This document shows positions 1 through 64,000 of a stretch of 64,000 nucleotides of DNA, piece by piece. This stretch comes from an uncultured Spirochaetota bacterium. Its GTDB lineage: Bacteria; Spirochaetota; Spirochaetia; SZUA-6; Fen-1364. Position 1 is the stretch's first letter, and every line of letters begins with the position of its first letter. The stretch is from contig CAVUXE010000029.1 in assembly GCA_963745235.1 (NCBI GenBank), forward strand, positions 128,001-192,000. Direction: 5' to 3'. The notes below the pieces were generated by a model. The model did no database searches, was not told the origin of the DNA, and saw only the letters and a program-made list of their open reading frames with translations. The translations under genes and the position numbers were made by a program.

Positions 1-93
1 CCGGAGGCCGGCGCGGGTCCCCGGGACGACGGGGGGAAGAAGAACGACGACGTCATCGACGCCGAGTTCCGCGAAGAGAAGAAAGACAAGTAA
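1..93 (+). CDS. dnaK: DnaK (Hsp70) C-terminus, partial
   Basis: Frame 1 reads ...GGKKNDDVIDAEFREEKKDK*. DDVIDAEF is the typical DnaK C-terminal motif, and a J-domain gene follows. Confidence 0.8.
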   Translation, partial: PEAGAGPRDDGGKKNDDVIDAEFREEKKDK

Positions 94-170
94 GGCACTG
101 GCGGGTACGCGCGCGGGGACGGATGAACTCGTCCTGCGCCGTTCCTTGCCGGGGCCGTTTTTGATGTCCT

Positions 171-1100
171 ATGTCGTCGAAGCGTGATTACTACGAGATC
201 CTCGGGGTCAAAAAAGGCGCTACTCCGGAAGAGCTGAAGAAGGCGTACCGGGAGCTCGCGCTGCGCCATCATCCGGACCGTGTCCCCGCCGAGAAGAAAA
301 AGGAAGCGGAGGACGCGTTCAAGGAAATCTCCGAGGCCTACGCGGTCCTCTCGGATCCCCAGAAGCGCGCGCTCTACGACCAGCACGGCCACTCCGGCAT
401 CGACCAGAAATACGGCCAGGAGGACATCTTCCGGGGGACGGACTTCAGCAGCGTCTTCGAGGGGTTCGGCGACGCGGCCTGGGCGGCGGGTTCTTCGAAA
501 ACCTGTTCGGAGACCTGGGCTTCGACATATTCAGCACGCGCGGCCGACGGCAGAGGGGCAGCTCCAGCAATGGGGCCGCACATCGCGGCAGGGACGTCGA
601 AGTGGCAGTGCCCGTGACCCTCGAGGAAGCATATCATGGCACGGAGAAGACCCTCTCCATCCAGCGGGAAGGATCCGTGCGTTCTCTCACCGTCACCATA
701 CCTCCCGGCGTTGATTCGGGGTCCCGGCTTCGCATCAAGGGCGAAGGGGAAGCGGGGGGAGGCGGCAGCCGGGGAGACCTGTATGCCGTTGTCGAGGTCC
801 CTCCTCACACCACCTTCCAACGCACCGGCTCGGACCTCCAGGTGGAACGCACCATAGGCTTGACCCAGGCAATCCTTGGGACGGAGATCCGCGTGCCGAC
901 CCTGAGCGGGGACGTCACCATGAAAGTTCCGGCCCGGCACCCAGAGCGGCAGCATCTTCCGGCTTCGGGGGAAAGGAATGCCTCACCTGAGAGGGAAGGG
1001 AACTGGGGATGAGCTGGTCAGAGTGAACGTGGAAATCCCCCGCCGCCTGACGGAGCGACAGCGGGAGCTCCTGCGGGAGTTCGAAAGCAGCGGCTCGTAA
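171..1100 (+). CDS. DnaJ-class chaperone (class B/CbpA-like, no Zn finger), split by 2 frameshifts
   Basis: J-domain with HPD ([10 protein letters not shown]...HHPDR), G/F region, C-terminal [17 protein letters not shown] and LRGKGMP...[12 protein letters not shown]. Frame changes near 475 and 935; stop TAA at 1098-1100. Confidence 0.85.
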
Positions 1101-1110
1101 CCCTCTGCGC

Positions 1111-2891
1111 TCAGCTTTTCGGCATCATCCCTTCGTAGACCACTTTTTCATCTCCATGCAGCGTGACAGTGAACCCGTCCTCCAGGATGGCCATGGCGCC
1201 GGGCACCGAGGCGATGACCGCGACATCGCTCGTCTTGCTTCGGATCTGCTCCTCGCTCAGGTACGAGGACTCTTCCAGGACGATGCCGCTGAGGCCGGTG
1301 AGGAGCGGCAGGAAATCCGGGGTCAGGAACCGGGCCAGGAGGATCTCCGAGCCGTCATGCTTCAGCCTGAGCTCCGCATCCAGGGCGTCCTCCACCCGCA
1401 CGATCCTGCCCGGACGGTAGCCGCCGAAGCCGCGCTGCGCCCTTGGCCAGCACGTTGCCGACGAAGTGGACCCTGATGGTGTTGAGCATGATGGGGGAGT
1501 GCAGCGGGATGCCCGCCACGATGACCACCTTGTCGAATGTTCTTCACCAGCCCCTTTTCCATGGCGGCGGCGAGGGCGTTGTTCTGCATGGCATCGGAAT
1601 CTTCGCCAAGATCGGCGAACAACAGGGGCACGATGCCCCAGTACAGGAGAAGCCGTCCGCTGCACGGCTTCGGACGGCGTGACGGCGATGATGTCCTGCG
1701 AGGGGCGGTACTTGCTGATCAGCCGCGGCGTGTTGCCGTGCAGGGTCGGGGCGATGATCGCCGGACGCGTGGATCTCGCGCGCCACCAGGAACGCGCTGC
1801 GGGTGACCGACTGCGCCATGTCCTCGCTCGGATCATCCAGGCGGAAGAACCGTGCGCACGCGTGACTCGTACTCGGGGGAGGCCTCCACGGTCCGCGCGA
1901 TGGAGTCCATGACCTGCACCGCCTGCACGGGGTATTTGCCGCTTGCCGTCTCCCCGGACAGCATCACCGCGTCGGAGCCGTCGAAGATGGCGTTGGCGAC
2001 GTCGGTGGCCTCCGCCCGCGTGGGGCGCGGATTGTAGATCATGGAGTCGAGCATCTGCGTGGCCGTGATGACGGTCTTGTTCTGGTCGTGGCACTTGAGG
2101 ATGATCCGCTTCTGCACCAGGGGGATTTCCTCCGTGGGAAGCTGCACGCCCAGGTCGCCGCGGGCGATCATGAGCCCGTCGGAGACGCGGATGATCTCGT
2201 CGATGTTGTCCACGCCCTCCTGGTCCTCGATCTTGGCGATGATGTGCATGTGGGAGCCCTCCGCCAGCAGGATCTGGCGGATCTCCAGGATGTCGTCAGG
2301 CTTGCGCACGAAGGAGGCGGCGACGAAATCCATGTCCTGCTTGCACCGCGAAGTCGAGGTTGTCCCTGTCCTTCTCCGTGACTGCCGGGCAGCCGGCTCT
2401 TGATGCCGATGATGTTCACGTTCTTGTGGGACCCCAGCTGGCCACCCGTGCGCACGACGCACGCGGGTCACCCGGCCCTCCACAGCGAAAACTTCCAGGT
2501 CGATGAGCCCGTCGGCAATGAGGATGTGCTTCCCCGGGGCTGACCTGGTCCGGCAGGTCCTCGTAGGTGAGGCTGATCCGCTCCGCGGTGCAGGGGGAGT
2601 CATCCGCCGCCACCATGACCTCGGTCCCCGGGTGCAGCTCGATAGCTCCCGCCGTCCGCGATGATTCCCGTGCGCACCTCGGGCCCCTTGATGTCGATGA
2701 GAAGCGCCACGGGGATGCCCGTCGCGCCGGCTGGCCTCTCTCACCCTGGCGATCATGGCGGCGTGGTAGTCGTGGTCCCCGTGGGCCATGTTGAACCGGG
2801 CCACGTTCATGCCCGCCTCCAGGAGGCGTGAGAGGACCCCGACGTCCTCCGTGGCGGGGCCGAGCGTGCACACGATGCGCGTTTTTCTCAC
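1111..2891 (-). CDS. pyk: Pyruvate kinase with C-terminal PEP-utiliser-like extension, several frameshifts
   Basis: [54 protein letters not shown] and VMLSGETA motifs spread over several frames. GTG start at 2891. Confidence 0.9.
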
Positions 2892-2923
2892 GCTGGCGAT
2901 AGTAGGAAGGGAGCGGCAGGGGG

Positions 2924-3810
2924 TCAAGGTGGGGTGAGCACCGCACCCTTTGGGCGCGGCGGAAGAGAGCCAATGACAGCCCCCGCGATTATGAGCGCCA
3001 TGGCGGCGGCGGAAACGGCGGTGAAGGGTTTGCCGCCGACTGCCACCAGCAGCAGCGTGGAAAGCAGCGGCGTCAGGTAGGAAAGGGAGCCTATCACCCG
3101 CGGGTCTCCACGCTTCAAAGAAGCATCCCAGAGGAAGAATGCCGTTCCCATGGGGCCGAGCCCGAGCAGGAGGAGAAACAGCCAGTCGGCGCCCTGGATC
3201 GCTCGAAAGCCCCCGGGGCCTGATTCCGCGAGAAAGACCCCGAGGGCCAGCAGGCCGGAGCACAGGCAGAACCCTCCGACGGCTCCGCTTCGAAACGGGG
3301 GAAGGCGCTTGGTGAGAAGTGAATAGAGGGCCCAGATCAGGGCCGCCGCGGCTGCCGCAAGATAGCCCGGAAGGTTGACGGCATCCAGGCTGATCGATCC
3401 GCCCGTGACAATCAGCCCGGCCCCCGCCAGCCCGGCCAGGACGCCAAGGATGTGCCGCGGCCGCAAGCCGTAGCCCCTCAGGACCACGGGAGAAAGGACG
3501 ACAATCAGCAGGGGCCACAGGTAATTGATGAGGTTTGCCTCCACGGTGGGGGCGTTGCGAAACGCCGTGAAGAGAAGGAAATGGTAGCCGAATATGCCGC
3601 CCGCCCCGACGCAGAACGTCCTCACCGGGACCCTCCAGTCCCGTCACCCTGAGAAGCCCGATTGCCCCGCCGACGCTCAGGGCAACACCGGTGACGAGCA
3701 GCGGCGGCAGTTTCACAACACGTGATCCCAGGAGGGCAAGAAAGCCCCACAGCCCGATGGCGGAAAGAGCCAGGAGCGTGGCGGCCGGACCTCCGGGTAG
3801 TGTCCTTCAT
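2924..3810 (-). CDS. DMT/EamA family transporter (YddG-like), frameshifted
   Basis: Hydrophobic, with [12 protein letters not shown] and [11 protein letters not shown]. The N-terminus is pieced together from ATG 3810 (MKDTT...) and KLPPLLVTG. Confidence 0.8.
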
Positions 3811-5055
3811 GCTCGTGCCGTCCACGCCGGGAGCTTCTCCAGGGCCTCGAGGACCAGCCGGGCACAAGCGTCGCGCTCCGCACCCACGGCATCGCTGCCC
3901 CAGATCCGGGAAAGGAGCTCCAGCGGAGGCCCGGGCTCTTTTTCCACCGCCCCCGCGAAGGAGAGAGCGGCAGCCGCGCCGAGCGCCATTGCCCGGGGCT
4001 CGATCCCCTGTTCCATCGCAATCCGCATTGTCCCAAAAAGCCGGTCACTCCAGCCGAGCTTTCTCACCGGGTCCCTGATGATCCGTTCCACGCTGTCGTG
4101 CAGCCACGGATTTGTCATGCGCTGGAGGAGGTCCTCGGCATATGCGGACCAACCGGGCAGGCGTAAAAAGCGGCTCTCCACCGGCCGCTCCCCCGTGTTT
4201 TCTCACGAGCGCTGCCCCGGATTCTTCCAGGAATGCCTGTCCACCCAGGGAAAGGAGTGCAAAGTCCTGCCTGATGGTGCTCATCACCGAATGGCCCCGG
4301 AGTCGGGCGAGGTATCCCAGCAGGGCGTGGATGGCGTTGTGGCCGTAGAGCTTGGCCTCCTCGAAGGGAAGCAGATCGGTCTTTTCCTCGAAGACCCGGA
4401 TTCCCCGAACGAAGCCGGGCAGCGTCACGCGGGACACGAGTATCCTGTTGAACTCCTCCACCAGGACGCACTTGTTGAAACCGGGGACGAGAGGCGAGAG
4501 GCCCAGCTCCCTCATTTCTCTTTCCGAGCTGATCACTCCGCTCATTTTCCCGATGACCGTGTTGAGGACCTGCAGGCCTGAGAGATCACGGCCGGATGAC
4601 CGGTTGGCAACTTCTTTCGAAAGCTTCTCAGCGGCAAAGTTGTCGTTTTCCGCCGTATAGATGATCCTCTGCCTGCCGGGGATCGCCCCCTCCGCCAGTA
4701 TGGCCGCTATGGAGGAGTCGCCGCCGGCGGAATACAATGAGACGCTGGGGACAGCTGTGGCCATTTCCTCTGAATCACGGACTGCTGCAACCAGCTCTTT
4801 CCTGTCCGCCGGCACGCGCGGGTTGCAGAGCCTGATGCCGGACAACTTCTTCGCTCGAACCCCGTCACGGCCGGCGACGTTGATCGTAACCGAGCTCCCG
4901 TTTGTCCGCACGGCATCCACGAGCCCCTGGTCCACCTCCGCGACAGTCAAGCCATCGAAGCTGCCGGATTCGATTGCCTCGCACAGCATCAGGCCCGCCT
5001 GGATTGGTCCGAAGCCGAACCCGACAAAGCGTCTGCCCCTTACCGTTTCTCCCAT
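3807..5055 (-). CDS. Mannitol-1-phosphate/altronate dehydrogenase-like oxidoreductase, frameshift near 4160
   Basis: N-terminal FVGFGFGPIQAG Rossmann motif, TAEN, EEAKLYGHNAIHA, and RMTNPWLHDSVERIIRDPVRKLGWSDRL resembling the MtlD C-terminus. Confidence 0.65.
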
Positions 5056-5099
5056 GCCGCGCAAAATAGCACGGGAAGGAAGGCGAGAAAAGCGGCCCG

Positions 5100-5696
5100 C
5101 TACCAGTCGATGGCGATTCCAGCCGACAAAGTGACCTGAACGTTTCCCAGGGGGTAGCTGCTGATGGATGGTGCCGGCGGCGAGGTCATGAAAGGCGCGT
5201 AGGACACTTTGCCGGAAACGAGAAAGCCGCTGAGATCGAGGGACAGGCCCGCGGCGACAAAGGGATAGATGGAAAGGTACAGGTTGCCGGTGGCATCGCC
5301 CGTCCACTGATCCAGATACACACGCCCCGCGCAGCCCACCCCGGCCTGGATGAAAGGGTCCAGGAAGTATCCGCTTCGGAAGGGGTGGTAGCTGAGGAAG
5401 AGCGGCTGTGTCATCCAGTCCACCCACCAGGGCCCCTGCGGCGTTCGAGAGAAGCTTGCGCCGTACTGTCCTCCGAATCCCACTCTTCCAATGATCACTT
5501 CCCAGCCCACGCCGCCGAAGGGGGGCTGGCCGGGGCTCGAGAAAGTGTCTATAATCTGCTGGGCGCTGGGTCCCTTCAAATAGTCCGCTTGAAGGTTGCC
5601 CGTCAGGTGAACGGAACCCGCGAATGCAGGGGTCCCGGATGCGGCAATGGCCAACGCGAGCATCGCGGCGGTGATGGCAAAAGCCCTGAACTTCAT
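5100..5696 (-). CDS. Exported hypothetical protein, possible small outer-membrane beta-barrel
   Basis: Sec signal peptide (MKFRAFAITAAMLALAIA...AFA), amphipathic aromatic strands, terminal Trp (AGIAIDW), RBS GGAGGAGG. Confidence 0.7.
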   Translation of the reverse strand: MKFRAFAITAAMLALAIAASGTPAFAGSVHLTGNLQADYLKGPSAQQIIDTFSSPGQPPFGGVGWEVIIGRVGFGGQYGASFSRTPQGPWWVDWMTQPLFLSYHPFRSGYFLDPFIQAGVGCAGRVYLDQWTGDATGNLYLSIYPFVAAGLSLDLSGFLVSGKVSYAPFMTSPPAPSISSYPLGNVQVTLSAGIAIDW

Positions 5697-5730
5697 GAAA
5701 AGCCTCCTCCGAAGATCGTGATGTAATTTC

Positions 5731-5780
5731 GAACACCGGGTGCGCGGCCGAGTGTCACGGCGTGGCGTTTTTCGTGTTAC
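5731..5780. promoter_or_regulatory. Symmetric bidirectional ECF-type promoter candidate
   Basis: AACAC(5732-36)-N15-GTGTCAC(5752-58)-N15-GTGTT(5774-78). Each strand reads GTGwCAC-N15-GTGTT, followed by an RBS and start codon. Confidence 0.6.
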
Positions 5781-5808
5781 AGAGATTGATGAGCGGGAGA
5801 AGAAGCTT

Positions 5809-6294
5809 TTGGCAGTCGACGTGGAGAGTCTCTACAGGAAGTACGGGCCCATGGTGCTCCGCAGGTGTCGTTCTCTCCTGCTCGACGAAGAACAGGCCCT
5901 GGACGCCATGCAGGAGACCTTCGTGAAGCTCATCCGCTATCGTGAGAGGCTCACCGACAAGGCCCCTTCCAGCATGCTGTACTGCATCGCGACGAACGTG
6001 TGCCTGAACATGATGCGTAGCTCGCGCCGCCGGCCCCAGTCTGCCGGTGACGACGCCCTGGATCGCATCGCCTCCTCGGAGGACGTTGAGGCGCGCGTCC
6101 TTGACCGCCATCTCCTGGACAGCATCTTCGGCAGGGAGCGGGCCTCCACCCGGACCATGGCTGTGCTGCATTACGTGGACGGCATGACGCTGGAGGAAGT
6201 CGCGAAGCACGTCGGGCTGTCTGTGTCCGGGGTGCGGAAAAGGCTGCGCCTGCTCAAGGAGCGCACCCGCGCCCTGGGGGAGGCGTCGCCGTGA
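5809..6294 (+). CDS. ECF RNA polymerase sigma-70 factor
   Basis: Region 2 (ALDAMQETFVKL, SMLYCIATNVCLN) and region 4 (GMTLEEVAKHVGLSVSGVRKRL). TTG start at 5809 behind GGGAG, in frame with ORF 5740..6294. Confidence 0.9.
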   Translation: MAVDVESLYRKYGPMVLRRCRSLLLDEEQALDAMQETFVKLIRYRERLTDKAPSSMLYCIATNVCLNMMRSSRRRPQSAGDDALDRIASSEDVEARVLDRHLLDSIFGRERASTRTMAVLHYVDGMTLEEVAKHVGLSVSGVRKRLRLLKERTRALGEASP

Positions 6295-7157
6295 AGCGGA
6301 TATCCGATCTTCTCCTGGAGCAATACGTCCTCGGTGAGCTGCCTCCGGAGGTTGCTGGAGAGGTTCGTGAGGAGCTCGCACGGGATCCTTCCCTGCGGGC
6401 CCGACACGAGTCAATCATCAGGTCCGACAAGGAAATCCTGGAGCGTTACCCTCCGGCCGACATTGCAGAGTCCGTTGGAGCAAGGCTCCGGGAAAAACAG
6501 AAACAGCCGGCGGATGACAGACCGGCAGATGGAGAGCAGGCCGCCGAAGGCCCAGGCGGAGGGAGCGGCGGAATCTCATCCAGCCTGGAGCCCGCCGGGC
6601 GTTGGGCGCTGCAGCTGGCAATCGGTCTTCCCGCGGCTGCCATTGTTCTCCTGGTCTTTTCATTCTTCATTTTCCGTGAACGCCTGGCCCCGGACGAAAC
6701 CAGGATGAAAGGCCTCTCCCCCCATTTGACCGCGTTCCTGAAGACCGCGAAGGGCGCGCAGGACCTCGCCCCCGGTTCCCTCGTTGGACGGGGCGACGTG
6801 ATCCAGCTCAGCTACACAGCCGGGGAAGCCAGGTTCGGTGTCATCCTCTGGGTTGACGGGCGCGGGGCAATCACGTGGCTCCTGCCCCCGGGCTACAACG
6901 GGTCCCCGCGCGGCGCTCCGCTTCTGGACCGGCAGGGACAGGTGATCCTTCCCACCGCATACGAGCTGGACGATGCTCCGGGGTTTGAACGGTTCTTCTT
7001 TGTCTACTCGGAGAATTCCTTTGACGTGGCCGTCGCAGCGGACGCAGCGCGCGCTCTTTCTTCGCGCGCGGGCTCCGCCGAAAAGCTGGACCTTGCCCTG
7101 CCTGCGGGGGTGAGGCAGTACTCCCTTCTCCTGAAGAAACGGGGCCCGACGCCATGA
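6291..7157 (+). CDS. Putative membrane anti-sigma factor with extracytoplasmic DUF4384-like domain
   Basis: Overlaps the sigma stop (GTGA). N-terminal LLEQYVLGELP anti-sigma-like helix, one TM segment, then TRMKG, GDVIQLSY and ELDDAPGFERFFFV. Confidence 0.7.
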   Translation: MKRISDLLLEQYVLGELPPEVAGEVREELARDPSLRARHESIIRSDKEILERYPPADIAESVGARLREKQKQPADDRPADGEQAAEGPGGGSGGISSSLEPAGRWALQLAIGLPAAAIVLLVFSFFIFRERLAPDETRMKGLSPHLTAFLKTAKGAQDLAPGSLVGRGDVIQLSYTAGEARFGVILWVDGRGAITWLLPPGYNGSPRGAPLLDRQGQVILPTAYELDDAPGFERFFFVYSENSFDVAVAADAARALSSRAGSAEKLDLALPAGVRQYSLLLKKRGPTP

Positions 7158-9409
7158 GGACCCGGGCGCTCCTGGCCGCGGTCCTTGCATGCGCCGTGCT
7201 GCTGCCTGCCGCCGCGGAAGAGCCGCTTCCCCTGCGCAGGTTCGCCCTCGTCGCCGGCTCCAACGACGGCGGACCCCAGCTTGTGCGCCTGAGATACGCC
7301 GAGTCTGATGCCCGCTCGTTCGCGGACGTCATGGAGGAGCTGGGCGGGGTGCGCTCGGAAGACCTGGTGCTCGTTGTCGGCCCGGACCTCTCGCGGTTGC
7401 AGTCCGCGTTCCTCCGCGTCCAGCAGATGGTGAACGCCGTCTCGGGGAGCCAGGAGCGCAGCGAGCTCATCGTCTACTATTCCGGGCATTCGGATGACGA
7501 GGGCCTGATCCTGGGGGCCGAGCGTTTTGCATGGGAGGCGCTCAGAAACCAGATCAGCGGCATCCAGGCGGACGTGAAAGTGGCTATCCTGGACTCCTGC
7601 TCTTCCGGATCCCTTACACGGGCCAAGGGAGGAGTGGCTCGGCCGGCATTTCTCTTCGATGCCTCCGCGGACATGAAGGGCCACGCGTACCTGACATCGA
7701 GCTCCGCGGAGGAGGCCGCCCAGGAGTCCGACAGGATAGGCGGCTCCTTCTTCACGCATTACCTGATCTCGGGCCTGCGGGGAGCGGCGGACACGGTGGG
7801 GGACGGGGTGGTCACGCTGAACGAGGCGTACGCCTTTGCCTTCCAGGAAACGCTTGCCTCCACGGAAAAGACGCAGTACGGACCCCAGCATCCGGCCTAT
7901 GACATCAACCTGACGGGCTCGGGCGACCTGGTCCTCACGGATCTCAGGGCCGCCTCCGCGCGGTTGGCCGTTGCTGAAGACGTGGCCGGCCGGCTTTACT
8001 TGCGCAACGACCGCGGGGCCCTTGCCGTGGAGCTGAACAAGGTGGAAGGTCAGCGCGTGGAGCTGGGCCTGGAGCCGGGCACCTACAACGTCCTGCTGGA
8101 CGCCAGGACGGGCCGGCTGGGCACTCAGCTTCGCATTGCGGCGCACCAGCGTTCCCTGCTCTCACTCTCCTCTTTTCACAGGGTATCGGTTGACCGGGCT
8201 GCTGCCCGGGGCGGGGCCGGGTATGCGCCTGCGGATGGCCAATCGGAGGATCAGACCCGGCAGAATGACCCCGTGGCGGCGGCCGCCGCCATGGGGGCAG
8301 CGGTCGGAGCGGCCGTCGGAAAGGCAGTTGCGACGGCAATCACGACAACGGTGGACGCCGTGGGTGGGCACCGCTCCTCCTCTGCTCCGCCGGATGAGGG
8401 GGCGCCGTCGCCGGCCGCCACCGAGCAGAGCTCACAGGACCAGCGCTACCAGCCGTTCCACTTCACCCTGCTGCCCGACATCACTGACGGGGTGTTCGCT
8501 TCCCGGGACAACCATTCGATCACTTTCAATCTCCTCGTCGGCGTTTCCTCATCGACGCACGGATTCGAAGTGGGGAGCCTTGCCAACTTCGAGTCGCGCG
8601 ACATGGTGGGATTCCAGGCAGCGGGGCTTGGCAACGTGGTCCTCGGGGACACCAGCGGCTTCCAGGGCGCCGGGCTCGTGAATATCGTTGGCGGCGATGT
8701 GAGATTTGTCCAGGCGGCGGGTCTGGCCAACGTGGGGATGGGAGACGTTCACGGCGCGCAGGTCGCAGGGCTCTTCAACTGGGCCAAAGAGGGGGTCTGG
8801 GGCGCCCAGATATCGGGCATCGGCAACTGGGGCGGCGATGTCAGGGGCCCGCAGATCAGCGTGATCAACATAGCGGACACGGTGTCAGGAGCGCAGATCG
8901 GAATAGTGAACATTGCCGGGCACGTTTCGGGGGTCCAGGTCGGAATCGTGAACTTCTCTCGGGAGATAGACGGCGTGCCGCTCGGGCTCGTTTCCATCGA
9001 GGAAAGAGGGCGGCACAAAATGGATGTCTGGTGGGACTCGGACGGGAGCTGGAACGGCTCCATCTCCCTGGGCAGCAGGTATTTCTACACCGTTTTCAGC
9101 GCTGGATGGGTTCCCTATTCCGCACCCGCCGCGTGGACCCTGGGGGCCGGCGTCGGTGTCCGCGCGCCCCTGGGCCGTCTCTTTGCCGACATGGATGTGT
9201 CAGTCCTTGCCGACCAGGGCTCTTTCAGGGAAGCGGCAAGCCCGAACCCTTCCGACTTCCATCCAAGGCTGCGCGCCGTGCTGGGGATCCCGATTTTCGG
9301 CGAGCTCGCAGTCGAGGCGGGAGTTGTGGTGAAGATGAACCTGCCAGACGGCGTGGTCTCCACGGTCACGACGTACACCCCGGAGCTGATCTGCGGACTT
9401 CAGATATAG
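7154..9409 (+). CDS. Exported caspase-family (peptidase C14) protein with C-terminal repeat region
   Basis: Signal peptide, RRFALVAGSNDGG, LRYAESDA, His-Cys dyad YYSGHS / ILDSCSSG, GGSFFTHYLISGLRG. Tandem GxQxAGLxN and GAQIGIVN repeats (LA_2272-like). Confidence 0.85.
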   Translation: MRTRALLAAVLACAVLLPAAAEEPLPLRRFALVAGSNDGGPQLVRLRYAESDARSFADVMEELGGVRSEDLVLVVGPDLSRLQSAFLRVQQMVNAVSGSQERSELIVYYSGHSDDEGLILGAERFAWEALRNQISGIQADVKVAILDSCSSGSLTRAKGGVARPAFLFDASADMKGHAYLTSSSAEEAAQESDRIGGSFFTHYLISGLRGAADTVGDGVVTLNEAYAFAFQETLASTEKTQYGPQHPAYDINLTGSGDLVLTDLRAASARLAVAEDVAGRLYLRNDRGALAVELNKVEGQRVELGLEPGTYNVLLDARTGRLGTQLRIAAHQRSLLSLSSFHRVSVDRAAARGGAGYAPADGQSEDQTRQNDPVAAAAAMGAAVGAAVGKAVATAITTTVDAVGGHRSSSAPPDEGAPSPAATEQSSQDQRYQPFHFTLLPDITDGVFASRDNHSITFNLLVGVSSSTHGFEVGSLANFESRDMVGFQAAGLGNVVLGDTSGFQGAGLVNIVGGDVRFVQAAGLANVGMGDVHGAQVAGLFNWAKEGVWGAQISGIGNWGGDVRGPQISVINIADTVSGAQIGIVNIAGHVSGVQVGIVNFSREIDGVPLGLVSIEERGRHKMDVWWDSDGSWNGSISLGSRYFYTVFSAGWVPYSAPAAWTLGAGVGVRAPLGRLFADMDVSVLADQGSFREAASPNPSDFHPRLRAVLGIPIFGELAVEAGVVVKMNLPDGVVSTVTTYTPELICGLQI

Positions 9410-9437
9410 CGATTCACCGCGATCTCGGGCGCCTGTC

Positions 9438-10358
9438 CTACAACTTTCGGACGGTGATCGGTCCGCTGGTCGTGGTGACATCCATGCGGCCGGAGCCGCT
9501 GCCCACCCTTCCCTCGAGCCAGTTGCGCCGCTGCTCCGTGGCCGCGAGGGGGAGCTCACAGGAGATCCCTCCGCTGACTGAATGCAGTGAGACAATGGCG
9601 TCGAGACCCGAAGGCGCGTCCAGCCCGACTCCGCCGGACACGGTGCGCACGCTGACGGAGCCGCCCTGGTCCAGGGACGCGATCCGCCCTTCGATGGACC
9701 CCGACACCGTATGCGCGTCCAGCCTGCTGCCGGCGAACACGAACTGAACCGATCCGCTGGTGGAGGATGCGTCCAGGTTTCTTGCGCCGCTGGTCTCAAT
9801 GGAACCTGATATCGTCGAAAGATTCTGATCGATGCCCTCGCCCACGCCCCGCACCGTGACGCTTCCACTGACAGAGTGCGCCTCGATTGTCTTGATCCCC
9901 CGGGGCAGGGTGATGACGAAGGAGACCGTACCGGCGCTCATGACGAATCCGCCCGCGTGGCGCTCCTCGATCAACAGCCGGTCACCGCGCTTCTCAATGG
10001 CGACGTTCAGGTTTTCCATTGCCGCGGGAAACATCGCGGTTTTCACGGCGTGGATCCCTACGTTGCTCCCCGTGTCGTTGCCCGGCGTGGGGCCCTGGAT
10101 GTCGATCCCGCCGGCGATGTTCCGGATCTCCACCGTCGTAAAGTCGCCGGAAACCTGTTCCTCCTTCTCTTCCCGCAGCCATCCGCCTCGTTGAAAAGAC
10201 CTTTCGTTCCAGAACCTTTTCATCTCAGGGCCGCCCGCCGGAAAGGAGAAGGCTCGTCCGCGGAAAATGAGGGCAATGCTGGCAATGACCACGACGAGCA
10301 CCATCGCCCCCATGGTGATGCCGACGATGTCTATCGGGCTAAGTCTTGTTCGATTCAT
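9438..10358 (-). CDS. DUF4097 family beta-strand repeat protein
   Basis: N-terminal TM followed by repeated (S/T)(V/I/T)SG(S/G)(V/I) units. Confidence 0.75.
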   Translation of the reverse strand: MNRTRLSPIDIVGITMGAMVLVVVIASIALIFRGRAFSFPAGGPEMKRFWNERSFQRGGWLREEKEEQVSGDFTTVEIRNIAGGIDIQGPTPGNDTGSNVGIHAVKTAMFPAAMENLNVAIEKRGDRLLIEERHAGGFVMSAGTVSFVITLPRGIKTIEAHSVSGSVTVRGVGEGIDQNLSTISGSIETSGARNLDASSTSGSVQFVFAGSRLDAHTVSGSIEGRIASLDQGGSVSVRTVSGGVGLDAPSGLDAIVSLHSVSGGISCELPLAATEQRRNWLEGRVGSGSGRMDVTTTSGPITVRKL

Positions 10359-10620
10359 CCATCTTCTCCATTTCGCGCCTTGCCACGCGGTCCACGAGGG
10401 TACCCGACTGGTAGAGGAAGGCGGAAAGGAAATGCGATGCCACTCCGATTCCCCATCCGAGGGCGGGCCACAGCCACCACTGGTATCCGCCCCAGGTCAC
10501 GTTATTGATGAGGGCCAGCCCTCCGATAACCAGCAGGTAGATTGCCGCGTGGCGTATGAAGCCCACCTTCCGTTCGGCGATCTTTCTTGCCAGCTTGTAC
10601 TTCTCATTCGCATCAGACAT
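10339..10620 (-). CDS. 2TM domain protein
   Basis: GFIRHAAIYLLV...INN...WWLWPALGWGIGVASHF. ATG at 10620. Confidence 0.8.
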   Translation of the reverse strand: MSDANEKYKLARKIAERKVGFIRHAAIYLLVIGGLALINNVTWGGYQWWLWPALGWGIGVASHFLSAFLYQSGTLVDRVARREMEKMDESNKT

Positions 10621-10709
10621 CGCTGTCCCCCTCGCGCTGTAAGTTGGTTCCATAGTGCAACACCGAAAGGCGTCTTCACAGTCCCCCGCGGCCGGGCTAT
10701 AAATGGCGC

Positions 10710-12221
10710 ATGGCAAAGCGTTCGGACGGGTACCTCCTGGGGTTCGACATCGGAAGCTCTTCCATAAAGGCGGCGCTGCTGGAAGCGGAGACCGGCAGGC
10801 TTGTTGCATCAGCATCATCGCCGAAAACCGAGCTCGCCATCTCGGCTCCCCGGCCGGGGTGGGCGGAACAGGACCCCGCCCTGTGGTGGGACAATGCCGT
10901 TGCCGCCGCCGCTGCTTTGAAGGCGGCCGCCGGAAAGGAGTACGGCGCCGTCGCGGCCATCGGCATCTCCTACCAGATGCATGGCCTGGTCGTCATGGAC
11001 AAAGGCGGGAGGGTCCTTCGGCCCTCCATCATCTGGTGCGACAGCCGGGCGGTGGACCTGGGGGAACGGGCGTTCAGGGGGATCGGAGAAAAGACCTGCC
11101 TCTCGCGCCTCCTGAACTCACCGGGCAACTTCACCGCCTCCAAGCTCGCCTGGGTCAAGGAGAACGAGCCGGACGTGTTCTCCCGGGTCAGCACGTTTCT
11201 CCTCCCGGGGGATTGGGTTGCCTTCCGAATGACGGGGGAGGCCTGCACCACCACCTCGGGTCTCTCGGAGGGGGTGCTGTGGGACTTCACCACGGGCGGG
11301 AAGGCCGACGTGGTTCTTGACTGGTATGGCATCCCCGGCAATCTGGTGCCGGAGGTCCGCCCCAGTTTTTCGACGCAGGGGGAGCTGTCAACGGAAGCAG
11401 CGAACGCTCTCGGCCTGGCAAAAGGGATACCCGTCTCCTACCGGGCAGGGGACCAGCCGAACAACGCGTTTTCCCTGCGGGTGCTGGATCCCGGGGAAGC
11501 GGCCACCACGGCCGGGACCTCGGGGGTCGTCTACGGCGTGGCGGGCAAGCCGTGCTACGACCGCCTCTCCCGCGTGAACACGTTCGTCCACGTGAGTCAC
11601 ACCGAGTCTGCGCCCCGCTACGGGGTGCTGCTCTGCGTCAACGGGACGGGAATTCTCAACAGCTGGATGAAACGCATCCTGGTTGGTGACAGCGGCGCCG
11701 TCTCCTACGACCAGATGAACCGGGTTGCAGCCCAGGCCCCCATTGGCGCGGAAGGGGTGACGATCCTCCCCTTCGGCAACGGCGCGGAGCGAACGCTGGA
11801 AAACCGGACTATTGGCAGCTCCCTACTGGGGCTGGATTTCAACAGGCACGGCATCCCTCACCTGCTGCGCGCCTCCCAGGAGGGCATCGTTTTCGCTCTC
11901 CACTACGGCTTGAAGATCATGCGGGACATGGGCACGGAGGCAAGGACGGTGCGCGCCGGCCATGCGAACATGTTCCTCAGCGCCATCTTCCGGGAGGCAT
12001 TCTCGACCGTGACCGGGGCTCGCGTGGAGCTGTACAACACTGACGGCTCGCAGGGCGCCGCGCGCGGCGCCGGGCTCGGGGCGGGCATGTACCCGAGCAG
12101 CAAGGAAGCCTTTGTCGGGCTGACGGCAGTCATGACGGTGGAGCCTGATCCCGCCAAGGGGCCCGCCTACCAGGAGGCATACGGGAGGTGGGAGCGCGCC
12201 CTGGAAGCTGCCATGCGATAG
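10710..12221 (+). CDS. xylB: Xylulokinase (FGGY family)
   Basis: GFDIGSSSIKA, GWAEQDP, ISYQMHGLV, IIWCDSRA, AGDQPNNA, TAGTSG. Confidence 0.85.
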   Translation: MAKRSDGYLLGFDIGSSSIKAALLEAETGRLVASASSPKTELAISAPRPGWAEQDPALWWDNAVAAAAALKAAAGKEYGAVAAIGISYQMHGLVVMDKGGRVLRPSIIWCDSRAVDLGERAFRGIGEKTCLSRLLNSPGNFTASKLAWVKENEPDVFSRVSTFLLPGDWVAFRMTGEACTTTSGLSEGVLWDFTTGGKADVVLDWYGIPGNLVPEVRPSFSTQGELSTEAANALGLAKGIPVSYRAGDQPNNAFSLRVLDPGEAATTAGTSGVVYGVAGKPCYDRLSRVNTFVHVSHTESAPRYGVLLCVNGTGILNSWMKRILVGDSGAVSYDQMNRVAAQAPIGAEGVTILPFGNGAERTLENRTIGSSLLGLDFNRHGIPHLLRASQEGIVFALHYGLKIMRDMGTEARTVRAGHANMFLSAIFREAFSTVTGARVELYNTDGSQGAARGAGLGAGMYPSSKEAFVGLTAVMTVEPDPAKGPAYQEAYGRWERALEAAMR

Positions 12222-12233
12222 GCGGGGGCCGAC

Positions 12234-13856
12234 CTATCGGAGGGGAACGCCCGCGTTCAAGGGACTCTCTTTCTTGCCGGCCCCGATTATTTTCCGGCCG
12301 TTCATGAAGACGTAGTCGATGCCTTCAGGGGTGCGGTTCCCGTCCGGGGATGCCCTCACGTTCTCCCAATCCAGCACGACAATGTCCGCGGCCAATCCTT
12401 CCTTGAGCAGTCCGCGGTCACGGAGGTCAAACCTCTCCGCAACGGCCCCCGTCATCCTGCGGACGGCTTCCTCCAGAGGCAGGACCTTCTCCTCTCGTGA
12501 AACCTGCAGCGCCCGCACCAGCCCACAAAACGCCGAGGGGTTGTCTCCACCGAGGCGCTCAACCGCAGCCCCGGTCATGAAAAGGCAGGCCCGATGCCGC
12601 ATGAGCTCCGTCAGCAGCTTGTCGTTTCCCATTTTCTGGCAGAGAAGACGCGCCCGACCGCCGCTCCTCCGCGCTATCTCGATCAGCGCATCAGAGGGGC
12701 TGAGCCGGCGAAGCCGCGCAATCTCCGACAGCGGCTTGCCGTTGTATTCCGCCATGTCCTGGGTCATCGTGTCGGTTATCCGTAGATCTGCCGCTGACAT
12801 GGCAAGCTGTCTCCCGGATTTGCGGACTTCTTTGCGGAGAGTCCGCAACGCTTCGCCATCTTCGAATGCGGCCGCTCCCCTGGCGAGGAACCATGGTGAC
12901 AGCGCCGTGCTGACACGGGTCACTGCTTCGTGGACGGCGCAAGTGTCGAACCTCACGTCCAATCCGTCGGTGAGGGCCTTGTCGATGAGTCGAAGAGCCG
13001 TCTCCGCGGTGCGCCAGGTTCGGGAGCCGAGAAACGCAAGGTGCGAGATCTGGAGCCTGACCCCCGTCTGTCGGGCAAGATCCAGCAGCTCCCGCAGCGC
13101 CGCGATGTTGCTCGGTTCGCTGAACGAGCGCCGGGATCGTCCCGGGGCCTCGGCGCAAACGCTCCGCGGATGAACGGACAGGATCCTCCCGCGGTGCTTC
13201 ACCAGGAGCGCAATCTCCTTCAGCTCCTCCGGGCGCGCAAAGAGCCCGGGCGCCAGGTGCAGTCCCACGGAAACCCCGCGGGCCCCCTGCTCCATCGCGA
13301 TCTCCAGGAGGCGCAGCAGCTCCTTTGACTCGTAGGGATGAAGCGGGGACGGGTCCAGTCCGCGGATGGACGCTCGACTGGAGCCGTGCCCGGCCATCAG
13401 GGCGAGGTTGTGGCTTGTCCCCGAACCCTGGAGCCTCTCGAACAGCTCATCCACGGTGTCCCACTGGAGCGCCAGCTGACCGCTTGAAAACGGGTTGTCC
13501 GCCACCTGTTCCCGCCAACGTGAGCTTTCGCGCAGCCCGGCCGGCGCCCATCCGCAATTGCCGCCGATCACCGTCGTAATGCCCTGGGCCAGGAAGGGGT
13601 ACCTCAGCTCGTCATGTCCCTTGAGCGGCAGGTGCCAATCCAGGTGTGAGTGCGCATCGATGAACCCGGGGGCCACCACCCGGTCGGTGCAGTCGATCAT
13701 CACGCCGGTGGTTCGGATGGGGCGTGCGGAGATGCGATGCACGCGGCCGGCGCGGATGAGGAGGTTGCCGACAACCGGCTTGTCCCCTGTCCCGTCCACG
13801 ATGAGGCCGTTTTTCAGCACCAGGTCCTGGTTTTCCCTGCCGGCATCCCGCTTCAT
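12234..13856 (-). CDS. N-acyl-D-amino-acid deacylase family amidohydrolase
   Basis: APGFIDAHSH, QGITTVIGGNCG, RGLLKEGLAADIVV. Confidence 0.8.
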   Translation of the reverse strand: MKRDAGRENQDLVLKNGLIVDGTGDKPVVGNLLIRAGRVHRISARPIRTTGVMIDCTDRVVAPGFIDAHSHLDWHLPLKGHDELRYPFLAQGITTVIGGNCGWAPAGLRESSRWREQVADNPFSSGQLALQWDTVDELFERLQGSGTSHNLALMAGHGSSRASIRGLDPSPLHPYESKELLRLLEIAMEQGARGVSVGLHLAPGLFARPEELKEIALLVKHRGRILSVHPRSVCAEAPGRSRRSFSEPSNIAALRELLDLARQTGVRLQISHLAFLGSRTWRTAETALRLIDKALTDGLDVRFDTCAVHEAVTRVSTALSPWFLARGAAAFEDGEALRTLRKEVRKSGRQLAMSAADLRITDTMTQDMAEYNGKPLSEIARLRRLSPSDALIEIARRSGGRARLLCQKMGNDKLLTELMRHRACLFMTGAAVERLGGDNPSAFCGLVRALQVSREEKVLPLEEAVRRMTGAVAERFDLRDRGLLKEGLAADIVVLDWENVRASPDGNRTPEGIDYVFMNGRKIIGAGKKESPLNAGVPLR

Positions 13857-13954
13857 GCGTATTCTCCATCTATATCACACGCGGTACAGAATTGACAGGG
13901 CGAGGATTGTTTTGTGAGGCTTTACTGCAACGCTCTCATGCGCCGGCGCCGGAT

Positions 13955-14500
13955 TCAGGCGCGCGCCGGCTTGTGCATGTGAATCCTGATGCCGAGTGCG
14001 ATCAGGAAGATGCCGAAGACGATGGCGTAGAGTCCCAGCAGCCAGACCAGGCCCAGGATCCCGGCGCCGGGGAAGACCATCAGGATGACGGCGAATGCGA
14101 TGGAAACGAGCCCGGTAAGTATCCACCAGAGCTCGCCTTTGATCTCCTTGCGCATGCGGATGGCCCCCACTATCTCGATGATGCCGGTTGCGAGGCTCCA
14201 GGCCGCGATGTAGAAAAGAAGGCCGATGGCGGTGACTCCCGGGGAGAAGAAGGTGATTATCCCTATGCCGATCCCCAGAAGCCCCTCGAACAGGAGGACC
14301 CACCGGTCATCCCGCTCTTTCCGGCTTCCTATTGCCTTGATCACGAGGAAAACGCCGTCAACGAAGGCGTAGGCGCCGAAAACGATGATGAGCGCGGCGA
14401 GGGTGATCCCCGGCCAGACCCAGGCCAGCACACCGAGCCCAATGGCGAGGATCCCCCTGATGAGGAAGGCCCACCAGTAGCGAGACAGCGCTTCGATCAT
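13955..14500 (-). CDS. HdeD/DUF308 family membrane protein
   Basis: WWAFLIRGILAIGLG...WPG, FGAYAFVDG; six hydrophobic segments. Confidence 0.8.
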   Translation of the reverse strand: MIEALSRYWWAFLIRGILAIGLGVLAWVWPGITLAALIIVFGAYAFVDGVFLVIKAIGSRKERDDRWVLLFEGLLGIGIGIITFFSPGVTAIGLLFYIAAWSLATGIIEIVGAIRMRKEIKGELWWILTGLVSIAFAVILMVFPGAGILGLVWLLGLYAIVFGIFLIALGIRIHMHKPARA

Positions 14501-14674
14501 GCTGCATCTCCTTTCACGCGACGCTCACTCGGGCGCACCGCCAGCAGTCCCCGGGACAGGTCATTTGTCTGGCGCTCGATCGAAAGATACCGACGTTCAC
14601 GGCAACGCGACCACAGAATTGTCGAACCGTTGTTTGTTGCCAGAACGCCTCACCAGGGGTACTTTCGTTGAGAC

Positions 14675-15076
14675 ATGAGAAGACTGTTGCTGCTCTTCCT
14701 TTTTCTTGCAGTTTTTTCATCCGCCTGCCTGTCTTCCCAGTCCCTGGTTGGCACCTGGGTATCCACGGAGCACTCCCTGGTGAGCCTGAGATTCAGTCTG
14801 ACCTTTTACGAGAAGGACTATCTCATAAATACTTCCTTCGGGCAGACAATCGGCACGTACTACTGCACGACAGACAAGATCTACTTCAGCCCCACGAAAG
14901 CGGGAATCAACGGCGGAGACATCGGGAAGAACGATACGTGGAGCTACAGGTTCGCTGACGAGGATTCCTTCTCCATGAGCAGCGGCATCATCACGATAAG
15001 GCTCGTCAGGGCAGGCTCGAAAGAATGGGAACAGGCTCAACGGGAAGAGGCCGCGGCGGGCCGCCATGGCAGGTAG
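14675..15076 (+). CDS. Putative lipoprotein
   Basis: Short signal peptide ending FSSAC (lipobox-like), then LVGTW (lipocalin-like start). Confidence 0.6.
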   Translation: MRRLLLLFLFLAVFSSACLSSQSLVGTWVSTEHSLVSLRFSLTFYEKDYLINTSFGQTIGTYYCTTDKIYFSPTKAGINGGDIGKNDTWSYRFADEDSFSMSSGIITIRLVRAGSKEWEQAQREEAAAGRHGR

Positions 15077-15159
15077 GTCACCTTTCTGTTTGCTGGAAAA
15101 TCGCCTAAGATATCACCCATGATCGAGTCGCGGGAATAGGATCGAGTCGCAGGAACAGC

Positions 15160-15990
15160 ATGGTATTCGTCGTCGGCGCCGTTGCAATCGACCTCGTTGC
15201 CGTCAAGGAAAAGTTCCTCGAAGGCACGTCCAACCCGTCTGACATCCGCCTGGGGCTTGGCGGCGTGGGATACAGGATATTCAGCAATCTCGACGCCCCC
15301 CGGAAGTTCATCACGGCTCTCGCGAACGACCCCATTTCGCGGTGGGCACGGGAGGCCCTGGAGGCGGATGACGGCGTGGCCATCCAGCGCGTGAGGGAGA
15401 AGGATGCAGGCCCGCCCTTGTACCTTGCGCTCATGGAGAGCGGGAGCCTCAAAGTCGCCGCATCGGATTTCAGGATCGTCGAACAATCCCTGTCCGTTTC
15501 CTTTGTCGTGGAGCAGATCGGAGAGCCGGGGCCGCGGGACTTCCTCATCCTGGATGCAAACCTTTCTCCCGCGGTGCTTGCCGACCTCGCACGGAGATAC
15601 TCGGCAGGCACCCGCGTCATCGTCGAGCCAGTGTCAGTGGAGAAGGCCGCCCGCCATGCGGATGCCCTGCGGGACTTGTTCCTTCTCACCCCGACAGAGG
15701 AGGAGATGGCCGCCCTGGCGGGAGGAATTCCTCAAGACTATCGCCGCGCCAGAAGGATCGGTTCACTGCTGGTCACACTCGGGAGGCGCGGGGTGCGGTT
15801 GTACGATGATGAGGGGGAGGAGGCAATCTCTCCGACCCTCGTGGTGGATGCCCCGGACACGACGGGTGCGGGGGACCTCCTGCTGGCCTCACTCGTTTCC
15901 CGGGTGCATGCGGGAGAGGGCGTGCGGACAGCCGTGCGCGGAGCCATGCAGGCCGTGGAGCAGAGACTGCAGGCAGGAGACCTCTTGTGA
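15160..15990 (+). CDS. psuK: PfkB family kinase, probable pseudouridine kinase
   Basis: GGVGYRI and DTTGAGD motifs; overlaps psuG. Confidence 0.65.
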   Translation: MVFVVGAVAIDLVAVKEKFLEGTSNPSDIRLGLGGVGYRIFSNLDAPRKFITALANDPISRWAREALEADDGVAIQRVREKDAGPPLYLALMESGSLKVAASDFRIVEQSLSVSFVVEQIGEPGPRDFLILDANLSPAVLADLARRYSAGTRVIVEPVSVEKAARHADALRDLFLLTPTEEEMAALAGGIPQDYRRARRIGSLLVTLGRRGVRLYDDEGEEAISPTLVVDAPDTTGAGDLLLASLVSRVHAGEGVRTAVRGAMQAVEQRLQAGDLL

Positions 15991-16901
15991 CAGACTTTGT
16001 GTCCCTCTCTCCCGAGGTGGCGCAGGCCCTGGCGGACCACCGGCCCGTTCTGGCCTTCGAGTCCACCATCATCAGCCACGGCATGCCCTATCCCCGCAAC
16101 ATGGAGACGGCCCAGGAAGCGGAGCGACTGGCTCGGGCTGCCGGCGTTGTTCCCGCCACAATCGCCGTCATGGACGGCAGCGTTGCAGTTGGCCTCTCGG
16201 AAGCCCGGCTTTCCCGGCTCGCCACGGAGAAGGACGTCCTCAAGGTGTCACGGCGAGACCTCGCGTGGGCGCTTGCGGCGCGCCGGACGGGCGCGACAAC
16301 GGTGTCTGCAACCATGCTCGCCGCCAGACTGGCCGGCATCAGCGTGTTCGCGACGGGCGGCATCGGCGGGGTCCACAGGGGCGCCCAGGATACCTTCGAT
16401 ATTTCCGCTGATCTTGCCGAGCTTGCTTCCACGTCGGTCCTCGTGGTGTCCGCCGGGGCAAAAGCCATCCTGGATCTGCCCCGGACTCTGGAAGTGCTGG
16501 AAACCCTCGGTGTCCCCGTGATCGGCTTCGGGACCGCGGAGTTTCCCGCATTCTATTCGAGGTCCAGCGGCCTGCCCCTTTCCCTCCGCGCGGACACCCC
16601 TGCCGAGGCTGCGGCGGTGCTTCGGGCCCAGCGCGCCCTGGGTCTTCCCCAGGGCATCCTTGTGGCCAATCCAGTCCCCGCGGAGTGGGAGATTCCGCTC
16701 GCAACCATGGACGCCTGGATTCGCCAGGCCCTTGCGGACCTGCGGAAACGCGGCGTCACGGGGAAGGCGGTCACGCCGTTTCTCCTGTCACGCATCGTCG
16801 AGCTTTCCGGAGGCAAGTCGCTGGAAACGAATGTGAAGCTCTTTCATCACAATGTTCGGCTCGGAAGCGCAATAGCGGCGGACCTTGCTCGAACGCCCTG
16901 A
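15987..16901 (+). CDS. psuG: Pseudouridine-5'-phosphate glycosidase
   Basis: ESTIISHGMPYPRN, ATTVSATM, FATGGIGGVHRG, DISADLAEL, GKAVTPFLL. Confidence 0.93.
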   Translation: MTDFVSLSPEVAQALADHRPVLAFESTIISHGMPYPRNMETAQEAERLARAAGVVPATIAVMDGSVAVGLSEARLSRLATEKDVLKVSRRDLAWALAARRTGATTVSATMLAARLAGISVFATGGIGGVHRGAQDTFDISADLAELASTSVLVVSAGAKAILDLPRTLEVLETLGVPVIGFGTAEFPAFYSRSSGLPLSLRADTPAEAAAVLRAQRALGLPQGILVANPVPAEWEIPLATMDAWIRQALADLRKRGVTGKAVTPFLLSRIVELSGGKSLETNVKLFHHNVRLGSAIAADLARTP

Positions 16902-16913
16902 GGTGCAGGAGAT

Positions 16914-17879
16914 ATGCAGATGCAGAACCGCATCGAGGCAATAGATCAGTACCGCGGGATAGCGATCATCCTCATGGTCATCGCAAACTACCTCTTCGAT
17001 GTGACAACCATACCTGGTTGGCTCAAGCATGCGCCGGACATCGGGCTCACCGTCATCGACCTGATAGCCCCGTTCTTCATATTCGCGATCGGGCTCACCT
17101 ACGGCGCCTCGTACCGCGCCCGCGTTGAGCGCGACGGGGCGGCACGGACGTGGGGACACTTCCTGCGGAGATGGCTCGCGTTGATCGGCATCGGGGCCAT
17201 CATCTCCGCCGGCGAGGTCCTGGTGGGCAAGAACGCGAGCCCCATCAGCTGGGGCGTGCTGCAGGCAATCGGCGTGGCCGGCATCGTCACCCTGCTCGTG
17301 ATCCGCGTGCCGCCGCTGTGGCGCGCGCTCATCGCGCTGGTGATGCTTGCGGCCTACCAGCTCCTTCTGGACAACCTGTGGCTCTCCACCGTGCTGCACT
17401 CTGAGCACGGCGGCATGGAGGGCGCCGTTGCCTGGTCAGCCATGCTCATACTCTCCAGCGTGGTTGCCGACGTGTGGCGGAGGAATGGTTCGAGCGAGCT
17501 CGGCGTTGCCTGGCCCAGCGCGGTGGCTCTTGCGGCCGGCCTCCTCCTGTCTCTCGTTGCTCCCATCAGCAAGAACCGCGTCTCAGCGAGCTACGTTCTG
17601 GTCAGCCTCGGGGCGAGCGGCCTTCTCTTTGCAGTTGTGCAGTTTGCTGTAAGCCGGCTGCGCTTCCGTCCCGCGTATCTCAGGTGGTGGGGAATCAATC
17701 CGCTCCTGCTGTACGTGATGCACTACCTGCTGCTTGCCCTGGTGGTCCTCCCGGACGCCCCCTGGTGGCACGTGCAGGCCTCCATTCCCCTTGTGGTGGC
17801 GCAGGCCGCGGGGATCATAGCCATTCTGAGTGTTGCCGCGTGGCTCCTCTCGCGACGGAAGCAGCCGTTCTCCCTGTAA
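16914..17879 (+). CDS. HGSNAT-like (DUF5009/DUF1624) membrane acyltransferase
   Basis: RIEAIDQYRGIAIILMVIAN, LKHA, DLIAPFFIFAIG, GVLQAIG, PISK. Confidence 0.7.
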   Translation: MQMQNRIEAIDQYRGIAIILMVIANYLFDVTTIPGWLKHAPDIGLTVIDLIAPFFIFAIGLTYGASYRARVERDGAARTWGHFLRRWLALIGIGAIISAGEVLVGKNASPISWGVLQAIGVAGIVTLLVIRVPPLWRALIALVMLAAYQLLLDNLWLSTVLHSEHGGMEGAVAWSAMLILSSVVADVWRRNGSSELGVAWPSAVALAAGLLLSLVAPISKNRVSASYVLVSLGASGLLFAVVQFAVSRLRFRPAYLRWWGINPLLLYVMHYLLLALVVLPDAPWWHVQASIPLVVAQAAGIIAILSVAAWLLSRRKQPFSL

Positions 17880-17880
17880 G

Positions 17881-17921
17881 CGCGCTTCCCTGGGCGCGTA
17901 GTCGCGCTTCCCTGGGCGCGT
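17881..17921. repeat. Two exact 19-bp direct repeats, each a small hairpin
   Basis: CGCGCTTCCCTGGGCGCGT at 17881-17899 and 17903-17921, between convergent stops. Confidence 0.8.
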
Positions 17922-18754
17922 CATGGCTTGCGGTGCTTCTCCATCCATGCAAGGACGAAGTCAGCCACTTTCTCCCTGTCCAGATCGTTGTGCAGCTCGT
18001 GTCTCCCGCCCTCCCAGACCTTCAGCGTGACGTCCCCGGAGAGACGCTCGGCAAAAGCGATGGCCTCCTTCGGGCTCACATGGTGGTCGTCGGTCCCCTG
18101 CATCAGGAGCAAAGGCAGCGGGAACCCGGTCTGACGCCTGATCCACTCACCTGCGCGAAGCAGCTCCGCCCCGAGGCGAACGCTGACTCCTTCCTGAAAA
18201 AGGGGATCCTTCTTTGTCCGCTCAATGACCGCTGAATCCCGTGAGAGACTCTCCCAGGGTACCTCCGTCGTTATGATCGTCCTGGGAACGATCCGGGAGA
18301 GCACTTTGCCGCCTGCTGTCTTCAGCGGCGACAGGGGTGTCCCGGGAGCCAGCAGAGGACTTGTGGCAATGACGCCGTCAAGCGACGGGGAGCGGCGCAG
18401 CACGTAGTACAACACCTGTTCTCCGCCGAGACTGTGACCGTACAGGAAAAGAGGCATGCGGGGAAAACGAAGCCTGGTCTGCTCGATGTGCCTGTCGATG
18501 TCTCCCATCAGGTCCTCGAATGACGAGGCGTAAAGCCGTGGCCCTCCCGTCCTGCCGTGGCCGCGCAGGTCGAACGCGCTGAGCGCGTAGCCCGCCGCCG
18601 GCAGCCTTTCCACCAGCAGGGGGTAGCGGCCCGAGTGCTCTCCCAACCCGTGCACCAGCGCGACCACCGCCTTCGGCGTTCCCTCCGGCGCCCATGACTG
18701 CGCGAACATCTCGAGACCGTCCGCCGCCTTCCATGAATACTCCGCATGTTTCAT
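17921..18754 (-). CDS. Alpha/beta hydrolase (lysophospholipase/monoacylglycerol lipase family)
   Basis: HGLGEHSGRY, DLRGHG, GHSLGG nucleophile, RHELHND. Confidence 0.88.
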   Translation of the reverse strand: MKHAEYSWKAADGLEMFAQSWAPEGTPKAVVALVHGLGEHSGRYPLLVERLPAAGYALSAFDLRGHGRTGGPRLYASSFEDLMGDIDRHIEQTRLRFPRMPLFLYGHSLGGEQVLYYVLRRSPSLDGVIATSPLLAPGTPLSPLKTAGGKVLSRIVPRTIITTEVPWESLSRDSAVIERTKKDPLFQEGVSVRLGAELLRAGEWIRRQTGFPLPLLLMQGTDDHHVSPKEAIAFAERLSGDVTLKVWEGGRHELHNDLDREKVADFVLAWMEKHRKP

Positions 18755-18811
18755 CAGGGAACCCCCTTTTCCGGATGCCTCGGATTCTACTATGATCCGA
18801 CCAGGTCCGCC

Positions 18812-19580
18812 ATGCGAAATATCATCACCGTTGCCATTGACGCCGCCCGGGAGGCCGGGACATTTCTCCGTGAAAGCCATCACACGTCGCTCACCGTGGA
18901 GACCAAGGAAGACAGGAGCCTCGTGACCAACGTTGATCGCGAAGCGGAACGGATCATCGTCTCACGCATCGAAGCCGCCTTTCCGTCCCATGACATCATC
19001 GCGGAGGAGAGGGGACAGACCTCGCGGGGCTCGGACCACTGCTGGGTGATCGATCCCATGGATGGCACTCACAACTACATCCGGGGGATGGGGATCTATG
19101 GCGTCTCGATCGGCGTGATCCAGCGGGGCTCCTTCGTTGCCGGGGCCATCTTCATACCGGAGACCGATGAGATGTATGGCGCAGAACAGGGGGCGGGATC
19201 CTTCCGAAACGGGAACCGCATCCACGTCTCCCGGCGATCCGACCTTTCCGCCTGTACCATGGCTTTCGATTCCGAGCTTCGCCAGGAGACGCCTCGCAAG
19301 CTGCGCGTGCTGGGAGAGCTCTGCCCGCGCATTTTCAACATACGGCTTTTCGGCTCCACGGCCAGAAACCTTTCCCACATCGCGGAAGGAGTCCTTGACG
19401 GGGTGATCGAGTTCTCGGACAAGCTCTGGGATTTTGCCGCCGGCGCCGTGATCGTCACCGAGGCGGGAGGACGGATGACCGCGCTTCGACGGAGCGGCGC
19501 TGACCCCCGGTGATACCGCCTACATCGCGTCCAACGGGCTCGTCCATGAATCGCTTGAAAGAATCGCCAACTCTGCATAA
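18812..19580 (+). CDS. Inositol monophosphatase family protein, frameshift near 19495
   Basis: LVTNVDREAE, WVIDPMDGTHNY, WDFAAG. The C-terminus IASNGLVH...* lies in another frame ending at 19580. Confidence 0.85.
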
Positions 19581-19629
19581 AGATGCGCGGCGCTCAAGTT
19601 TACAAGCAGCGCCGGGATGTGGATTTTTC

Positions 19630-19658
19630 TTGCGCTGAATGATTTTCGGGAATAGAAT
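19630..19658 (+). promoter_or_regulatory. Sigma70 promoter of gdh
   Basis: TTGCGC-N17-TAGAAT, followed by AAGGAG and ATG 19687. Confidence 0.55.
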
Positions 19659-19686
19659 GGCGCATCCACCAAAGGAGATGCTCAAC

Positions 19687-20937
19687 ATGGCGGAACTCAA
19701 TCCATTCAAGATCGCCCAGAAACAGCTGGACACCGCGGCCGCCACGCTCGGCCTCGACGAAGGCGACCCACCAGCTCCTGCGCTGGCCCCAGCGCGAGCT
19801 GCAGGTGACCTTTCCCGTTCGCATGGACGACGGGTCCGTCAGGATCTTCCACGGCTACCGCGTGCAGTACAACGGCGCGCGCGGCCCCACCAAGGGCGGG
19901 CCTGCGCTGGCACCCGGATGAGACCATCGACACGGTGCGCGCGCTTTCCGCGTGGATGACGTGGAAGACGCGCGGTCGTCGACCTGCCCCTGGGCGGAGC
20001 CAAGGGCGGCGTGACCTGCAACCCCAAGGAGCTGTCCACCGCGGAAAAGGAGAGACTGGCCCGGGCGTACATCCGGGCCGTCGGACGGTTCCTCTCCGAA
20101 ACGCAGGACGTCCCGGCTCCCGACGTGTACACGACACCCGAGATCATGGCGTGGATGATGGACGAGTACGAGACGATCATCGGCCAGCACAGCCCCGGCG
20201 TCATCACGGGCAAGCCCATCCCGCTGGGCGGGTCCGCGGGCCGCGGGGACGCCACCGCGCGCGGCGGCATCTACGTTACCCGCGAGGCGGCAGCGAAGCT
20301 GGGCCTGGACCTCAAGGGCAAGGCAATGGCCATCCAGGGCTTCGGGAACGCCGGCCAGTACGCCGCGCTCCTGGGCTCGGAGATCCTCGGGCTGAAGCTC
20401 GTGGCGGCCTCGGATTCCCAGGGCGGCGTGTACAACGCCAAGGGCCTGGACGCGAAGGCCCTGGTGGACTACAAGCAGAAAACCGGCAGCCTGTCGGGGT
20501 TCCCCGGCGCGGAGAGCATCTCCAACGAGAAGCTCCTGGAGCTGGACGTGGCGGTGCTCTTCCCCGCGGCCCTGGAGAACATGATCACGGACATGAACGC
20601 GGCGCGCATCAAGGCGAAGATCGTCTGCGAGCTGGCCAACGGGCCCACGACCCCGGAGGCGGACGCCGTCCTCTACAAGAACAAGGTGTTCGTCATCCCC
20701 GACTTCCTCGCCAACGCGGGCGGCGTCACGGTGTCCTACTTCGAGCAGGTGCAGAACGCCTACAACTACTACTGGAACCTCGACCTGGTCTACAGCAGGC
20801 TGGATGAGAAGATGACCAAGGCGTTCCACGACGTGTACGCGATGCACGAGCGGCACAAGGTGAACATGCGCGAGGCTGCCTACCTCGTCTCCGTGAGCAG
20901 GGTGGCGGAGGCCTGCAAGCTCCGCGGGTGGGTGTGA
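19687..20937 (+). CDS. gdhA: Glu/Leu/Phe/Val dehydrogenase (glutamate dehydrogenase), N-terminal frameshifts
   Basis: [68 protein letters not shown]. Confidence 0.9.
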
Positions 20938-23241
20938 GCGAGAACTTTCTCCCGCGCACCCTCAGCCCGATCAAGGGCTACCGTCTCTTCCGGAAGATCG
21001 CGCGGTTCCCCGAGCTGCTCCCGCAGATGCGGAACACGTTCCTGGAAGTGCTGCTGGAGCGCGGGATCACCACGCCGGAGCAGCTCGCCGCCCTGGCGGC
21101 CCGGCAGATGCGCGCCGACGGCGTGGAGGACACGGAGGCCAACCGGGCCGAGTACACGGATGCGCTGATCGACCTGCTGTTCGCCAACAACCTGAGCCCG
21201 GAGGAGGTGGAGAACTAGGTCAACCTGGTGCGCAAGCGGGACAGGTGCCAGGAGCTGGGCCGGGTGGTGGCGAGCGACCATGCCAGCGCGCTCACCATCT
21301 GGCGGGCCCTGCGCGAGTTCTGCGACATCCCCAAGGGGGAGCTGTACATCTCCCGCGAGGAGGCGGAGGGCATCCGGGTCTCCCTGCTCTCCTACTACAT
21401 CTCCAGCCAGCTCCCGTTCATCGGCATCGCCAAGAACCACGTCACCATCCGGGACATCGACACCGTGCTGGGCAACACCATCGGCCACGTCACCTACCCG
21501 GGGAAGCTGGGGGGCAAGGCGGCGGGCATGATCGTGGCCCAGAAGATCCTCCTTCCCATCCTCAGCGAGCGTGACCCGGAGTTCGAGAAGTACATCGCGG
21601 TGCCGGACACGTGGTACATCAGCTCCGGCGTATTTTCGGATTTCATCGACAGGAACCATTTCTACGTTTTCCACACCCACAAGTACCGCGACCGCGAGGC
21701 CATCGACGAGGAGTACCAGCGCGTCGGGGGGCTGTTCGAGAAGGCCGACTTCTCCCCGGACGTCGTGGAGGAGTTCCGCGGCCTGATCCGCCAGATCGGG
21801 GAGCACCCCATCATCGTGCGCTCCTCCAGCTACCTGGAGGACAGCTTCGGCCTCGCCTTCTCGGGGAAATACCAGTCCATCTTCCTCGCCAACCAGGGCG
21901 AGCGAGGAGGCGCGCCTGGCCGCGTTCATCCGCGGCGTGAAGACGGTCCTTGCCAGCATGTACGGCCCGGACCCCATCATCTACCGCCGGGACCACGGCC
22001 TCCTGGACTACAACGAGCGCATGGCCATGATCGTGCAGAAGGTCGTGGGCCGCAGGTTCGGCGACTGGTTCTTTCCCCTGGCGGCCGGGCGTCATGTACT
22101 CGTCCAACTCCTGGGCGTGGAACCCGAAGATCAGGAAGCGCGACGGCCTGGTGCGCCTGGTCTTCGGGCTGGGAACGCGCGCGGTGGACAGGGTGGGCGG
22201 GGACTACCCGCGCATGATCCCGCTGAGCCATCCCTGCTTCGGCCCGAGGTCACCGCGGACCAGATCCACAAGTACTCCCAGAAGATGGTGGACGCCATCA
22301 ACCTGCGCACGGGCACTCTGGAGACGGTGGACTTCCGCACCCTGGCCGCGGAGACGCGGCCACCCGGACCTGTTCCTGGCCGTCTCCGTGAACGCGGACG
22401 GGGAGATGCGCGCCCCCCTGTTCCGGACGCAGGAGCTGCCGCCCGCCTCGCTGTGCCTCACGTTCGAGAACTTCCTTTCGAAGTCCGCCGTTCGTGCCCC
22501 TGGTGAAGAAGGTGCTCGCCACGGTGCAGGCCGCCTACGGGAGGCCCGTGGACATGGAGTTCGCCTGGGACGAGGAAAAGCTCTACATCCTCCAGTGCCG
22601 CTCCCTTTCGCTGCGGCGGGAGATGGAGCGCGTGGTGATCCCCGGCGGCGTCCCGGAGGAGGACAAGCTGTTCGTCTCGACCCAGGGAGCTCTCCAACGC
22701 TGTGGTGACGAACATCGAGTACGTCGTGTACGTGGATCCCCGCGCCTACGACCGCTCTGGACACGTGGAGAAGAAGCACAGGGTCGGGTGGGCGGTGGGG
22801 CAGCTCAACTAGCGGCTGGCGGGCAAACGCTACGCGCTCCTGGGCCCCGGGCGCTGGGGGAGCAACGACATCAACCTCGGCGTGCGGGTCACCTATTCCG
22901 ACATCAACAACACGCGGCTCCTGGTGGAGATCGCGTTTGCCCGGGACGGCTATACGCCGGAGGTCTCCTACGGCACGCACTTCTTCCAGGACCTCGTGGA
23001 GGCGGACATCGCCATGATGCCCCTGTATCCGGACGCGCCGGGGTGCATGCTGGGGGAAGGGTTCCTCCTGGGAGCGGAGAACTCTCTTTCCAACCTGGTC
23101 GAGTCTCTTCGAGATCTCGGAGACGTCATGCGCGTCATCCACGTCCCTTCCGCCCGGGAAGGGAAGATGCTTCACGTCTACCTGGACGAGGAAAAGCAGG
23201 AAGGGATCGGCATCTTCGGGCCGCTCATCGAGGCCGGCTGA
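20934..23241 (+). CDS. PEP/pyruvate-binding (PPDK/PEP synthase N-terminal-like) protein, disrupted by 2 in-frame TAGs and several frameshifts
   Basis: [71 protein letters not shown]. Could be a pseudogene or assembly errors. Confidence 0.75.
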
Positions 23242-23864
23242 AGATTGCCACCTGCCAGAGACCCGGTGAGGAAGCGCCTCTCGAGCGTCAGTCCGCGGGA
23301 CCCCACAAAAGCCTCCACCCTTTCCCTTCGATGCACGTAGGTCTTGAAGTCTTCCATCCCGACCCAGAGATTGAATGCCCAGTTGATGACCCGGGAGACC
23401 CACATGTCGCTCGGATAGACGAGGCCCAGGGTCCTGCGCGCTTTCTCCGCCGACAGCGTGAGGAGGGACTCCGCATCGGGGTAGCAGCAGACAACCTTGT
23501 CCAGCACGACAAAGTCCGCGGGGGCGATCTCGGGGGCAAGGTCCACCAGGTCTCCGTGAAGATGCTTCACACGATCACGCACGCCGCGGCGGGCGGCTTC
23601 TCTTTCAGCCGCCTTCAGGAAAGCCCGGGATGCATCCACATCCGTTGCTGAGCTTGCTCCCGCGGCCAGAAGCGCCAGGTGCGCGGCGCCCACGCCGCCG
23701 CCGACGTCCAGGACGGTGCTCCCGGTCACTCCTTCACGGATGAGCTCACGGACGAGCCGGCGGGTCGTCATGCGAGGCCCGCGTTTTCGATAGCGCTTCA
23801 GCTCGTCTTTGGCGTGTTCGGCGTCGAACATTTCCTCGATTCCGGCGCACTGTTTGCAGCTCAT
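23225..23864 (-). CDS. Class I SAM-dependent methyltransferase (BchM-like)
   Basis: VLDVGGGVG, DKVVCCYPD. The C-terminus is probably frameshifted ([11 protein letters not shown] ending at 23225; ORF track runs to 23178). Confidence 0.75.
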
Positions 23865-23923
23865 CTTGCGTTAGAATATGACTTCCAGTAGGATGCCGTG
23901 TCAAACGGTGCTCGCGGGGAGGG

Positions 23924-25229
23924 GTGCATATTTCGACTCAGCAGTGGATTGCACTTGGTATTTTCGTCCTTTCGTATGCTCTGATCATTTCAGAAAAAGT
24001 AGACCGCACAATCGTCTCCATCCTTGGAGCGGTCCTTGCGTTCATTCTTGTCCTCGGCCCCAGCCAGGCTCTCCAGTACGAGAACTGGGAGACCATCATC
24101 TTCGTCTTCGGAATGATGATTATCGTGGAGGCGCTGAGCCTCTCGGGTTTCTTCCGCTGGCTCGGCCTCCATGGCGCGCGCTGGGTGAAGCTGGACCCCG
24201 TGCTGCTCTTCATCCTGCTGCCGCTGCTGACCGGGTTCCTTTCCGCCTTCATGGGCAGCATCGCGGTCATGCTTTTCATGTGCACGTTGACCCTTGAGCT
24301 GGGGGAGATCATCGGGATCAATCCGCTTCCGCTCATTCTCTCCGAGATAGCGGCGTCAAACATCGGCGGGGCCTCCACCATGGTGGGTGACCCGCCCAAC
24401 GTCATCCTGGGCACCTATTTCCAGCTCTCCTTCCTCGACTTTCTCAGGAACACCGGGCTGATTGCCCTCATCGGGTTCGTGGTCAACACCGCCTTCTTCA
24501 TCTGGTTCTACCGGCGGGACATCTTCGCGCCGCGCAGGCGGCTCAGGGAAGATCCGCAGAGGCTGCAGCGGCAGGTTGACTCCCTGGAGCCCAGGAGGGC
24601 GGTCCGCGACCAGCGCCTCTTCGCGGTGGGCCTTGTGGCAATGCTGTATGTCACGGTGGCTCTGCTCACCAACGGCGTGACGCACCTGTCGGTGGGCATG
24701 ATCGCCATGACGGGGGCGCTGGGTGCGCTGCTGCTGGGCGGCAGGGAAATGGGGAAGGTGGTTCAGAAGCTGGACTACTCCACGCTTGTCTTCTTCGCCG
24801 GGCTGTTCATCATTGTGGGCGCGGTTGAGCACGCGGGTCTGCTCACCATCGTGGCGAACGGGGTGAGAGAGCTGTCAGGGGGAAGCTTTTTCATTGCGTT
24901 GTCCATCGTCCTGTGGGTGAGCGCGTTCGGCTCCTCCATCGTGGACAACGTCCCTTTCGCCGCGACGATGGCGCCGCTGCTCAGGCACCTGGGCGGGGCG
25001 CCCGGGTTTCTCGATTGCCCCCCTGGTCTGGTCCGCGTCGCTGGGGACGGACATCGGGGGAAATGGGACCCCGATTGGCGCCTCGGCGAACGTCGTTGCG
25101 GTTGCGACGTACGAGCGCACCACGGGAAAGAAAATCGGCTGGGGCTACTACTGCAAGTCTTCCTACCCGGCCATGATGCTGGTCGTTCTTGTCTGCAACC
25201 TGCTCATCTACTTATTTCATATCCGTTGA
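23924..25229 (+). CDS. ArsB/NhaD/SLC13 family ion transporter, frameshift near 25010
   Basis: ASNIGGASTMVGDPPN, SSIVDNVPF; alternate-frame GTDIGGNGTPIGASANVV ending at TGA 25229. Confidence 0.82.
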
Positions 25230-25241
25230 AAAGTATCCGTT

Positions 25242-25276
25242 GAAAAAAGAATGCCGGCCCCGGTGGCCGGCATTCT
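25242..25276 (-). terminator. Rho-independent terminator of mmsA
   Basis: 12-bp perfect stem AGAATGCCGGCC/GGCCGGCATTCT with an adjacent A-run (U-tract on the minus strand). Confidence 0.75.
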
Positions 25277-25293
25277 GAAGTCCTCAAACAGCG

Positions 25294-26844
25294 CTACTTC
25301 CTGTCCGGCATCGACATCATGCCGTCCCAGGTGCTCACCTTTCCTTCCCGCGCTTCCTCCTCGGACCACCAGTGCGACGTGACGCTCTTCAGCTCCGTGT
25401 AGAACCGCACGGCGTCCGTCCCCATTGCATGCAGGTCCCCGAAGAAGGAGTTCTTGTGCCCGGTGAAGCCGATCATGCCGAGCGGCACCGGGATCCCGAC
25501 GTTGATTCCCACCATTCCGCCATGGGTGCGGCGGGAGAACTCGCGGGCATAGTAGCCGTTCTGCGTGTAGATCACCGAGCCGTTGGCGAACTCGTTCTTG
25601 TTCATCAGGGCAAGGCCTTCCTCGAAGTCCTTCACCCTCTTGATGCAGAGCACCGGGCCGAATATCTCCCGATCCCCGATGGTCATTCCCGGCTTCACGT
25701 GGTCGAAGAGGGTCGGCCCCAGGTAGAAGCCCTTCTCGTAGCCCTTCACGCAATGATTGCGTCCGTCCAGCACGAGCTTCGCGCCCTCTTCAACGCCCTT
25801 CTGGATCCAGTTGATGACCGACTGGCGATGGTCCGCGTTCACCAGGGGCCCGAGCTGGCTGGTCTTGTCGTACGCGGGTCCGACCTTCAGCTCCTTCATG
25901 ACTTTGACCAGCGCCTCGACGAGCTTGTCGGCAATGGCCTCCTCCACCACTGCAACCGGCAGCGCCATGCACCTTTCACCCGCGCATCCGCACGCGGAGT
26001 TCACGATGCCCCGCGCCGTCCGCTCCAGGGGAGCGTCCCGCAGAACGAGGGCGTGGTTCTTTGCCTCCGTGAGGGCCTGCACGCGCTTCCCGTTGGCTGC
26101 GGCGGTGGCGTAGATGTGCCTGCCGATGGAGGTCGAGCCGACGAACGTGACGCCCTTGATGTCGGGGTGACGGAGGAGGATCTCCGCCTCATTGCGGGAG
26201 CAGGTCACGAGGTTGATGACGCCCTTGGGAAGCCCCGCCTCCTCCCACAGCTCCATGATCCTGACCGCGGACTGCGGCACGAAGCTTGCGAGCTTCAGGA
26301 CAAGCGTATTGCCGGTGGCGATGCACAACGGGGCAACCCATCCCATGGGAAGCATGGCCGGGAAGTTCCAGGGCACGATTCCCGCAAATACGCCCAGGGG
26401 CTCCATGTACTGCACCGTGTCGTGGCCCGAGGTGATGTTCATGATTGCCGGGCCCTTCATGAGGTGGGGGATGCCGCAGGCGAACTCCACCAGCTCCGTC
26501 ACCTTGACCGCGTCACCCACCGCTTCATCGATGACCTTCCCGTGCTCTTTTGCAACGAGCAATGTGAGCTCGTCGAGGTGCTTGTCCAGGAGGCCTTTCA
26601 TGCGGAAGAGGACCTGGACCCGCTTGCTGGCCGGAGTATCGGCCCATGCCGGAAAAGCGGCAGAGGCCGCCGCAATGGCTTCCTCCACTTCAGACGGCGT
26701 GCACTGGGGCGCCTGTGCGATCACCTCGCCGGTCGACGGGTCGTAGCAATCCATGTACTTGGAGCTCTTGGACTCCTTCCAACCTCCGGCGTAATAACGC
26801 AGCTTCCTGACAGCCTGCTTTTGAACAGTCTGGGTCTGAGGCAT
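25294..26844 (-). CDS. mmsA: CoA-acylating (methyl)malonate-semialdehyde dehydrogenase
   Basis: PWNFPAM, FVGST, AKNH, GCAGERCMA, EIFGP, GINVGIPVP; context is beta-alanine catabolism. Confidence 0.9.
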   Translation of the reverse strand: MPQTQTVQKQAVRKLRYYAGGWKESKSSKYMDCYDPSTGEVIAQAPQCTPSEVEEAIAAASAAFPAWADTPASKRVQVLFRMKGLLDKHLDELTLLVAKEHGKVIDEAVGDAVKVTELVEFACGIPHLMKGPAIMNITSGHDTVQYMEPLGVFAGIVPWNFPAMLPMGWVAPLCIATGNTLVLKLASFVPQSAVRIMELWEEAGLPKGVINLVTCSRNEAEILLRHPDIKGVTFVGSTSIGRHIYATAAANGKRVQALTEAKNHALVLRDAPLERTARGIVNSACGCAGERCMALPVAVVEEAIADKLVEALVKVMKELKVGPAYDKTSQLGPLVNADHRQSVINWIQKGVEEGAKLVLDGRNHCVKGYEKGFYLGPTLFDHVKPGMTIGDREIFGPVLCIKRVKDFEEGLALMNKNEFANGSVIYTQNGYYAREFSRRTHGGMVGINVGIPVPLGMIGFTGHKNSFFGDLHAMGTDAVRFYTELKSVTSHWWSEEEAREGKVSTWDGMMSMPDRK

Positions 26845-26978
26845 ATGGCTCTCCTTGTTTCGCTTGATGATCAGCGGGATTGCAGCATGATACCACCTGC
26901 GGCATGAGCCGTCAACGAGAATATGCGGCGGGCTCTCCGTGTCTCTCCCGCATCTTTATGAATTTCTTGAGAATTTTC

Positions 26979-27007
26979 TTGCTTTTTGAGGGGGCCCATT
27001 TTATAGT
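26979..27007 (+). promoter_or_regulatory. Sigma70 promoter of NCS1 transporter
   Basis: TTGCTT-N17-TATAGT in an AT-rich intergenic region. Confidence 0.6.
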
Positions 27008-27130
27008 GAGCTACTTCGCTCTGTTGGTCTGCCAGTCAGAGGAGCGAGCTCCCATGGACTACCTGACTGGGGACAGGGTGTCACCAGCCGGAGAATAATT
27101 CCAAGCCACTAAGAAACAAAGGAGGTTTCC

Positions 27131-28609
27131 ATGGCGGAACAGATGTATGAGCTGCAGCGGGATGTCTCGCAGAACCACCGGCTCTACAACAAGGACCTGG
27201 CGCCCATTGAGATCAAGCGGCGCAAGTGGGGCACCTACAACTTCGCTGCGCTCTGGATCGGTATGGCGCACTGTGTCCCTACGTATCTGCTGGCAGGAGG
27301 GCTGATCGCCCTGGGCATGGACTGGAAACAGGCCCTGTTCACCATCACCCTGGGCAACTTGATCGTCCTGGTCCCGATGCTCCTGAATGCACACCCCGGC
27401 ACGAAATACGGGATTCCCTTTCCCGTCTTTGCCCGCGCCTCGTTCGGGGTTTTCGGGGCGAACATCCCCGCCCTCCTGCGCGCCATCGTGGCCTGCGGAT
27501 GGTTCGGGATCAACACCTATATCGGCTCGCTTGCAATCGACATCTTTCTTGGCAAGCTGATACCGGGATGGAGCGCCATCGGAGGCGCAACGACATTCGC
27601 CTTCGGAATGACGGTGCATGGGGCCATCGCGTTCATGATCTTCTGGATCTTCCAGATCTACATCATTCTCCGCGGCATGGATGCGGTGCGCGTATTCGAG
27701 AACTGGGCGGCACCTTTCGTCATCATCCTCGGCCTTGCCCTGGTAATCTGGATGATCACCGCCGCCAAGGGCTTCGGTCCCCTTCTTTCGCAGCCCAGCA
27801 AGTTCCACAGCTTTGGCGACTATTTCAAGGTATTCATTCCCGCCCTGACCGGCATGGTCGGGTTCTGGGCAACCCTGTCTCTGAACATCCCGGACTTCAC
27901 CCGGTTCGGAAGAGGCCAGAAAGAGCAGATGATCGGGCAGGCCATCGGCCTTCCCCCGACCATGCTGGTCTTCTCCGCGTTTGGCGTCATCATCACATCC
28001 GCATCAGCCATCGTGTTCGGTGAGGCCATCTGGGACCCGGCTGTGCTCCTGGGCAAGTTCAGCAACCCCATCACCCTGGTCCTGGCGCTGGTCGGTCTGG
28101 TAGTTGCCTCCTTGTCGGTGAACATTGCCGCCAACACCGTCTCCCCGGCGAACGACTTCTCGAACACCATCCCCAAGCTCATCAGCTTCAGGACGGGCGG
28201 AGTCATCACGGGGATAATCGGCATCCTGATCATGCCCTGGAGGCTTCTTGCTGATCCCAGCGGATACATCTTCGGCTGGCTGGGAACGTACTCGGGCTTC
28301 CTCGGACCCATCGCGGGGGTCCTGATCGCCGACTACTGGGTCATCAGGAGGACAAGGCTCAACCTGGATGATCTGTACACGGAAAAGGGAGAGTATGCTT
28401 TCTCGCGGGGCTTCAATATCAGGGCAATCATTTCCCTTGTCGTCGGCGTGATTGTTGCTCTGATCGGTCTCGTGGTGCACCCGCTCAGGTTCCTCTTTGA
28501 CTACGCGTGGTTCGTCGGCTTCGCGGCCGCGTTCCTGACTCACTGGGCCCTGATGTCAGGGCAGGTTGCGGCGCCGGCTCGGCGGACCCCGGCAGCAAAG
28601 CCTGCCTGA
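27131..28609 (+). CDS. NCS1 nucleobase:cation symporter (PydP-like)
   Basis: WIGMAHCVP, KYGIPFPVFARASFG, FWATLSLNIPDFTR, NIAANTVSP; RBS AAGGAGG. Confidence 0.9.
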   Translation: MAEQMYELQRDVSQNHRLYNKDLAPIEIKRRKWGTYNFAALWIGMAHCVPTYLLAGGLIALGMDWKQALFTITLGNLIVLVPMLLNAHPGTKYGIPFPVFARASFGVFGANIPALLRAIVACGWFGINTYIGSLAIDIFLGKLIPGWSAIGGATTFAFGMTVHGAIAFMIFWIFQIYIILRGMDAVRVFENWAAPFVIILGLALVIWMITAAKGFGPLLSQPSKFHSFGDYFKVFIPALTGMVGFWATLSLNIPDFTRFGRGQKEQMIGQAIGLPPTMLVFSAFGVIITSASAIVFGEAIWDPAVLLGKFSNPITLVLALVGLVVASLSVNIAANTVSPANDFSNTIPKLISFRTGGVITGIIGILIMPWRLLADPSGYIFGWLGTYSGFLGPIAGVLIADYWVIRRTRLNLDDLYTEKGEYAFSRGFNIRAIISLVVGVIVALIGLVVHPLRFLFDYAWFVGFAAAFLTHWALMSGQVAAPARRTPAAKPA

Positions 28610-28631
28610 TTCCGGGAGCCACCAGGCTCAC

Positions 28632-28668
28632 AAAAAAGAGCGCCGGGTCACCCCGGCGCTTTTTGTTT
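28632..28668. terminator. Bidirectional Rho-independent terminator
   Basis: Stem AGCGCCGGG/CCCGGCGCT with loop TCAC, flanked by an A-run and a T-run, between convergent genes. Confidence 0.8.
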
Positions 28669-28764
28669 ACGCGGTCCGTGGCCTCAATGTCCCTGGCGCG
28701 CTCGGAGCCCCTGGACTCGGCGCGGCTCCGCCATCCCTCGCGCGCCCTCCGGGCGTGCTATGGG

Positions 28765-29634
28765 CTAGGGCAGCTGCTCGCCGATCTCGGCATACAGCTC
28801 GGGCCGCCTGTCCCTGAAGAACTGCCAGCCGTCGCGGACCTCGCGGATCTGCTCGAGGTCCAGGTCTGCAACCACGACCTCGTCCTTGTCCTCCGAGCCC
28901 TTGACCAGGATCTTTCCGCGCGGATCCACGAAGTAGCTCGATCCGTAGAACTTGCCGAACTCCCAGGGCTTCTCCAGGCCGACGCGGTTGTTTGCGCCGA
29001 TGAACACGCCGTTGGCCACCGCCTGGGCGGGCTGCTCGAGCTCCCACAGGTACTTGGATTTGCCTTCCGTTGTCGCCGACGGGTTGAAGAGGATCTCCGC
29101 GCCCTTGAGGGCCAGGATCCTGGCGCACTCGGGGAAATGGCGGTCGTAGCATATGTAGATCCCCACCTTCGCATACGCGGTCTGGAACACGGGGAAGGGA
29201 AGGGTGCCGGGCTTGAAGTAGAACTTTTCCCAGAAACCGGGGTAGGTGTGCGGGATGTGCACCTTCCTCATCTTGCCAAGGTATTTTCCGTCAGCGTCGA
29301 GAACCGCGGCGCAGTTGTAGTACACGCCCTCCTGCTCCATCTCGTAGATCGGGAGCACGAGCACCATGCGGAACTTTTTCGCGAGAGGGGCCATCCTTTC
29401 CGTGATAGGGCCAGGCACGGGCTCGGCTGTCCGATACCACTTGATATCCTGTTCTGCGGCGAAATACGGGCCGTGAAACAGCTCCTGCAGGCAGAGGATC
29501 TGGACTCCCTTCTTTCCCGCATCCTCGACGAGGCCGACGTGCTTCTGGATCATTGCCTCCTTGATTTCCTGGAGGGAACCCTCGTGTCGGGGGGTGGAGG
29601 CCTGGATGAGTCCGCAGCGAATGACTCGGGGCAT
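28765..29634 (-). CDS. Nitrilase-family N-carbamoyl-beta-alanine amidohydrolase (beta-ureidopropionase)
   Basis: Glu-Lys-Cys triad: LQELF, RKVHIP, ICYDRHFPE; FWEKFYF. Confidence 0.85.
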   Translation of the reverse strand: MPRVIRCGLIQASTPRHEGSLQEIKEAMIQKHVGLVEDAGKKGVQILCLQELFHGPYFAAEQDIKWYRTAEPVPGPITERMAPLAKKFRMVLVLPIYEMEQEGVYYNCAAVLDADGKYLGKMRKVHIPHTYPGFWEKFYFKPGTLPFPVFQTAYAKVGIYICYDRHFPECARILALKGAEILFNPSATTEGKSKYLWELEQPAQAVANGVFIGANNRVGLEKPWEFGKFYGSSYFVDPRGKILVKGSEDKDEVVVADLDLEQIREVRDGWQFFRDRRPELYAEIGEQLP

Positions 29635-29666
29635 GGGTAACTCCTTTTGGTAGATCTTGGTGGCTC

Positions 29667-29733
29667 ATTATAGAATGAATGAATTCCATTCGGCAACATT
29701 TTTATTTACAACCGGCCTTCGACGTCGTATACT
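29667..29733. promoter_or_regulatory. Divergent sigma70 promoters
   Basis: Plus strand TTTACA(29705)-N17-TATACT(29728). Minus strand TTGCCG-N18-TATAAT(29672-29667), with a GAATG-N5-CATTC inverted repeat across its spacer. Confidence 0.55.
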
Positions 29734-29925
29734 GGGGCGGTCCCGCAGGGGATTCGGCATGATGTATCGGCTCCGTGTGGCGTGCGCAACACGGGGTCCC
29801 ACGGCCCTGCGACGGACCGGAAATAAATCCTTTCTCCGAAGCGCATTGATCCACAGCTTGCCCGTGCGCAGGAACTCTTTCCGCCCGGCAGGCGATGAGA
29901 TTCTTCTTTTCAAGGAGGCTCCACC

Positions 29926-31242
29926 GTGAGCTACGCCGAGCGCTTCAAAGTGATGGAGAAGGGCCTGGATCTGGCCCAGGCCATGGCGGAGGCCGACCGC
30001 TGTCTTCTCTGCCATGATCCCCCCTGCTCCCAGGGATGTCCCGCGGAGACAGACCCCGGCACTTTCATCAGAAAGCTGCGCCTTCGCAACGTAACGGGCG
30101 CCATCCGCACGGTGAAGGAGAACAACCCGCTGGGCGGCGCATGCGCGGTGTTGTGCCCCACGCCCCGGCTGTGCGAAAAGGCATGCAGCGCCACGGGCAT
30201 TTCCCGCCCCGTTGACATTGGAAAGATCCAGAGGGCGTTGATCGAGCATTCCTGGAAAACCGGTGCACCGGCCCTCCAGAAGGCGGCTGCGCGCCCTGAA
30301 AAAGTTGCCGTTGTCGGTTCCGGGCCGGCGGGACTCTCCTGCGCCGCCGAGCTGGCACGGCACGGATTTGCCGTCACCGTCTTCGAGGAGCGCGCGGAGC
30401 CGGGAGGCGTCATCCGCTACGGAGTTCCCGCCTACCGGTTCGACGCGGACTTCCTGAAGCATGAGCTTGCAGATATCGAGTCGCTGGGCGTGAAGTTCGT
30501 TTGCGGCACGCGCGTGGACGGGGCCAGGGGCGCGGAGAAGCTGCTCTCCCAGGGATACCAGGCCGTGTTTCTTGCGCCCGGCCTCTGGGGTGCGGAGAGG
30601 ATTCCCGGAGGAGACGCAACGAAAGGCGTGTATTCCTCCGTGGAGTTTCTGGCCGCTCTTCGCGAAGGCCGCATTGCCGAGATGGCCGGCCAGATCGAAG
30701 GCAGGCAAGTGGCCGTGATCGGCGGTGGAAGCGTTGCAATGGACTGCGTCCAGTGTGCCCTCAAGCTGGGGGCGCAGGATGCGTTCCTGGTCTATCGCAG
30801 GTCTTTCTCCCAGATGCCGGCTGAGGAGGATGAGCGGCTGGCCGCTCTTCGACTGGGCGCTCATTTCCTGGCGTTGAACCAGCCCGTCAAATACCGGGTG
30901 GACGCGAAGGGAATGCTCACAGGCATTACACTCGCCCGCACGCGCCTGGGCCAGGAGGATTCCTCCGGCCGGCGCGCTCCCACCGAGATCCCCGGATCCG
31001 AGTGGGTCCTGGAAGCCCAGATCGCAATAGAGGCCATCGGCAACAGGACGGATTCCGCGGACTGGTCGGGGGCCATCAAGGTGGACCGCACAGGCCTCAT
31101 CCTTGCGGACTCCAGGACGCGCAAGACATCGGCAAAGACGATCTTTGCCGGCGGCGACATTGTTCGGGGGGCGGGTCTCGTTGTGGAGGCCGTGCAGGAT
31201 GGGAAGCTTGCGGCCCGCGCAATCCGGGAAGCTCTGAGCTGA
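29926..31242 (+). CDS. preT: Dihydropyrimidine dehydrogenase subunit PreT (GltD-like)
   Basis: RCLLCHDPPCSQGCP, GSGPAG, IGGGSVAMD, FAGGD; upstream of preA. Confidence 0.87.
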   Translation: MSYAERFKVMEKGLDLAQAMAEADRCLLCHDPPCSQGCPAETDPGTFIRKLRLRNVTGAIRTVKENNPLGGACAVLCPTPRLCEKACSATGISRPVDIGKIQRALIEHSWKTGAPALQKAAARPEKVAVVGSGPAGLSCAAELARHGFAVTVFEERAEPGGVIRYGVPAYRFDADFLKHELADIESLGVKFVCGTRVDGARGAEKLLSQGYQAVFLAPGLWGAERIPGGDATKGVYSSVEFLAALREGRIAEMAGQIEGRQVAVIGGGSVAMDCVQCALKLGAQDAFLVYRRSFSQMPAEEDERLAALRLGAHFLALNQPVKYRVDAKGMLTGITLARTRLGQEDSSGRRAPTEIPGSEWVLEAQIAIEAIGNRTDSADWSGAIKVDRTGLILADSRTRKTSAKTIFAGGDIVRGAGLVVEAVQDGKLAARAIREALS

Positions 31243-31253
31243 GGGGAGATGCC

Positions 31254-32549
31254 ATGACGACAAAAAACAAGACCGATATTTCCGTGAGCTTCTGCGGCGT
31301 GACTTTCAAGAACCCGTTTCTTCTTTCCTCTTCTCCCGTATCCAACTGCGCGGAGATGGTGGAAAGGGCATTCGAGCACGGGTGGGGCGGAGTCAGCTAC
31401 AAGACTCTGAACTCGGACCGCATCACCATTGTCCATCCCTCACCGCGCATGGCGCCGTATCACTACGAAGACAAGCACCTCGTGGGCCTGCAGAACGTGG
31501 AGATGACCTCCGACCGTCCGCTCAAGGACAATCTTGCGGATTACCTCTACCTGAAAAAGAAGTTTCCCGACCGGCCCATCATCGCGAGCATCATGGGGTT
31601 CTCCAACGACGAGTGGGCATACCTTGCCCGGGCGGCGGAGGACCACGGGGCGGACATGCTGGAGCTGAACTTTTCCTGTCCCCACATGTCGGTGGAGGGC
31701 TCGGGATACAAGGTGGGGCAGGCGTTCCACCTGCTGGAGAAGTTCACTACCACGGTCAAGAATGCGGTGAAAATCCCGGTCCTGGCCAAATTGACGCCCA
31801 ATATCACGGACATGACGGAGCCCGCCCTCTTCGCAAAGAAAGGCGGTGCTGACGGCATATCGGCCGTCAACACGTTCCGGGCGATATCCGGCATCGGGCT
31901 GGACGACCTGGTGCCGAAGCCCAATGTCTTCGGAGTGGGCGCCATGAGCGGATACTCGGGGGCGGCGATAAAGCCCATCGCGCTGCATTTCATTGCCGAA
32001 ATGGCCCAGTGCTCCGATCTCGACCTTCCACTGTCCGCAATGGGCGGAATCGAGACGTGGATCGACGCCCTGGAGTACATCCTCGTGGGGGCAACGACGC
32101 TCCAGGTGACCACGGGCGTCATCCACTATGGGTACCGGATCGTGGAAGACATGATCGAAGGAATCACCGATTACATGGTTTCTCGGGGAATCACGAGCAT
32201 GGCGGACCTGATCGGCAAGAGCCTGCCTCACCTGAAGGAAACTGACCACTTCGACCTGAAGCGCCAGGGGGTCGCGCAGTACGACCTGGAGAAGTGCGTG
32301 GGCTGCGGGCAGTGCTATATCGTCTGCCACGACGCGGGGGGCCAGGCCCTCGAGTGGGAGGCTGACAAGAGACGGCCGAAGCTCGACGAGGACAAGTGCC
32401 TGAGCTGCATGATCTGCAACTTCATTTGCCCGGTGCCGGAGCTGATCACGTACAAGGAAAAGCCCGCGGGCTGGGAGAGACGGCATACTCCCATGAAGGA
32501 AGCCGCGCTGCAGAAGCAGGTGAAAGTGGCGCCGTTCCAGGGCGCATAG
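31254..32549 (+). CDS. preA: Dihydropyrimidine dehydrogenase subunit PreA
   Basis: NPFLLSSSP, ELNFSCPH, AKLTPN, GYSGAAIKPIAL; C-terminal 2x[4Fe-4S] (CVGCGQC, CLSCMIC). Confidence 0.92.
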   Translation: MTTKNKTDISVSFCGVTFKNPFLLSSSPVSNCAEMVERAFEHGWGGVSYKTLNSDRITIVHPSPRMAPYHYEDKHLVGLQNVEMTSDRPLKDNLADYLYLKKKFPDRPIIASIMGFSNDEWAYLARAAEDHGADMLELNFSCPHMSVEGSGYKVGQAFHLLEKFTTTVKNAVKIPVLAKLTPNITDMTEPALFAKKGGADGISAVNTFRAISGIGLDDLVPKPNVFGVGAMSGYSGAAIKPIALHFIAEMAQCSDLDLPLSAMGGIETWIDALEYILVGATTLQVTTGVIHYGYRIVEDMIEGITDYMVSRGITSMADLIGKSLPHLKETDHFDLKRQGVAQYDLEKCVGCGQCYIVCHDAGGQALEWEADKRRPKLDEDKCLSCMICNFICPVPELITYKEKPAGWERRHTPMKEAALQKQVKVAPFQGA

Positions 32550-32563
32550 GAGGAGGGTGGGCC

Positions 32564-33955
32564 ATGAGCGTACTCTTGAAAAACGGGCTTGTCGTCACGT
32601 CCACGGGCTCGTACGTCGCTGACGTGTTCGTGGACGGTGAGAAGATCAAGTCAATCGGGACGGGGCTGTCCGTGAAAGCGGATGACACGGTGGACGCAAC
32701 GGGGAAGTACATCCTCCCCGGCGCCATCGACCCCCACACCCACATCGAAATGCCGTTTATGGGGACCACGTCCTCCGACGACTGGAAGACGGGGTCCGTC
32801 GCTGCTGCCTGCGGCGGGACCACGACGATCATCGACTTCAGCCTTCAGGGCAAGGGGGAGATGCTCCAGGACGCGGTGGAACGCCAGAAGGGAAAGGCGA
32901 ACGGCAAGTCGGTGGTGGACTTCAGCATCCACCCCGGAGTCACCGACGCCCGGCCGGAGGTGATCGAGGAGGTGAAGAAGGCAATCCACGAATACGGGAC
33001 CCCGAGCTTCAAGATCTTCCTGTTCTACGACTTCCGCGTGGACGACTACACCATGATCCGTCTCCTGGAGGAGACGAAGAAGCACGGCGGCCTGGTCCAG
33101 GTGCACGCGGAAAGCTTCGACATGATCCGCAGGCTGAACGAGCAGTTCGAAGCGGCAAAGACGCTGGATCCCATCCACCACGCCTGGGCGCATGCGGCGC
33201 TCGCGGAGGAAGAAGCGGTGGACAGGGCGGCAAAGGCCGTGGAGTTCACCGGCAGCCGCATCTATATCGTGCACCTCTCATCGAGCCGGGGCCTGTGGAA
33301 GATCAAGCAGGCCCGTGACAAAGGCGTGCGGATCCAGGCGGAAACCTGCCCGCAGTACCTGACGCTCACCGAGGACAGGTACAAGGAGCCGAACTGGAAC
33401 GGGGCGAAGTACGTCATGTCTCCCCCGCTGCGCTGCCAGGAGAGCCTTGATGAGCTGTGGCTTGGCCTCAGGGATGGGGACATCCAGACCATCGGGACCG
33501 ACCACTGCCCGTTCAACTTCAAGGGGCAGAAGGACATGGCGGGGAAGGATGACTACAGGAAGATCCCCAACGGCGCGCCCGGCATCGAGACCATGCTCAT
33601 GCTCATGCATACCGAGGGAGTTGTGAAAGGCCGCATCACGCTGGAGCGCATGGTGGACGTCCTGTCGACCGCCACGGCGCGGATGTTCGGCCTGGCAGAC
33701 AAGGGCGCCATCGCGGCCGGCAAGGATGCCGATATCGTTGTCTTTGATCCAAAACGAAAATTCACCATCACGCAGAAGAAGCTGCATCAGAACGTGGACT
33801 ACACCCCCTGGGAAGGCTTCGAGATGACGGGAATGCCCGACATCGTGTACTCTCGGGGAAAGCGCGCGGCCGAATGGTCCGGGGACCAGATGAAGTTCGT
33901 CGGTGAGGTCGGGCGCGGCAGGTTCGTGAAGAGGCAGCCCCTCTCCCCGTTCTAA
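32564..33955 (+). CDS. hydA: Dihydropyrimidinase (D-hydantoinase)
   Basis: PGAIDPHTH, GGTTTIIDF, VHAE, ETCPQYL, SPPLR, TDHCPF, IPNGAPGIE. Confidence 0.93.
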   Translation: MSVLLKNGLVVTSTGSYVADVFVDGEKIKSIGTGLSVKADDTVDATGKYILPGAIDPHTHIEMPFMGTTSSDDWKTGSVAAACGGTTTIIDFSLQGKGEMLQDAVERQKGKANGKSVVDFSIHPGVTDARPEVIEEVKKAIHEYGTPSFKIFLFYDFRVDDYTMIRLLEETKKHGGLVQVHAESFDMIRRLNEQFEAAKTLDPIHHAWAHAALAEEEAVDRAAKAVEFTGSRIYIVHLSSSRGLWKIKQARDKGVRIQAETCPQYLTLTEDRYKEPNWNGAKYVMSPPLRCQESLDELWLGLRDGDIQTIGTDHCPFNFKGQKDMAGKDDYRKIPNGAPGIETMLMLMHTEGVVKGRITLERMVDVLSTATARMFGLADKGAIAAGKDADIVVFDPKRKFTITQKKLHQNVDYTPWEGFEMTGMPDIVYSRGKRAAEWSGDQMKFVGEVGRGRFVKRQPLSPF

Positions 33956-33967
33956 GAATGGCAAGCG

Positions 33968-34000
33968 GCGCCTCCCCGGGCCGGGGGGGCGCGTTCTTTC
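33968..34000 (+). terminator. GC hairpin after hydA (terminator or mRNA stabiliser)
   Basis: GCGCCTCCCCG/CGGGGGGGCGC followed by GTTCTTTC. Confidence 0.45.
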
Positions 34001-34024
34001 TCACCCTGACACGGAGGAATACCC

Positions 34025-35267
34025 ATGGAAACAGGCAAGATGAGGGTCAATGGGGCGCGCCTTCGGGCGAGCCTCGAGGAGATGGCAAAGATCGGCGCGA
34101 CCCCCGCGGGCGGGGTTCACAGGCTTGCCCTTTCGGATGAGGACAAGCGGGCGCGCGACCTTTTCGTGAAGTGGCTGAAGGAGATCGATTTCACGGTGAC
34201 AATCGACGAGATGGGAAATATCTTCGGCCGCAGGCCCGGGCAAGGACGACACGCTGGCCCCGGTCATGTGCGGCTCCCATGTCGACTCGCAGCCGAAAGG
34301 GGGACGGTTCGACGGCATCCTTGGAGTCATGGGGGCCCTGGAGACCATGCGGACCATCCACGAGAACAGGGTCCAGACGGAGCGGCCCCTCGTCATTGTG
34401 GATTGGACGAACGAAGAAGGATCGCGGTTCGCCCCCGCCATGATAGCCTCCGGCGTGTGGGCCGGCGCCCTGGAACGTGACTGGGCGTACAGCCGCACGG
34501 ACATCAACGGCAAGAAGCAGGGGGATGAGCTTGCCCGAATCGGGTACAAGGGCGCGGCGCCGGCAAAGAAATGGACCACCCACGCCTACTACGAGTACCA
34601 TATCGAGCAGGGTCCCACGCTGGAGAGGCTGGGGAAGACTATTGGCGCGCCCAAGGGCATCCTCTGCCTCCACTGGTACGATGTGTACCTGCAAGGGGAG
34701 GCGAACCAGGTGGGACCGACCCCCATGGAAGGCAGGCACGACGCCCTGTGCGCCGCCGCGGAGATGATCCTGGCGACAAACACGCTCCCTGACCGCATGA
34801 AAGGCAACATGGTCGCAACGGTCGGCGAGATCCAGAACGGCCCCAACTCGCGCAACATCATCCCGGACAAGGTCCACTTCACCGTTGACATCAGGTCGTG
34901 GGATGACGACCATGCGCTGCGGGCCTGGGAGCTTTTGAAGAAGGACTTCCAGGAGATCGCGGCTCGACGCGGCACTCCCATCCGCATCGAAGAGACCTGG
35001 CAAGTCCCCCATGCGCCCTTCAACGACAAGCTGGTCCAGAGGGTGCTGGACACGGCGAAGGAATTGGGGTACTCCACCCACCATATGGTGAGCGGGGCGG
35101 GGCATGACGCGAGCTACATGAACCAGGTCTGCCCCACGGCCATGATATTCGTGCCGAGCATCGGCGGCAGAAGCCATGTCGAAGTGGAAAGCACAAAGTG
35201 GGAGGACTGCGAAGCGGGGGCGAACGTGCTCCTGCATTGCATCGTGAAGACTGCAAACGAGCGCTGA
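34025..35267 (+). CDS. pydC: M20 Zn-dependent hydrolase (beta-ureidopropionase/allantoate amidohydrolase family), frameshift near 34240
   Basis: IDEMGNIFG, GSHVDSQPKGGRFDG, WTNEEGSRF, EYHIEQGP, SGAGHDA. Confidence 0.8.
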
Positions 35268-35286
35268 GCAAGAGAGAGGAGATTCG

Positions 35287-36615
35287 ATGAATACCGCGGA
35301 ACTGCAGAAGCTTGACCGACAGCACGTGATCTACAGCTGGAAGGCCCAGGGGGGCTGGACGCCCACCGTGATCGACCACGCGGAGGGCATCTACATGTAC
35401 GACACGGACGGCCGCAAGATCGTGGACGGCTGCGCCGGGCTTCTCAACATCAACCTCGGGCATGGGAACAAGCACGTCATCGACGCGATGAAAGCGCAGA
35501 TGGACAAGCTGTGCTACGTGTCCCCCGGGTTTTCAACCGAGCCGAAGGCGAAACTCGCCTCCTTGGTGGCAGATGTCACCCCCGGGGACCTCGACTACGT
35601 CATGTTCACCAACGGCGGCGCGGAGGCCAACGAGAACGCCATCAAGTCCGCGCGCTGGTTTACCGGAAGGAACAAGATCTATGCGGCCTGGAAGAGCTAC
35701 CACGGGGCGACGGCGGGTGCCATCACCGTGACGGGAGACCCGCGGCGGTGGCCGGCGGAGCCCGGCATCCCCGGCGTGGTCCACTTCTTCGGGCCCTACC
35801 CGTACCGCTGCCCCTTCGGCTCGAAGGACGAAGTGGAGTGCGGTGAGCGGACCCTCGCGGTGCTCAAAGAGCAGCTGATGTACGACAATCCGAAGTCGGT
35901 TGCCGCCATCATCATCGAGCCGATAGTCGGGACGAACGGGATCATCGCTCCCCCCGTGAACTACATGAAGGGGCTGCGCCAGCTGTGTGACGAGAACGGG
36001 ATCCTCCTCATTGTGGACGAGGTCATGTCCGCCTGGGGCAGGTCGGGGAAGTGGTTCTCCATTCAGCACTACGACATCGTCCCTGACATCATCACGACGG
36101 CGAAAGGCATCACCTCCGGGTACGTTCAGCTCGGCGCGACCATCTGGAGCAGGAAGATCTGGGACTACTTCCAGGAGCGCAAGTTTGTGAGCGGCCTGAC
36201 CTACACGGGTCACGCGCTGGCGTGCGCCTGCGGCGTGGCGAACCTCGAGGTGTACAAGAGCGAGAACCTGATCGAGAAGTCCGCCGACGACGGGGAGTAC
36301 CTTGCAAAGAAGCTCAAGGAGCTGGAGAAGAAGCACTGCTCCGTCGGGGACACCCGGTGCGTCGGCCTGTGGGCGTGCATCGAGCTTGTGGCGGACAAGA
36401 AGACCAAGAAGCCCATCGCGGGGTTCAATGACTCCCTCAGGAACGTCTCCGGACAGCTCGGCAAGATCTTCATGGAGAACGGGTTGTACCTGTACTGCAA
36501 CTGGGATTACATCTTCATCTCCCCGCCGCTCATCATCAGCAGGCAGGAGATCGACGAGATGGTTGCCGTGATCGAGAAGGGACTGGCCTGGACGGACACG
36601 CTGGCGAAGGGCTGA
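35287..36615 (+). CDS. Class III aminotransferase (beta-alanine transaminase, PydD-like)
   Basis: FTNGGAEANENA, SYHG, DEVMSAWGR, PDIITTAKGITSGY. Confidence 0.85.
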   Translation: MNTAELQKLDRQHVIYSWKAQGGWTPTVIDHAEGIYMYDTDGRKIVDGCAGLLNINLGHGNKHVIDAMKAQMDKLCYVSPGFSTEPKAKLASLVADVTPGDLDYVMFTNGGAEANENAIKSARWFTGRNKIYAAWKSYHGATAGAITVTGDPRRWPAEPGIPGVVHFFGPYPYRCPFGSKDEVECGERTLAVLKEQLMYDNPKSVAAIIIEPIVGTNGIIAPPVNYMKGLRQLCDENGILLIVDEVMSAWGRSGKWFSIQHYDIVPDIITTAKGITSGYVQLGATIWSRKIWDYFQERKFVSGLTYTGHALACACGVANLEVYKSENLIEKSADDGEYLAKKLKELEKKHCSVGDTRCVGLWACIELVADKKTKKPIAGFNDSLRNVSGQLGKIFMENGLYLYCNWDYIFISPPLIISRQEIDEMVAVIEKGLAWTDTLAKG

Positions 36616-36639
36616 AGCGTGCCGGCTGGCCCGCAAAGG

Positions 36640-36668
36640 AAAGGCGCGCCGCGGGGCGCGCCTTTGTT
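36640..36668. terminator. Terminator between convergent genes
   Basis: 11-bp stem AAAGGCGCGCC/GGCGCGCCTTT with loop GCGG. Confidence 0.7.
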
Positions 36669-36682
36669 GTCGACGGATCCTC

Positions 36683-38410
36683 TCAGAGCGGGAACTGGAT
36701 TGCCTGTCCTGCCACGATATACCACGTGACGAAGAGCGCGTTGACGAAAGACCCCGCCCAGACGCGGCCGGTCTTTTCGTAGAACCACGTTGAGAAGATC
36801 GAAGCGATGACCATGAGAGGCAGGAACTGGATGGCGATGATGGTGTTCAAGGGCTGTGACGCGCTGAGAAGCATGCCCCGGGCAAAGAGCGTGATGTACT
36901 CCAGGAGCAGGAACACGAGGAAGCCGCCCGCCATGATCCCCATGTTGGCGAAATACCGGGCAGCCGGGGGAGACCCCGGCAGGCGATACTGCGCGTGCAG
37001 CGTGGTGGAAGAGATGAGGAAGAAGGCGGCAAACGGGATCAGGTAGCGCAGGAATATCCCGAACTGCAGGGGGCTCATGGGCTTCAGGGCCAGCACCCAG
37101 AAGCGGAAGTCGATCTTGAAGAAATACCCGGCCATTGCAAGAAGCAGGTAGCCGGCGAAGACCACGGCAACGGCGTACAGGGCGTCCATCCCTATCAGTC
37201 CCCACCCGAGCCCGTACGTCGCGGCGTTTGCCCCGCGTCGGGAGCTCGTGGTGAGGTGCCAGGCGATGAAGAGCACCAGGAAGATTGCGCCGTCCATGAG
37301 CGCCCACACCATGATCTGGCTGGTGATTGTCTGCGGGAAAAGCCAGGAAGCCTTGATTCCCGCGCCGAGGGTCATGAAGAGATAGAAGAAGACGACCGGG
37401 ATGGCGGCCGTCACCGCTGCCCAGATCCACCAGGGGGCGCCGGTGAACGGAGTCACCGCCGGCAGCGGGCCTGCCAGGCGCGCGAACGTCCTGGTCCCCA
37501 GGAGCGTGCGCCCCATCCCCAACAGGAAGAACACGAACCCAATGAATCCAAGGAGCGTCGCCAGCTCTTTCCAGATCCAGATCTGGTCAGTGGAGGGAAG
37601 GGGCGATCCTCCCTTGAGTGTCTGGCCGAACCAGTCGATTGCATATCCGATTGCAGCGTTGGAGATGTGGTCTCCCGGATGGGTCGTGACGGGCGTGTAC
37701 AGGACCCGGGCGGTTCCGTCCGCAATCGAGCCATACACTTTCCCCGGCTGGATGTCGTCCGTCACGCCGAATACCTTCTTCAGCTTTTCGCTCTTTGTGA
37801 CGTCCGCCGCGCGCGGGATCCCCCACATGAGCACGGAAAACTCGTCGTACTTGCTGTAGACGACGGCAAGGTTCTTCGGCCAGGTGGGGCTGCCCTCCGC
37901 CGCGAAGGGCTTGCCGGTGGACGAGCCTTCCAGAACGGCGGACTTGTAGCCATCAGGCATGACCGCGGCGGCGGCAAGGAATGTCCAGCCGCCCATGGAG
38001 TGCCCTTCCAGCCCGATGTTGTCCTTGTCCACGATGTCCAGAGACCTGAGGAACTTGAGCCCGTCCGGGCCGCCGAAGCCGTTGCCGAACGCCGGTGGGT
38101 CGGAGTAGCCGTGGCCTGTCTGGTCCAGGGCCAGCACGACGTACCCGCGCCGCGCGAGCTCGATAGCGAAGCCCGACTGCGTCTCCCGGGAATTGATATA
38201 CCAATGGACCGCAAGGATGCCCGGCGCGGGAGTCTTTGCGGTCGCGGACTTCGGCACGTAGAGGAGCGCGCTCATGCGCGTCCCGTTTGCGCCGATGAAC
38301 CGCACGTCGCGAACGGCCACCTGGCCTCCGTCGGTCTGGACGAGCCATCCGACGATGCCCGCCACGACCACCAGTGCGACTGCGAGGATCAGGAACGTGT
38401 TCCGTTTCAT
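36683..38410 (-). CDS. Alpha/beta hydrolase fused to multi-TM membrane domain
   Basis: DQTGHG, GHSMGG, HPGDH, then about 8 TM helices. Confidence 0.8.
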   Translation of the reverse strand: MKRNTFLILAVALVVVAGIVGWLVQTDGGQVAVRDVRFIGANGTRMSALLYVPKSATAKTPAPGILAVHWYINSRETQSGFAIELARRGYVVLALDQTGHGYSDPPAFGNGFGGPDGLKFLRSLDIVDKDNIGLEGHSMGGWTFLAAAAVMPDGYKSAVLEGSSTGKPFAAEGSPTWPKNLAVVYSKYDEFSVLMWGIPRAADVTKSEKLKKVFGVTDDIQPGKVYGSIADGTARVLYTPVTTHPGDHISNAAIGYAIDWFGQTLKGGSPLPSTDQIWIWKELATLLGFIGFVFFLLGMGRTLLGTRTFARLAGPLPAVTPFTGAPWWIWAAVTAAIPVVFFYLFMTLGAGIKASWLFPQTITSQIMVWALMDGAIFLVLFIAWHLTTSSRRGANAATYGLGWGLIGMDALYAVAVVFAGYLLLAMAGYFFKIDFRFWVLALKPMSPLQFGIFLRYLIPFAAFFLISSTTLHAQYRLPGSPPAARYFANMGIMAGGFLVFLLLEYITLFARGMLLSASQPLNTIIAIQFLPLMVIASIFSTWFYEKTGRVWAGSFVNALFVTWYIVAGQAIQFPL

Positions 38411-38517
38411 GCTGAACCTCCGGTTGTTTCAGGATGGCGTAGTATACAGCCGCCGCCGCTGCGATGCCATGGCGCCACTTGACGGTGTCGTTATCTTCTG
38501 AGGAGGGAGGAAGAGCG

Positions 38518-39423
38518 ATGTCAATTCGACCAGTCAAGGATCTCATAACCGCGCAGCCAACCGTGGAAGGCGCAGGCGTTCGGCTTCGGCGGGCGTTCGG
38601 GTTCGGTGACACGGAGAGCTTCGATCCCTTCCTCCTGCTCGACGATTTCAGAAACGACCGGCCCGCCGACTACCTTGCGGGCTTCCCGTGGCACCCCCAC
38701 CGCGGCATTGAGACGATCACGTATGTCCTTTCCGGCACCGTGGATCACGGTGACAGCATGGGCAACAGGGGAACGATCTCCGAGGGCGACGTCCAGTGGA
38801 TGACGGCCGGCCGCGGCATCATCCACCAGGAAATGCCCAAGGGGGATCAAAAGGGAAGGATGCACGGCTTCCAGCTGTGGTCGAACCTGCCTTCGTCCCT
38901 CAAGATGACGGCCCCCCGATACCAGGAGGTCCATGCGGCGGAGATCCCCGAGGTAACCGATGATGACGGCACGCGGGTGCGCGTCGTGTGCGGGAGCATC
39001 TGGGGGGCCGTTGGTCCCGTTGTGGGTGTGGCCTCCGAGCCGCACTACATCGACGTGTCGGTCCCGCCGAACCGCAGGAAGTCGATTCCGGTGGAGACTT
39101 CGCGCCACGCTTTTGCGTACGTCTTTGCCGGCTCGGGCAGGTTCATGAACGCCTCAGGTCCGCGGCCGGTAGCCACCGAGTATGTCGGGGACCCCGATGG
39201 CGCCGACGGCGTCGCCGCGGAAAACCGCTCCCTGGTGCTCTTCGATTCGGGGGACGAGGTGACGGTCCAGGCGGGAGAAGAGGGGATCCGGTTCCTCCTG
39301 GTCTCCGGGAAGCCGATTGGCGAGCCCGTGGCGTGGCAGGGCCCCATCGTCATGAACACGGCGGAGGAGCTGCGGGCGGCATACTCCGAGCTTCGTGACG
39401 GCACGTTCCTGGACAGGAAATAG
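38518..39423 (+). CDS. Pirin family protein
   Basis: DPFLLLD, HPHRGIETITY, VQWMTAGRGIIHQE, GPIVMNT. Confidence 0.93.
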   Translation: MSIRPVKDLITAQPTVEGAGVRLRRAFGFGDTESFDPFLLLDDFRNDRPADYLAGFPWHPHRGIETITYVLSGTVDHGDSMGNRGTISEGDVQWMTAGRGIIHQEMPKGDQKGRMHGFQLWSNLPSSLKMTAPRYQEVHAAEIPEVTDDDGTRVRVVCGSIWGAVGPVVGVASEPHYIDVSVPPNRRKSIPVETSRHAFAYVFAGSGRFMNASGPRPVATEYVGDPDGADGVAAENRSLVLFDSGDEVTVQAGEEGIRFLLVSGKPIGEPVAWQGPIVMNTAEELRAAYSELRDGTFLDRK

Positions 39424-39430
39424 CGGCGTC

Positions 39431-39865
39431 CTATTTCTTTCCCTCCAGGAGCGCCTTGAGGTCCTTGAGCGCCGCAACCTCGGACTGCATCTGCCTGGTG
39501 ATCATGGGGTCCATCAGCTTTGCAAGTCCCTTCGGCTGGAAGTCGAGGACGAACGTCACCGAGGTCGCGTTGCCCTGCTTCTCGAGCTTGAATGTCCCCG
39601 CGGGCCGGGCAGGCCCCGCGGTGACTTCGAACCTGATGAGAGCACCCGGGACGCACTCGACGACCTTGTAGTCCGCATCGATCCGTCCGGTCGGTCCCTT
39701 CATACCCTGCTTGAAGGCGGCGCCGACTCCGGCCGGAGTTCCTGGCACTTTCCCGATGTCCAGGACGCCCTTGCGCCACCGGGGGTTGTTCGTTCCGTCC
39801 AGCAGGAAGTCGTAGACTTCTCCGGCTGGCCTGTCAATGATGATCGAGCTCTCAGCGTGCGCCAT
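39431..39865 (-). CDS. SRPBCC family protein
   Basis: IIIDRPAGEVYDFLLDGTNNPRW; C-terminal LKALLE helix. Confidence 0.8.
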   Translation of the reverse strand: MAHAESSIIIDRPAGEVYDFLLDGTNNPRWRKGVLDIGKVPGTPAGVGAAFKQGMKGPTGRIDADYKVVECVPGALIRFEVTAGPARPAGTFKLEKQGNATSVTFVLDFQPKGLAKLMDPMITRQMQSEVAALKDLKALLEGKK

Positions 39866-41150
39866 TTTCTGCCTCCTGTCTCTGCGCTTTTTCGAGCTTA
39901 TTGTGAAGGAACGCCCGTTCCGTTTCGTTTTGCACGAGCCCAAGCGCCTCGCGATAGAACTCAGCGGCTTTCATCGGATCGCCGGCGCGCTCATGCAGCT
40001 CACCGAAAGTCGCCGGGAGCAGGTAGTACGACTGAAGGCCCGGTTCGCTCCTGATCTTTTCCAGCGCCGCCAGCCCGGCCGCGGGCCCCTCGAGCATGGC
40101 CACGGCAACCGCCCGGTTCAGCGCGGCAACGGGTGAGGGATGAAGATCCATGATCGCGTCATAGTAGAAGAGAATCCTGCGCCAGTCCGTATCCTGATAC
40201 CTCGCGGCGGCCGCGTGGCATGCGCTGATGCCGGCGAGCAGGTGGTATTCGCTGAGAGTGTGTCCCGTGCCGGCGCGGCCGAGGTGCAGAAGCCCTTCCT
40301 GGATGAGCCGGTCGTTCCAGAGGGAACGGTCCTGCTCCGCCATCAGGAGGAGGTTCCCGTGAGGGTCGGTCCGCGTCTGAAACCGGGACGCCTGGAAAAG
40401 CATGAGGGCAAGGAGCGCGTGCACCTCGGGCCGGTCTCCGATGCGATGACCCGCCAGGAGCGTACACAGGCGGATGGCCTCCGCACACAGGTCCTCCCGA
40501 ACAAGGTTGCGGCCTTCACCCACCGTGTAGCCGTCGTTGAACAGGAGATACAGTACCCGGAGCACGGCTTCGAGGCGGGGAGCGCAATACTCTGGAGGCG
40601 GAAGCGCGAAGGCCACCCGCTCCGCGGCCAGCCTTCTTTTCGCCCTGACCAGGCGCTGGGCAATTGTCTCCGGGGAGACGAGGAATGCGCGGGCAATCTC
40701 TGCGACCCCGAAGCCGCTGACGGTCTTCAGTGTCAACGCTATCTGCGCTTCGCGGGACACCACGGGATGGCAGCACAGGAACATCATCGTGAGCTGGTCG
40801 TCCCCGAAGGGGTCCTCCAGGAACCGCTCCGGATCAGCAAAGACGGGGCTCCCCGCGCCTCCAGTCTTGCGGATCTTCCCGTGGAGAACCTTCTCCCGCC
40901 GCAGGATATCGAGGGCCCGGTTCCGTGCAACCGTGGCAAGCCAGCCTCCCGGGTTGTCCGGCACGCCCCGGTAGGGCCATATCTGCAGCGCCGCCACAAG
41001 GGCCTCCTGGACGACATCCTCGGCGAGCTCAATGCGCTCCACGCCGAACAGGCGCGTCAGCATGGACACCAGCTCTCCCGCCTTGTGGCGGAAAAGGTTC
41101 CCGACAAGGCTCTCCACGGGCGCTTCCGCCGCGGCGGGGACAGTGGTCAC
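39852..41150 (-). CDS. ECF42-type sigma factor with C-terminal TPR-like extension
   Basis: AEDVVQEA, FLCCHP, AQRLVRAK, LYLLFNDGY, QDRSLW, SPVAALNRAVA; follows a YciI gene. Confidence 0.88.
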   Translation of the reverse strand: MTTVPAAAEAPVESLVGNLFRHKAGELVSMLTRLFGVERIELAEDVVQEALVAALQIWPYRGVPDNPGGWLATVARNRALDILRREKVLHGKIRKTGGAGSPVFADPERFLEDPFGDDQLTMMFLCCHPVVSREAQIALTLKTVSGFGVAEIARAFLVSPETIAQRLVRAKRRLAAERVAFALPPPEYCAPRLEAVLRVLYLLFNDGYTVGEGRNLVREDLCAEAIRLCTLLAGHRIGDRPEVHALLALMLFQASRFQTRTDPHGNLLLMAEQDRSLWNDRLIQEGLLHLGRAGTGHTLSEYHLLAGISACHAAAARYQDTDWRRILFYYDAIMDLHPSPVAALNRAVAVAMLEGPAAGLAALEKIRSEPGLQSYYLLPATFGELHERAGDPMKAAEFYREALGLVQNETERAFLHNKLEKAQRQEAENGAR

Positions 41151-41509
41151 TGCTCCCTCGCGTTGTCGGGATCTATTTCCCGGACCTCCACGGTGCCTCC
41201 GTAAGGATAGATAGGGCACGCCTGGGCGAGCTTCGCGGCTTCGTCGTAGTCGTTGGCCTCCACGACAAAGTAGCCGCCGATTGTTTCCTTGGTCTCGGGA
41301 TAGGGGCCGTCCATGACGATCCTGCCGTTGTCCATCCGCACGGTGCGCACCCCGTCGTCCTTGAGCTTTTCTCCCCCGCGCAGCCTGCCCTGGCTCATCA
41401 GGGAACGAGCCCAGTCCTCGTACTTCTGGATGGTCCGCTGGATCTCCTCCGGAGCCATTTCCCGAAACCCGGCCGAGCTTCCCCGCATGAAAAAGATGTA
41501 TTTCGCCAT
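41147..41509 (-). CDS. YciI/DGPF family protein
   Basis: DGPYPETKETIGGY, VEVRE. Confidence 0.88.
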   Translation of the reverse strand: MAKYIFFMRGSSAGFREMAPEEIQRTIQKYEDWARSLMSQGRLRGGEKLKDDGVRTVRMDNGRIVMDGPYPETKETIGGYFVVEANDYDEAAKLAQACPIYPYGGTVEVREIDPDNAREQ

Positions 41510-41551
41510 CTGCTTCCTCCCCCTGGACTCACCATGCGACTCACCCTGAAA

Positions 41552-41578
41552 GACGAACGCCGATGCCGAAAATCGACA
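41552..41578 (-). promoter_or_regulatory. ECF42-type promoter
   Basis: Minus strand TGTCGA-N17-CGTC upstream of the YciI gene, matching the published ECF42 consensus TGTCGA / CG(A/T)C. Confidence 0.7.
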
Positions 41579-41589
41579 CCCAGGGCAGT

Positions 41590-42891
41590 TTATTTCCACG
41601 ACCAGAACGCCGAGTCGCCGGCGGTCAGGAACCGGGGTTTGGCGCTGCCGTCTGCTCGAGCAACGTACACCGCGGGGTCCCCGTGCGGGGAAAGCGCGGT
41701 GAACACGATGCGGCTGCTGTCTGGCGACCAGATGGTGGCGGACCTCTGGTACTGGTCGAAGAAGGGGAGGATGCTGAGAAGGCCCCGCGTGGCCGGGAAT
41801 CGAGCTATGGTCCACGTCTTCGCGGTGGTCGCGTCGCAGCCCACAATCCTGAGGTTGAGCTGATCCGGGGAGGCCTGGAACAGGGGGTCCGTTCCGCCGG
41901 AAGTGTCCGGCACAATGAGCGCGAGCCTCCGTCCGTCCGGGGCCCAGAAGAATGCGAGCACGGGAGCTTCCGTCACCTTCGTGGACACCGGCGTGCCGCG
42001 CAAGGAGACGATGCTGAGGATTCCCTGCGGCACCGGCTGCACACGGAATGCCGCCAGGTAGGCCACGTGATTCCCGTCCGGCGCGAATCCGAAGTAGGCC
42101 GTGCCCGTGTCGGTGGCTATGGTGCGCTCGGCGGAGCCGTCGAGGCCGCGCACGCGCAGAGTGAACCCGCCGTCGCTGCCCGTGGCATATGCGATGCTCC
42201 TTCCGTCCGGAGATATATCCGGGGCCTGGAAGAGGTCCGTCTGGACCGGCATGTCGGTCCTGTGGGGGACCGGGTCAAGGGTGATCATGGAAAGCCGCTC
42301 CCCCATTTTACTGCCGAGCTGCGCATTTGCATGCGCCGCCACTGAAGAGCTGTCTGCAAGCCAGTTCCAGTAGTAGGGCGCGCCCCAGTCCACCGCCGTG
42401 TACGCTTCCTGCCTGCCCGCCGGTGAGACGCCGAGCTCGAGGTCGCTTTCCCCCTTGACCTGGGACAGCAGGCTGATGCGCCGGGAATCAGGGGACCAGG
42501 AGAGGTAGAAAGGCACGATGCGGCGGGAGGAGAACAGGCGCACAGGCGCGCGGCCGCTGGCCCCGGCTGAGTAGAGCGACGCCTCCGAAACGTCCCCTGA
42601 ATGAATGACGAAACGGGAGAAGGCCAGGTGGTTGCCGTCCGGCGCCCAGGTCACGGCGGTGTACATGACGGAGGTCTCCGCCTGGGAGCCCGCATCCCCG
42701 GTGATTGCCTTGTTTCCCGTCCCCGCCTGGTCGATGACGTGCACGTTCCCATCCGGAGCAGTGAAGCTGATGAGGCCGGACCTTCTCTCCAGCAACCGCA
42801 GGAGCGGAACCTCCGCAAGGTTGACCCGGCATGATGCAAGGAGCCCGCATGCAAGCCCGAGGAACAGGAGGAGAGCCGCTCTTTGCCGCAT
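41590..42891 (-). CDS. TolB-like beta-propeller lipoprotein
   Basis: Lipobox LLASC; repeated WAPDG/WSPDS/ISPDG (PD40-like). Confidence 0.75.
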   Translation of the reverse strand: MRQRAALLLFLGLACGLLASCRVNLAEVPLLRLLERRSGLISFTAPDGNVHVIDQAGTGNKAITGDAGSQAETSVMYTAVTWAPDGNHLAFSRFVIHSGDVSEASLYSAGASGRAPVRLFSSRRIVPFYLSWSPDSRRISLLSQVKGESDLELGVSPAGRQEAYTAVDWGAPYYWNWLADSSSVAAHANAQLGSKMGERLSMITLDPVPHRTDMPVQTDLFQAPDISPDGRSIAYATGSDGGFTLRVRGLDGSAERTIATDTGTAYFGFAPDGNHVAYLAAFRVQPVPQGILSIVSLRGTPVSTKVTEAPVLAFFWAPDGRRLALIVPDTSGGTDPLFQASPDQLNLRIVGCDATTAKTWTIARFPATRGLLSILPFFDQYQRSATIWSPDSSRIVFTALSPHGDPAVYVARADGSAKPRFLTAGDSAFWSWK

Positions 42892-42906
42892 CAAGGCAAA
42901 GATACT

Positions 42907-43710
42907 TCAGAAAATGTCGACCGACCCCACCCCTGTTTCCACGAGGATTTCCAACCTGTTGGCCGCCCTGTCATAGTCAGGCGACCGGTAGCCCCCGCCC
43001 GCCTGGGGAAACCTCGCCTGGTCCACGTGAACGCCGGCCAGCGCGCTTCGCACCTGGATGGCCGCGGAGACTCCCTGGGGGACATGCAGTCTCACGGCGG
43101 CGGCCCCGGATTCCACCATCACGCGGGTGAGTCCCGCCGAGGCGGGCAGGTCTACAGTGGTCGAGCTGGCTCCCGTCTTCACGCGAAGCTCCCGGACCTG
43201 CAGTGCCGTCAGGCTGAGCCTGCTCTCGCTTGCCCCGGTCTCCAGGCTCAGGGTCAACGGGATGCCCATGGCAAGGGTGAAGTCCCAGTCCAGAAGCCCT
43301 GCCCATCCCCGGGTCCAGGGAAAGATGTAATGCGAAACGTCCCTGTCCTTCACGCGCATGTCAAGGATCAGGTGGTCCCCCTCACGCCTGCGTGATGCAT
43401 CAAGCCCTCCTCCAAAGGTGCCCGCGAGGAGAAGGTCGTTCGCCGCGGCCAGCCCGCCGCCGATCAGCAGGCGCCCCGCGCCGTGGTGCACCGTTACTGA
43501 GGCTTCTTTTGCTCCTTCCAGCGGAATGGAGACCTGCTCCCGGGGAACGCGGCCAGGACCGCCGCGGTTCCACCCGGATATCAGCCAGAGCCCAGCGCCG
43601 ATCAGGATGAGGGGCCAGAAGATCCATCCGATGCCAAGCACGATCTGGAGGAGGGCGGAGACGCCGATCAGGATGAGGACGATCCCGATGACGACACTCC
43701 AGCGCCTCAT
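42907..43710 (-). CDS. LiaF/LiaG-like envelope protein (2 TM plus beta-repeat domain)
   Basis: GIVLILIG...FWPLILIGAG, then ETGASESRL / KTGASSTTV / ESGAAAVRL repeats. Confidence 0.65.
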   Translation of the reverse strand: MRRWSVVIGIVLILIGVSALLQIVLGIGWIFWPLILIGAGLWLISGWNRGGPGRVPREQVSIPLEGAKEASVTVHHGAGRLLIGGGLAAANDLLLAGTFGGGLDASRRREGDHLILDMRVKDRDVSHYIFPWTRGWAGLLDWDFTLAMGIPLTLSLETGASESRLSLTALQVRELRVKTGASSTTVDLPASAGLTRVMVESGAAAVRLHVPQGVSAAIQVRSALAGVHVDQARFPQAGGGYRSPDYDRAANRLEILVETGVGSVDIF

Positions 43711-44222
43711 TGCTTCTGGCTCCTTCCCCGTCTGACGAGGGGACGCAGGAGGACAAGGACCCCGATCACGATCAGCACCACGGCCCACCATGGTCCGAGC
43801 CAGGGCAGACGGCCGAAGAAAGAGCCGAAGAGGAAGAACAGCAGCAGGCCGATGAGCACGGGCCATCCCCCATCCACGATCCCCTTGAGAGGTCGTCCTT
43901 CCATGGATTCATTGAGAAAGACGCCGACGCCGCTGAACGCCGGGATCAGGGCCCACGCGTATGACCACGTGTCCCACGCGCCGGTCTGGTTCTGCCAATA
44001 CAGGATGGCGCCAATGCCGCCAATGACGCACGCCGGCACCATGAGCCCCGGCGTCCAGGTTGCAAGGGCGATGACCAGGAAGACTATCCCGACCCCAATG
44101 ATGATGGACGGCCAGGAGTAGGCGCCGAAGAAGCCCGGTGCGAAGCGCGTGACGAGGAAGAAGACCCCCAGCGCAATGAGGAGAGCCCCCACAACGATGG
44201 CGGATTTCGAACGTCCCTCCAT
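43707..44222 (-). CDS. DUF5668/LiaF-like membrane protein
   Basis: GALLIALGVFFL, WPSIIIG, WAVVLIVIG; six TM segments. Confidence 0.65.
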   Translation of the reverse strand: MEGRSKSAIVVGALLIALGVFFLVTRFAPGFFGAYSWPSIIIGVGIVFLVIALATWTPGLMVPACVIGGIGAILYWQNQTGAWDTWSYAWALIPAFSGVGVFLNESMEGRPLKGIVDGGWPVLIGLLLFFLFGSFFGRLPWLGPWWAVVLIVIGVLVLLRPLVRRGRSQKQ

Positions 44223-44306
44223 ATCTGCCTCCTTGTTCTTGGCTCCGTCCCAGTATAGCCGCCGCGCCGGCGGGTGTCGAGGCCGCGACATTTTTCTTTG
44301 ACTCCC

Positions 44307-44335
44307 TTGACATGCGCGATTTCTTTCCATAGTCT
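44307..44335 (+). promoter_or_regulatory. Sigma70 promoter of hppA
   Basis: TTGACA-N17-TAGTCT. Confidence 0.6.
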
Positions 44336-44340
44336 ACCAT

Positions 44341-44381
44341 GGGTTCTTTGATCGCCGACGAGGCATGTCGGTGCGGGACCT
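44341..44381 (+). ncRNA. Candidate Na+-I (DUF1646-motif) riboswitch aptamer
   Basis: Starts at the predicted TSS. P1 GGGUUC/GGACCU, internal loop, P2 CGCCGAC/GUCGGUG. Family resemblance is from memory, not a covariance-model search. Confidence 0.45.
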
Positions 44382-44486
44382 CGGGTCTGCCGGCGGGCGG
44401 TTCGGCTGCATCCCCAAGAAGAAGAGCGTTATTCTTTTCCCCGAACCCAGCCGGACCCTTGTCATTTTCCTGCGTGGAGGAAACTC

Positions 44487-46769
44487 ATGTCTCACCTGTC
44501 GAATGCAACGATGTTCGAGACCGTCTCCCTCTGGGTGGTGCTTGGCATTGCCGTCCTCGGGCTTCTCTATGCGCTCCTTCTGCGCAAGCAGGTCCTGCGC
44601 AACGACAAGGGCAGCTCGCAGATGCAGCTCATCTGGAACGCCATCCGTGAAGGCGCTGACGCCTACCTGGGGCGGCAGCTGCGGACCATCATTCCGCTGA
44701 TCCTCATTCTGACTGTCGTTCTTTTCCTCTCCGTCTTCGTCGTGGCACCGAGCGAGGCGGCCAGCGCCCGGTTTGCAGGCTACGCGGACGGGCAGATCAG
44801 GCTGTTCGTCGGATTTGCGAGGGCAATTGCCTTCATCATGGGGGCAGTCTTCTCCCTCCTCGTCGGGCAGTTCGGCATGCGCATGGCGGTGCAGGGCAAC
44901 GTCCGTGTCGCCGCCGCGGCTCGCACCAGCTTCGCGGATGCCCTGAAGATTGCGTACCGGTCGGGGACCATCACGGGGATGCTGACCGACGGCCTCGGGC
45001 TCCTGGGCGGAACGGCCATTTTCCTCTACATGGGGATGGACGCCCCGGATGCTCTTCTGGGCTTCGGCTTCGGCGGGACCCTCCTGGCTCTCTTCATGAG
45101 GGTTGGGGGAGGCATCTACACGAAGGCCGCTGACGTCGGCGCGGACCTCGTGGGCAAAGTGGAAGCGGGCATGCCGGAGGATGACCCGCGCAACGCCGCG
45201 GTCATCGCGGACCTGGTCGGTGACAACGTCGGTGACTGCGCCGGAATGGCCGCGGACATTTTCGAGTCCTACGAGGTAACCATCGTCTCGGGATTGATCC
45301 TCGGCGTGGCGCTGGTCATGGCCACAGGAGACTTGAAGTGGATCATCTTCCCGCTGCTCGTGCGCGGGATCGGCGTCCTTTCCTCCATCGTCGGCACCTA
45401 CCTGGTGCGGGGAAGCAAGAAGGCAGGGGGAAACGAGAACGCCCTCGCCTCGATCAACAGGGGCTTCTATTCGTCGGCGGCCATCTCCCTCGTTGCATTC
45501 TTCATCCTGGCCATGCTCTACATGCACGAGTGGCGCGCGTTCCTCTCCGTGGCCGTTGGTATCATCCTGGCAATCGCTCTTGATGAGCTGACCAAGTACT
45601 TCACGGACACACACCACAAGCCGGTCAAGGACATTGCGGCGGCAACCAGAACGGGACCCGCAACCGTCATCCTGCGCGGCCTCGTGGTCGGCTTCGAGGC
45701 GACAGTCTGGCAGGCCATCGTGATCGGTCTGACAATCCTCGCCGCCGTTCTCATCTACTGGGGCCAGGACGTCGTCTACGTCCTGTACGGCGTGGCCATG
45801 ACGGGCATCGGGATGCTGACCCTGACGGGCAACAACGTCGCCATGGACTCCTTCGGCCCCATCTGCGACAACGCGAACGGGATCGGAGAAATGGCCGGGC
45901 TGGACCAGAAGGCCCGGCAGATCATGGCGGACCTGGATGCGGTGGGGAACACGACCAAGGCCATCACCAAGGGCGTTGCAATCGGCTCCGCGGTCATTGC
46001 CGCCGTGTCGCTCTTCGGATCGTTTCTCACGGACGTGTCCCTGGTGCAGAAGACTCTCGGGTTTGCAAAGGAGACCTGGCTGACCGTGACGGGCATCCGG
46101 ATCTCGGTGCCGAATGTCTTCATTGGCATGCTCATCGGAGGCACCATCCCGTGGCTGTTCTCCTCCCTCACCGTCAACTCGGTGGCGCGCGCCGCCGGGC
46201 TGATCGTGGAAGAGGTCCGGCGCCAGTTCAAGATCCCCGGCCTCCTCGAGGGCAAGGTCAAGCCTGACTACGGCCAGACAGTATCCCTGTGCACCAAGGC
46301 CGCGCAGCGGGAGCTCATTCCGTTGGCCCTGATCGCGGTCCTTTCCCCCATCGCCGTGGGGCTTCTCCTGCACGTCGAGGCCCTGGGCGGCTTCCTCGCG
46401 GGAGTCATCCTCTCCGGCCAGCTGCTGGCGGTCTTCATGGCCACCTCCGGCGGCGCGTGGGACAACGCGAAGAAGACAATTGAGGACGGCCTGTACGGCG
46501 GCAAGGGATCGGAAGCGCACAAGGCCTCAGTCATCGGCGACACGGTCGGAGATCCCCTCAAGGACACCTCGGGTCCGGCCCTCAACCCGATGATCAAGGT
46601 CATCAACCTCGTGTCCCTTCTTGCGGCGCCCCTTCTCATCTCGCTCACAATGTCCGTCGGCGTGGCAATTGCGGGAGCCGTGTGCGTCGTGATCATCCTC
46701 GGCTCCTTCTGGTTCTCCAAGCGGGGAGGATTTGCCCGGGCGGCGGGAAAGAGCGCGGCGAACTTTTGA
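44487..46769 (+). CDS. hppA: Membrane-bound ion-translocating pyrophosphatase, K+-independent type
   Basis: GGGIYTKAADVGADLVGKVE, EDDPRN, DNVGD, GNTTKA (Lys, the K+-independent signature), GDTVGDPLKD. Confidence 0.95.
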   Translation: MSHLSNATMFETVSLWVVLGIAVLGLLYALLLRKQVLRNDKGSSQMQLIWNAIREGADAYLGRQLRTIIPLILILTVVLFLSVFVVAPSEAASARFAGYADGQIRLFVGFARAIAFIMGAVFSLLVGQFGMRMAVQGNVRVAAAARTSFADALKIAYRSGTITGMLTDGLGLLGGTAIFLYMGMDAPDALLGFGFGGTLLALFMRVGGGIYTKAADVGADLVGKVEAGMPEDDPRNAAVIADLVGDNVGDCAGMAADIFESYEVTIVSGLILGVALVMATGDLKWIIFPLLVRGIGVLSSIVGTYLVRGSKKAGGNENALASINRGFYSSAAISLVAFFILAMLYMHEWRAFLSVAVGIILAIALDELTKYFTDTHHKPVKDIAAATRTGPATVILRGLVVGFEATVWQAIVIGLTILAAVLIYWGQDVVYVLYGVAMTGIGMLTLTGNNVAMDSFGPICDNANGIGEMAGLDQKARQIMADLDAVGNTTKAITKGVAIGSAVIAAVSLFGSFLTDVSLVQKTLGFAKETWLTVTGIRISVPNVFIGMLIGGTIPWLFSSLTVNSVARAAGLIVEEVRRQFKIPGLLEGKVKPDYGQTVSLCTKAAQRELIPLALIAVLSPIAVGLLLHVEALGGFLAGVILSGQLLAVFMATSGGAWDNAKKTIEDGLYGGKGSEAHKASVIGDTVGDPLKDTSGPALNPMIKVINLVSLLAAPLLISLTMSVGVAIAGAVCVVIILGSFWFSKRGGFARAAGKSAANF

Positions 46770-46860
46770 AGCCGGAGACGGCGTACTCGCTGAACGGGTG
46801 TTCCCGTATGGCGAGGCCACCCGCGTGGTGCATCGCCGAGGGGTCGGTTGAGGACGGCGC

Positions 46861-47490
46861 GTGGGGATAACGGAGGCAATTGCCGGGCTCGGGACGACAA
46901 TCGTCGGGAGCATCGGCTATGGGGGGGTCTTCCTCCTCATGGTTGCGGAGAGCATGGTGCTCCCGGTGCCCAGCGAAGCCGTCATGCCTTTTGCGGGTTT
47001 CCTGGTGGCGGACATGGCGCTGGCGCCGGGCTGGGTCATCGTGTCCGCCACGCTGGGAAGCATCGTCGGGTCACTGATCGGCTACGCGATTGGCAGGTTC
47101 GGGGGGAGGCCGTTCGTGTCGCGGTGGGGCAGGTTCCTGTTGCTGGACCAGCGGGACCTTGCCTGGACAGACCGCTTCTTCCAGTCCCGGGGAGGCGTGA
47201 CCATCCTGGTGAGCAGGTTCATCCCCATTGTGCGTCACCTCATCTCCATACCGGCGGGCATCGGGAGGATGCGGCTTCCCGGCTTCATCATTTTCACCAT
47301 CCTGGGAGCCGGCCTCTGGAACTCGTTCCTTACCTGGTGCGGCTACACGCTGAAGCGAAACTGGAACACCGTGTTGCGCTTCAGCCACGTCATCGACATC
47401 GCGGTGGTCCTCATCCTTGCGCTTCTCCTTGCGGTGTACCTGTTCCGCCATCTGCGGAGGGAACCGGCAGGTCCTCCATCAGCGCCTTGA
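46861..47490 (+). CDS. DedA family membrane protein
   Basis: MVAESMVLPVPSEAVMPFAG, SRFIPIVRHLISIPAG. Confidence 0.9.
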   Translation: MGITEAIAGLGTTIVGSIGYGGVFLLMVAESMVLPVPSEAVMPFAGFLVADMALAPGWVIVSATLGSIVGSLIGYAIGRFGGRPFVSRWGRFLLLDQRDLAWTDRFFQSRGGVTILVSRFIPIVRHLISIPAGIGRMRLPGFIIFTILGAGLWNSFLTWCGYTLKRNWNTVLRFSHVIDIAVVLILALLLAVYLFRHLRREPAGPPSAP

Positions 47491-48425
47491 TCTGACCCAG
47501 CTTCATGCCGCGCGCGGCAGCCGGGCAGGTACAGGAGCGTCGAGTCCCGCCGGCGGACCAGGGGGAACAACTTCATGGCGCGAAGGCCCTCTTCCGTCAC
47601 CGCGGCATTCTCCAGCAGCCATTTTCCCAGCGGTGTGTCCGCCGGCGAAAGCCGTGTTGCATCTCCCGTGTAGACATAATCCGGCATGTCGAACATCGCC
47701 ATGAGGTGATTCGAGGAAAGGTGATACGTGCGGCGGATCCTTTCCGACCACACCAGCGAATCCAGCCTCTCCCCGTCGATGAGCGGCGTCTCGGATCTTG
47801 ATGTAATCTCCTTGAAGATCGTCTCGTTGGAATCCTCGAAGAAACGGTTCGCCCCGTCGCGGGAGCGCGCCACCACGGCAAAGACGTTGGCCGGCGGCGC
47901 GTGGCGCTTGACGATTGCCGGCAGGTTCGGGTTCACCACGATTGCCCCTGCCAGCTTCTTGAAGGATTGCCCGCAGCAGCCCAGGTAGTCCGCGGTCGGG
48001 ACGATGGTCTCGAACAGGTCTTCCTCGCTCATCCCCAGGGCCCTGGCGGCCTCGAAGGAGCCCAGGAGCCGAAGATCATCCACGGGCTGGTGGAAATGCC
48101 GCTCAATACGCGCGCCTATCTCAGGGAAGCGCGCCAGCTCACCTCGCGGGTCGCGGGCAAACCTGAACTGGGCGGGGTAGTGGCGCTGCAGAATGGAGTC
48201 GCGCGCGAAGATGCTTCCCGGGAGGTTGGCGCAGTAGATGATCTTGCCATGAGCCCGAAGCCCCGAAAGGATTGCCCTTTCGTACGCCACGTTGTTCGTT
48301 TCAGGCCGAACATAGACCATTGTGTATGCTGAATCGTCCCCGCAATCCGCAAAACCGCTCTCCCCCCGGGGATAGGGGATGATGATGTCGGGCTTTACGG
48401 CCGGACTGGTGGAATGCGCCCCCAC
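47343..48425 (-). CDS. Hypothetical protein (both ends uncertain)
   Basis: Long protein-like ORF filling the gap between dedA and the MFS gene. Its tail overlaps dedA, so a frameshift near 47520 is probable. Confidence 0.55.
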   Translation of the reverse strand: MGAHSTSPAVKPDIIIPYPRGESGFADCGDDSAYTMVYVRPETNNVAYERAILSGLRAHGKIIYCANLPGSIFARDSILQRHYPAQFRFARDPRGELARFPEIGARIERHFHQPVDDLRLLGSFEAARALGMSEEDLFETIVPTADYLGCCGQSFKKLAGAIVVNPNLPAIVKRHAPPANVFAVVARSRDGANRFFEDSNETIFKEITSRSETPLIDGERLDSLVWSERIRRTYHLSSNHLMAMFDMPDYVYTGDATRLSPADTPLGKWLLENAAVTEEGLRAMKLFPLVRRRDSTLLYLPGCRARHEAGSDQGADGGPAGSLRRWRNRYTARRSARMRTTAMSMTWLKRNTVFQFRFSV

Positions 48426-48515
48426 AATGGTAAGGTGGCGCTCGCGAAGCCCGATGTCAAGGCAAACGGGCGTTTCGCCTTGACCGGACATCCCGCGCGG
48501 CATTATACACGTCTC

Positions 48516-49794
48516 ATGGCCGAGCACGCACGCACGGAGGCGGGCGACGCTCCACTCCCTCTGGAAAGCCACGTTCCTCGTGTCCCTTCCCTTCGGCGTG
48601 CTTTCCTTTGCCCTGCCGATCTACGGCAGAATGCTCAAGGCATCGGCATTCGAGATCGGGGCGCTCTTCTCCGCGGCGGCTTTCTTCCCGGTCATCGTGC
48701 GGCCATTCCTGGGGCGTTTCCTGGACCGGCACGGCCGCCGGCCTTTCCTCCTGGCCGGCCTGGCCGCCTATGCAGTTTCCATGGCGCTGCTCTGCGCGGC
48801 AAAGACGGTCCTCGTGCTCGGCATCGGCCGCTTTGTCCAGGGCATGGGCCAGGCCCTTCTCTGGATGTCCGCGTATGCCATCGTGGCGGACCTCTCCCGG
48901 GCGGACGGACGGGGCAGGGGCTTCGGCGCCATTGATGAGGCCACGAACAGGGGCGCCCTTTTCGGCGTCCTGCCGGGTCTCCTGGCCATGGTCCTCATGC
49001 AGTTTGCGGGCCTCTCCTGGCAGCTCGCCTGGCCGGTCCTGTTCGGCGGGTACGCGCTTGCCGCCTGCTGCGGCCTTCTCCTCGGGACGAGGCGCATCGG
49101 GGAAACGCGACCCGCGGCGGGGCGAAGGATCACCTCGCGCCCCCTCTCCTTGCAGATTGCGGCGCTCATGGGGATCGTGTTCATCACCGGGGCTTCCACC
49201 GCCATGGTCTGGCCCATCATCGTGATTTTTCTCCAGGATAAGCTGGGAGCAAGCGCCATAACACTCGCTCTCGCCTACCTTCCGGCCGCGCTCGTCTCGA
49301 GCTTTCTTCCCTCGCGGCTGGGGAGGATCACGGACCGCTTCGGCCGCAGGCCGGTGATGGCCGTTGGCCTCGCCATCGGCGCCGTCGCCTCCGCCCTGAT
49401 TCCGCAGCTTTCAAGCCTCATCCTGCTCGCGCTGTTGTGGGGAGTGGATTCCCTGGGTTACACGGCCTCGTTTCCCGCCGAGCGCGCGTTTGTTGCCGAC
49501 ATTGCCGGAAGCGACGCGCGGGGCACGAGCTACGGCCTGTATACGTTTGCCTACTTCCTGGGGACTGCCATTGGCCCGCTCGCGGGCGGCTGGCTCTATG
49601 ACGCTCTCGGAAGGGCTTCGCCCTTCTACGCGAACAGCGTGATGCTTCTGGCCGCCGCTGTCCTGGTCATGACCCTGCTTCGGGAGCCTGCGCCAGGCAT
49701 CGTGAAAGAGCCTGGACTGCCTCCTCGACTGCCTGGGCCACTTCAGGAGTCAGCCCGGCGTCGAATTCCAGGGACCGGGGCTGGATCCCCATGA
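48516..49794 (+). CDS. MFS transporter
   Basis: Motif A twice (GRFLDRHGRR, GRITDRFGRR), 12 TM. Likely ATG 48516 with an early frameshift into ORF 48580. Confidence 0.85.
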
Positions 49795-50194
49795 TGGAGA
49801 CCGCGCAGCCAGTCTCATGCGCCAGGTAGCCTGCCAGGACGCTCAGGGGGAGAGCGTGCGTGCCGAAGGACATCCCGCCGATCTCCTTCGGATCGACCAG
49901 TCGGATTGTCCCCGGTTCTTCTCCCATGTCCGCGGTGTCGACAATGATCAGGTGGGAAGGGGAAAGCTGCCTGATTTCCCCGGTGAGATTCTCCGGCGCC
50001 GTGCCGCCGGCAAGCGCGCGCACATCCGGGAAATGGAGAGACTCGATGCGCTCGGCGATAAGGACGCCTGCCGCATCATCCCCGCGGAGCTCCGCGCCGA
50101 CGCCCAGAAGGACGACCCGTCGCTTCCGCCCCTGCCCGGGACGCCTTTCGCTAAGGGCTCTCGTCAGGGCAGGCGCCAGCTGCGGGTTCCGCAT
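49667..50194 (-). CDS. hycI: Hydrogenase maturation endopeptidase
   Basis: GAELRGDDAAG, GTAPEN, IVDTAD, THALPL. Confidence 0.85.
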   Translation of the reverse strand: MRNPQLAPALTRALSERRPGQGRKRRVVLLGVGAELRGDDAAGVLIAERIESLHFPDVRALAGGTAPENLTGEIRQLSPSHLIIVDTADMGEEPGTIRLVDPKEIGGMSFGTHALPLSVLAGYLAHETGCAVSIMGIQPRSLEFDAGLTPEVAQAVEEAVQALSRCLAQAPEAGS

Positions 50195-50555
50195 GGAAGG
50201 TGACTTTCAGCGTTCCTCGGTCAGTCTGCGCGAGCTCGAAATCAGTCGAGATCTCGATCACCTTGCGGGGGCAGGTTTCGGCGCACTGCGCGCAGTACAC
50301 GCATTTCCCCAGGTCTATGGAGGCCTCGAACTTGCGGTCCCCGACCTTCGTGATGGTGATTGCCTGCGACGGGCAGTCCCTGATGCAGAGGCGGCAGCCC
50401 GTGCACTTGGAGGAATCAAACTTCGGCGCGCCGCGGAAATGGTCCGGCATCCTGAAGCTGGCGTACGGGTACTTGATGGTTGCGGGCTTCTTGAACAGGG
50501 AGCCGAGAACGGAAAAGATCATCCTCCCCGGCCGCCAGGGATGTTTATCGCTCAT
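50151..50555 (-). CDS. 2x[4Fe-4S] subunit (NuoI/HycF-like)
   Basis: KPATIKYP, CTGCRLCIRDCP, CVYCAQCAETCP. Confidence 0.88.
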   Translation of the reverse strand: MSDKHPWRPGRMIFSVLGSLFKKPATIKYPYASFRMPDHFRGAPKFDSSKCTGCRLCIRDCPSQAITITKVGDRKFEASIDLGKCVYCAQCAETCPRKVIEISTDFELAQTDRGTLKVTFHAEPAAGACPDESP

Positions 50556-50557
50556 GG

Positions 50558-51499
50558 CTATAACAGCTCCTTCACGACAAGGTCAACGAGGACCTGCAGG
50601 AATGCAATGGGTGCGACGACCTTCCAGCAGAAATTGATCATCTGGTCCAGCCTCAGCCGCGCGAAAACCGTGCGCAGGAGAGCAAGAACGGCAAGGATTG
50701 CCAGGATCTTCGCAAGGTACACGAGAAATGCGAGCCAGGGCGCCAGCCCGAAACCGAAGGGCAGAAAGACGGCCGCCACAAGGGACGCTGAAACGATGGC
50801 CTCGGTGTCGATGGCCAATCGGAAGAACGCGAGAAACCGGCCCGAGTATTCCGTGAACGTGCCGGCAACGATCTCCGTCTCCGCCTCGGGGATGTCGAAA
50901 GGAACCTTCTCCAGCTTCCCAAGGAGAGTGACCATGGCAACGGCAAGGCCGATGAGGTTGAACAGCCATCGCCCGGGATGCGACGTGTAGTACTGCACCA
51001 TGCCGGAGATGGACCAGGTGTTGGCCAGCAGGGCGGGGGAGATCACCGCTATCAGGAGCGGGATCTCGTAGGCGAACAGCTGCGTGATTGACCGCACTGC
51101 CCCGAGGGTCGAGAAGATCGAACGAGAGTACCAGCCACCCAGGAAGAAGGTGAGCGTCGGAATGAGAAGCAGGTACAACACCACCAGAAGGTCCCCTTCG
51201 AATGCAAGCAGGGGTTTTGCGTTCCACAGGGGAATGTAGAAAGAAGATGCGATGACCGCCCCCAGGGCGAACACGGGGGCCAGGGTGAACATCCGCTTGT
51301 CCGCTTCCTCCGGGATCACGGATTCTTTTCCCAGCAGCTTGAAGAAATCCGCGACGGGCTGGAACCAGGGGGGGCCGACCCGGTTCTGCAGCCGGGCGTA
51401 CAGCTTCCTGTCCACGAACTGCCCGGCCAGGCCCAGGATGATCAGAAAGAAAAACCCGGGGAAAATAAGCATCTGAAAGAGAGCCGCTGCAGCTGTCAT
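50558..51499 (-). CDS. NuoH/HycD-like membrane subunit
   Basis: DRKLYARLQNRVGPP, PFDIPEAETEIVAG, EYSG. Confidence 0.9.
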   Translation of the reverse strand: MTAAAALFQMLIFPGFFFLIILGLAGQFVDRKLYARLQNRVGPPWFQPVADFFKLLGKESVIPEEADKRMFTLAPVFALGAVIASSFYIPLWNAKPLLAFEGDLLVVLYLLLIPTLTFFLGGWYSRSIFSTLGAVRSITQLFAYEIPLLIAVISPALLANTWSISGMVQYYTSHPGRWLFNLIGLAVAMVTLLGKLEKVPFDIPEAETEIVAGTFTEYSGRFLAFFRLAIDTEAIVSASLVAAVFLPFGFGLAPWLAFLVYLAKILAILAVLALLRTVFARLRLDQMINFCWKVVAPIAFLQVLVDLVVKELL

Positions 51500-52728
51500 G
51501 CCGCGGAACCTCCCCGAAGGGTGATCCGTGAAGGATCGATTCCTTTGCGCCGGTAGAAATCCACCCCGTAGCGCGAAAGCTCCTCCCAGCTCATGACCCG
51601 CCGAGGCCCGCTGCCGTGATCGTTGATGCCGATCATGCGGTCCGTGCAGGAGAAGCACGGGTCAATGGCGGCAATGACGATGGGAAGGTCAGCAAGGTAG
51701 CCGTCTTCCAGCATTTTTGCCACCGCCTGCGTGTTGGCCAGCGTCGGTGCCCTCACTTTTACGCGTTCGGGCTTCTCGGTTCCGTTCGCGCGCACGTAGT
51801 GAACGTCCTCTCCTCGCGGGGCCTCGTAGCGGCTCACGGCCTCCCCCTCGGGAATCCTTCGAGGCGCCTTTACGAGAATCGGTCCGTCCGGGATGTTCTT
51901 CACGAGCTGACGGATGATGGAATACGCCTCCATCAGCTCCCCAAGGCGGACCACTGTCCTGCCGTACACGTCGCAGTGGTTGTCCGTGACGACCTTGAAT
52001 GACACGTCCCTGTACGCGCCATAGGGATCATCACGCCGGGTGTCGCGGTCCACCCCCGAAGCGCGCGCCGTGGGACCAACGGCTCCCAGGGCCAGCGCGT
52101 CTTCCTTCGACAGCTTCCCGACGTTGGCAAGCCGCTGACGCAGCGTCTCCTCTGTCTGGGCAAGCTCGATGTAGTACTTCGTGCGCTCCTCCAGGGAGTC
52201 GACGACCTTGAGAATGCTGGGCAGCTGCTCCGAGGTGATGTCACGGCGCACCCCCCCCAGCGTGTTGAGACCGTAGTTGACGCGGTTTCCCGTGAGCTGG
52301 GCAAGGAGGATCATCACCAGTTCCCTGTCCCGCCACGTGTACATGAGGAGAGTGTCGAACCCTATCTCGTGACCGGCCACGCCGAGCCACAAGAGGTGGC
52401 TGTGGACCCGCTCGAGCTCCGCGACGAGGGTCCTGATGTACAGCGCGCGCCGCGGGACTTCGAGCCCGGCAATCTCCTCCACCGCCTGCACGAAGGCCGT
52501 GGAGTGCGAGTACGAGCAGATCCCGCAGATGCGCTCCACCAGGTAGAGGTCCTGGGTGTACGAGCGCTGCTCGCATCCCTTCTCGATTCCGCGGTGGTTG
52601 TAGCCGAATCGCATGCGCACCGCGTCGATCTTCTCCCCGCGGAGGTCAATCATGAAGCTCTCCGGCTCCTTCAGGGCGGGGTGCTGGGGCCCGACCGGGA
52701 TCTGGACGATATGCTCGATGTCGCTCAT
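51496..52728 (-). CDS. Group 4 [NiFe]-hydrogenase large subunit
   Basis: GPQHP, L1 ERICGICSYSH, EAPRGE, L2 DPCFSCTDR plus a C-terminal extension. Confidence 0.92.
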   Translation of the reverse strand: MSDIEHIVQIPVGPQHPALKEPESFMIDLRGEKIDAVRMRFGYNHRGIEKGCEQRSYTQDLYLVERICGICSYSHSTAFVQAVEEIAGLEVPRRALYIRTLVAELERVHSHLLWLGVAGHEIGFDTLLMYTWRDRELVMILLAQLTGNRVNYGLNTLGGVRRDITSEQLPSILKVVDSLEERTKYYIELAQTEETLRQRLANVGKLSKEDALALGAVGPTARASGVDRDTRRDDPYGAYRDVSFKVVTDNHCDVYGRTVVRLGELMEAYSIIRQLVKNIPDGPILVKAPRRIPEGEAVSRYEAPRGEDVHYVRANGTEKPERVKVRAPTLANTQAVAKMLEDGYLADLPIVIAAIDPCFSCTDRMIGINDHGSGPRRVMSWEELSRYGVDFYRRKGIDPSRITLRGGSAA

Positions 52729-53234
52729 GTCTTTGTTTCTCCCTGGGGTGCCGGTGCGGCAGCATCGGGTGCGGCCGCTGCCGCCGGAGCACCAGCCGGC
52801 TTCCAGTCTTTCAGAAGGGGATGCTGGTCCGTGGGCCATTCGTCGGGCAGCGGGTAGCGGGGCCCCGGCGGCAGGCCTTCCACGCGCGCCCCGAGAAGAT
52901 CTTCCAGCTCCCGCTCGTAGATCGAGGCTCCCGTGAAGAATGGCGTTACCGTCCTGATGGACCGGCCCTTGGGGCAGCGGGTCTTCAGGTTCACCATGAC
53001 CCCGCCGTCCTTGGCGAGATGATATATGAACTCCAGGTCCGCGCCCACGTCCAGACCCGTGATCGTGCAAAGAGTGGAGAATCCCATGGTCTTCACGAGG
53101 TGCTCGAAGACCTGGGGGAAGCTCTCCTGCGGCACGTCGACCCACACCCGCCTCTCCCGCTGGATTCTCACGGACGCGGCCAACTGGGGGAACGTCGCCT
53201 CCAGACCCGCTTTTACCGCCTCGGTTTCACTCAT
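52725..53234 (-). CDS. NuoC/EchD-like subunit
   Basis: TITGLD, YERELEDLLG, HPLLKDW. Confidence 0.85.
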   Translation of the reverse strand: MSETEAVKAGLEATFPQLAASVRIQRERRVWVDVPQESFPQVFEHLVKTMGFSTLCTITGLDVGADLEFIYHLAKDGGVMVNLKTRCPKGRSIRTVTPFFTGASIYERELEDLLGARVEGLPPGPRYPLPDEWPTDQHPLLKDWKPAGAPAAAAAPDAAAPAPQGETKT

Positions 53235-53668
53235 TTCTGCTCCTCGAGCTTCTTGATCAGCTTGACGAACCCGTCGATGATGGCCTGCGGGCTTGCCGGG
53301 CAGCCGGGGATGTAGGCCGTGACGGGAATGGCCTTGTCAATCCCGCCCTCGACGTTGTACAAGCCCTCGAACACGCCCCCGCTGGTCGCGCAGCTTCCCA
53401 CCGCCACCACGATCTTCGGCTCCGGAACCTGCTCGTAGATTCGAATCAGCCGGGAGCGGATCTGCTTGGTGACCGGGCCCGAGCACGCCATGATGTCGCA
53501 GTGACGCGGGGTGCCCTTGAGCTGGACACCGAGGCGCTCCAGGTCGAAACGCGGCGTCAGCGCTGCGATGATCTCTATATCGCATGCGTTGCATGCCCCC
53601 GTGTTGAAGTGAAGGATCCAGGGAGACTTGCGCTGCGCCCAGCGCACGATTCTATGGAAAACGCTCAT
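53231..53668 (-). CDS. Hydrogenase small subunit (NuoB/HycG-like)
   Basis: GACNACDIE, PRHCD, VGSCATSGG, IPGCP. Confidence 0.92.
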   Translation of the reverse strand: MSVFHRIVRWAQRKSPWILHFNTGACNACDIEIIAALTPRFDLERLGVQLKGTPRHCDIMACSGPVTKQIRSRLIRIYEQVPEPKIVVAVGSCATSGGVFEGLYNVEGGIDKAIPVTAYIPGCPASPQAIIDGFVKLIKKLEEQK

Positions 53669-53674
53669 AGGGCG

Positions 53675-54007
53675 CTACCTCCGAAACAGCATGAACAACC
53701 CGAGCAAGGCGCCCAGGACGTAGATTGCCGCAATGGACAGGCTCTCCAGCGTCCGGGCCGGCGATGTGGCTACGATCAGCGTAACCACGTGCATGATTGT
53801 AAAAAAGAATGCAAACGGGAAGAACTGGCCGTAGTCGGGCTGGAACCTGTGCTTCTGCACATCCTCTCCGCCGGCGTACGGCTTGTCAAGCGCCCCTCGC
53901 GGGCCCTTGCGCTTCAGGGACAGCGTGCCCGAGGCCGTGGAGAGCGCCCACACGACGATGAGGATGATGGTGAAGGCAACCGGGGGGACGAGGAGCAGGA
54001 TTGACAT
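53675..54007 (-). CDS. NuoA-like membrane subunit
   Basis: 3 TM; loop KPYAGGE resembles NuoA PYECG; FFPFAFFF. Confidence 0.6.
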   Translation of the reverse strand: MSILLLVPPVAFTIILIVVWALSTASGTLSLKRKGPRGALDKPYAGGEDVQKHRFQPDYGQFFPFAFFFTIMHVVTLIVATSPARTLESLSIAAIYVLGALLGLFMLFRR

Positions 54008-54011
54008 CTCG

Positions 54012-54332
54012 CTACCCCTTGAGGTTCCGGGTGTTGCGCACGTTCATGGAGTCGTGCGCCCGGAAGAAGCCCAGGATGATCCCGGCGGCAACCACCACCA
54101 CCACCACCTCGATCACGATCACGGTTATCACCATGGCCTGCGCCAGGGCCAGGCGGTGGCCCAGGTACCCGGCCACGATCAGGAAGAAGGTCACGGACTT
54201 CATCAGGATCTCCAGGCCGATCAGCATCCGCAGGAGGTTGTACGTCGCCAGCATGCACCACGCGCCGTCCACCAGGAGCAGGACGAAGAAGGCGAAGTAC
54301 AGCCAGAAAGACTGGGGGATGTCAATTGTCAT
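54012..54332 (-). CDS. NuoK/MrpC-like subunit
   Basis: NLLRMLIGLEILM, VIVIEVVV, RNLKG terminus. Confidence 0.8.
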   Translation of the reverse strand: MTIDIPQSFWLYFAFFVLLLVDGAWCMLATYNLLRMLIGLEILMKSVTFFLIVAGYLGHRLALAQAMVITVIVIEVVVVVVAAGIILGFFRAHDSMNVRNTRNLKG

Positions 54333-54816
54333 CTTTGCTTTCCCTCTTGAATAATACCAGAACGCCGATGACGCCGGCGAGGAGGATGAGGATCTGGCCG
54401 AACAGGTCCAGCTGGCGCAGGTTCCACAGAACGACGCGGACGTCTCCTTCGGCGCCCGGCACCGGGAGGGCAACCTGCACGGGCGAGTGGACGAACGAAA
54501 GCGCCACGCCCGCCGCAACGAGGACCAGGGGCAGGGGCCAGAACCGGGTGAGCCGGCTTGCGCGCCGCACCACGTAGTCCTTGAAGGGCTTCCTCTGCGT
54601 GAGGCTGATGACGCTGACGAAGACCACGGAGATCAGCCCCGCGCACACGGAAAGCTCCAGCACGGCGGCAATGGTCGCCCCGAGGGTATACATGACCACC
54701 GCCAGCATTGCGCTTGCCAGCGCAAGGGCAATGGTGGCGCGCAGAAGAAGCGTCGTCATGGATGCCCAGAGCCCCGCGAGCACCAGGAGAACGAGAAGGA
54801 TCGTCATGAGGGTCAT
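54322..54816 (-). CDS. NuoJ/MnhB-like subunit
   Basis: AAVLELSVCAGL, LWNLRQLDLFGQ. Confidence 0.65.
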   Translation of the reverse strand: MTLMTILLVLLVLAGLWASMTTLLLRATIALALASAMLAVVMYTLGATIAAVLELSVCAGLISVVFVSVISLTQRKPFKDYVVRRASRLTRFWPLPLVLVAAGVALSFVHSPVQVALPVPGAEGDVRVVLWNLRQLDLFGQILILLAGVIGVLVLFKRESKDDN

Positions 54817-56226
54817 TGGCCGCCTCCGAGCAGCATCGACAGAACGAAGGGGAACCCGAGCCCGATGGCCACGGTGATCAGGGAGAGCGCCAGCGCGGGC
54901 ACCAGGAGCCTGCCGCCTGCCTCTTTCACGGAAGCCCATTCGGGAAGCGGCGTGCCGAAGAACACGCGCCGCTGCAGGGAGAGGAAGTAGCCCAGGGTGA
55001 CGAGGCTCGTGAGGACGGCGATGGCTGCAAACGTGTACTGCCCGACCTGCCAGAGCGCAATCACGATGAGCAGCTTGCTCCAGAACCCGGCCAGCGGCGG
55101 CAGCCCCGCGATGGAAAGGGAGGCGACGGCGGATGTCCCGGCGGTGACAGGCATGCGGGATCCCAGGCCGCCCATGCGGTCCATGGAAACGGTCCCGAGC
55201 TGCTCCTCAATGGCCTCGGCGTTCGCGAAGAGCTGGCTCTTCGAGACCGCGTGGTTGAAGAAGTGCAGCGCCGCGGCCACGATCCCCAGCTGCGGGGAAC
55301 CCCCCAGGGCCAGGACGATGTAGCCGATCTGGCTCACGCTGGAATACGCCAGCATGCGTTTCATGTCGGACTGCGTGAGCGCAAGGAATGCGCCGACAAC
55401 GAGGGTGACCGCCCCCACCACCAGGAAGATCCACCGGGCCGGGCAGCGCATCAGCGAAGACTGACTGGGCCAGCCGCATGAGCGCGAATACTCCCGAGGC
55501 CTTTGTCACGATCCCCGCCATGAAGATCGAGGCGGGGGCGGGGGCCGCGCTGTAGGCGTCCGCCAGCCATCCGTGGAACGGCACGAGGCCGCCCTTGATG
55601 AAGAGGCCGCACAGGAAAAGGGCCGCCGCAATCCACGGTATGGGCCCGGGAGAAGCCAGGGCATGCGTGACGGCGGCGAGGGATACCCCTCCTTCGACCA
55701 GGATGTACAGGGCGATGGAGGAAAGCATGAGGACGCTTGCGACCGCGGAAAGGACCACGTACTTCCATGCCCCCTCGAATGCGTCCGTGCCATGGCGGAT
55801 CGCAACGAGGATGAAGGTCGCAACCGCGGTCACCTCGATGAACACGTACAGGGAGAAAAGGTCCCGCACCATGGAGATCCCGTTGATGCCGATCAGGGCC
55901 ACCAGGACGAGGTTGGCGAAGAGGAACCTCTCGCGTCCCGTCTTCAGACCAGGACCCGCCGCCATGAGGGACGCCATTCCGGCAAGACCCGCGCTCAGGA
56001 GAAGCAGGATGCTGAGGTTGTCCATGGATACGCGCAGGCCGATGGCCGCATCGACCGGATCCAGCGCGGACCAGTCCGTCAGCCCGAGGGGCTGGAGAAC
56101 AACGGCAACTGTCTGCAGGGCAAGCACGCCGAATGCAATCCAGGTTGCCGCGGGACGCGCCGACCGGGGGAGGAGGTTTGCCAGGATGAGGGCGGCGAAT
56201 GGCACAAGAAGGAGAAGGTGACTCAT
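54813..56226 (-). CDS. MrpD/NuoN-like antiporter subunit, frameshift near 55445
   Basis: DLFSLYVFIE, KGGLVPFHGWLADAY, KRMLAYSSVSQIGY, GLPPLAGFWSK. Confidence 0.85.
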
Positions 56227-58076
56227 TTTCCACCCCCAAGGACTGCAAGAACCGCCAGGACCACCGCCACCGCCCCCGCGAGGGACCACAGCACGTACCT
56301 GTTGACGTTGCCGTTGTGGAAGAACCGGCTGATGCGGGATATTCCCAGGGCGGAGCCCACGGCAACGGTCTCATACATCCAGTCAAAAGCCCTGTCGATC
56401 CCCCAGAGCGCGACGGCACCGCCTTTGACGACCCAGCGGCCGATTGTGTAGGGGTCGATCTGCCCTTTCTCAGCTGCCGAGTAGATCGAAGCGAGCACCG
56501 GCGCGTGGTGGATGTGGTCAGCCGCGCCCAGGCCCCGGCCGGTCCTGCGCACGCCGAAAATGTGGTTCAGAACGGCAAGCGCGAGGGCAAGGAGCGTCAT
56601 CCCCACCAGCAGGGCACTGGCGGGGAAGCCGGCAAAGCTTGCGCCGCCGGTGACTTTTTCTCCGACAGCGGGCTGCACCAGCGAGCCAAGGGGCAGCTGG
56701 TTGGCGACGCCGAAGAGCACGCACAGCGCCGCCAGCACGATCATGGGAACGAGCATGGGCCACGGCGCCTCTTTCACGTTCTTCGTCTGCTCGGTGGGCT
56801 TGCCGAAGAATGCGGCGTGTCCCAGCTTGAGGAACGAGGCCGCCGTGAGGACGGAGCCGAGCAGGGCCGCTGCGTAGAAGATCCAGCCGCGCTCCAGGGC
56901 CCCGTCGTAGACGAGCTCCTTGGAGAAGAACCCGTTGAAGGGAGGGACACCGGAAATCGAGGCGGCCGCCACGATGAAGCTGATTGCGGTCACGGGCATG
57001 CGCCGCGCAAGGCCGCCGAGCTTTTCCAGGTCCGTGGTCCCCGCCTGTTTTTCAACCGCTCCTCCCGTGAGGAAGAGGCAGGATTTATACATGGCATGGT
57101 TTACCATGTGGAAAAGGCCGCCCACGATGCCCGCCGGTACCGCCGTCCCGATGCCGAGCACCATGTAGCCGACCTGGCTGATGGCGTGGTAGGAGAGGAG
57201 GCGTTTGTAGTCCTTCTGGACCAGCGCCATCATGACCGCAAACAGGATGGTGACCGCGCCGATGATCATGAGCACCGTGCTGACCCAGGTCCCCGGGGCC
57301 AGCTCGAAGAGATCCAGGGAGATGCGCGCAAGGAGGTAGATCCCCAGCAGCTTGTCGATGCTCGCCGGCAGGATTGCCATGAAGGGGAGGGGCGCGTCTA
57401 TTGCCGCGTCCGGGATCCAGCTGTGAAACGGCATTGCCCCGGCCTTGCCGATGGCGCCCGCCATGAGAAGGAGGAAGGCTGCTCCGCCCAGGCCGTCCAG
57501 GGGAAGCCGTATGGCGGACATCGTGAGTGTGCCTGCCAGCCGGCCCGTGATCATGACGCCGAACATCAAGGCGAGGTCGGAAACCCCCAGGATGATGAAT
57601 GCCTTGATGGCGGTGGCGTACGGCCTGCTGCGGCCGGCGGCGATCATGGCGAACTGGGTCAGCAGGAGTCCCTCGCCGAAGAACAGCAGAAGGACCAGGT
57701 TGTTCGCCAGCACCATCCCGCTCGCCATGGCCAGCGTGAAGAGCACCCAGGCGTGAAACTGGCGGGCGCGGGGCGCGTTCATCATGAAGGCAACTGAATA
57801 GAGGGAAATGAGGATTCCGAAGCCGGCCGTGGCCAGAAGGATGAAAGCGCTCATCCGGGAGAGCACCAGCGAGATTTCCACCCCGTAGCCCAGCCACGGC
57901 AGCGTGAGCGCCATGTCGTTCGGGAAGAGAAGGATGGCCACCATCAGCTCCGCGGCGCTGGCTGCCACCGCGATCAAGCCGGGCAGGACGGCGCGTTCGC
58001 GTGAGGGCAGAATGAGCGCCAGGAGACCGGCAGCCGCGGGGACGAGGATGGGCAGGATCAAGAGGTTCGGATTCAT
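56223..58076 (-). CDS. MrpA/D (NuoL/M)-like antiporter subunit
   Basis: KAGAMPFHSWIPDA, KRLLSYHAISQVGY, GVPPFNGFFSK; C-terminal HNGNVNRY (NuoL-like). Confidence 0.87.
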   Translation of the reverse strand: MNPNLLILPILVPAAAGLLALILPSRERAVLPGLIAVAASAAELMVAILLFPNDMALTLPWLGYGVEISLVLSRMSAFILLATAGFGILISLYSVAFMMNAPRARQFHAWVLFTLAMASGMVLANNLVLLLFFGEGLLLTQFAMIAAGRSRPYATAIKAFIILGVSDLALMFGVMITGRLAGTLTMSAIRLPLDGLGGAAFLLLMAGAIGKAGAMPFHSWIPDAAIDAPLPFMAILPASIDKLLGIYLLARISLDLFELAPGTWVSTVLMIIGAVTILFAVMMALVQKDYKRLLSYHAISQVGYMVLGIGTAVPAGIVGGLFHMVNHAMYKSCLFLTGGAVEKQAGTTDLEKLGGLARRMPVTAISFIVAAASISGVPPFNGFFSKELVYDGALERGWIFYAAALLGSVLTAASFLKLGHAAFFGKPTEQTKNVKEAPWPMLVPMIVLAALCVLFGVANQLPLGSLVQPAVGEKVTGGASFAGFPASALLVGMTLLALALAVLNHIFGVRRTGRGLGAADHIHHAPVLASIYSAAEKGQIDPYTIGRWVVKGGAVALWGIDRAFDWMYETVAVGSALGISRISRFFHNGNVNRYVLWSLAGAVAVVLAVLAVLGGGK

Positions 58077-59506
58077 CTGGCCACCCCCGGCATCTGGCTG
58101 ATCGCTGTCTGGGCAAGCTGCGCCGGCCACCCCACCAGGAAGCCGGCGGCAAGGGACAGAACGGCAAGGGCGACCACGCAGGCCACCATCAGGGAGGAGC
58201 CTTCCGCGGCCAGCTTCCCCCTGGTCTCGCCAAGGAACACGCGGCTGAACAGGCGGAAAAGGTACAGGATCGTGAGCACCGCCCCGACCATGAACACCGA
58301 GCTGGTGGCAATATGCCCGGCGCCGACGGCGGCGGAAACCACCATGTATTTGCCGAAGAAGCCGCCCAGGGGCGGGACCCCCATGACGGAGAATGCGCAC
58401 AGGAGGAACGCCACGGCGGTGACGGGCATCGTGCGGAAAAGCCCGCCCAGCTTCGTGATGTCCTTGGTGCCCGCGTTCTGCTCGACGATCCCCGCTGACA
58501 GGAAAAGGCCGGCCTTGGCGAGGCCGTGCATGAGGATGTACAGGAGCGCCCCCAGCGCGCCAAGCGCGCTCCCCGTGGCCAGGCCCAGGAAAATGAAGCC
58601 GATCTGGCTCACCGTTGAGTAGGCGACGATCCTCTTGAAGTCGGTGTCCACCAGCGCCGCCCCCGCGCTCACCAGGGCGCTGGCCGCCGCGATGATTGCG
58701 ACCGCGGTGCGCATGGACTCATCCAGGGCGAACGTTGCAAGGAACAGGCGCGCAAACACGTACACGCCGATCTTGACCAGGACCGCGGCGTGCAGCAGCG
58801 CCGTCACGGGGGATGGGGCGACGCCCGCGTCAGGAAGCCACGTATGGAAGGGGAGCGTGGCGGACTTGGAGAGCATTCCCACCAGGAGGAGCGCCGAAAT
58901 GGCCCAGGGAAGGGCCCTGCCTTTCAGCTGGTCCAGGTCGAAGGTGCCCGTGAGGCCGTTGACGGCAAGGATTCCCAGCAGCATGACCAGCGCGCCGAAC
59001 GCGGTGACCAGGAATGCCTTGTCCGCGCGCAGGACATCGGTCTTGCTGCGGTAGAAGCCGATGAGCCGCCAGCTCGCGATGCCGGTGATCTCCCAGAAGA
59101 CGTAGAGGAAGATGAGGTTCGCGGAGAAGATCAGCCCCATCATGGCGCCCAGGAAGAGCACGGCCATGAGGTAGTACTCGTCCTGGTTCTGGTAATGGCT
59201 GATGTAGTCCCAGGAGAAGAGGATGATGATGGCGCCCACCAGGGAAGAAACGAGGGCCATGAACACGGCAAGCGCGTCCGCCTCCAGGTGGAAGGACAGG
59301 CCCAGCGGTCCGTTCAGGAGGAAGGACGCCGTCTGGCCTGCCAGGGCCCCCGGCACCAGCGCAATGGACGCCGCCAGGGACACCAGCACGAACACCAGGG
59401 CAAGCAGGTTTCGCAGGCGCACGGATGCGAGGCCTGCAAGAGGCAGGAGGAACGCCCCGGCGAGCGGCACGATGACAGCGATGAGAGCCCAGAGTCCACT
59501 CTGCAT
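58073..59506 (-). CDS. MrpA/D (NuoL/M)-like antiporter subunit
   Basis: LYVFWE, KSATLPFHTWLPDA, KRIVAYSTVSQ, HGLAKAGLFL. Confidence 0.88.
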   Translation of the reverse strand: MQSGLWALIAVIVPLAGAFLLPLAGLASVRLRNLLALVFVLVSLAASIALVPGALAGQTASFLLNGPLGLSFHLEADALAVFMALVSSLVGAIIILFSWDYISHYQNQDEYYLMAVLFLGAMMGLIFSANLIFLYVFWEITGIASWRLIGFYRSKTDVLRADKAFLVTAFGALVMLLGILAVNGLTGTFDLDQLKGRALPWAISALLLVGMLSKSATLPFHTWLPDAGVAPSPVTALLHAAVLVKIGVYVFARLFLATFALDESMRTAVAIIAAASALVSAGAALVDTDFKRIVAYSTVSQIGFIFLGLATGSALGALGALLYILMHGLAKAGLFLSAGIVEQNAGTKDITKLGGLFRTMPVTAVAFLLCAFSVMGVPPLGGFFGKYMVVSAAVGAGHIATSSVFMVGAVLTILYLFRLFSRVFLGETRGKLAAEGSSLMVACVVALAVLSLAAGFLVGWPAQLAQTAISQMPGVAR

Positions 59507-59558
59507 ATATACTCCCAGGATTTACGAGTGTCTTTTTTTCTTCGAAACGGGGGGCCTG

Positions 59559-60299
59559 CTACTGCTGCTCGACAATGTCGATGTCGACCCGCCGGTTGTA
59601 CGACCTGCCTTCCGGCGTATCGTTGGACTGCACGGGTCGGGTGTCCCCGTACGCCGATTCGGAAAGCCGGTCTGACTGCACGCCGTAGTCCTCCAGGGCC
59701 TGGAGCACAGAGATGGCGCGCTCACCGGAGAGCTGCCAGTTCGAGACCCACTTTTTGGGATCAGGCGGAACATTATCCGTATGTCCTTCCACGATCACGG
59801 AGTTCGGAATCCTCGAAAGGAAGTCGCTCACTTCCTGGAGCACCGGCATCGCATCCGCCCCGAGATCTGCTGACCCGGAGCCGAAGTACAGGTCCGACGT
59901 GAGCGATATTGCGAACCCGCGGTCTGTTGGGATCACGCGCACTCTACCTGATTTCACGAGGTTCTGCAAGGAGGAAAGCGCCTGTGTGTGAAGGGTGGAT
60001 TGCCCCCCCGTTCCCTGTTTTTTCCCCGCGCCCCGGGACTCCACCTTCTGGCCCGATGTGACGCCCGGCAGGACGCCAGCTCCCCCGGTGGTGTTCTGGT
60101 CGAAGATCGTGAACTCCCCGCCGTTGAACACACTGGCCAGGGCCTGCGCAAGCTGCGTGTATTTAGCGGTGTCGACGTTGCTCATCGCGTACAGAATGAT
60201 GAAGAAAAGCATCAGGAGCGTGATCATGTCCGCATAGGTGAGAAGCCACCTATTCAGGTCTTCCTTGTGCTCCCTCTGGCGCCGTATCCTCCTGGCCAT
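59559..60299 (-). CDS. motB: Flagellar stator protein MotB
   Basis: WLLTYADMITLL (conserved Asp), EGHTD, NWQLSGERA, NRRVDI. Confidence 0.9.
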   Translation of the reverse strand: MARRIRRQREHKEDLNRWLLTYADMITLLMLFFIILYAMSNVDTAKYTQLAQALASVFNGGEFTIFDQNTTGGAGVLPGVTSGQKVESRGAGKKQGTGGQSTLHTQALSSLQNLVKSGRVRVIPTDRGFAISLTSDLYFGSGSADLGADAMPVLQEVSDFLSRIPNSVIVEGHTDNVPPDPKKWVSNWQLSGERAISVLQALEDYGVQSDRLSESAYGDTRPVQSNDTPEGRSYNRRVDIDIVEQQ

Positions 60300-60334
60300 C
60301 TGTCAATCCCTTCCACTGCCACTCAGCCGCGCGC

Positions 60335-61132
60335 CTAGTCGGCGCGCGTCTCGTCCAGGGCCTTCTTATCGCGTTCCTCGAGAAAGCCCTCTATCTTTTC
60401 TTTCACGAGCGCCGGACTCTCTCCCTGCTGGATGGAGCGCACGCCGACGATGATGAGCTGCTTCTCCAGCCGGAACTGTTTTACCTGATTCTTCAGCTTG
60501 TTGGCAATGGGCAGCCAGATGAGGTTCGCAAAGGATATGCCGTACAAGGTCGCAATGAAGGCAACGGCGATGGATCTGCCCAGCTCCTTCGTGTCCGCGC
60601 CCAGCCTTCCAAGAACGAGGACGAGGCCCATGACCGTTCCGATGATTCCCATGGTGGGGGAGAAGCCGCCCGCAGTCTCGAAGAGAGCCGCTTCCTCCAT
60701 CTTGCGCTGCTCCACGATGGCAAGATCGCTTTCCAGCACTTCCACGAGGATTTCTGATTCCGTCCCGTCCACGACCAGCCGCAGCCCCTTTCGGAGCGTC
60801 TCGTCCTCCAGGTCCTCGACCGTATCCTCGAGGCTGAGGATCCCGTCCCGCCGCGCCTTTTCTGCGAACTCAAGGAGCTGCTGGGCGAGCTGCGGCGAGG
60901 GACCGGGGACTCTGCGAAGGGACTGGCGGACAAGCCGGGGGATGCCGAGCACCTCTTTCAGGCTGTACGAGATCGTGCAGGCGCCCAGGGTGCCCAGCAC
61001 GATGATGATCAGGGCGCTGACACCGACAAGGCCCATCGGGTTTCCGCCCTCCAGGAGGAAGCCCAGGAGCAACCCCCCGAAACCCATGATGAGCCCGATT
61101 GCCGTCGATGTATCAGAACCTCTTCTGGCCAT
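60335..61132 (-). CDS. motA: Flagellar stator protein MotA
   Basis: EKARRDGILSLE, LVVDG, SPTMGIIGTVMGL, AFIATLYG. Confidence 0.92.
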   Translation of the reverse strand: MARRGSDTSTAIGLIMGFGGLLLGFLLEGGNPMGLVGVSALIIIVLGTLGACTISYSLKEVLGIPRLVRQSLRRVPGPSPQLAQQLLEFAEKARRDGILSLEDTVEDLEDETLRKGLRLVVDGTESEILVEVLESDLAIVEQRKMEEAALFETAGGFSPTMGIIGTVMGLVLVLGRLGADTKELGRSIAVAFIATLYGISFANLIWLPIANKLKNQVKQFRLEKQLIIVGVRSIQQGESPALVKEKIEGFLEERDKKALDETRAD

Positions 61133-61218
61133 CGAATACTCCTTGTCGCATTACAATTCTCCATTATAGAGAGTCGGAGAGTCCAACGCCATACATAAGG
61201 CAAAGCGTAAGGGGGGGG

Positions 61219-61533
61219 CTAGCTCTCCATCTGGATCAATGTGTCGAACTTTATCATCTTCAGGAGCTGTGCTATCTGCGGGCTGCATTTACGGATGGTG
61301 AGCTTGATGCCTTTCTGGTCGCACTGCGTGCGGAAGTGCAGGAGCTTCCCGATGGCGGAGGAGCTGAGGCTCTTCAGGCCCTCGAAGTTGAGGACAATTG
61401 CACCCTTGGCGCGCCCGAGGGCTTCCGCCAGCCTGGCGGCAAGCTCATCCATGTCTTCCCGGGCAAGGTGGCCCGTTGTCAGCACTTCAATCTCTCCTGA
61501 GGCCCCTTCTCTCACCTGGATCATGTCTGCCAC
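61219..61533 (-). CDS. STAS domain protein (anti-sigma antagonist-like)
   Basis: LNFEGLKSLSSSAIGKL. Confidence 0.75.
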   Translation of the reverse strand: MADMIQVREGASGEIEVLTTGHLAREDMDELAARLAEALGRAKGAIVLNFEGLKSLSSSAIGKLLHFRTQCDQKGIKLTIRKCSPQIAQLLKMIKFDTLIQMES

Positions 61534-61536
61534 CTC

Positions 61537-62910
61537 CTACAAGGCCTTCAGGAGATCCACGAAATACGGAAGGACCTGCTTTTTGCGGGAGAGGATGCCC
61601 TTCATCTCGAAGAGGTTCTCTTCCGCGCGGGGGTAGGAGATGGCGCCGAGCACGCGCGACTCACCCCGGCACAGGAGGAGGCTCGTCTCCCGAGAGACGT
61701 CGGTAATCATCAGGCCCGCGAACGAGCAGGCCTCTGCGGTGATGATCCCGTCCAGCACGTCCACCAGCCCGCCTTTCAGCGACAGTATCTGGCTGAAGCC
61801 GATGGTCTCGAACTGGCTGAGGCTGAAGCGCCTCTCCCCCTCGGTGAACACCTTCCGGTCCCTTTCAACGATCTTCTTCGCGTCCATGCCCTCCAGGGAG
61901 GACCCCGCGGCGAACATGGCGGCGCCATGCTTCTCGATGTCCACGCCGCTCAGGGCGGCGAGCCACGCGGCAAGCTCCCTGTCCAGGGGCGTCGTGGTGG
62001 GAGAGTGAAGGATGATGGTGTCAGACAGCATGGCGGAGAGCATGAGGCCGGCGTCCCGGGCGGTGGGGGCGGCCCCGGCTGTCCGGTAGAGGTCCGCGAT
62101 GATGGTGCAGGTCGAGCCGACCACCCGGTTGATGAACGTGATGGGAAGGCTCGTGGTGCGTGCCGCCAGCCGGTGGTGGTCGATGATTTCCTGGACGTCC
62201 GCCTCTTCGATCCCGTCCACCGCCTGTCCTGTCTCGTTGTGATCCACCATGACCACGCGCAGCCTGTTCTCCGCCAGGAAGTTCACCCGGGTGATCACCC
62301 CCGCGAGGCTCTTTTCCTCTCCCAGGATGATGAAGCCGCCTTCGTTGCTCTTGCCGATTGCGCGCTGCACGTCCTTGACCAAGGCGTCCGGCGAGAAGGT
62401 GGTGTGATCCCGTTCCACGAGCGCGCCGATTGTGCCGGCCAGGAGGTTTCTCTCCGTTTCGCCGATGGGCTCATCATCACGGCACCTCTTCACCAGGCCG
62501 CTCAGCACGGAGACGAGCCGCAGCGTGGTGAGCTTGCCGAGGCATTTGCCGTCCGGCCCGATGACGGGAAGGAACGAGAAGCGGTTCGCCGTGAGCAGGT
62601 CGCACGCCTTCTGCAGCGTGTCCTGCTCCTTCAGGGCTATCAGGTCCTCCCGGGGGATCATGATGTCCTCGATGCGCGAGCGCACATCCGTGACCAGCGG
62701 AGGGGCGTCCGTCTCGAAGCGCGAGAGGACGAACTGGGTCTGCGGGTTGACGTTTCCGGCGCGCCGCGCAATGGCCTCCTCGTGAAGCACCTCGGTCTTC
62801 AGCCGGGCATACACGAGGGCCGCGCAAATGGAGTCGGTGTCCGGGTTCTTATGCCCGACGACGATGAGAGGTTTCTGGCTTCGGGGCATCGCTTTCCTCG
62901 TGGCGACCAT
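61537..62910 (-). CDS. ppaC: Mn-dependent family II inorganic pyrophosphatase with CBS insert
   Basis: GHKNPDTDS, VDHNE, IDHHR, VGSTCT, SDT, SRKKQ; CBS-like pair inserted. Confidence 0.9.
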   Translation of the reverse strand: MVATRKAMPRSQKPLIVVGHKNPDTDSICAALVYARLKTEVLHEEAIARRAGNVNPQTQFVLSRFETDAPPLVTDVRSRIEDIMIPREDLIALKEQDTLQKACDLLTANRFSFLPVIGPDGKCLGKLTTLRLVSVLSGLVKRCRDDEPIGETERNLLAGTIGALVERDHTTFSPDALVKDVQRAIGKSNEGGFIILGEEKSLAGVITRVNFLAENRLRVVMVDHNETGQAVDGIEEADVQEIIDHHRLAARTTSLPITFINRVVGSTCTIIADLYRTAGAAPTARDAGLMLSAMLSDTIILHSPTTTPLDRELAAWLAALSGVDIEKHGAAMFAAGSSLEGMDAKKIVERDRKVFTEGERRFSLSQFETIGFSQILSLKGGLVDVLDGIITAEACSFAGLMITDVSRETSLLLCRGESRVLGAISYPRAEENLFEMKGILSRKKQVLPYFVDLLKAL

Positions 62911-64000
62911 TCCTTTGTACCGAGCTCGTGTACTGCGAAAGGGCAGTGGACAGGATCTTCACGGATTCCTCGATCTTGCTCTGCTCCAGGACGTATGCAA
63001 TGCGCACCTCGTTGCGTCCGAGATCCGGCGTGTGGTAAAAGCCGGCTCCCGGGGTCAGCATGACCGTCTTCCCCCCGAGGGAGAAATCCGCAAGGAGGAA
63101 GCGGCAGAAATCCTCCGCATCCGTCACGGGAAGCCGGGCCATGAGATAGAAGGCGCCGTCAGGCACGTTGAACTGAACGCCGGGGATGGCTCGAAGCCCG
63201 GCAACCAGGGCGTCCCGGCGTCGGCGGTACTCATCCTTGATGGGAATGAAATACGAGGGATCCATCCGGTAGGCGGCGTCCGCCGCCAGCTGCCCGACGG
63301 TGGGGGGACACAACCGCGCCTGCGCAAACTTGTCCACCAGCTCCATCACCCCGGTGTTGAAGGAAACGATGCACCCCACGCGCGCGCCGCAGGAGGAGAA
63401 GCGCTTGGATACGGAGTCAATCAGGATGGCGTGCTGTTCGAAGCCCGGAAGGCCGAGCACCGATGTGAACTGAACGTGCTCGTCATAGATGAACTCCCGG
63501 TAGACTTCGTCCGCAATGAGGTACAACCCGTATCTCTCGCACAGCTCACGCAGGGTATCCATTTCCTTTCGGTCGTAGATGATCCCGGTGGGGTTCTCCG
63601 GAGAGATGTAGAGGATGGCTTTCGTTCGCGGCGTTATGAAACGCGCAATTTCTTCCCGCGACGGGAGGGCGAACGCATTGTCGAGGGAAGACGGAATGGG
63701 CACCACCTTTGCGGAAATCATTGCGGCAAATGCGATGTAGTTTGCGTAGAACGGCTCACGGACCAGGATTTCGTCTCCCGGATCGCAGAGGGCGGAGAGC
63801 GCGAAGAATATCGCCTCAGACCCTCCGACTGTGACCGCGACTTCCTGGGCGGTCACGGGGTGGCCGTAGCGCTGATAGTAGCCGGCGATGGACTGGCGGA
63901 GCTGGGGGATCCCGAGAGACGGGCTGTACGCAAGCACCTCCGCGTTGAAGCTCCTGTACGCGTCTATCACGGGCCGGGGCGTCCTGATGTCCGGCTGCCC
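62849..64000 (-). CDS. PLP-dependent class I/II aminotransferase, 5' end beyond the window
   Basis: GGSEA, PENPTG, ADEVY, DSVSKRFSSCGARVG, PDGAFY. Confidence 0.88.
   Translation of the reverse strand, partial: GQPDIRTPRPVIDAYRSFNAEVLAYSPSLGIPQLRQSIAGYYQRYGHPVTAQEVAVTVGGSEAIFFALSALCDPGDEILVREPFYANYIAFAAMISAKVVPIPSSLDNAFALPSREEIARFITPRTKAILYISPENPTGIIYDRKEMDTLRELCERYGLYLIADEVYREFIYDEHVQFTSVLGLPGFEQHAILIDSVSKRFSSCGARVGCIVSFNTGVMELVDKFAQARLCPPTVGQLAADAAYRMDPSYFIPIKDEYRRRRDALVAGLRAIPGVQFNVPDGAFYLMARLPVTDAEDFCRFLLADFSLGGKTVMLTPGAGFYHTPDLGRNEVRIAYVLEQSKIEESVKILSTALSQYTSSVQRNGRHEESDAPKPETSHRRRA

Follow-up and report, generated by a model that had tools for sequence, protein, structure and literature searches.

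Within the window, which is the whole 64,000-nucleotide stretch analysed here, the ORF calls place an operon of three coupled genes on the forward strand (5809-9409), encoding an ECF sigma factor, an anti-sigma-like protein and a caspase-like protein (Table 1). The two translational couplings claimed in a sequence-only reading of this DNA could be read in the letters, as a GTGA overlap between the sigma and anti-sigma genes (gccGTGAagc, 6291-6294) and an ATGA overlap between the anti-sigma and caspase genes (gccATGAgg, 7154-7157); the caspase ORF is closed by a TAG at 9407-9409. The sigma ORF can be opened at 5740 or at 5809. The start at TTG 5809, which had also been chosen in the earlier reading, is better than GTG 5740 because the promoter motif of the operon falls inside the longer GTG-5740 ORF. 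A GGGAG is present at 5795-5799. Behind a conserved ECF-type promoter motif, the three genes are transcribed together and coupled in translation. No Rfam family was matched.

Table 1. Features of the sigma/anti-sigma/caspase locus, in positions of the window.
Feature	Position	Strand	Basis or remark
ECF-type promoter motif GTGTCA-N16-GTGTT for the operon	5752..5778	+	motif scan
ECF-type promoter motif GTGACA-N16-GTGTT facing the divergent gene	5732..5758	-	motif scan
Divergent secreted protein P0124, 198 aa	5100..5696	-	signal-peptide-like N-terminus, ends ...AIDW
ECF sigma factor, 161 aa from TTG 5809	5809..6294	+	sigma-2 and sigma-4 regions only
Single-pass anti-sigma-like protein, 288 aa	6291..7157	+	alignment, AlphaFold2 model
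Cytoplasmic four-helix N-terminal domain, residues 1-71, putative sigma-binding	6291..6503	+	AlphaFold2, alignment
Membrane-spanning segment, hydrophobic residues 105-128, modelled helix 112-131	6603..6683	+	sequence, AlphaFold2
Juxtamembrane R138-M-K140-G141, candidate cleavage site, ~10-12 residues outside the membrane	6702..6713	+	
Periplasmic beta-sandwich, residues 145-283, divergent DUF4384	6723..7139	+	AlphaFold2, pLDDT >90 for most
Exported caspase-like (C14, metacaspase-type) protein, 751 aa	7154..9409	+	
Signal-peptide-like N-terminus, residues 1-21, MRTRALLAAVLACAVLLPAAA/EE (AAA/EE)	7154..7216	+	by-eye sequence reading
Caspase (p20-like) domain	7235..7903	+	Pfam, alignment
Conserved beta-rich middle domain, about residues 255-350	7916..8203	+	alignment
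About ten tandem 14-16-residue G-x-Q-x-x-G-x-x-N repeats, LA_2272 / VC2662 type	8516..8989	+	
C-terminal beta-rich domain, ends ...GLQI	8996..9406	+	alternating hydrophobic pattern

The operon promoter is opposed by a second one. The -10 element of the former ends 31 nt before TTG 5809 and that of the latter 36 nt before the ATG of the divergent gene at 5696, and their -35 elements overlap in the palindrome GTGTCAC (5752-5758). The pattern GTRWCA-N16-GTGTT is matched twice in the window for 0.01 matches expected, and no sigma-70-like promoter was found when 5000-10500 was searched. A conserved pair of -35 and -10 elements that is not of the sigma-70 type hence precedes the operon of the sigma factor itself, as would be expected of a putatively autoregulating ECF sigma. 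Among 68 loci of the relatives, 51 have the strict motif in the 200 nt upstream of the operon's first gene and 60 have it in loosened form; the facing arrangement recurs in 8 close loci. The divergent protein P0124 has no match in Pfam or NCBIfam. Its language-model look-alikes carry OMP_b-brl (score 0.97, to be taken as a lead only), and it is likely a small outer-membrane beta-barrel. Homologues of P0124 lie beside the triad in 25 of the best 80 loci among 571 relatives, 15 of these 25 having the strict motif upstream by manual reading of the motif scan, and its gene is a predicted target of the sigma factor. The unit had been described as a stand-alone module; the three-gene operon stands, but it does not stand alone, since the divergent gene shares the promoter motif and is a fourth component, part of the unit in spirochaetes. 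In the window, the motif-bearing targets seen are only the operon itself and this divergent gene. The sporadic extra sites of other loci lie ahead of genes for a TonB-dependent-receptor-like protein, a lipoprotein and an LA_2272-repeat protein.

The first protein was recognised as an ECF (group IV) sigma-70 factor, in agreement with the sequence-only reading: it has no sigma region other than 2 and 4, and the family models Sigma70_r2 (PF04542, 50.4 bits, cut-off 24, E 2e-13), Sigma70_r4_2 (PF08281, 27.6 bits, cut-off 25.7, E 2e-6) and TIGR02937 (68.2 bits, cut-off 42.9) all score above their cut-offs. SigL and SigE are the closest solved sequences. The word 'caspase' is absent from the main text of PMC7826278.

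For the second protein, AlphaFold2 gave a model of mean pLDDT 83.8, in which four N-terminal helices (residues 6-13, 19-31, 33-52 and 55-71, pLDDT about 97) are followed by a disordered linker and the membrane helix; the alignment shows a conserved PDxxLERxALGELP motif in the N-terminal domain. Lying directly downstream of the sigma gene, with one membrane helix and an extracytoplasmic C-terminal domain, the protein as modelled would have the layout of a class I anti-sigma factor. The one-helix topology given in the earlier reading is hence borne out by the model, but the anti-sigma identity is weak in sequence, the NCBIfam antisigma model NF052375 reaching 32.7 bits for a cut-off of 100; a source gives the name RsiW or RskA to a few homologues. 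The periplasmic sandwich matches DUF4384 (PF14326) weakly in the window protein, with 14.3 bits for a cut-off of 27 (E 0.046), while 14 of 43 orthologues match it at E<=0.01, the best at 3.7e-5. No PDB sequence matched the protein, Foldseek against the PDB returned nothing for the sandwich at E<=0.001, and no similarity of the sandwich to a known protease inhibitor was seen. Between the membrane and the sandwich, a low-confidence linker in the model (residues 132-138) adjoins the R-x-K-G motif. Its K and G are invariant across 43 aligned relatives; of the 74 locus ORFs, all have KG and 63 have RxKG, and of 150 diverse representatives 138 have the R, 148 the K and 146 the G. Since K140-G141 borders the folded domain, its conservation could have a structural reason.

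The third protein had been described as a C14 protease with a signal peptide, an intact His-Cys dyad and a repeat-rich C-terminal part, and each of these features was recovered, the signal peptide by eye. Peptidase_C14 (PF00656) scores 32.4 bits for a cut-off of 21.4, and the dyad codons are at 7487-7489 (His112) and 7598-7600 (Cys149); neither residue varies in the alignments of 20 and of 43 relatives. The Cys motif D[SA]CxSG, which lies outside the scan pattern, is present in 75 of 75 ORFs; so is the His motif, which is itself part of that pattern. A metacaspase-type S1 pocket is defined by an Asp on helix 1, a Ser two residues before the His and an Asp two residues before the Cys. The pocket residues D52, S110 and D147 are invariant among the aligned relatives, and align with LRGCVND, YSGHG and DSCHSG of metacaspase-4 (PDB 6w8s); in the available text of PMC4357240, Asp95, Ser156 and Asp211 of TbMCA2 are proposed as the S1 pocket. 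The protein is hence a C14 peptidase with a metacaspase-type acidic pocket, which by its residues would imply Arg or Lys at P1. An EF-hand-like loop (D213-E224, 7790-7825) is also present in the caspase domain, whereas the model NF047832, 'caspase, EACC1-associated type', stays at 59.9 bits for a cut-off of 140.

Downstream of the caspase domain, the beta-rich middle domain has no Pfam match and is followed by a variable low-complexity linker (8210-8473). The repeats belong to the LA_2272 surface-repeat family (NF047436), whose model (cut-off 25) gives the whole protein 41.2 bits and its C-terminal part 49.6. A 42-nt tandem repeat is present in this gene at 8867-8953, and no other tandem array was found. 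The C-terminal domain has no PDB sequence match; its look-alike clusters, auto-named 'putative outer membrane protein beta-barrel', have a score of 0.96 and no Pfam family, which is a lead only, and the domain is possibly an outer-membrane anchor.

The conservation of the three genes was examined in the best 80 loci of 571 relatives in species-representative genomes, which belong to Spirochaetota and Myxococcota; the triad may be missing from remoter relatives. The anti-sigma gene is immediately upstream of the caspase gene in 70 of the 71 loci with room for it, and in the 71st (L069) it was recovered by phmmer, while the sigma gene is upstream in 59 of 68. A lack of conservation of the triad in other genomes, named beforehand as an outcome that would speak against the proposal, is hence not what was observed. 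Four-base overlaps were found at 55 of 75 anti-sigma/caspase junctions and 39 of 59 sigma/anti-sigma junctions. In the 9 loci without the sigma gene, which are of the Myxococcus type, the anti-sigma/caspase pair is retained and the promoter motif lies directly ahead of the anti-sigma gene. The tightest conserved link is the anti-sigma/caspase pair. A fused anti-sigma/caspase protein was looked for and none was found; an apparent fusion at L075 was rejected as a frameshift artefact. The caspase tree sets Spirochaetota and Myxococcota cleanly apart, and the mean pairwise distance is 0.41 for the caspase domain versus 0.57 for the sandwich. Correlations between the distance matrices of the domains gave no discrimination.

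We tentatively propose, at a little short of an even chance, that the locus is an autoregulated ECF sigma/anti-sigma switch with a dedicated exported cysteine protease of metacaspase type, specific for Arg or Lys, as its envelope partner, the inhibitor being cut to free the sigma factor. The four-helix cytoplasmic domain of the anti-sigma would hold the sigma factor and the DUF4384-type sandwich would be exposed to the periplasm, where the exported caspase, probably tethered at or near the outer membrane by its C-terminal repeats and beta-rich domain, would dock on it. Upon an envelope cue, possibly with Ca2+, the caspase would cut the anti-sigma at the juxtamembrane R-x-K-G, the leftover short stub would then be cleared by a site-2 protease and cytoplasmic proteases, and the freed sigma would have its own operon and the gene of the small secreted protein transcribed more strongly. 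The topology fits an envelope protease facing the extracytoplasmic domain of the anti-sigma, and the predicted basic-P1 pocket together with R-x-K-G would fit the site-1-protease idea; in this role the caspase would, we infer, both bind the anti-sigma and cut it.

Regulated intramembrane proteolysis of an ECF anti-sigma is the mode of action of the E. coli sigmaE/RseA/DegS/RseP system. The putative system described here resembles it in its single-pass anti-sigma with cytoplasmic sigma-binding and periplasmic domains and in its autoregulated operon; as in sigmaE/RseA, a site-2 protease would be left with a short stub once site 1, outside the membrane, had been cut. In contrast, a clan-CD cysteine peptidase, and not a serine protease, is proposed as the site-1 enzyme, and its gene lies within the operon in translational coupling with that of the presumed substrate; the ORFs scanned included nothing like RseB, DegS or RseP. 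With cell-surface signalling (FecI/FecR/TonB-dependent transducer) the locus shares the order sigma, anti-sigma and, here putatively, outer-membrane-associated protein, and the idea of a trans-envelope relay from the outer membrane to the sigma factor. However, Pfam detects no FecR, STN, Plug or TonB-dependent receptor domain in the three proteins.

The same conservation and coupling would also be expected if the caspase were a partner of the anti-sigma and not its protease, a reading that we consider rather unlikely though credible. The sandwich would then bind the caspase as inhibitor, chaperone or occupancy sensor, the real substrates would be other envelope proteins, and upon engagement or titration of the caspase either a conventional site-1 protease or a change of conformation would free the sigma factor. 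RseB, the TonB-dependent transducer of cell-surface signalling and PCi, the inhibitor of PCaspase, serve as models; PCi, from a sigma-containing locus, inhibits PCaspase according to the available text of 10.1101/2023.06.23.546230. Moreover, the anti-sigma/caspase pair persists in the 9 loci without adjacent sigma, and the caspase domain, by the distances given above and its many invariant non-catalytic residues, is conserved beyond the need of a single site. A substrate relation, on the other hand, predicts the intact dyad and pocket and the near-invariant basic motif in an exposed linker, and the sandwich does not resemble the inhibitors known. We regard it as less probable still that the caspase and the small secreted protein are mere outputs of an envelope-stress sigma, the anti-sigma sensing the cue alone through its sandwich and the caspase being a quality-control or remodelling protease, co-transcribed for co-regulation only. 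Co-transcription with the sigma gene is equally expected of a mere output gene, effector genes are frequent in ECF operons, the motif-bearing targets in the window are limited to the operon and the divergent gene, and the extra sites elsewhere precede envelope proteins. Yet output genes are usually reshuffled between phyla, whereas across two of them the four-base overlap is kept at 55 of 75 anti-sigma/caspase junctions, and the pair stays joined even where the sigma gene lies apart from it.

That the locus is a module of defence or programmed death, akin to the caspase/sigma sets associated with CRISPR and having the caspase for its executioner, is highly improbable. This reading has a conceptual resemblance to Craspase/Csx30/RpoE and PCaspase/PCc-sigma/PCi in its favour, and the available text of a 2012 survey (PMC3501461) speculates that myxobacterial metacaspases act in developmental autolysis. 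In type III-E Craspase, Csx29 (TPR-CHAT) cuts Csx30 and frees RpoE/CASP-sigma, and some C-terminal domains of Csx30 are DUF4384, as far as the available text of 10.1101/2022.08.17.504292 describes it. By analogy, both systems would comprise a caspase-like protease, a sigma-binding inhibitor, which in Csx30 is cut in a linker, and an ECF-like sigma; the DUF4384 parallel with the family weakly matched by the periplasmic domain, which is absent from the earlier reading, strengthens this analogy. However, Craspase is cytoplasmic, RNA-guided and cas-linked, whereas here the protease is exported, with a signal-peptide-like N-terminus, and the inhibitor spans the membrane. The locus also resembles SAVED-CHAT/PCaspase/PCc-sigma/PCi of Haliangium ochraceum, where a C14 peptidase is encoded with a sigma and a partner protein. 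In the available text of 10.1101/2023.06.23.546230, PCaspase, a cytoplasmic enzyme of broad specificity that SAVED-CHAT activates after cA3 signalling, cleaves the sigma itself as well as its small partner protein, a CI-2-like inhibitor, and a kinase is also present; these features were all absent from what was seen here. No SAVED, CHAT or TPR domain was found in the caspase protein, and Pfam found no cas domain among the 59 ORF translations scanned. The tandem-repeat search of the window gave no CRISPR array, so that the absence of cas genes and arrays claimed earlier holds for what was scanned. PADLOC matched neither anti-sigma, caspase nor P0124 and gave only three marginal matches for the sigma (best E 0.003). 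For the ORFs scanned, the cas linkage, defence-family membership and cytoplasmic sensor-activated protease of the CRISPR type III sets (Craspase, PCaspase, CalpL/T/S) are hence lacking, and the comparison with CRISPR accessories drawn in the sequence-only reading is kept as an analogy only. Furthermore, the flanking genes are housekeeping or metabolic, in an order common to close relatives, and the clean split of the two phyla in the caspase tree is unlike a mobile defence island.

In the available text of the 2012 survey (Asplund-Samuelsson et al., PLoS One, PMC3501461), four of five metacaspases of Myxococcus xanthus DK1622 are in predicted operons with sigma-70-family factors, and the configuration is also reported in Anaeromyxobacter, Haliangium, Sorangium, Ralstonia and Fibrobacter. 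That set very probably takes in the myxobacterial loci of the present analysis (Corallococcus, Haliangium, Anaeromyxobacter and others). The text names only the sigma, says nothing of an anti-sigma, of an exported protease, of a promoter or of a mechanism, and does not list spirochaetes among the holders of the operon. The association of metacaspase and sigma genes in operons has hence been known since 2012, without a mechanism; the retention of the triad in many bacteria suggests that the protease may cut the inhibitor and so switch the sigma factor on.

The three reading frames listed in the table below meet at the junctions gccGTGAagc and gccATGAgg, both of them four-base overlaps of a start codon with the stop before it. 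TAG at 9407-9409 closes the caspase gene, and a convergent gene lies 28 bases away. The sigma protein carries Sigma70_r2 and Sigma70_r4_2 and reaches 68.2 bits against a cut-off of 42.9 with TIGR02937, the ECF superfamily model. In the case of the anti-sigma-like protein, no family was found above cut-off (NCBIfam 'antisigma' 32.7 against 100 bits; DUF4384 at E 0.046). An AlphaFold2 model of this protein was built from 43 orthologues (mean pLDDT 83.8); its comparison with the PDB by Foldseek returned generic beta-sandwiches only, none at E ≤ 0.001, and PDB sequence searches with alignments A2 (anti-sigma), A4 and A5 gave no significant match. The caspase-like protein begins with a signal-peptide-like segment (MRTRALLAAVLACAVLLPAAA/EE), matches Peptidase_C14 (32.4 bits against 21.4) and the LA_2272 repeat model (41.2 against 25), and contains about ten G-x-Q-x-x-G-x-x-N repeats of 14-16 residues each. 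The three-gene description given by the sequence-only reading was correct, as reading frames, overlaps, family matches and repeats all agree with it.

Features of the sigma/anti-sigma/caspase module and of other parts of the window (window coordinates unless residues are indicated)
Feature	Position	Strand	Remark
Sigma ORF	5740/5809..6294	+	ORF call
Anti-sigma-like ORF	6291..7157	+	ORF call
Caspase-like ORF	7154..9409	+	ORF call
Operon promoter motif	5752-5778	+	31 nt before TTG 5809
Divergent promoter motif	5758-5732	-	36 nt before ATG of gene 5100..5696
Anti-sigma N-terminal four-helix bundle	residues 6-71		confident in AlphaFold2 model; disordered linker next
Anti-sigma membrane helix (single)	residues 112-131		AlphaFold2 model
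Anti-sigma low-confidence short stretch	residues 132-138		AlphaFold2 model
Anti-sigma beta-sandwich	residues 145-283		confident in AlphaFold2 model
EF-hand-like loop of caspase	7790-7825 (residues 213-224)		from sequence
Convergent downstream gene	9438-10358	-	DUF4097 'toastrack' protein
Pyruvate kinase gene	1111-3716	-	split between two overlapping frames: ORF 1833..3716 (PK barrel) and ORF 1111..2094 (PK_C and PEP-utilizers domain)
Catabolic-type cluster	27131-36615
Second ECF-like sigma	39852..41219	-	region 39431-44330
Hydrogenase / Mrp-type cluster	50151-59506	-
MotA/MotB-like genes	59559-61132		after the hydrogenase / Mrp-type cluster

A scan in which each species was represented by one genome, and 20 aligned caspase homologues served as the query, matched at least 599 stretches, at least 571 of which encode a relative of the caspase, and the best 80 of these at least 571 were inspected as loci (L001 and so on). 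These 80 belong to Spirochaetota and Myxococcota, plus bins carrying old 'Proteobacteria' labels. Of these, 71 have more than 900 bp of upstream sequence, and in 70 of the 71 tblastn placed an anti-sigma homologue immediately before the caspase; the one miss, L069, was recovered by phmmer (5e-22). The upstream room exceeds 1500 bp in 68 loci, and a sigma gene precedes the anti-sigma in 59 of those. The conservation of the triad in other genomes, on which the sequence-only reading depended, was therefore borne out within these best 80. The 4-base overlap is retained at 55/75 anti-sigma/caspase and 39/59 sigma/anti-sigma junctions. The nine loci lacking an adjacent sigma (L027, L032, L035, L044-L048 and L061) are of Myxococcus/Pyxidicoccus type and all keep the anti-sigma/caspase pair intact; eight of them, L027 being the exception, show an unrelated 266-438-aa ORF upstream, itself preceded by an NtrC-like regulator. 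In these nine loci the cognate sigma must be encoded elsewhere.

In a maximum-likelihood tree of the caspase domain (43 proteins), all 18 Spirochaetota-labelled rows lie to the same side of a branch with support 96/92, and L001 is the nearest neighbour of the window protein, a pattern that looks like long residence in two phyla and not recent mobility. A protein search with the caspase found 2291 proteins at E ≤ 0.001 among 8000 candidates scored. Furthermore, a profile of the periplasmic domain matched 5453 clusters (50% identity) at E ≤ 0.001 and 1786 at E ≤ 1e-30, with the anti-sigma architecture in all of the best 150 clusters. Within this large, uncharacterised family the window copy is an ordinary member. 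Longer, fused versions of the periplasmic domain were also searched for and none was found at E ≤ 0.001, which is weak evidence. An apparent 1069-aa anti-sigma/caspase fusion in L075 (5143-8352) was rejected; it contains an Arg/Pro-rich out-of-frame stretch and most likely results from an indel in a long-read bin.

The motif GT(G/A)(A/T)CA-N16-GTGTT emerged when the DNA preceding the sigma genes was aligned; it was observed twice in the window against 0.01 copies expected by chance. The two copies are opposed, with -35 elements overlapping in the palindrome GTGTCAC. Since the plus-strand copy lies within the longer frame opening at GTG 5740, the real sigma start is 5809, which upholds the TTG start chosen earlier from the sequence. 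In 51 of 68 loci the strict motif falls in the 200 nt that precede the first gene of the operon (60 of 68 in a loosened form), usually about 30 nt from the start codon. At the sigma-less loci it stands directly before the anti-sigma gene in 8/9, L027 having its only match further downstream.

P0124, the product of the divergent gene, is 198 aa long; its start is signal-peptide-like and its C-terminus reads ...AIDW. No Pfam or NCBIfam family was found for it, Pfam remaining empty even at E ≤ 10; by language-model similarity it resembles OMP_b-brl proteins (score 0.97), which we regard as a lead only. Homologues of P0124 adjoin the triad, divergently or downstream, in 25 of the best 80 of at least 571 loci, all on the spirochaete side, and by our reading of the motif scan 15 of these 25 have a motif copy of their own. 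Given the shared promoter type and this adjacency, the unit comprises sigma, anti-sigma and caspase, plus a small secreted protein in spirochaetes. In some myxobacterial loci extra motif copies, one each, precede envelope genes, which may be regulon members or chance matches: a stand-alone LA_2272-repeat protein (L068, 1138-2380), a CarboxypepD_reg+Plug receptor-like protein (L054, 289-2624), a 201-aa lipoprotein-like ORF (L075, 3918-4545) and a pectinacetylesterase-like protein (L049, 3125-4461). These extra sites, found in L043, L049, L054, L068 and L075, are single instances and hence leads only.

With regard to the protease domain, His112 and Cys149 are invariant in the alignments of 20 and of 43 relatives. 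YSGH[SG] is found in 75/75 locus ORFs, a count partly built in because the motif belonged to the scan pattern; D[SA]CxSG, absent from that pattern, is likewise found in 75/75. The closest sequences with a solved structure are those of plant metacaspase-4 and a fungal metacaspase-1 (E ~9e-5). In the metacaspase-4 alignment D52, S110-G-H112 and D147-S-C149 match LRGCVND, YSGHG and DSCHSG, and D52, S110 and D147 are invariant among the 43 relatives. For TbMCA2, a clan CD peptidase review lists Cys92, Asp95, Ser156 and Asp211 as the proposed S1 pocket (PMC4357240); the catalytic His follows Ser156, and the catalytic Cys follows Asp211, at a distance of two residues. We infer from such sequence positions a P1 specificity for Arg/Lys, as in metacaspases and orthocaspases. 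An EF-hand-like loop (D213-E224, DTVGDGVVTLNE; D-R-N-R-D-G-R-V-T-L-N-E in the L075 orthologue), recognised from the sequence with no family model matched, has D213, V220 and T221 invariant and E224 nearly so; it hints at a possible Ca2+ dependence, as in metacaspases. Searched separately in Pfam, the sub-regions of the caspase protein gave no match even at E ≤ 10. For residues 430-751 the look-alikes are clusters with the automatic name 'putative outer membrane protein beta-barrel' (score 0.96) and no Pfam family, and the last residues of the protein alternate between hydrophobic and polar. Outer-membrane anchoring is a lead from these observations. Profile-profile comparison of the C-terminal domain with the P0124 family revealed no similarity, nor did that of the caspase with the anti-sigma.

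On the side of the partner, the anti-sigma displays E-T-R138-M-K140-G141 10-12 residues outside the membrane segment. The K and G of this candidate site are invariant in 43 orthologues; among locus ORFs KG is found in 74/74 and RxKG in 63/74, and 150 mutually diverse representatives retain R in 138, K in 148 and G in 146. A short stub after the first cut suits the site-2 protease, as is the principle for RseA/RseP, and a cut at R-x-K-G would leave a stub short enough for such an enzyme. The conservation of R-x-K-G may have a structural cause, given that the motif borders a folded domain.

Together, these data show a co-regulated, stoichiometrically coupled anti-sigma/caspase pair with a predicted envelope location, as well as an intact protease of inferred basic specificity and a conserved basic motif in the predicted exposed linker of its partner. 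The most likely reading, to which we give a little less than an even chance, is the one proposed earlier from the sequence, namely that the caspase is the signal-gated site-1 protease of the anti-sigma. We add to this model that the DUF4384-type sandwich of the anti-sigma would be the docking domain of the caspase. The model is supported by the parallel of type III-E CRISPR systems, in which caspase-like Csx29 is described as cutting Csx30, the holder of an ECF-like sigma (10.1101/2022.08.17.504292). The version in which an exported, outer-membrane-tethered metacaspase is the dedicated signal-gated site-1 protease, docking on the DUF4384-type domain and cutting the juxtamembrane R-x-K-G, is put forward tentatively, with a chance well below even.

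A caspase that binds the anti-sigma without cutting it, as inhibitor, sensor or transducer, is rather unlikely. It is improbable that the caspase is merely an output of the sigma. A mirror-tree test was not discriminating, all domain distance matrices being correlated (r 0.62-0.83) with similar partial correlations. We strongly disfavour a module for defence or death: the 59 ORFs scanned yielded neither cas genes nor arrays, as the sequence-only reading had stated for the window, PADLOC gave no match for the caspase or the anti-sigma, the protease is exported (signal-peptide-like start), and the flanking genes are syntenic and housekeeping.

The association of metacaspases with sigma factors is already in print, since a 2012 survey of prokaryotic caspase homologues describes predicted operons that combine sigma-70-family factors with four of the five metacaspases of M. 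xanthus, and a like arrangement in Anaeromyxobacter, Haliangium, Sorangium, Ralstonia and Fibrobacter (PMC3501461). The passages of that survey used here include no anti-sigma, export, promoter or mechanism. Caspases are not mentioned in the main text of an ECF reclassification paper (PMC7826278), whose supplement may describe such a group. Our literature searches found no study describing the triad module and, from 2013 on, none joining a metacaspase with an extracytoplasmic function operon in Myxococcus xanthus; for LA_2272 and VC2662 they returned surveys and one proteome list only.

Other parts of the window were also annotated. The DUF4097 gene is considered synteny and not part of the module because it lies beside the triad only in six close relatives among the best 80 of at least 571 loci. 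Relatives L003, L006 and L007 carry both pyruvate kinase halves in one frame, which places a frameshift near 1760-1840 in the window, either a pseudogene or an assembly indel. The second ECF-like sigma has a C-terminal DUF6596 extension and adjoins a Polyketide_cyc2 protein, with a PD40-repeat protein and a LiaF-like_C protein upstream; GTRWCA-N16-GTGTT was not found in this region. The catabolic-type cluster resembles reductive pyrimidine or hydantoin catabolism (cytosine/purine-type permease, CN_hydrolase, two dihydropyrimidine-dehydrogenase-like subunits, amidohydrolase, M20 peptidase, class-III aminotransferase), and the other is a cluster for a membrane-bound hydrogenase / Mrp-type complex (4Fe-4S protein, NADHdh, Complex1_49kDa with a NiFeSe_Hases segment, Oxidored_q6, Oxidored_q2, several Proton_antipo_M subunits).

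Bacteria have in ECF sigma factors their third main route of signal transduction; to our knowledge, the protease that initiates anti-sigma destruction is not known for most groups of these factors. Bacterial caspase homologues are abundant, and we know of almost none with a known substrate or role. The module is both large and untouched (5453 periplasmic-domain clusters; at least 571 caspase relatives in species-representative genomes) and offers an unusually clean test system of three genes with a single catalytic cysteine, a single candidate site and a single promoter. Should the cleavage model prove true, a new class of protease, a co-encoded clan-CD enzyme, would join regulated ECF anti-sigma proteolysis, and envelope signalling would be linked to the caspase/sigma logic recently discovered in CRISPR type III systems. 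The tethered metacaspase reading, if true, would provide the first defined physiological substrate for bacterial exported caspase homologues. It would also suggest that a caspase, a sigma inhibitor with a DUF4384 domain and an ECF sigma together form an old cassette for signalling, and that the CRISPR-associated Craspase/Csx30/RpoE module is its cytoplasmic derivative or parallel.
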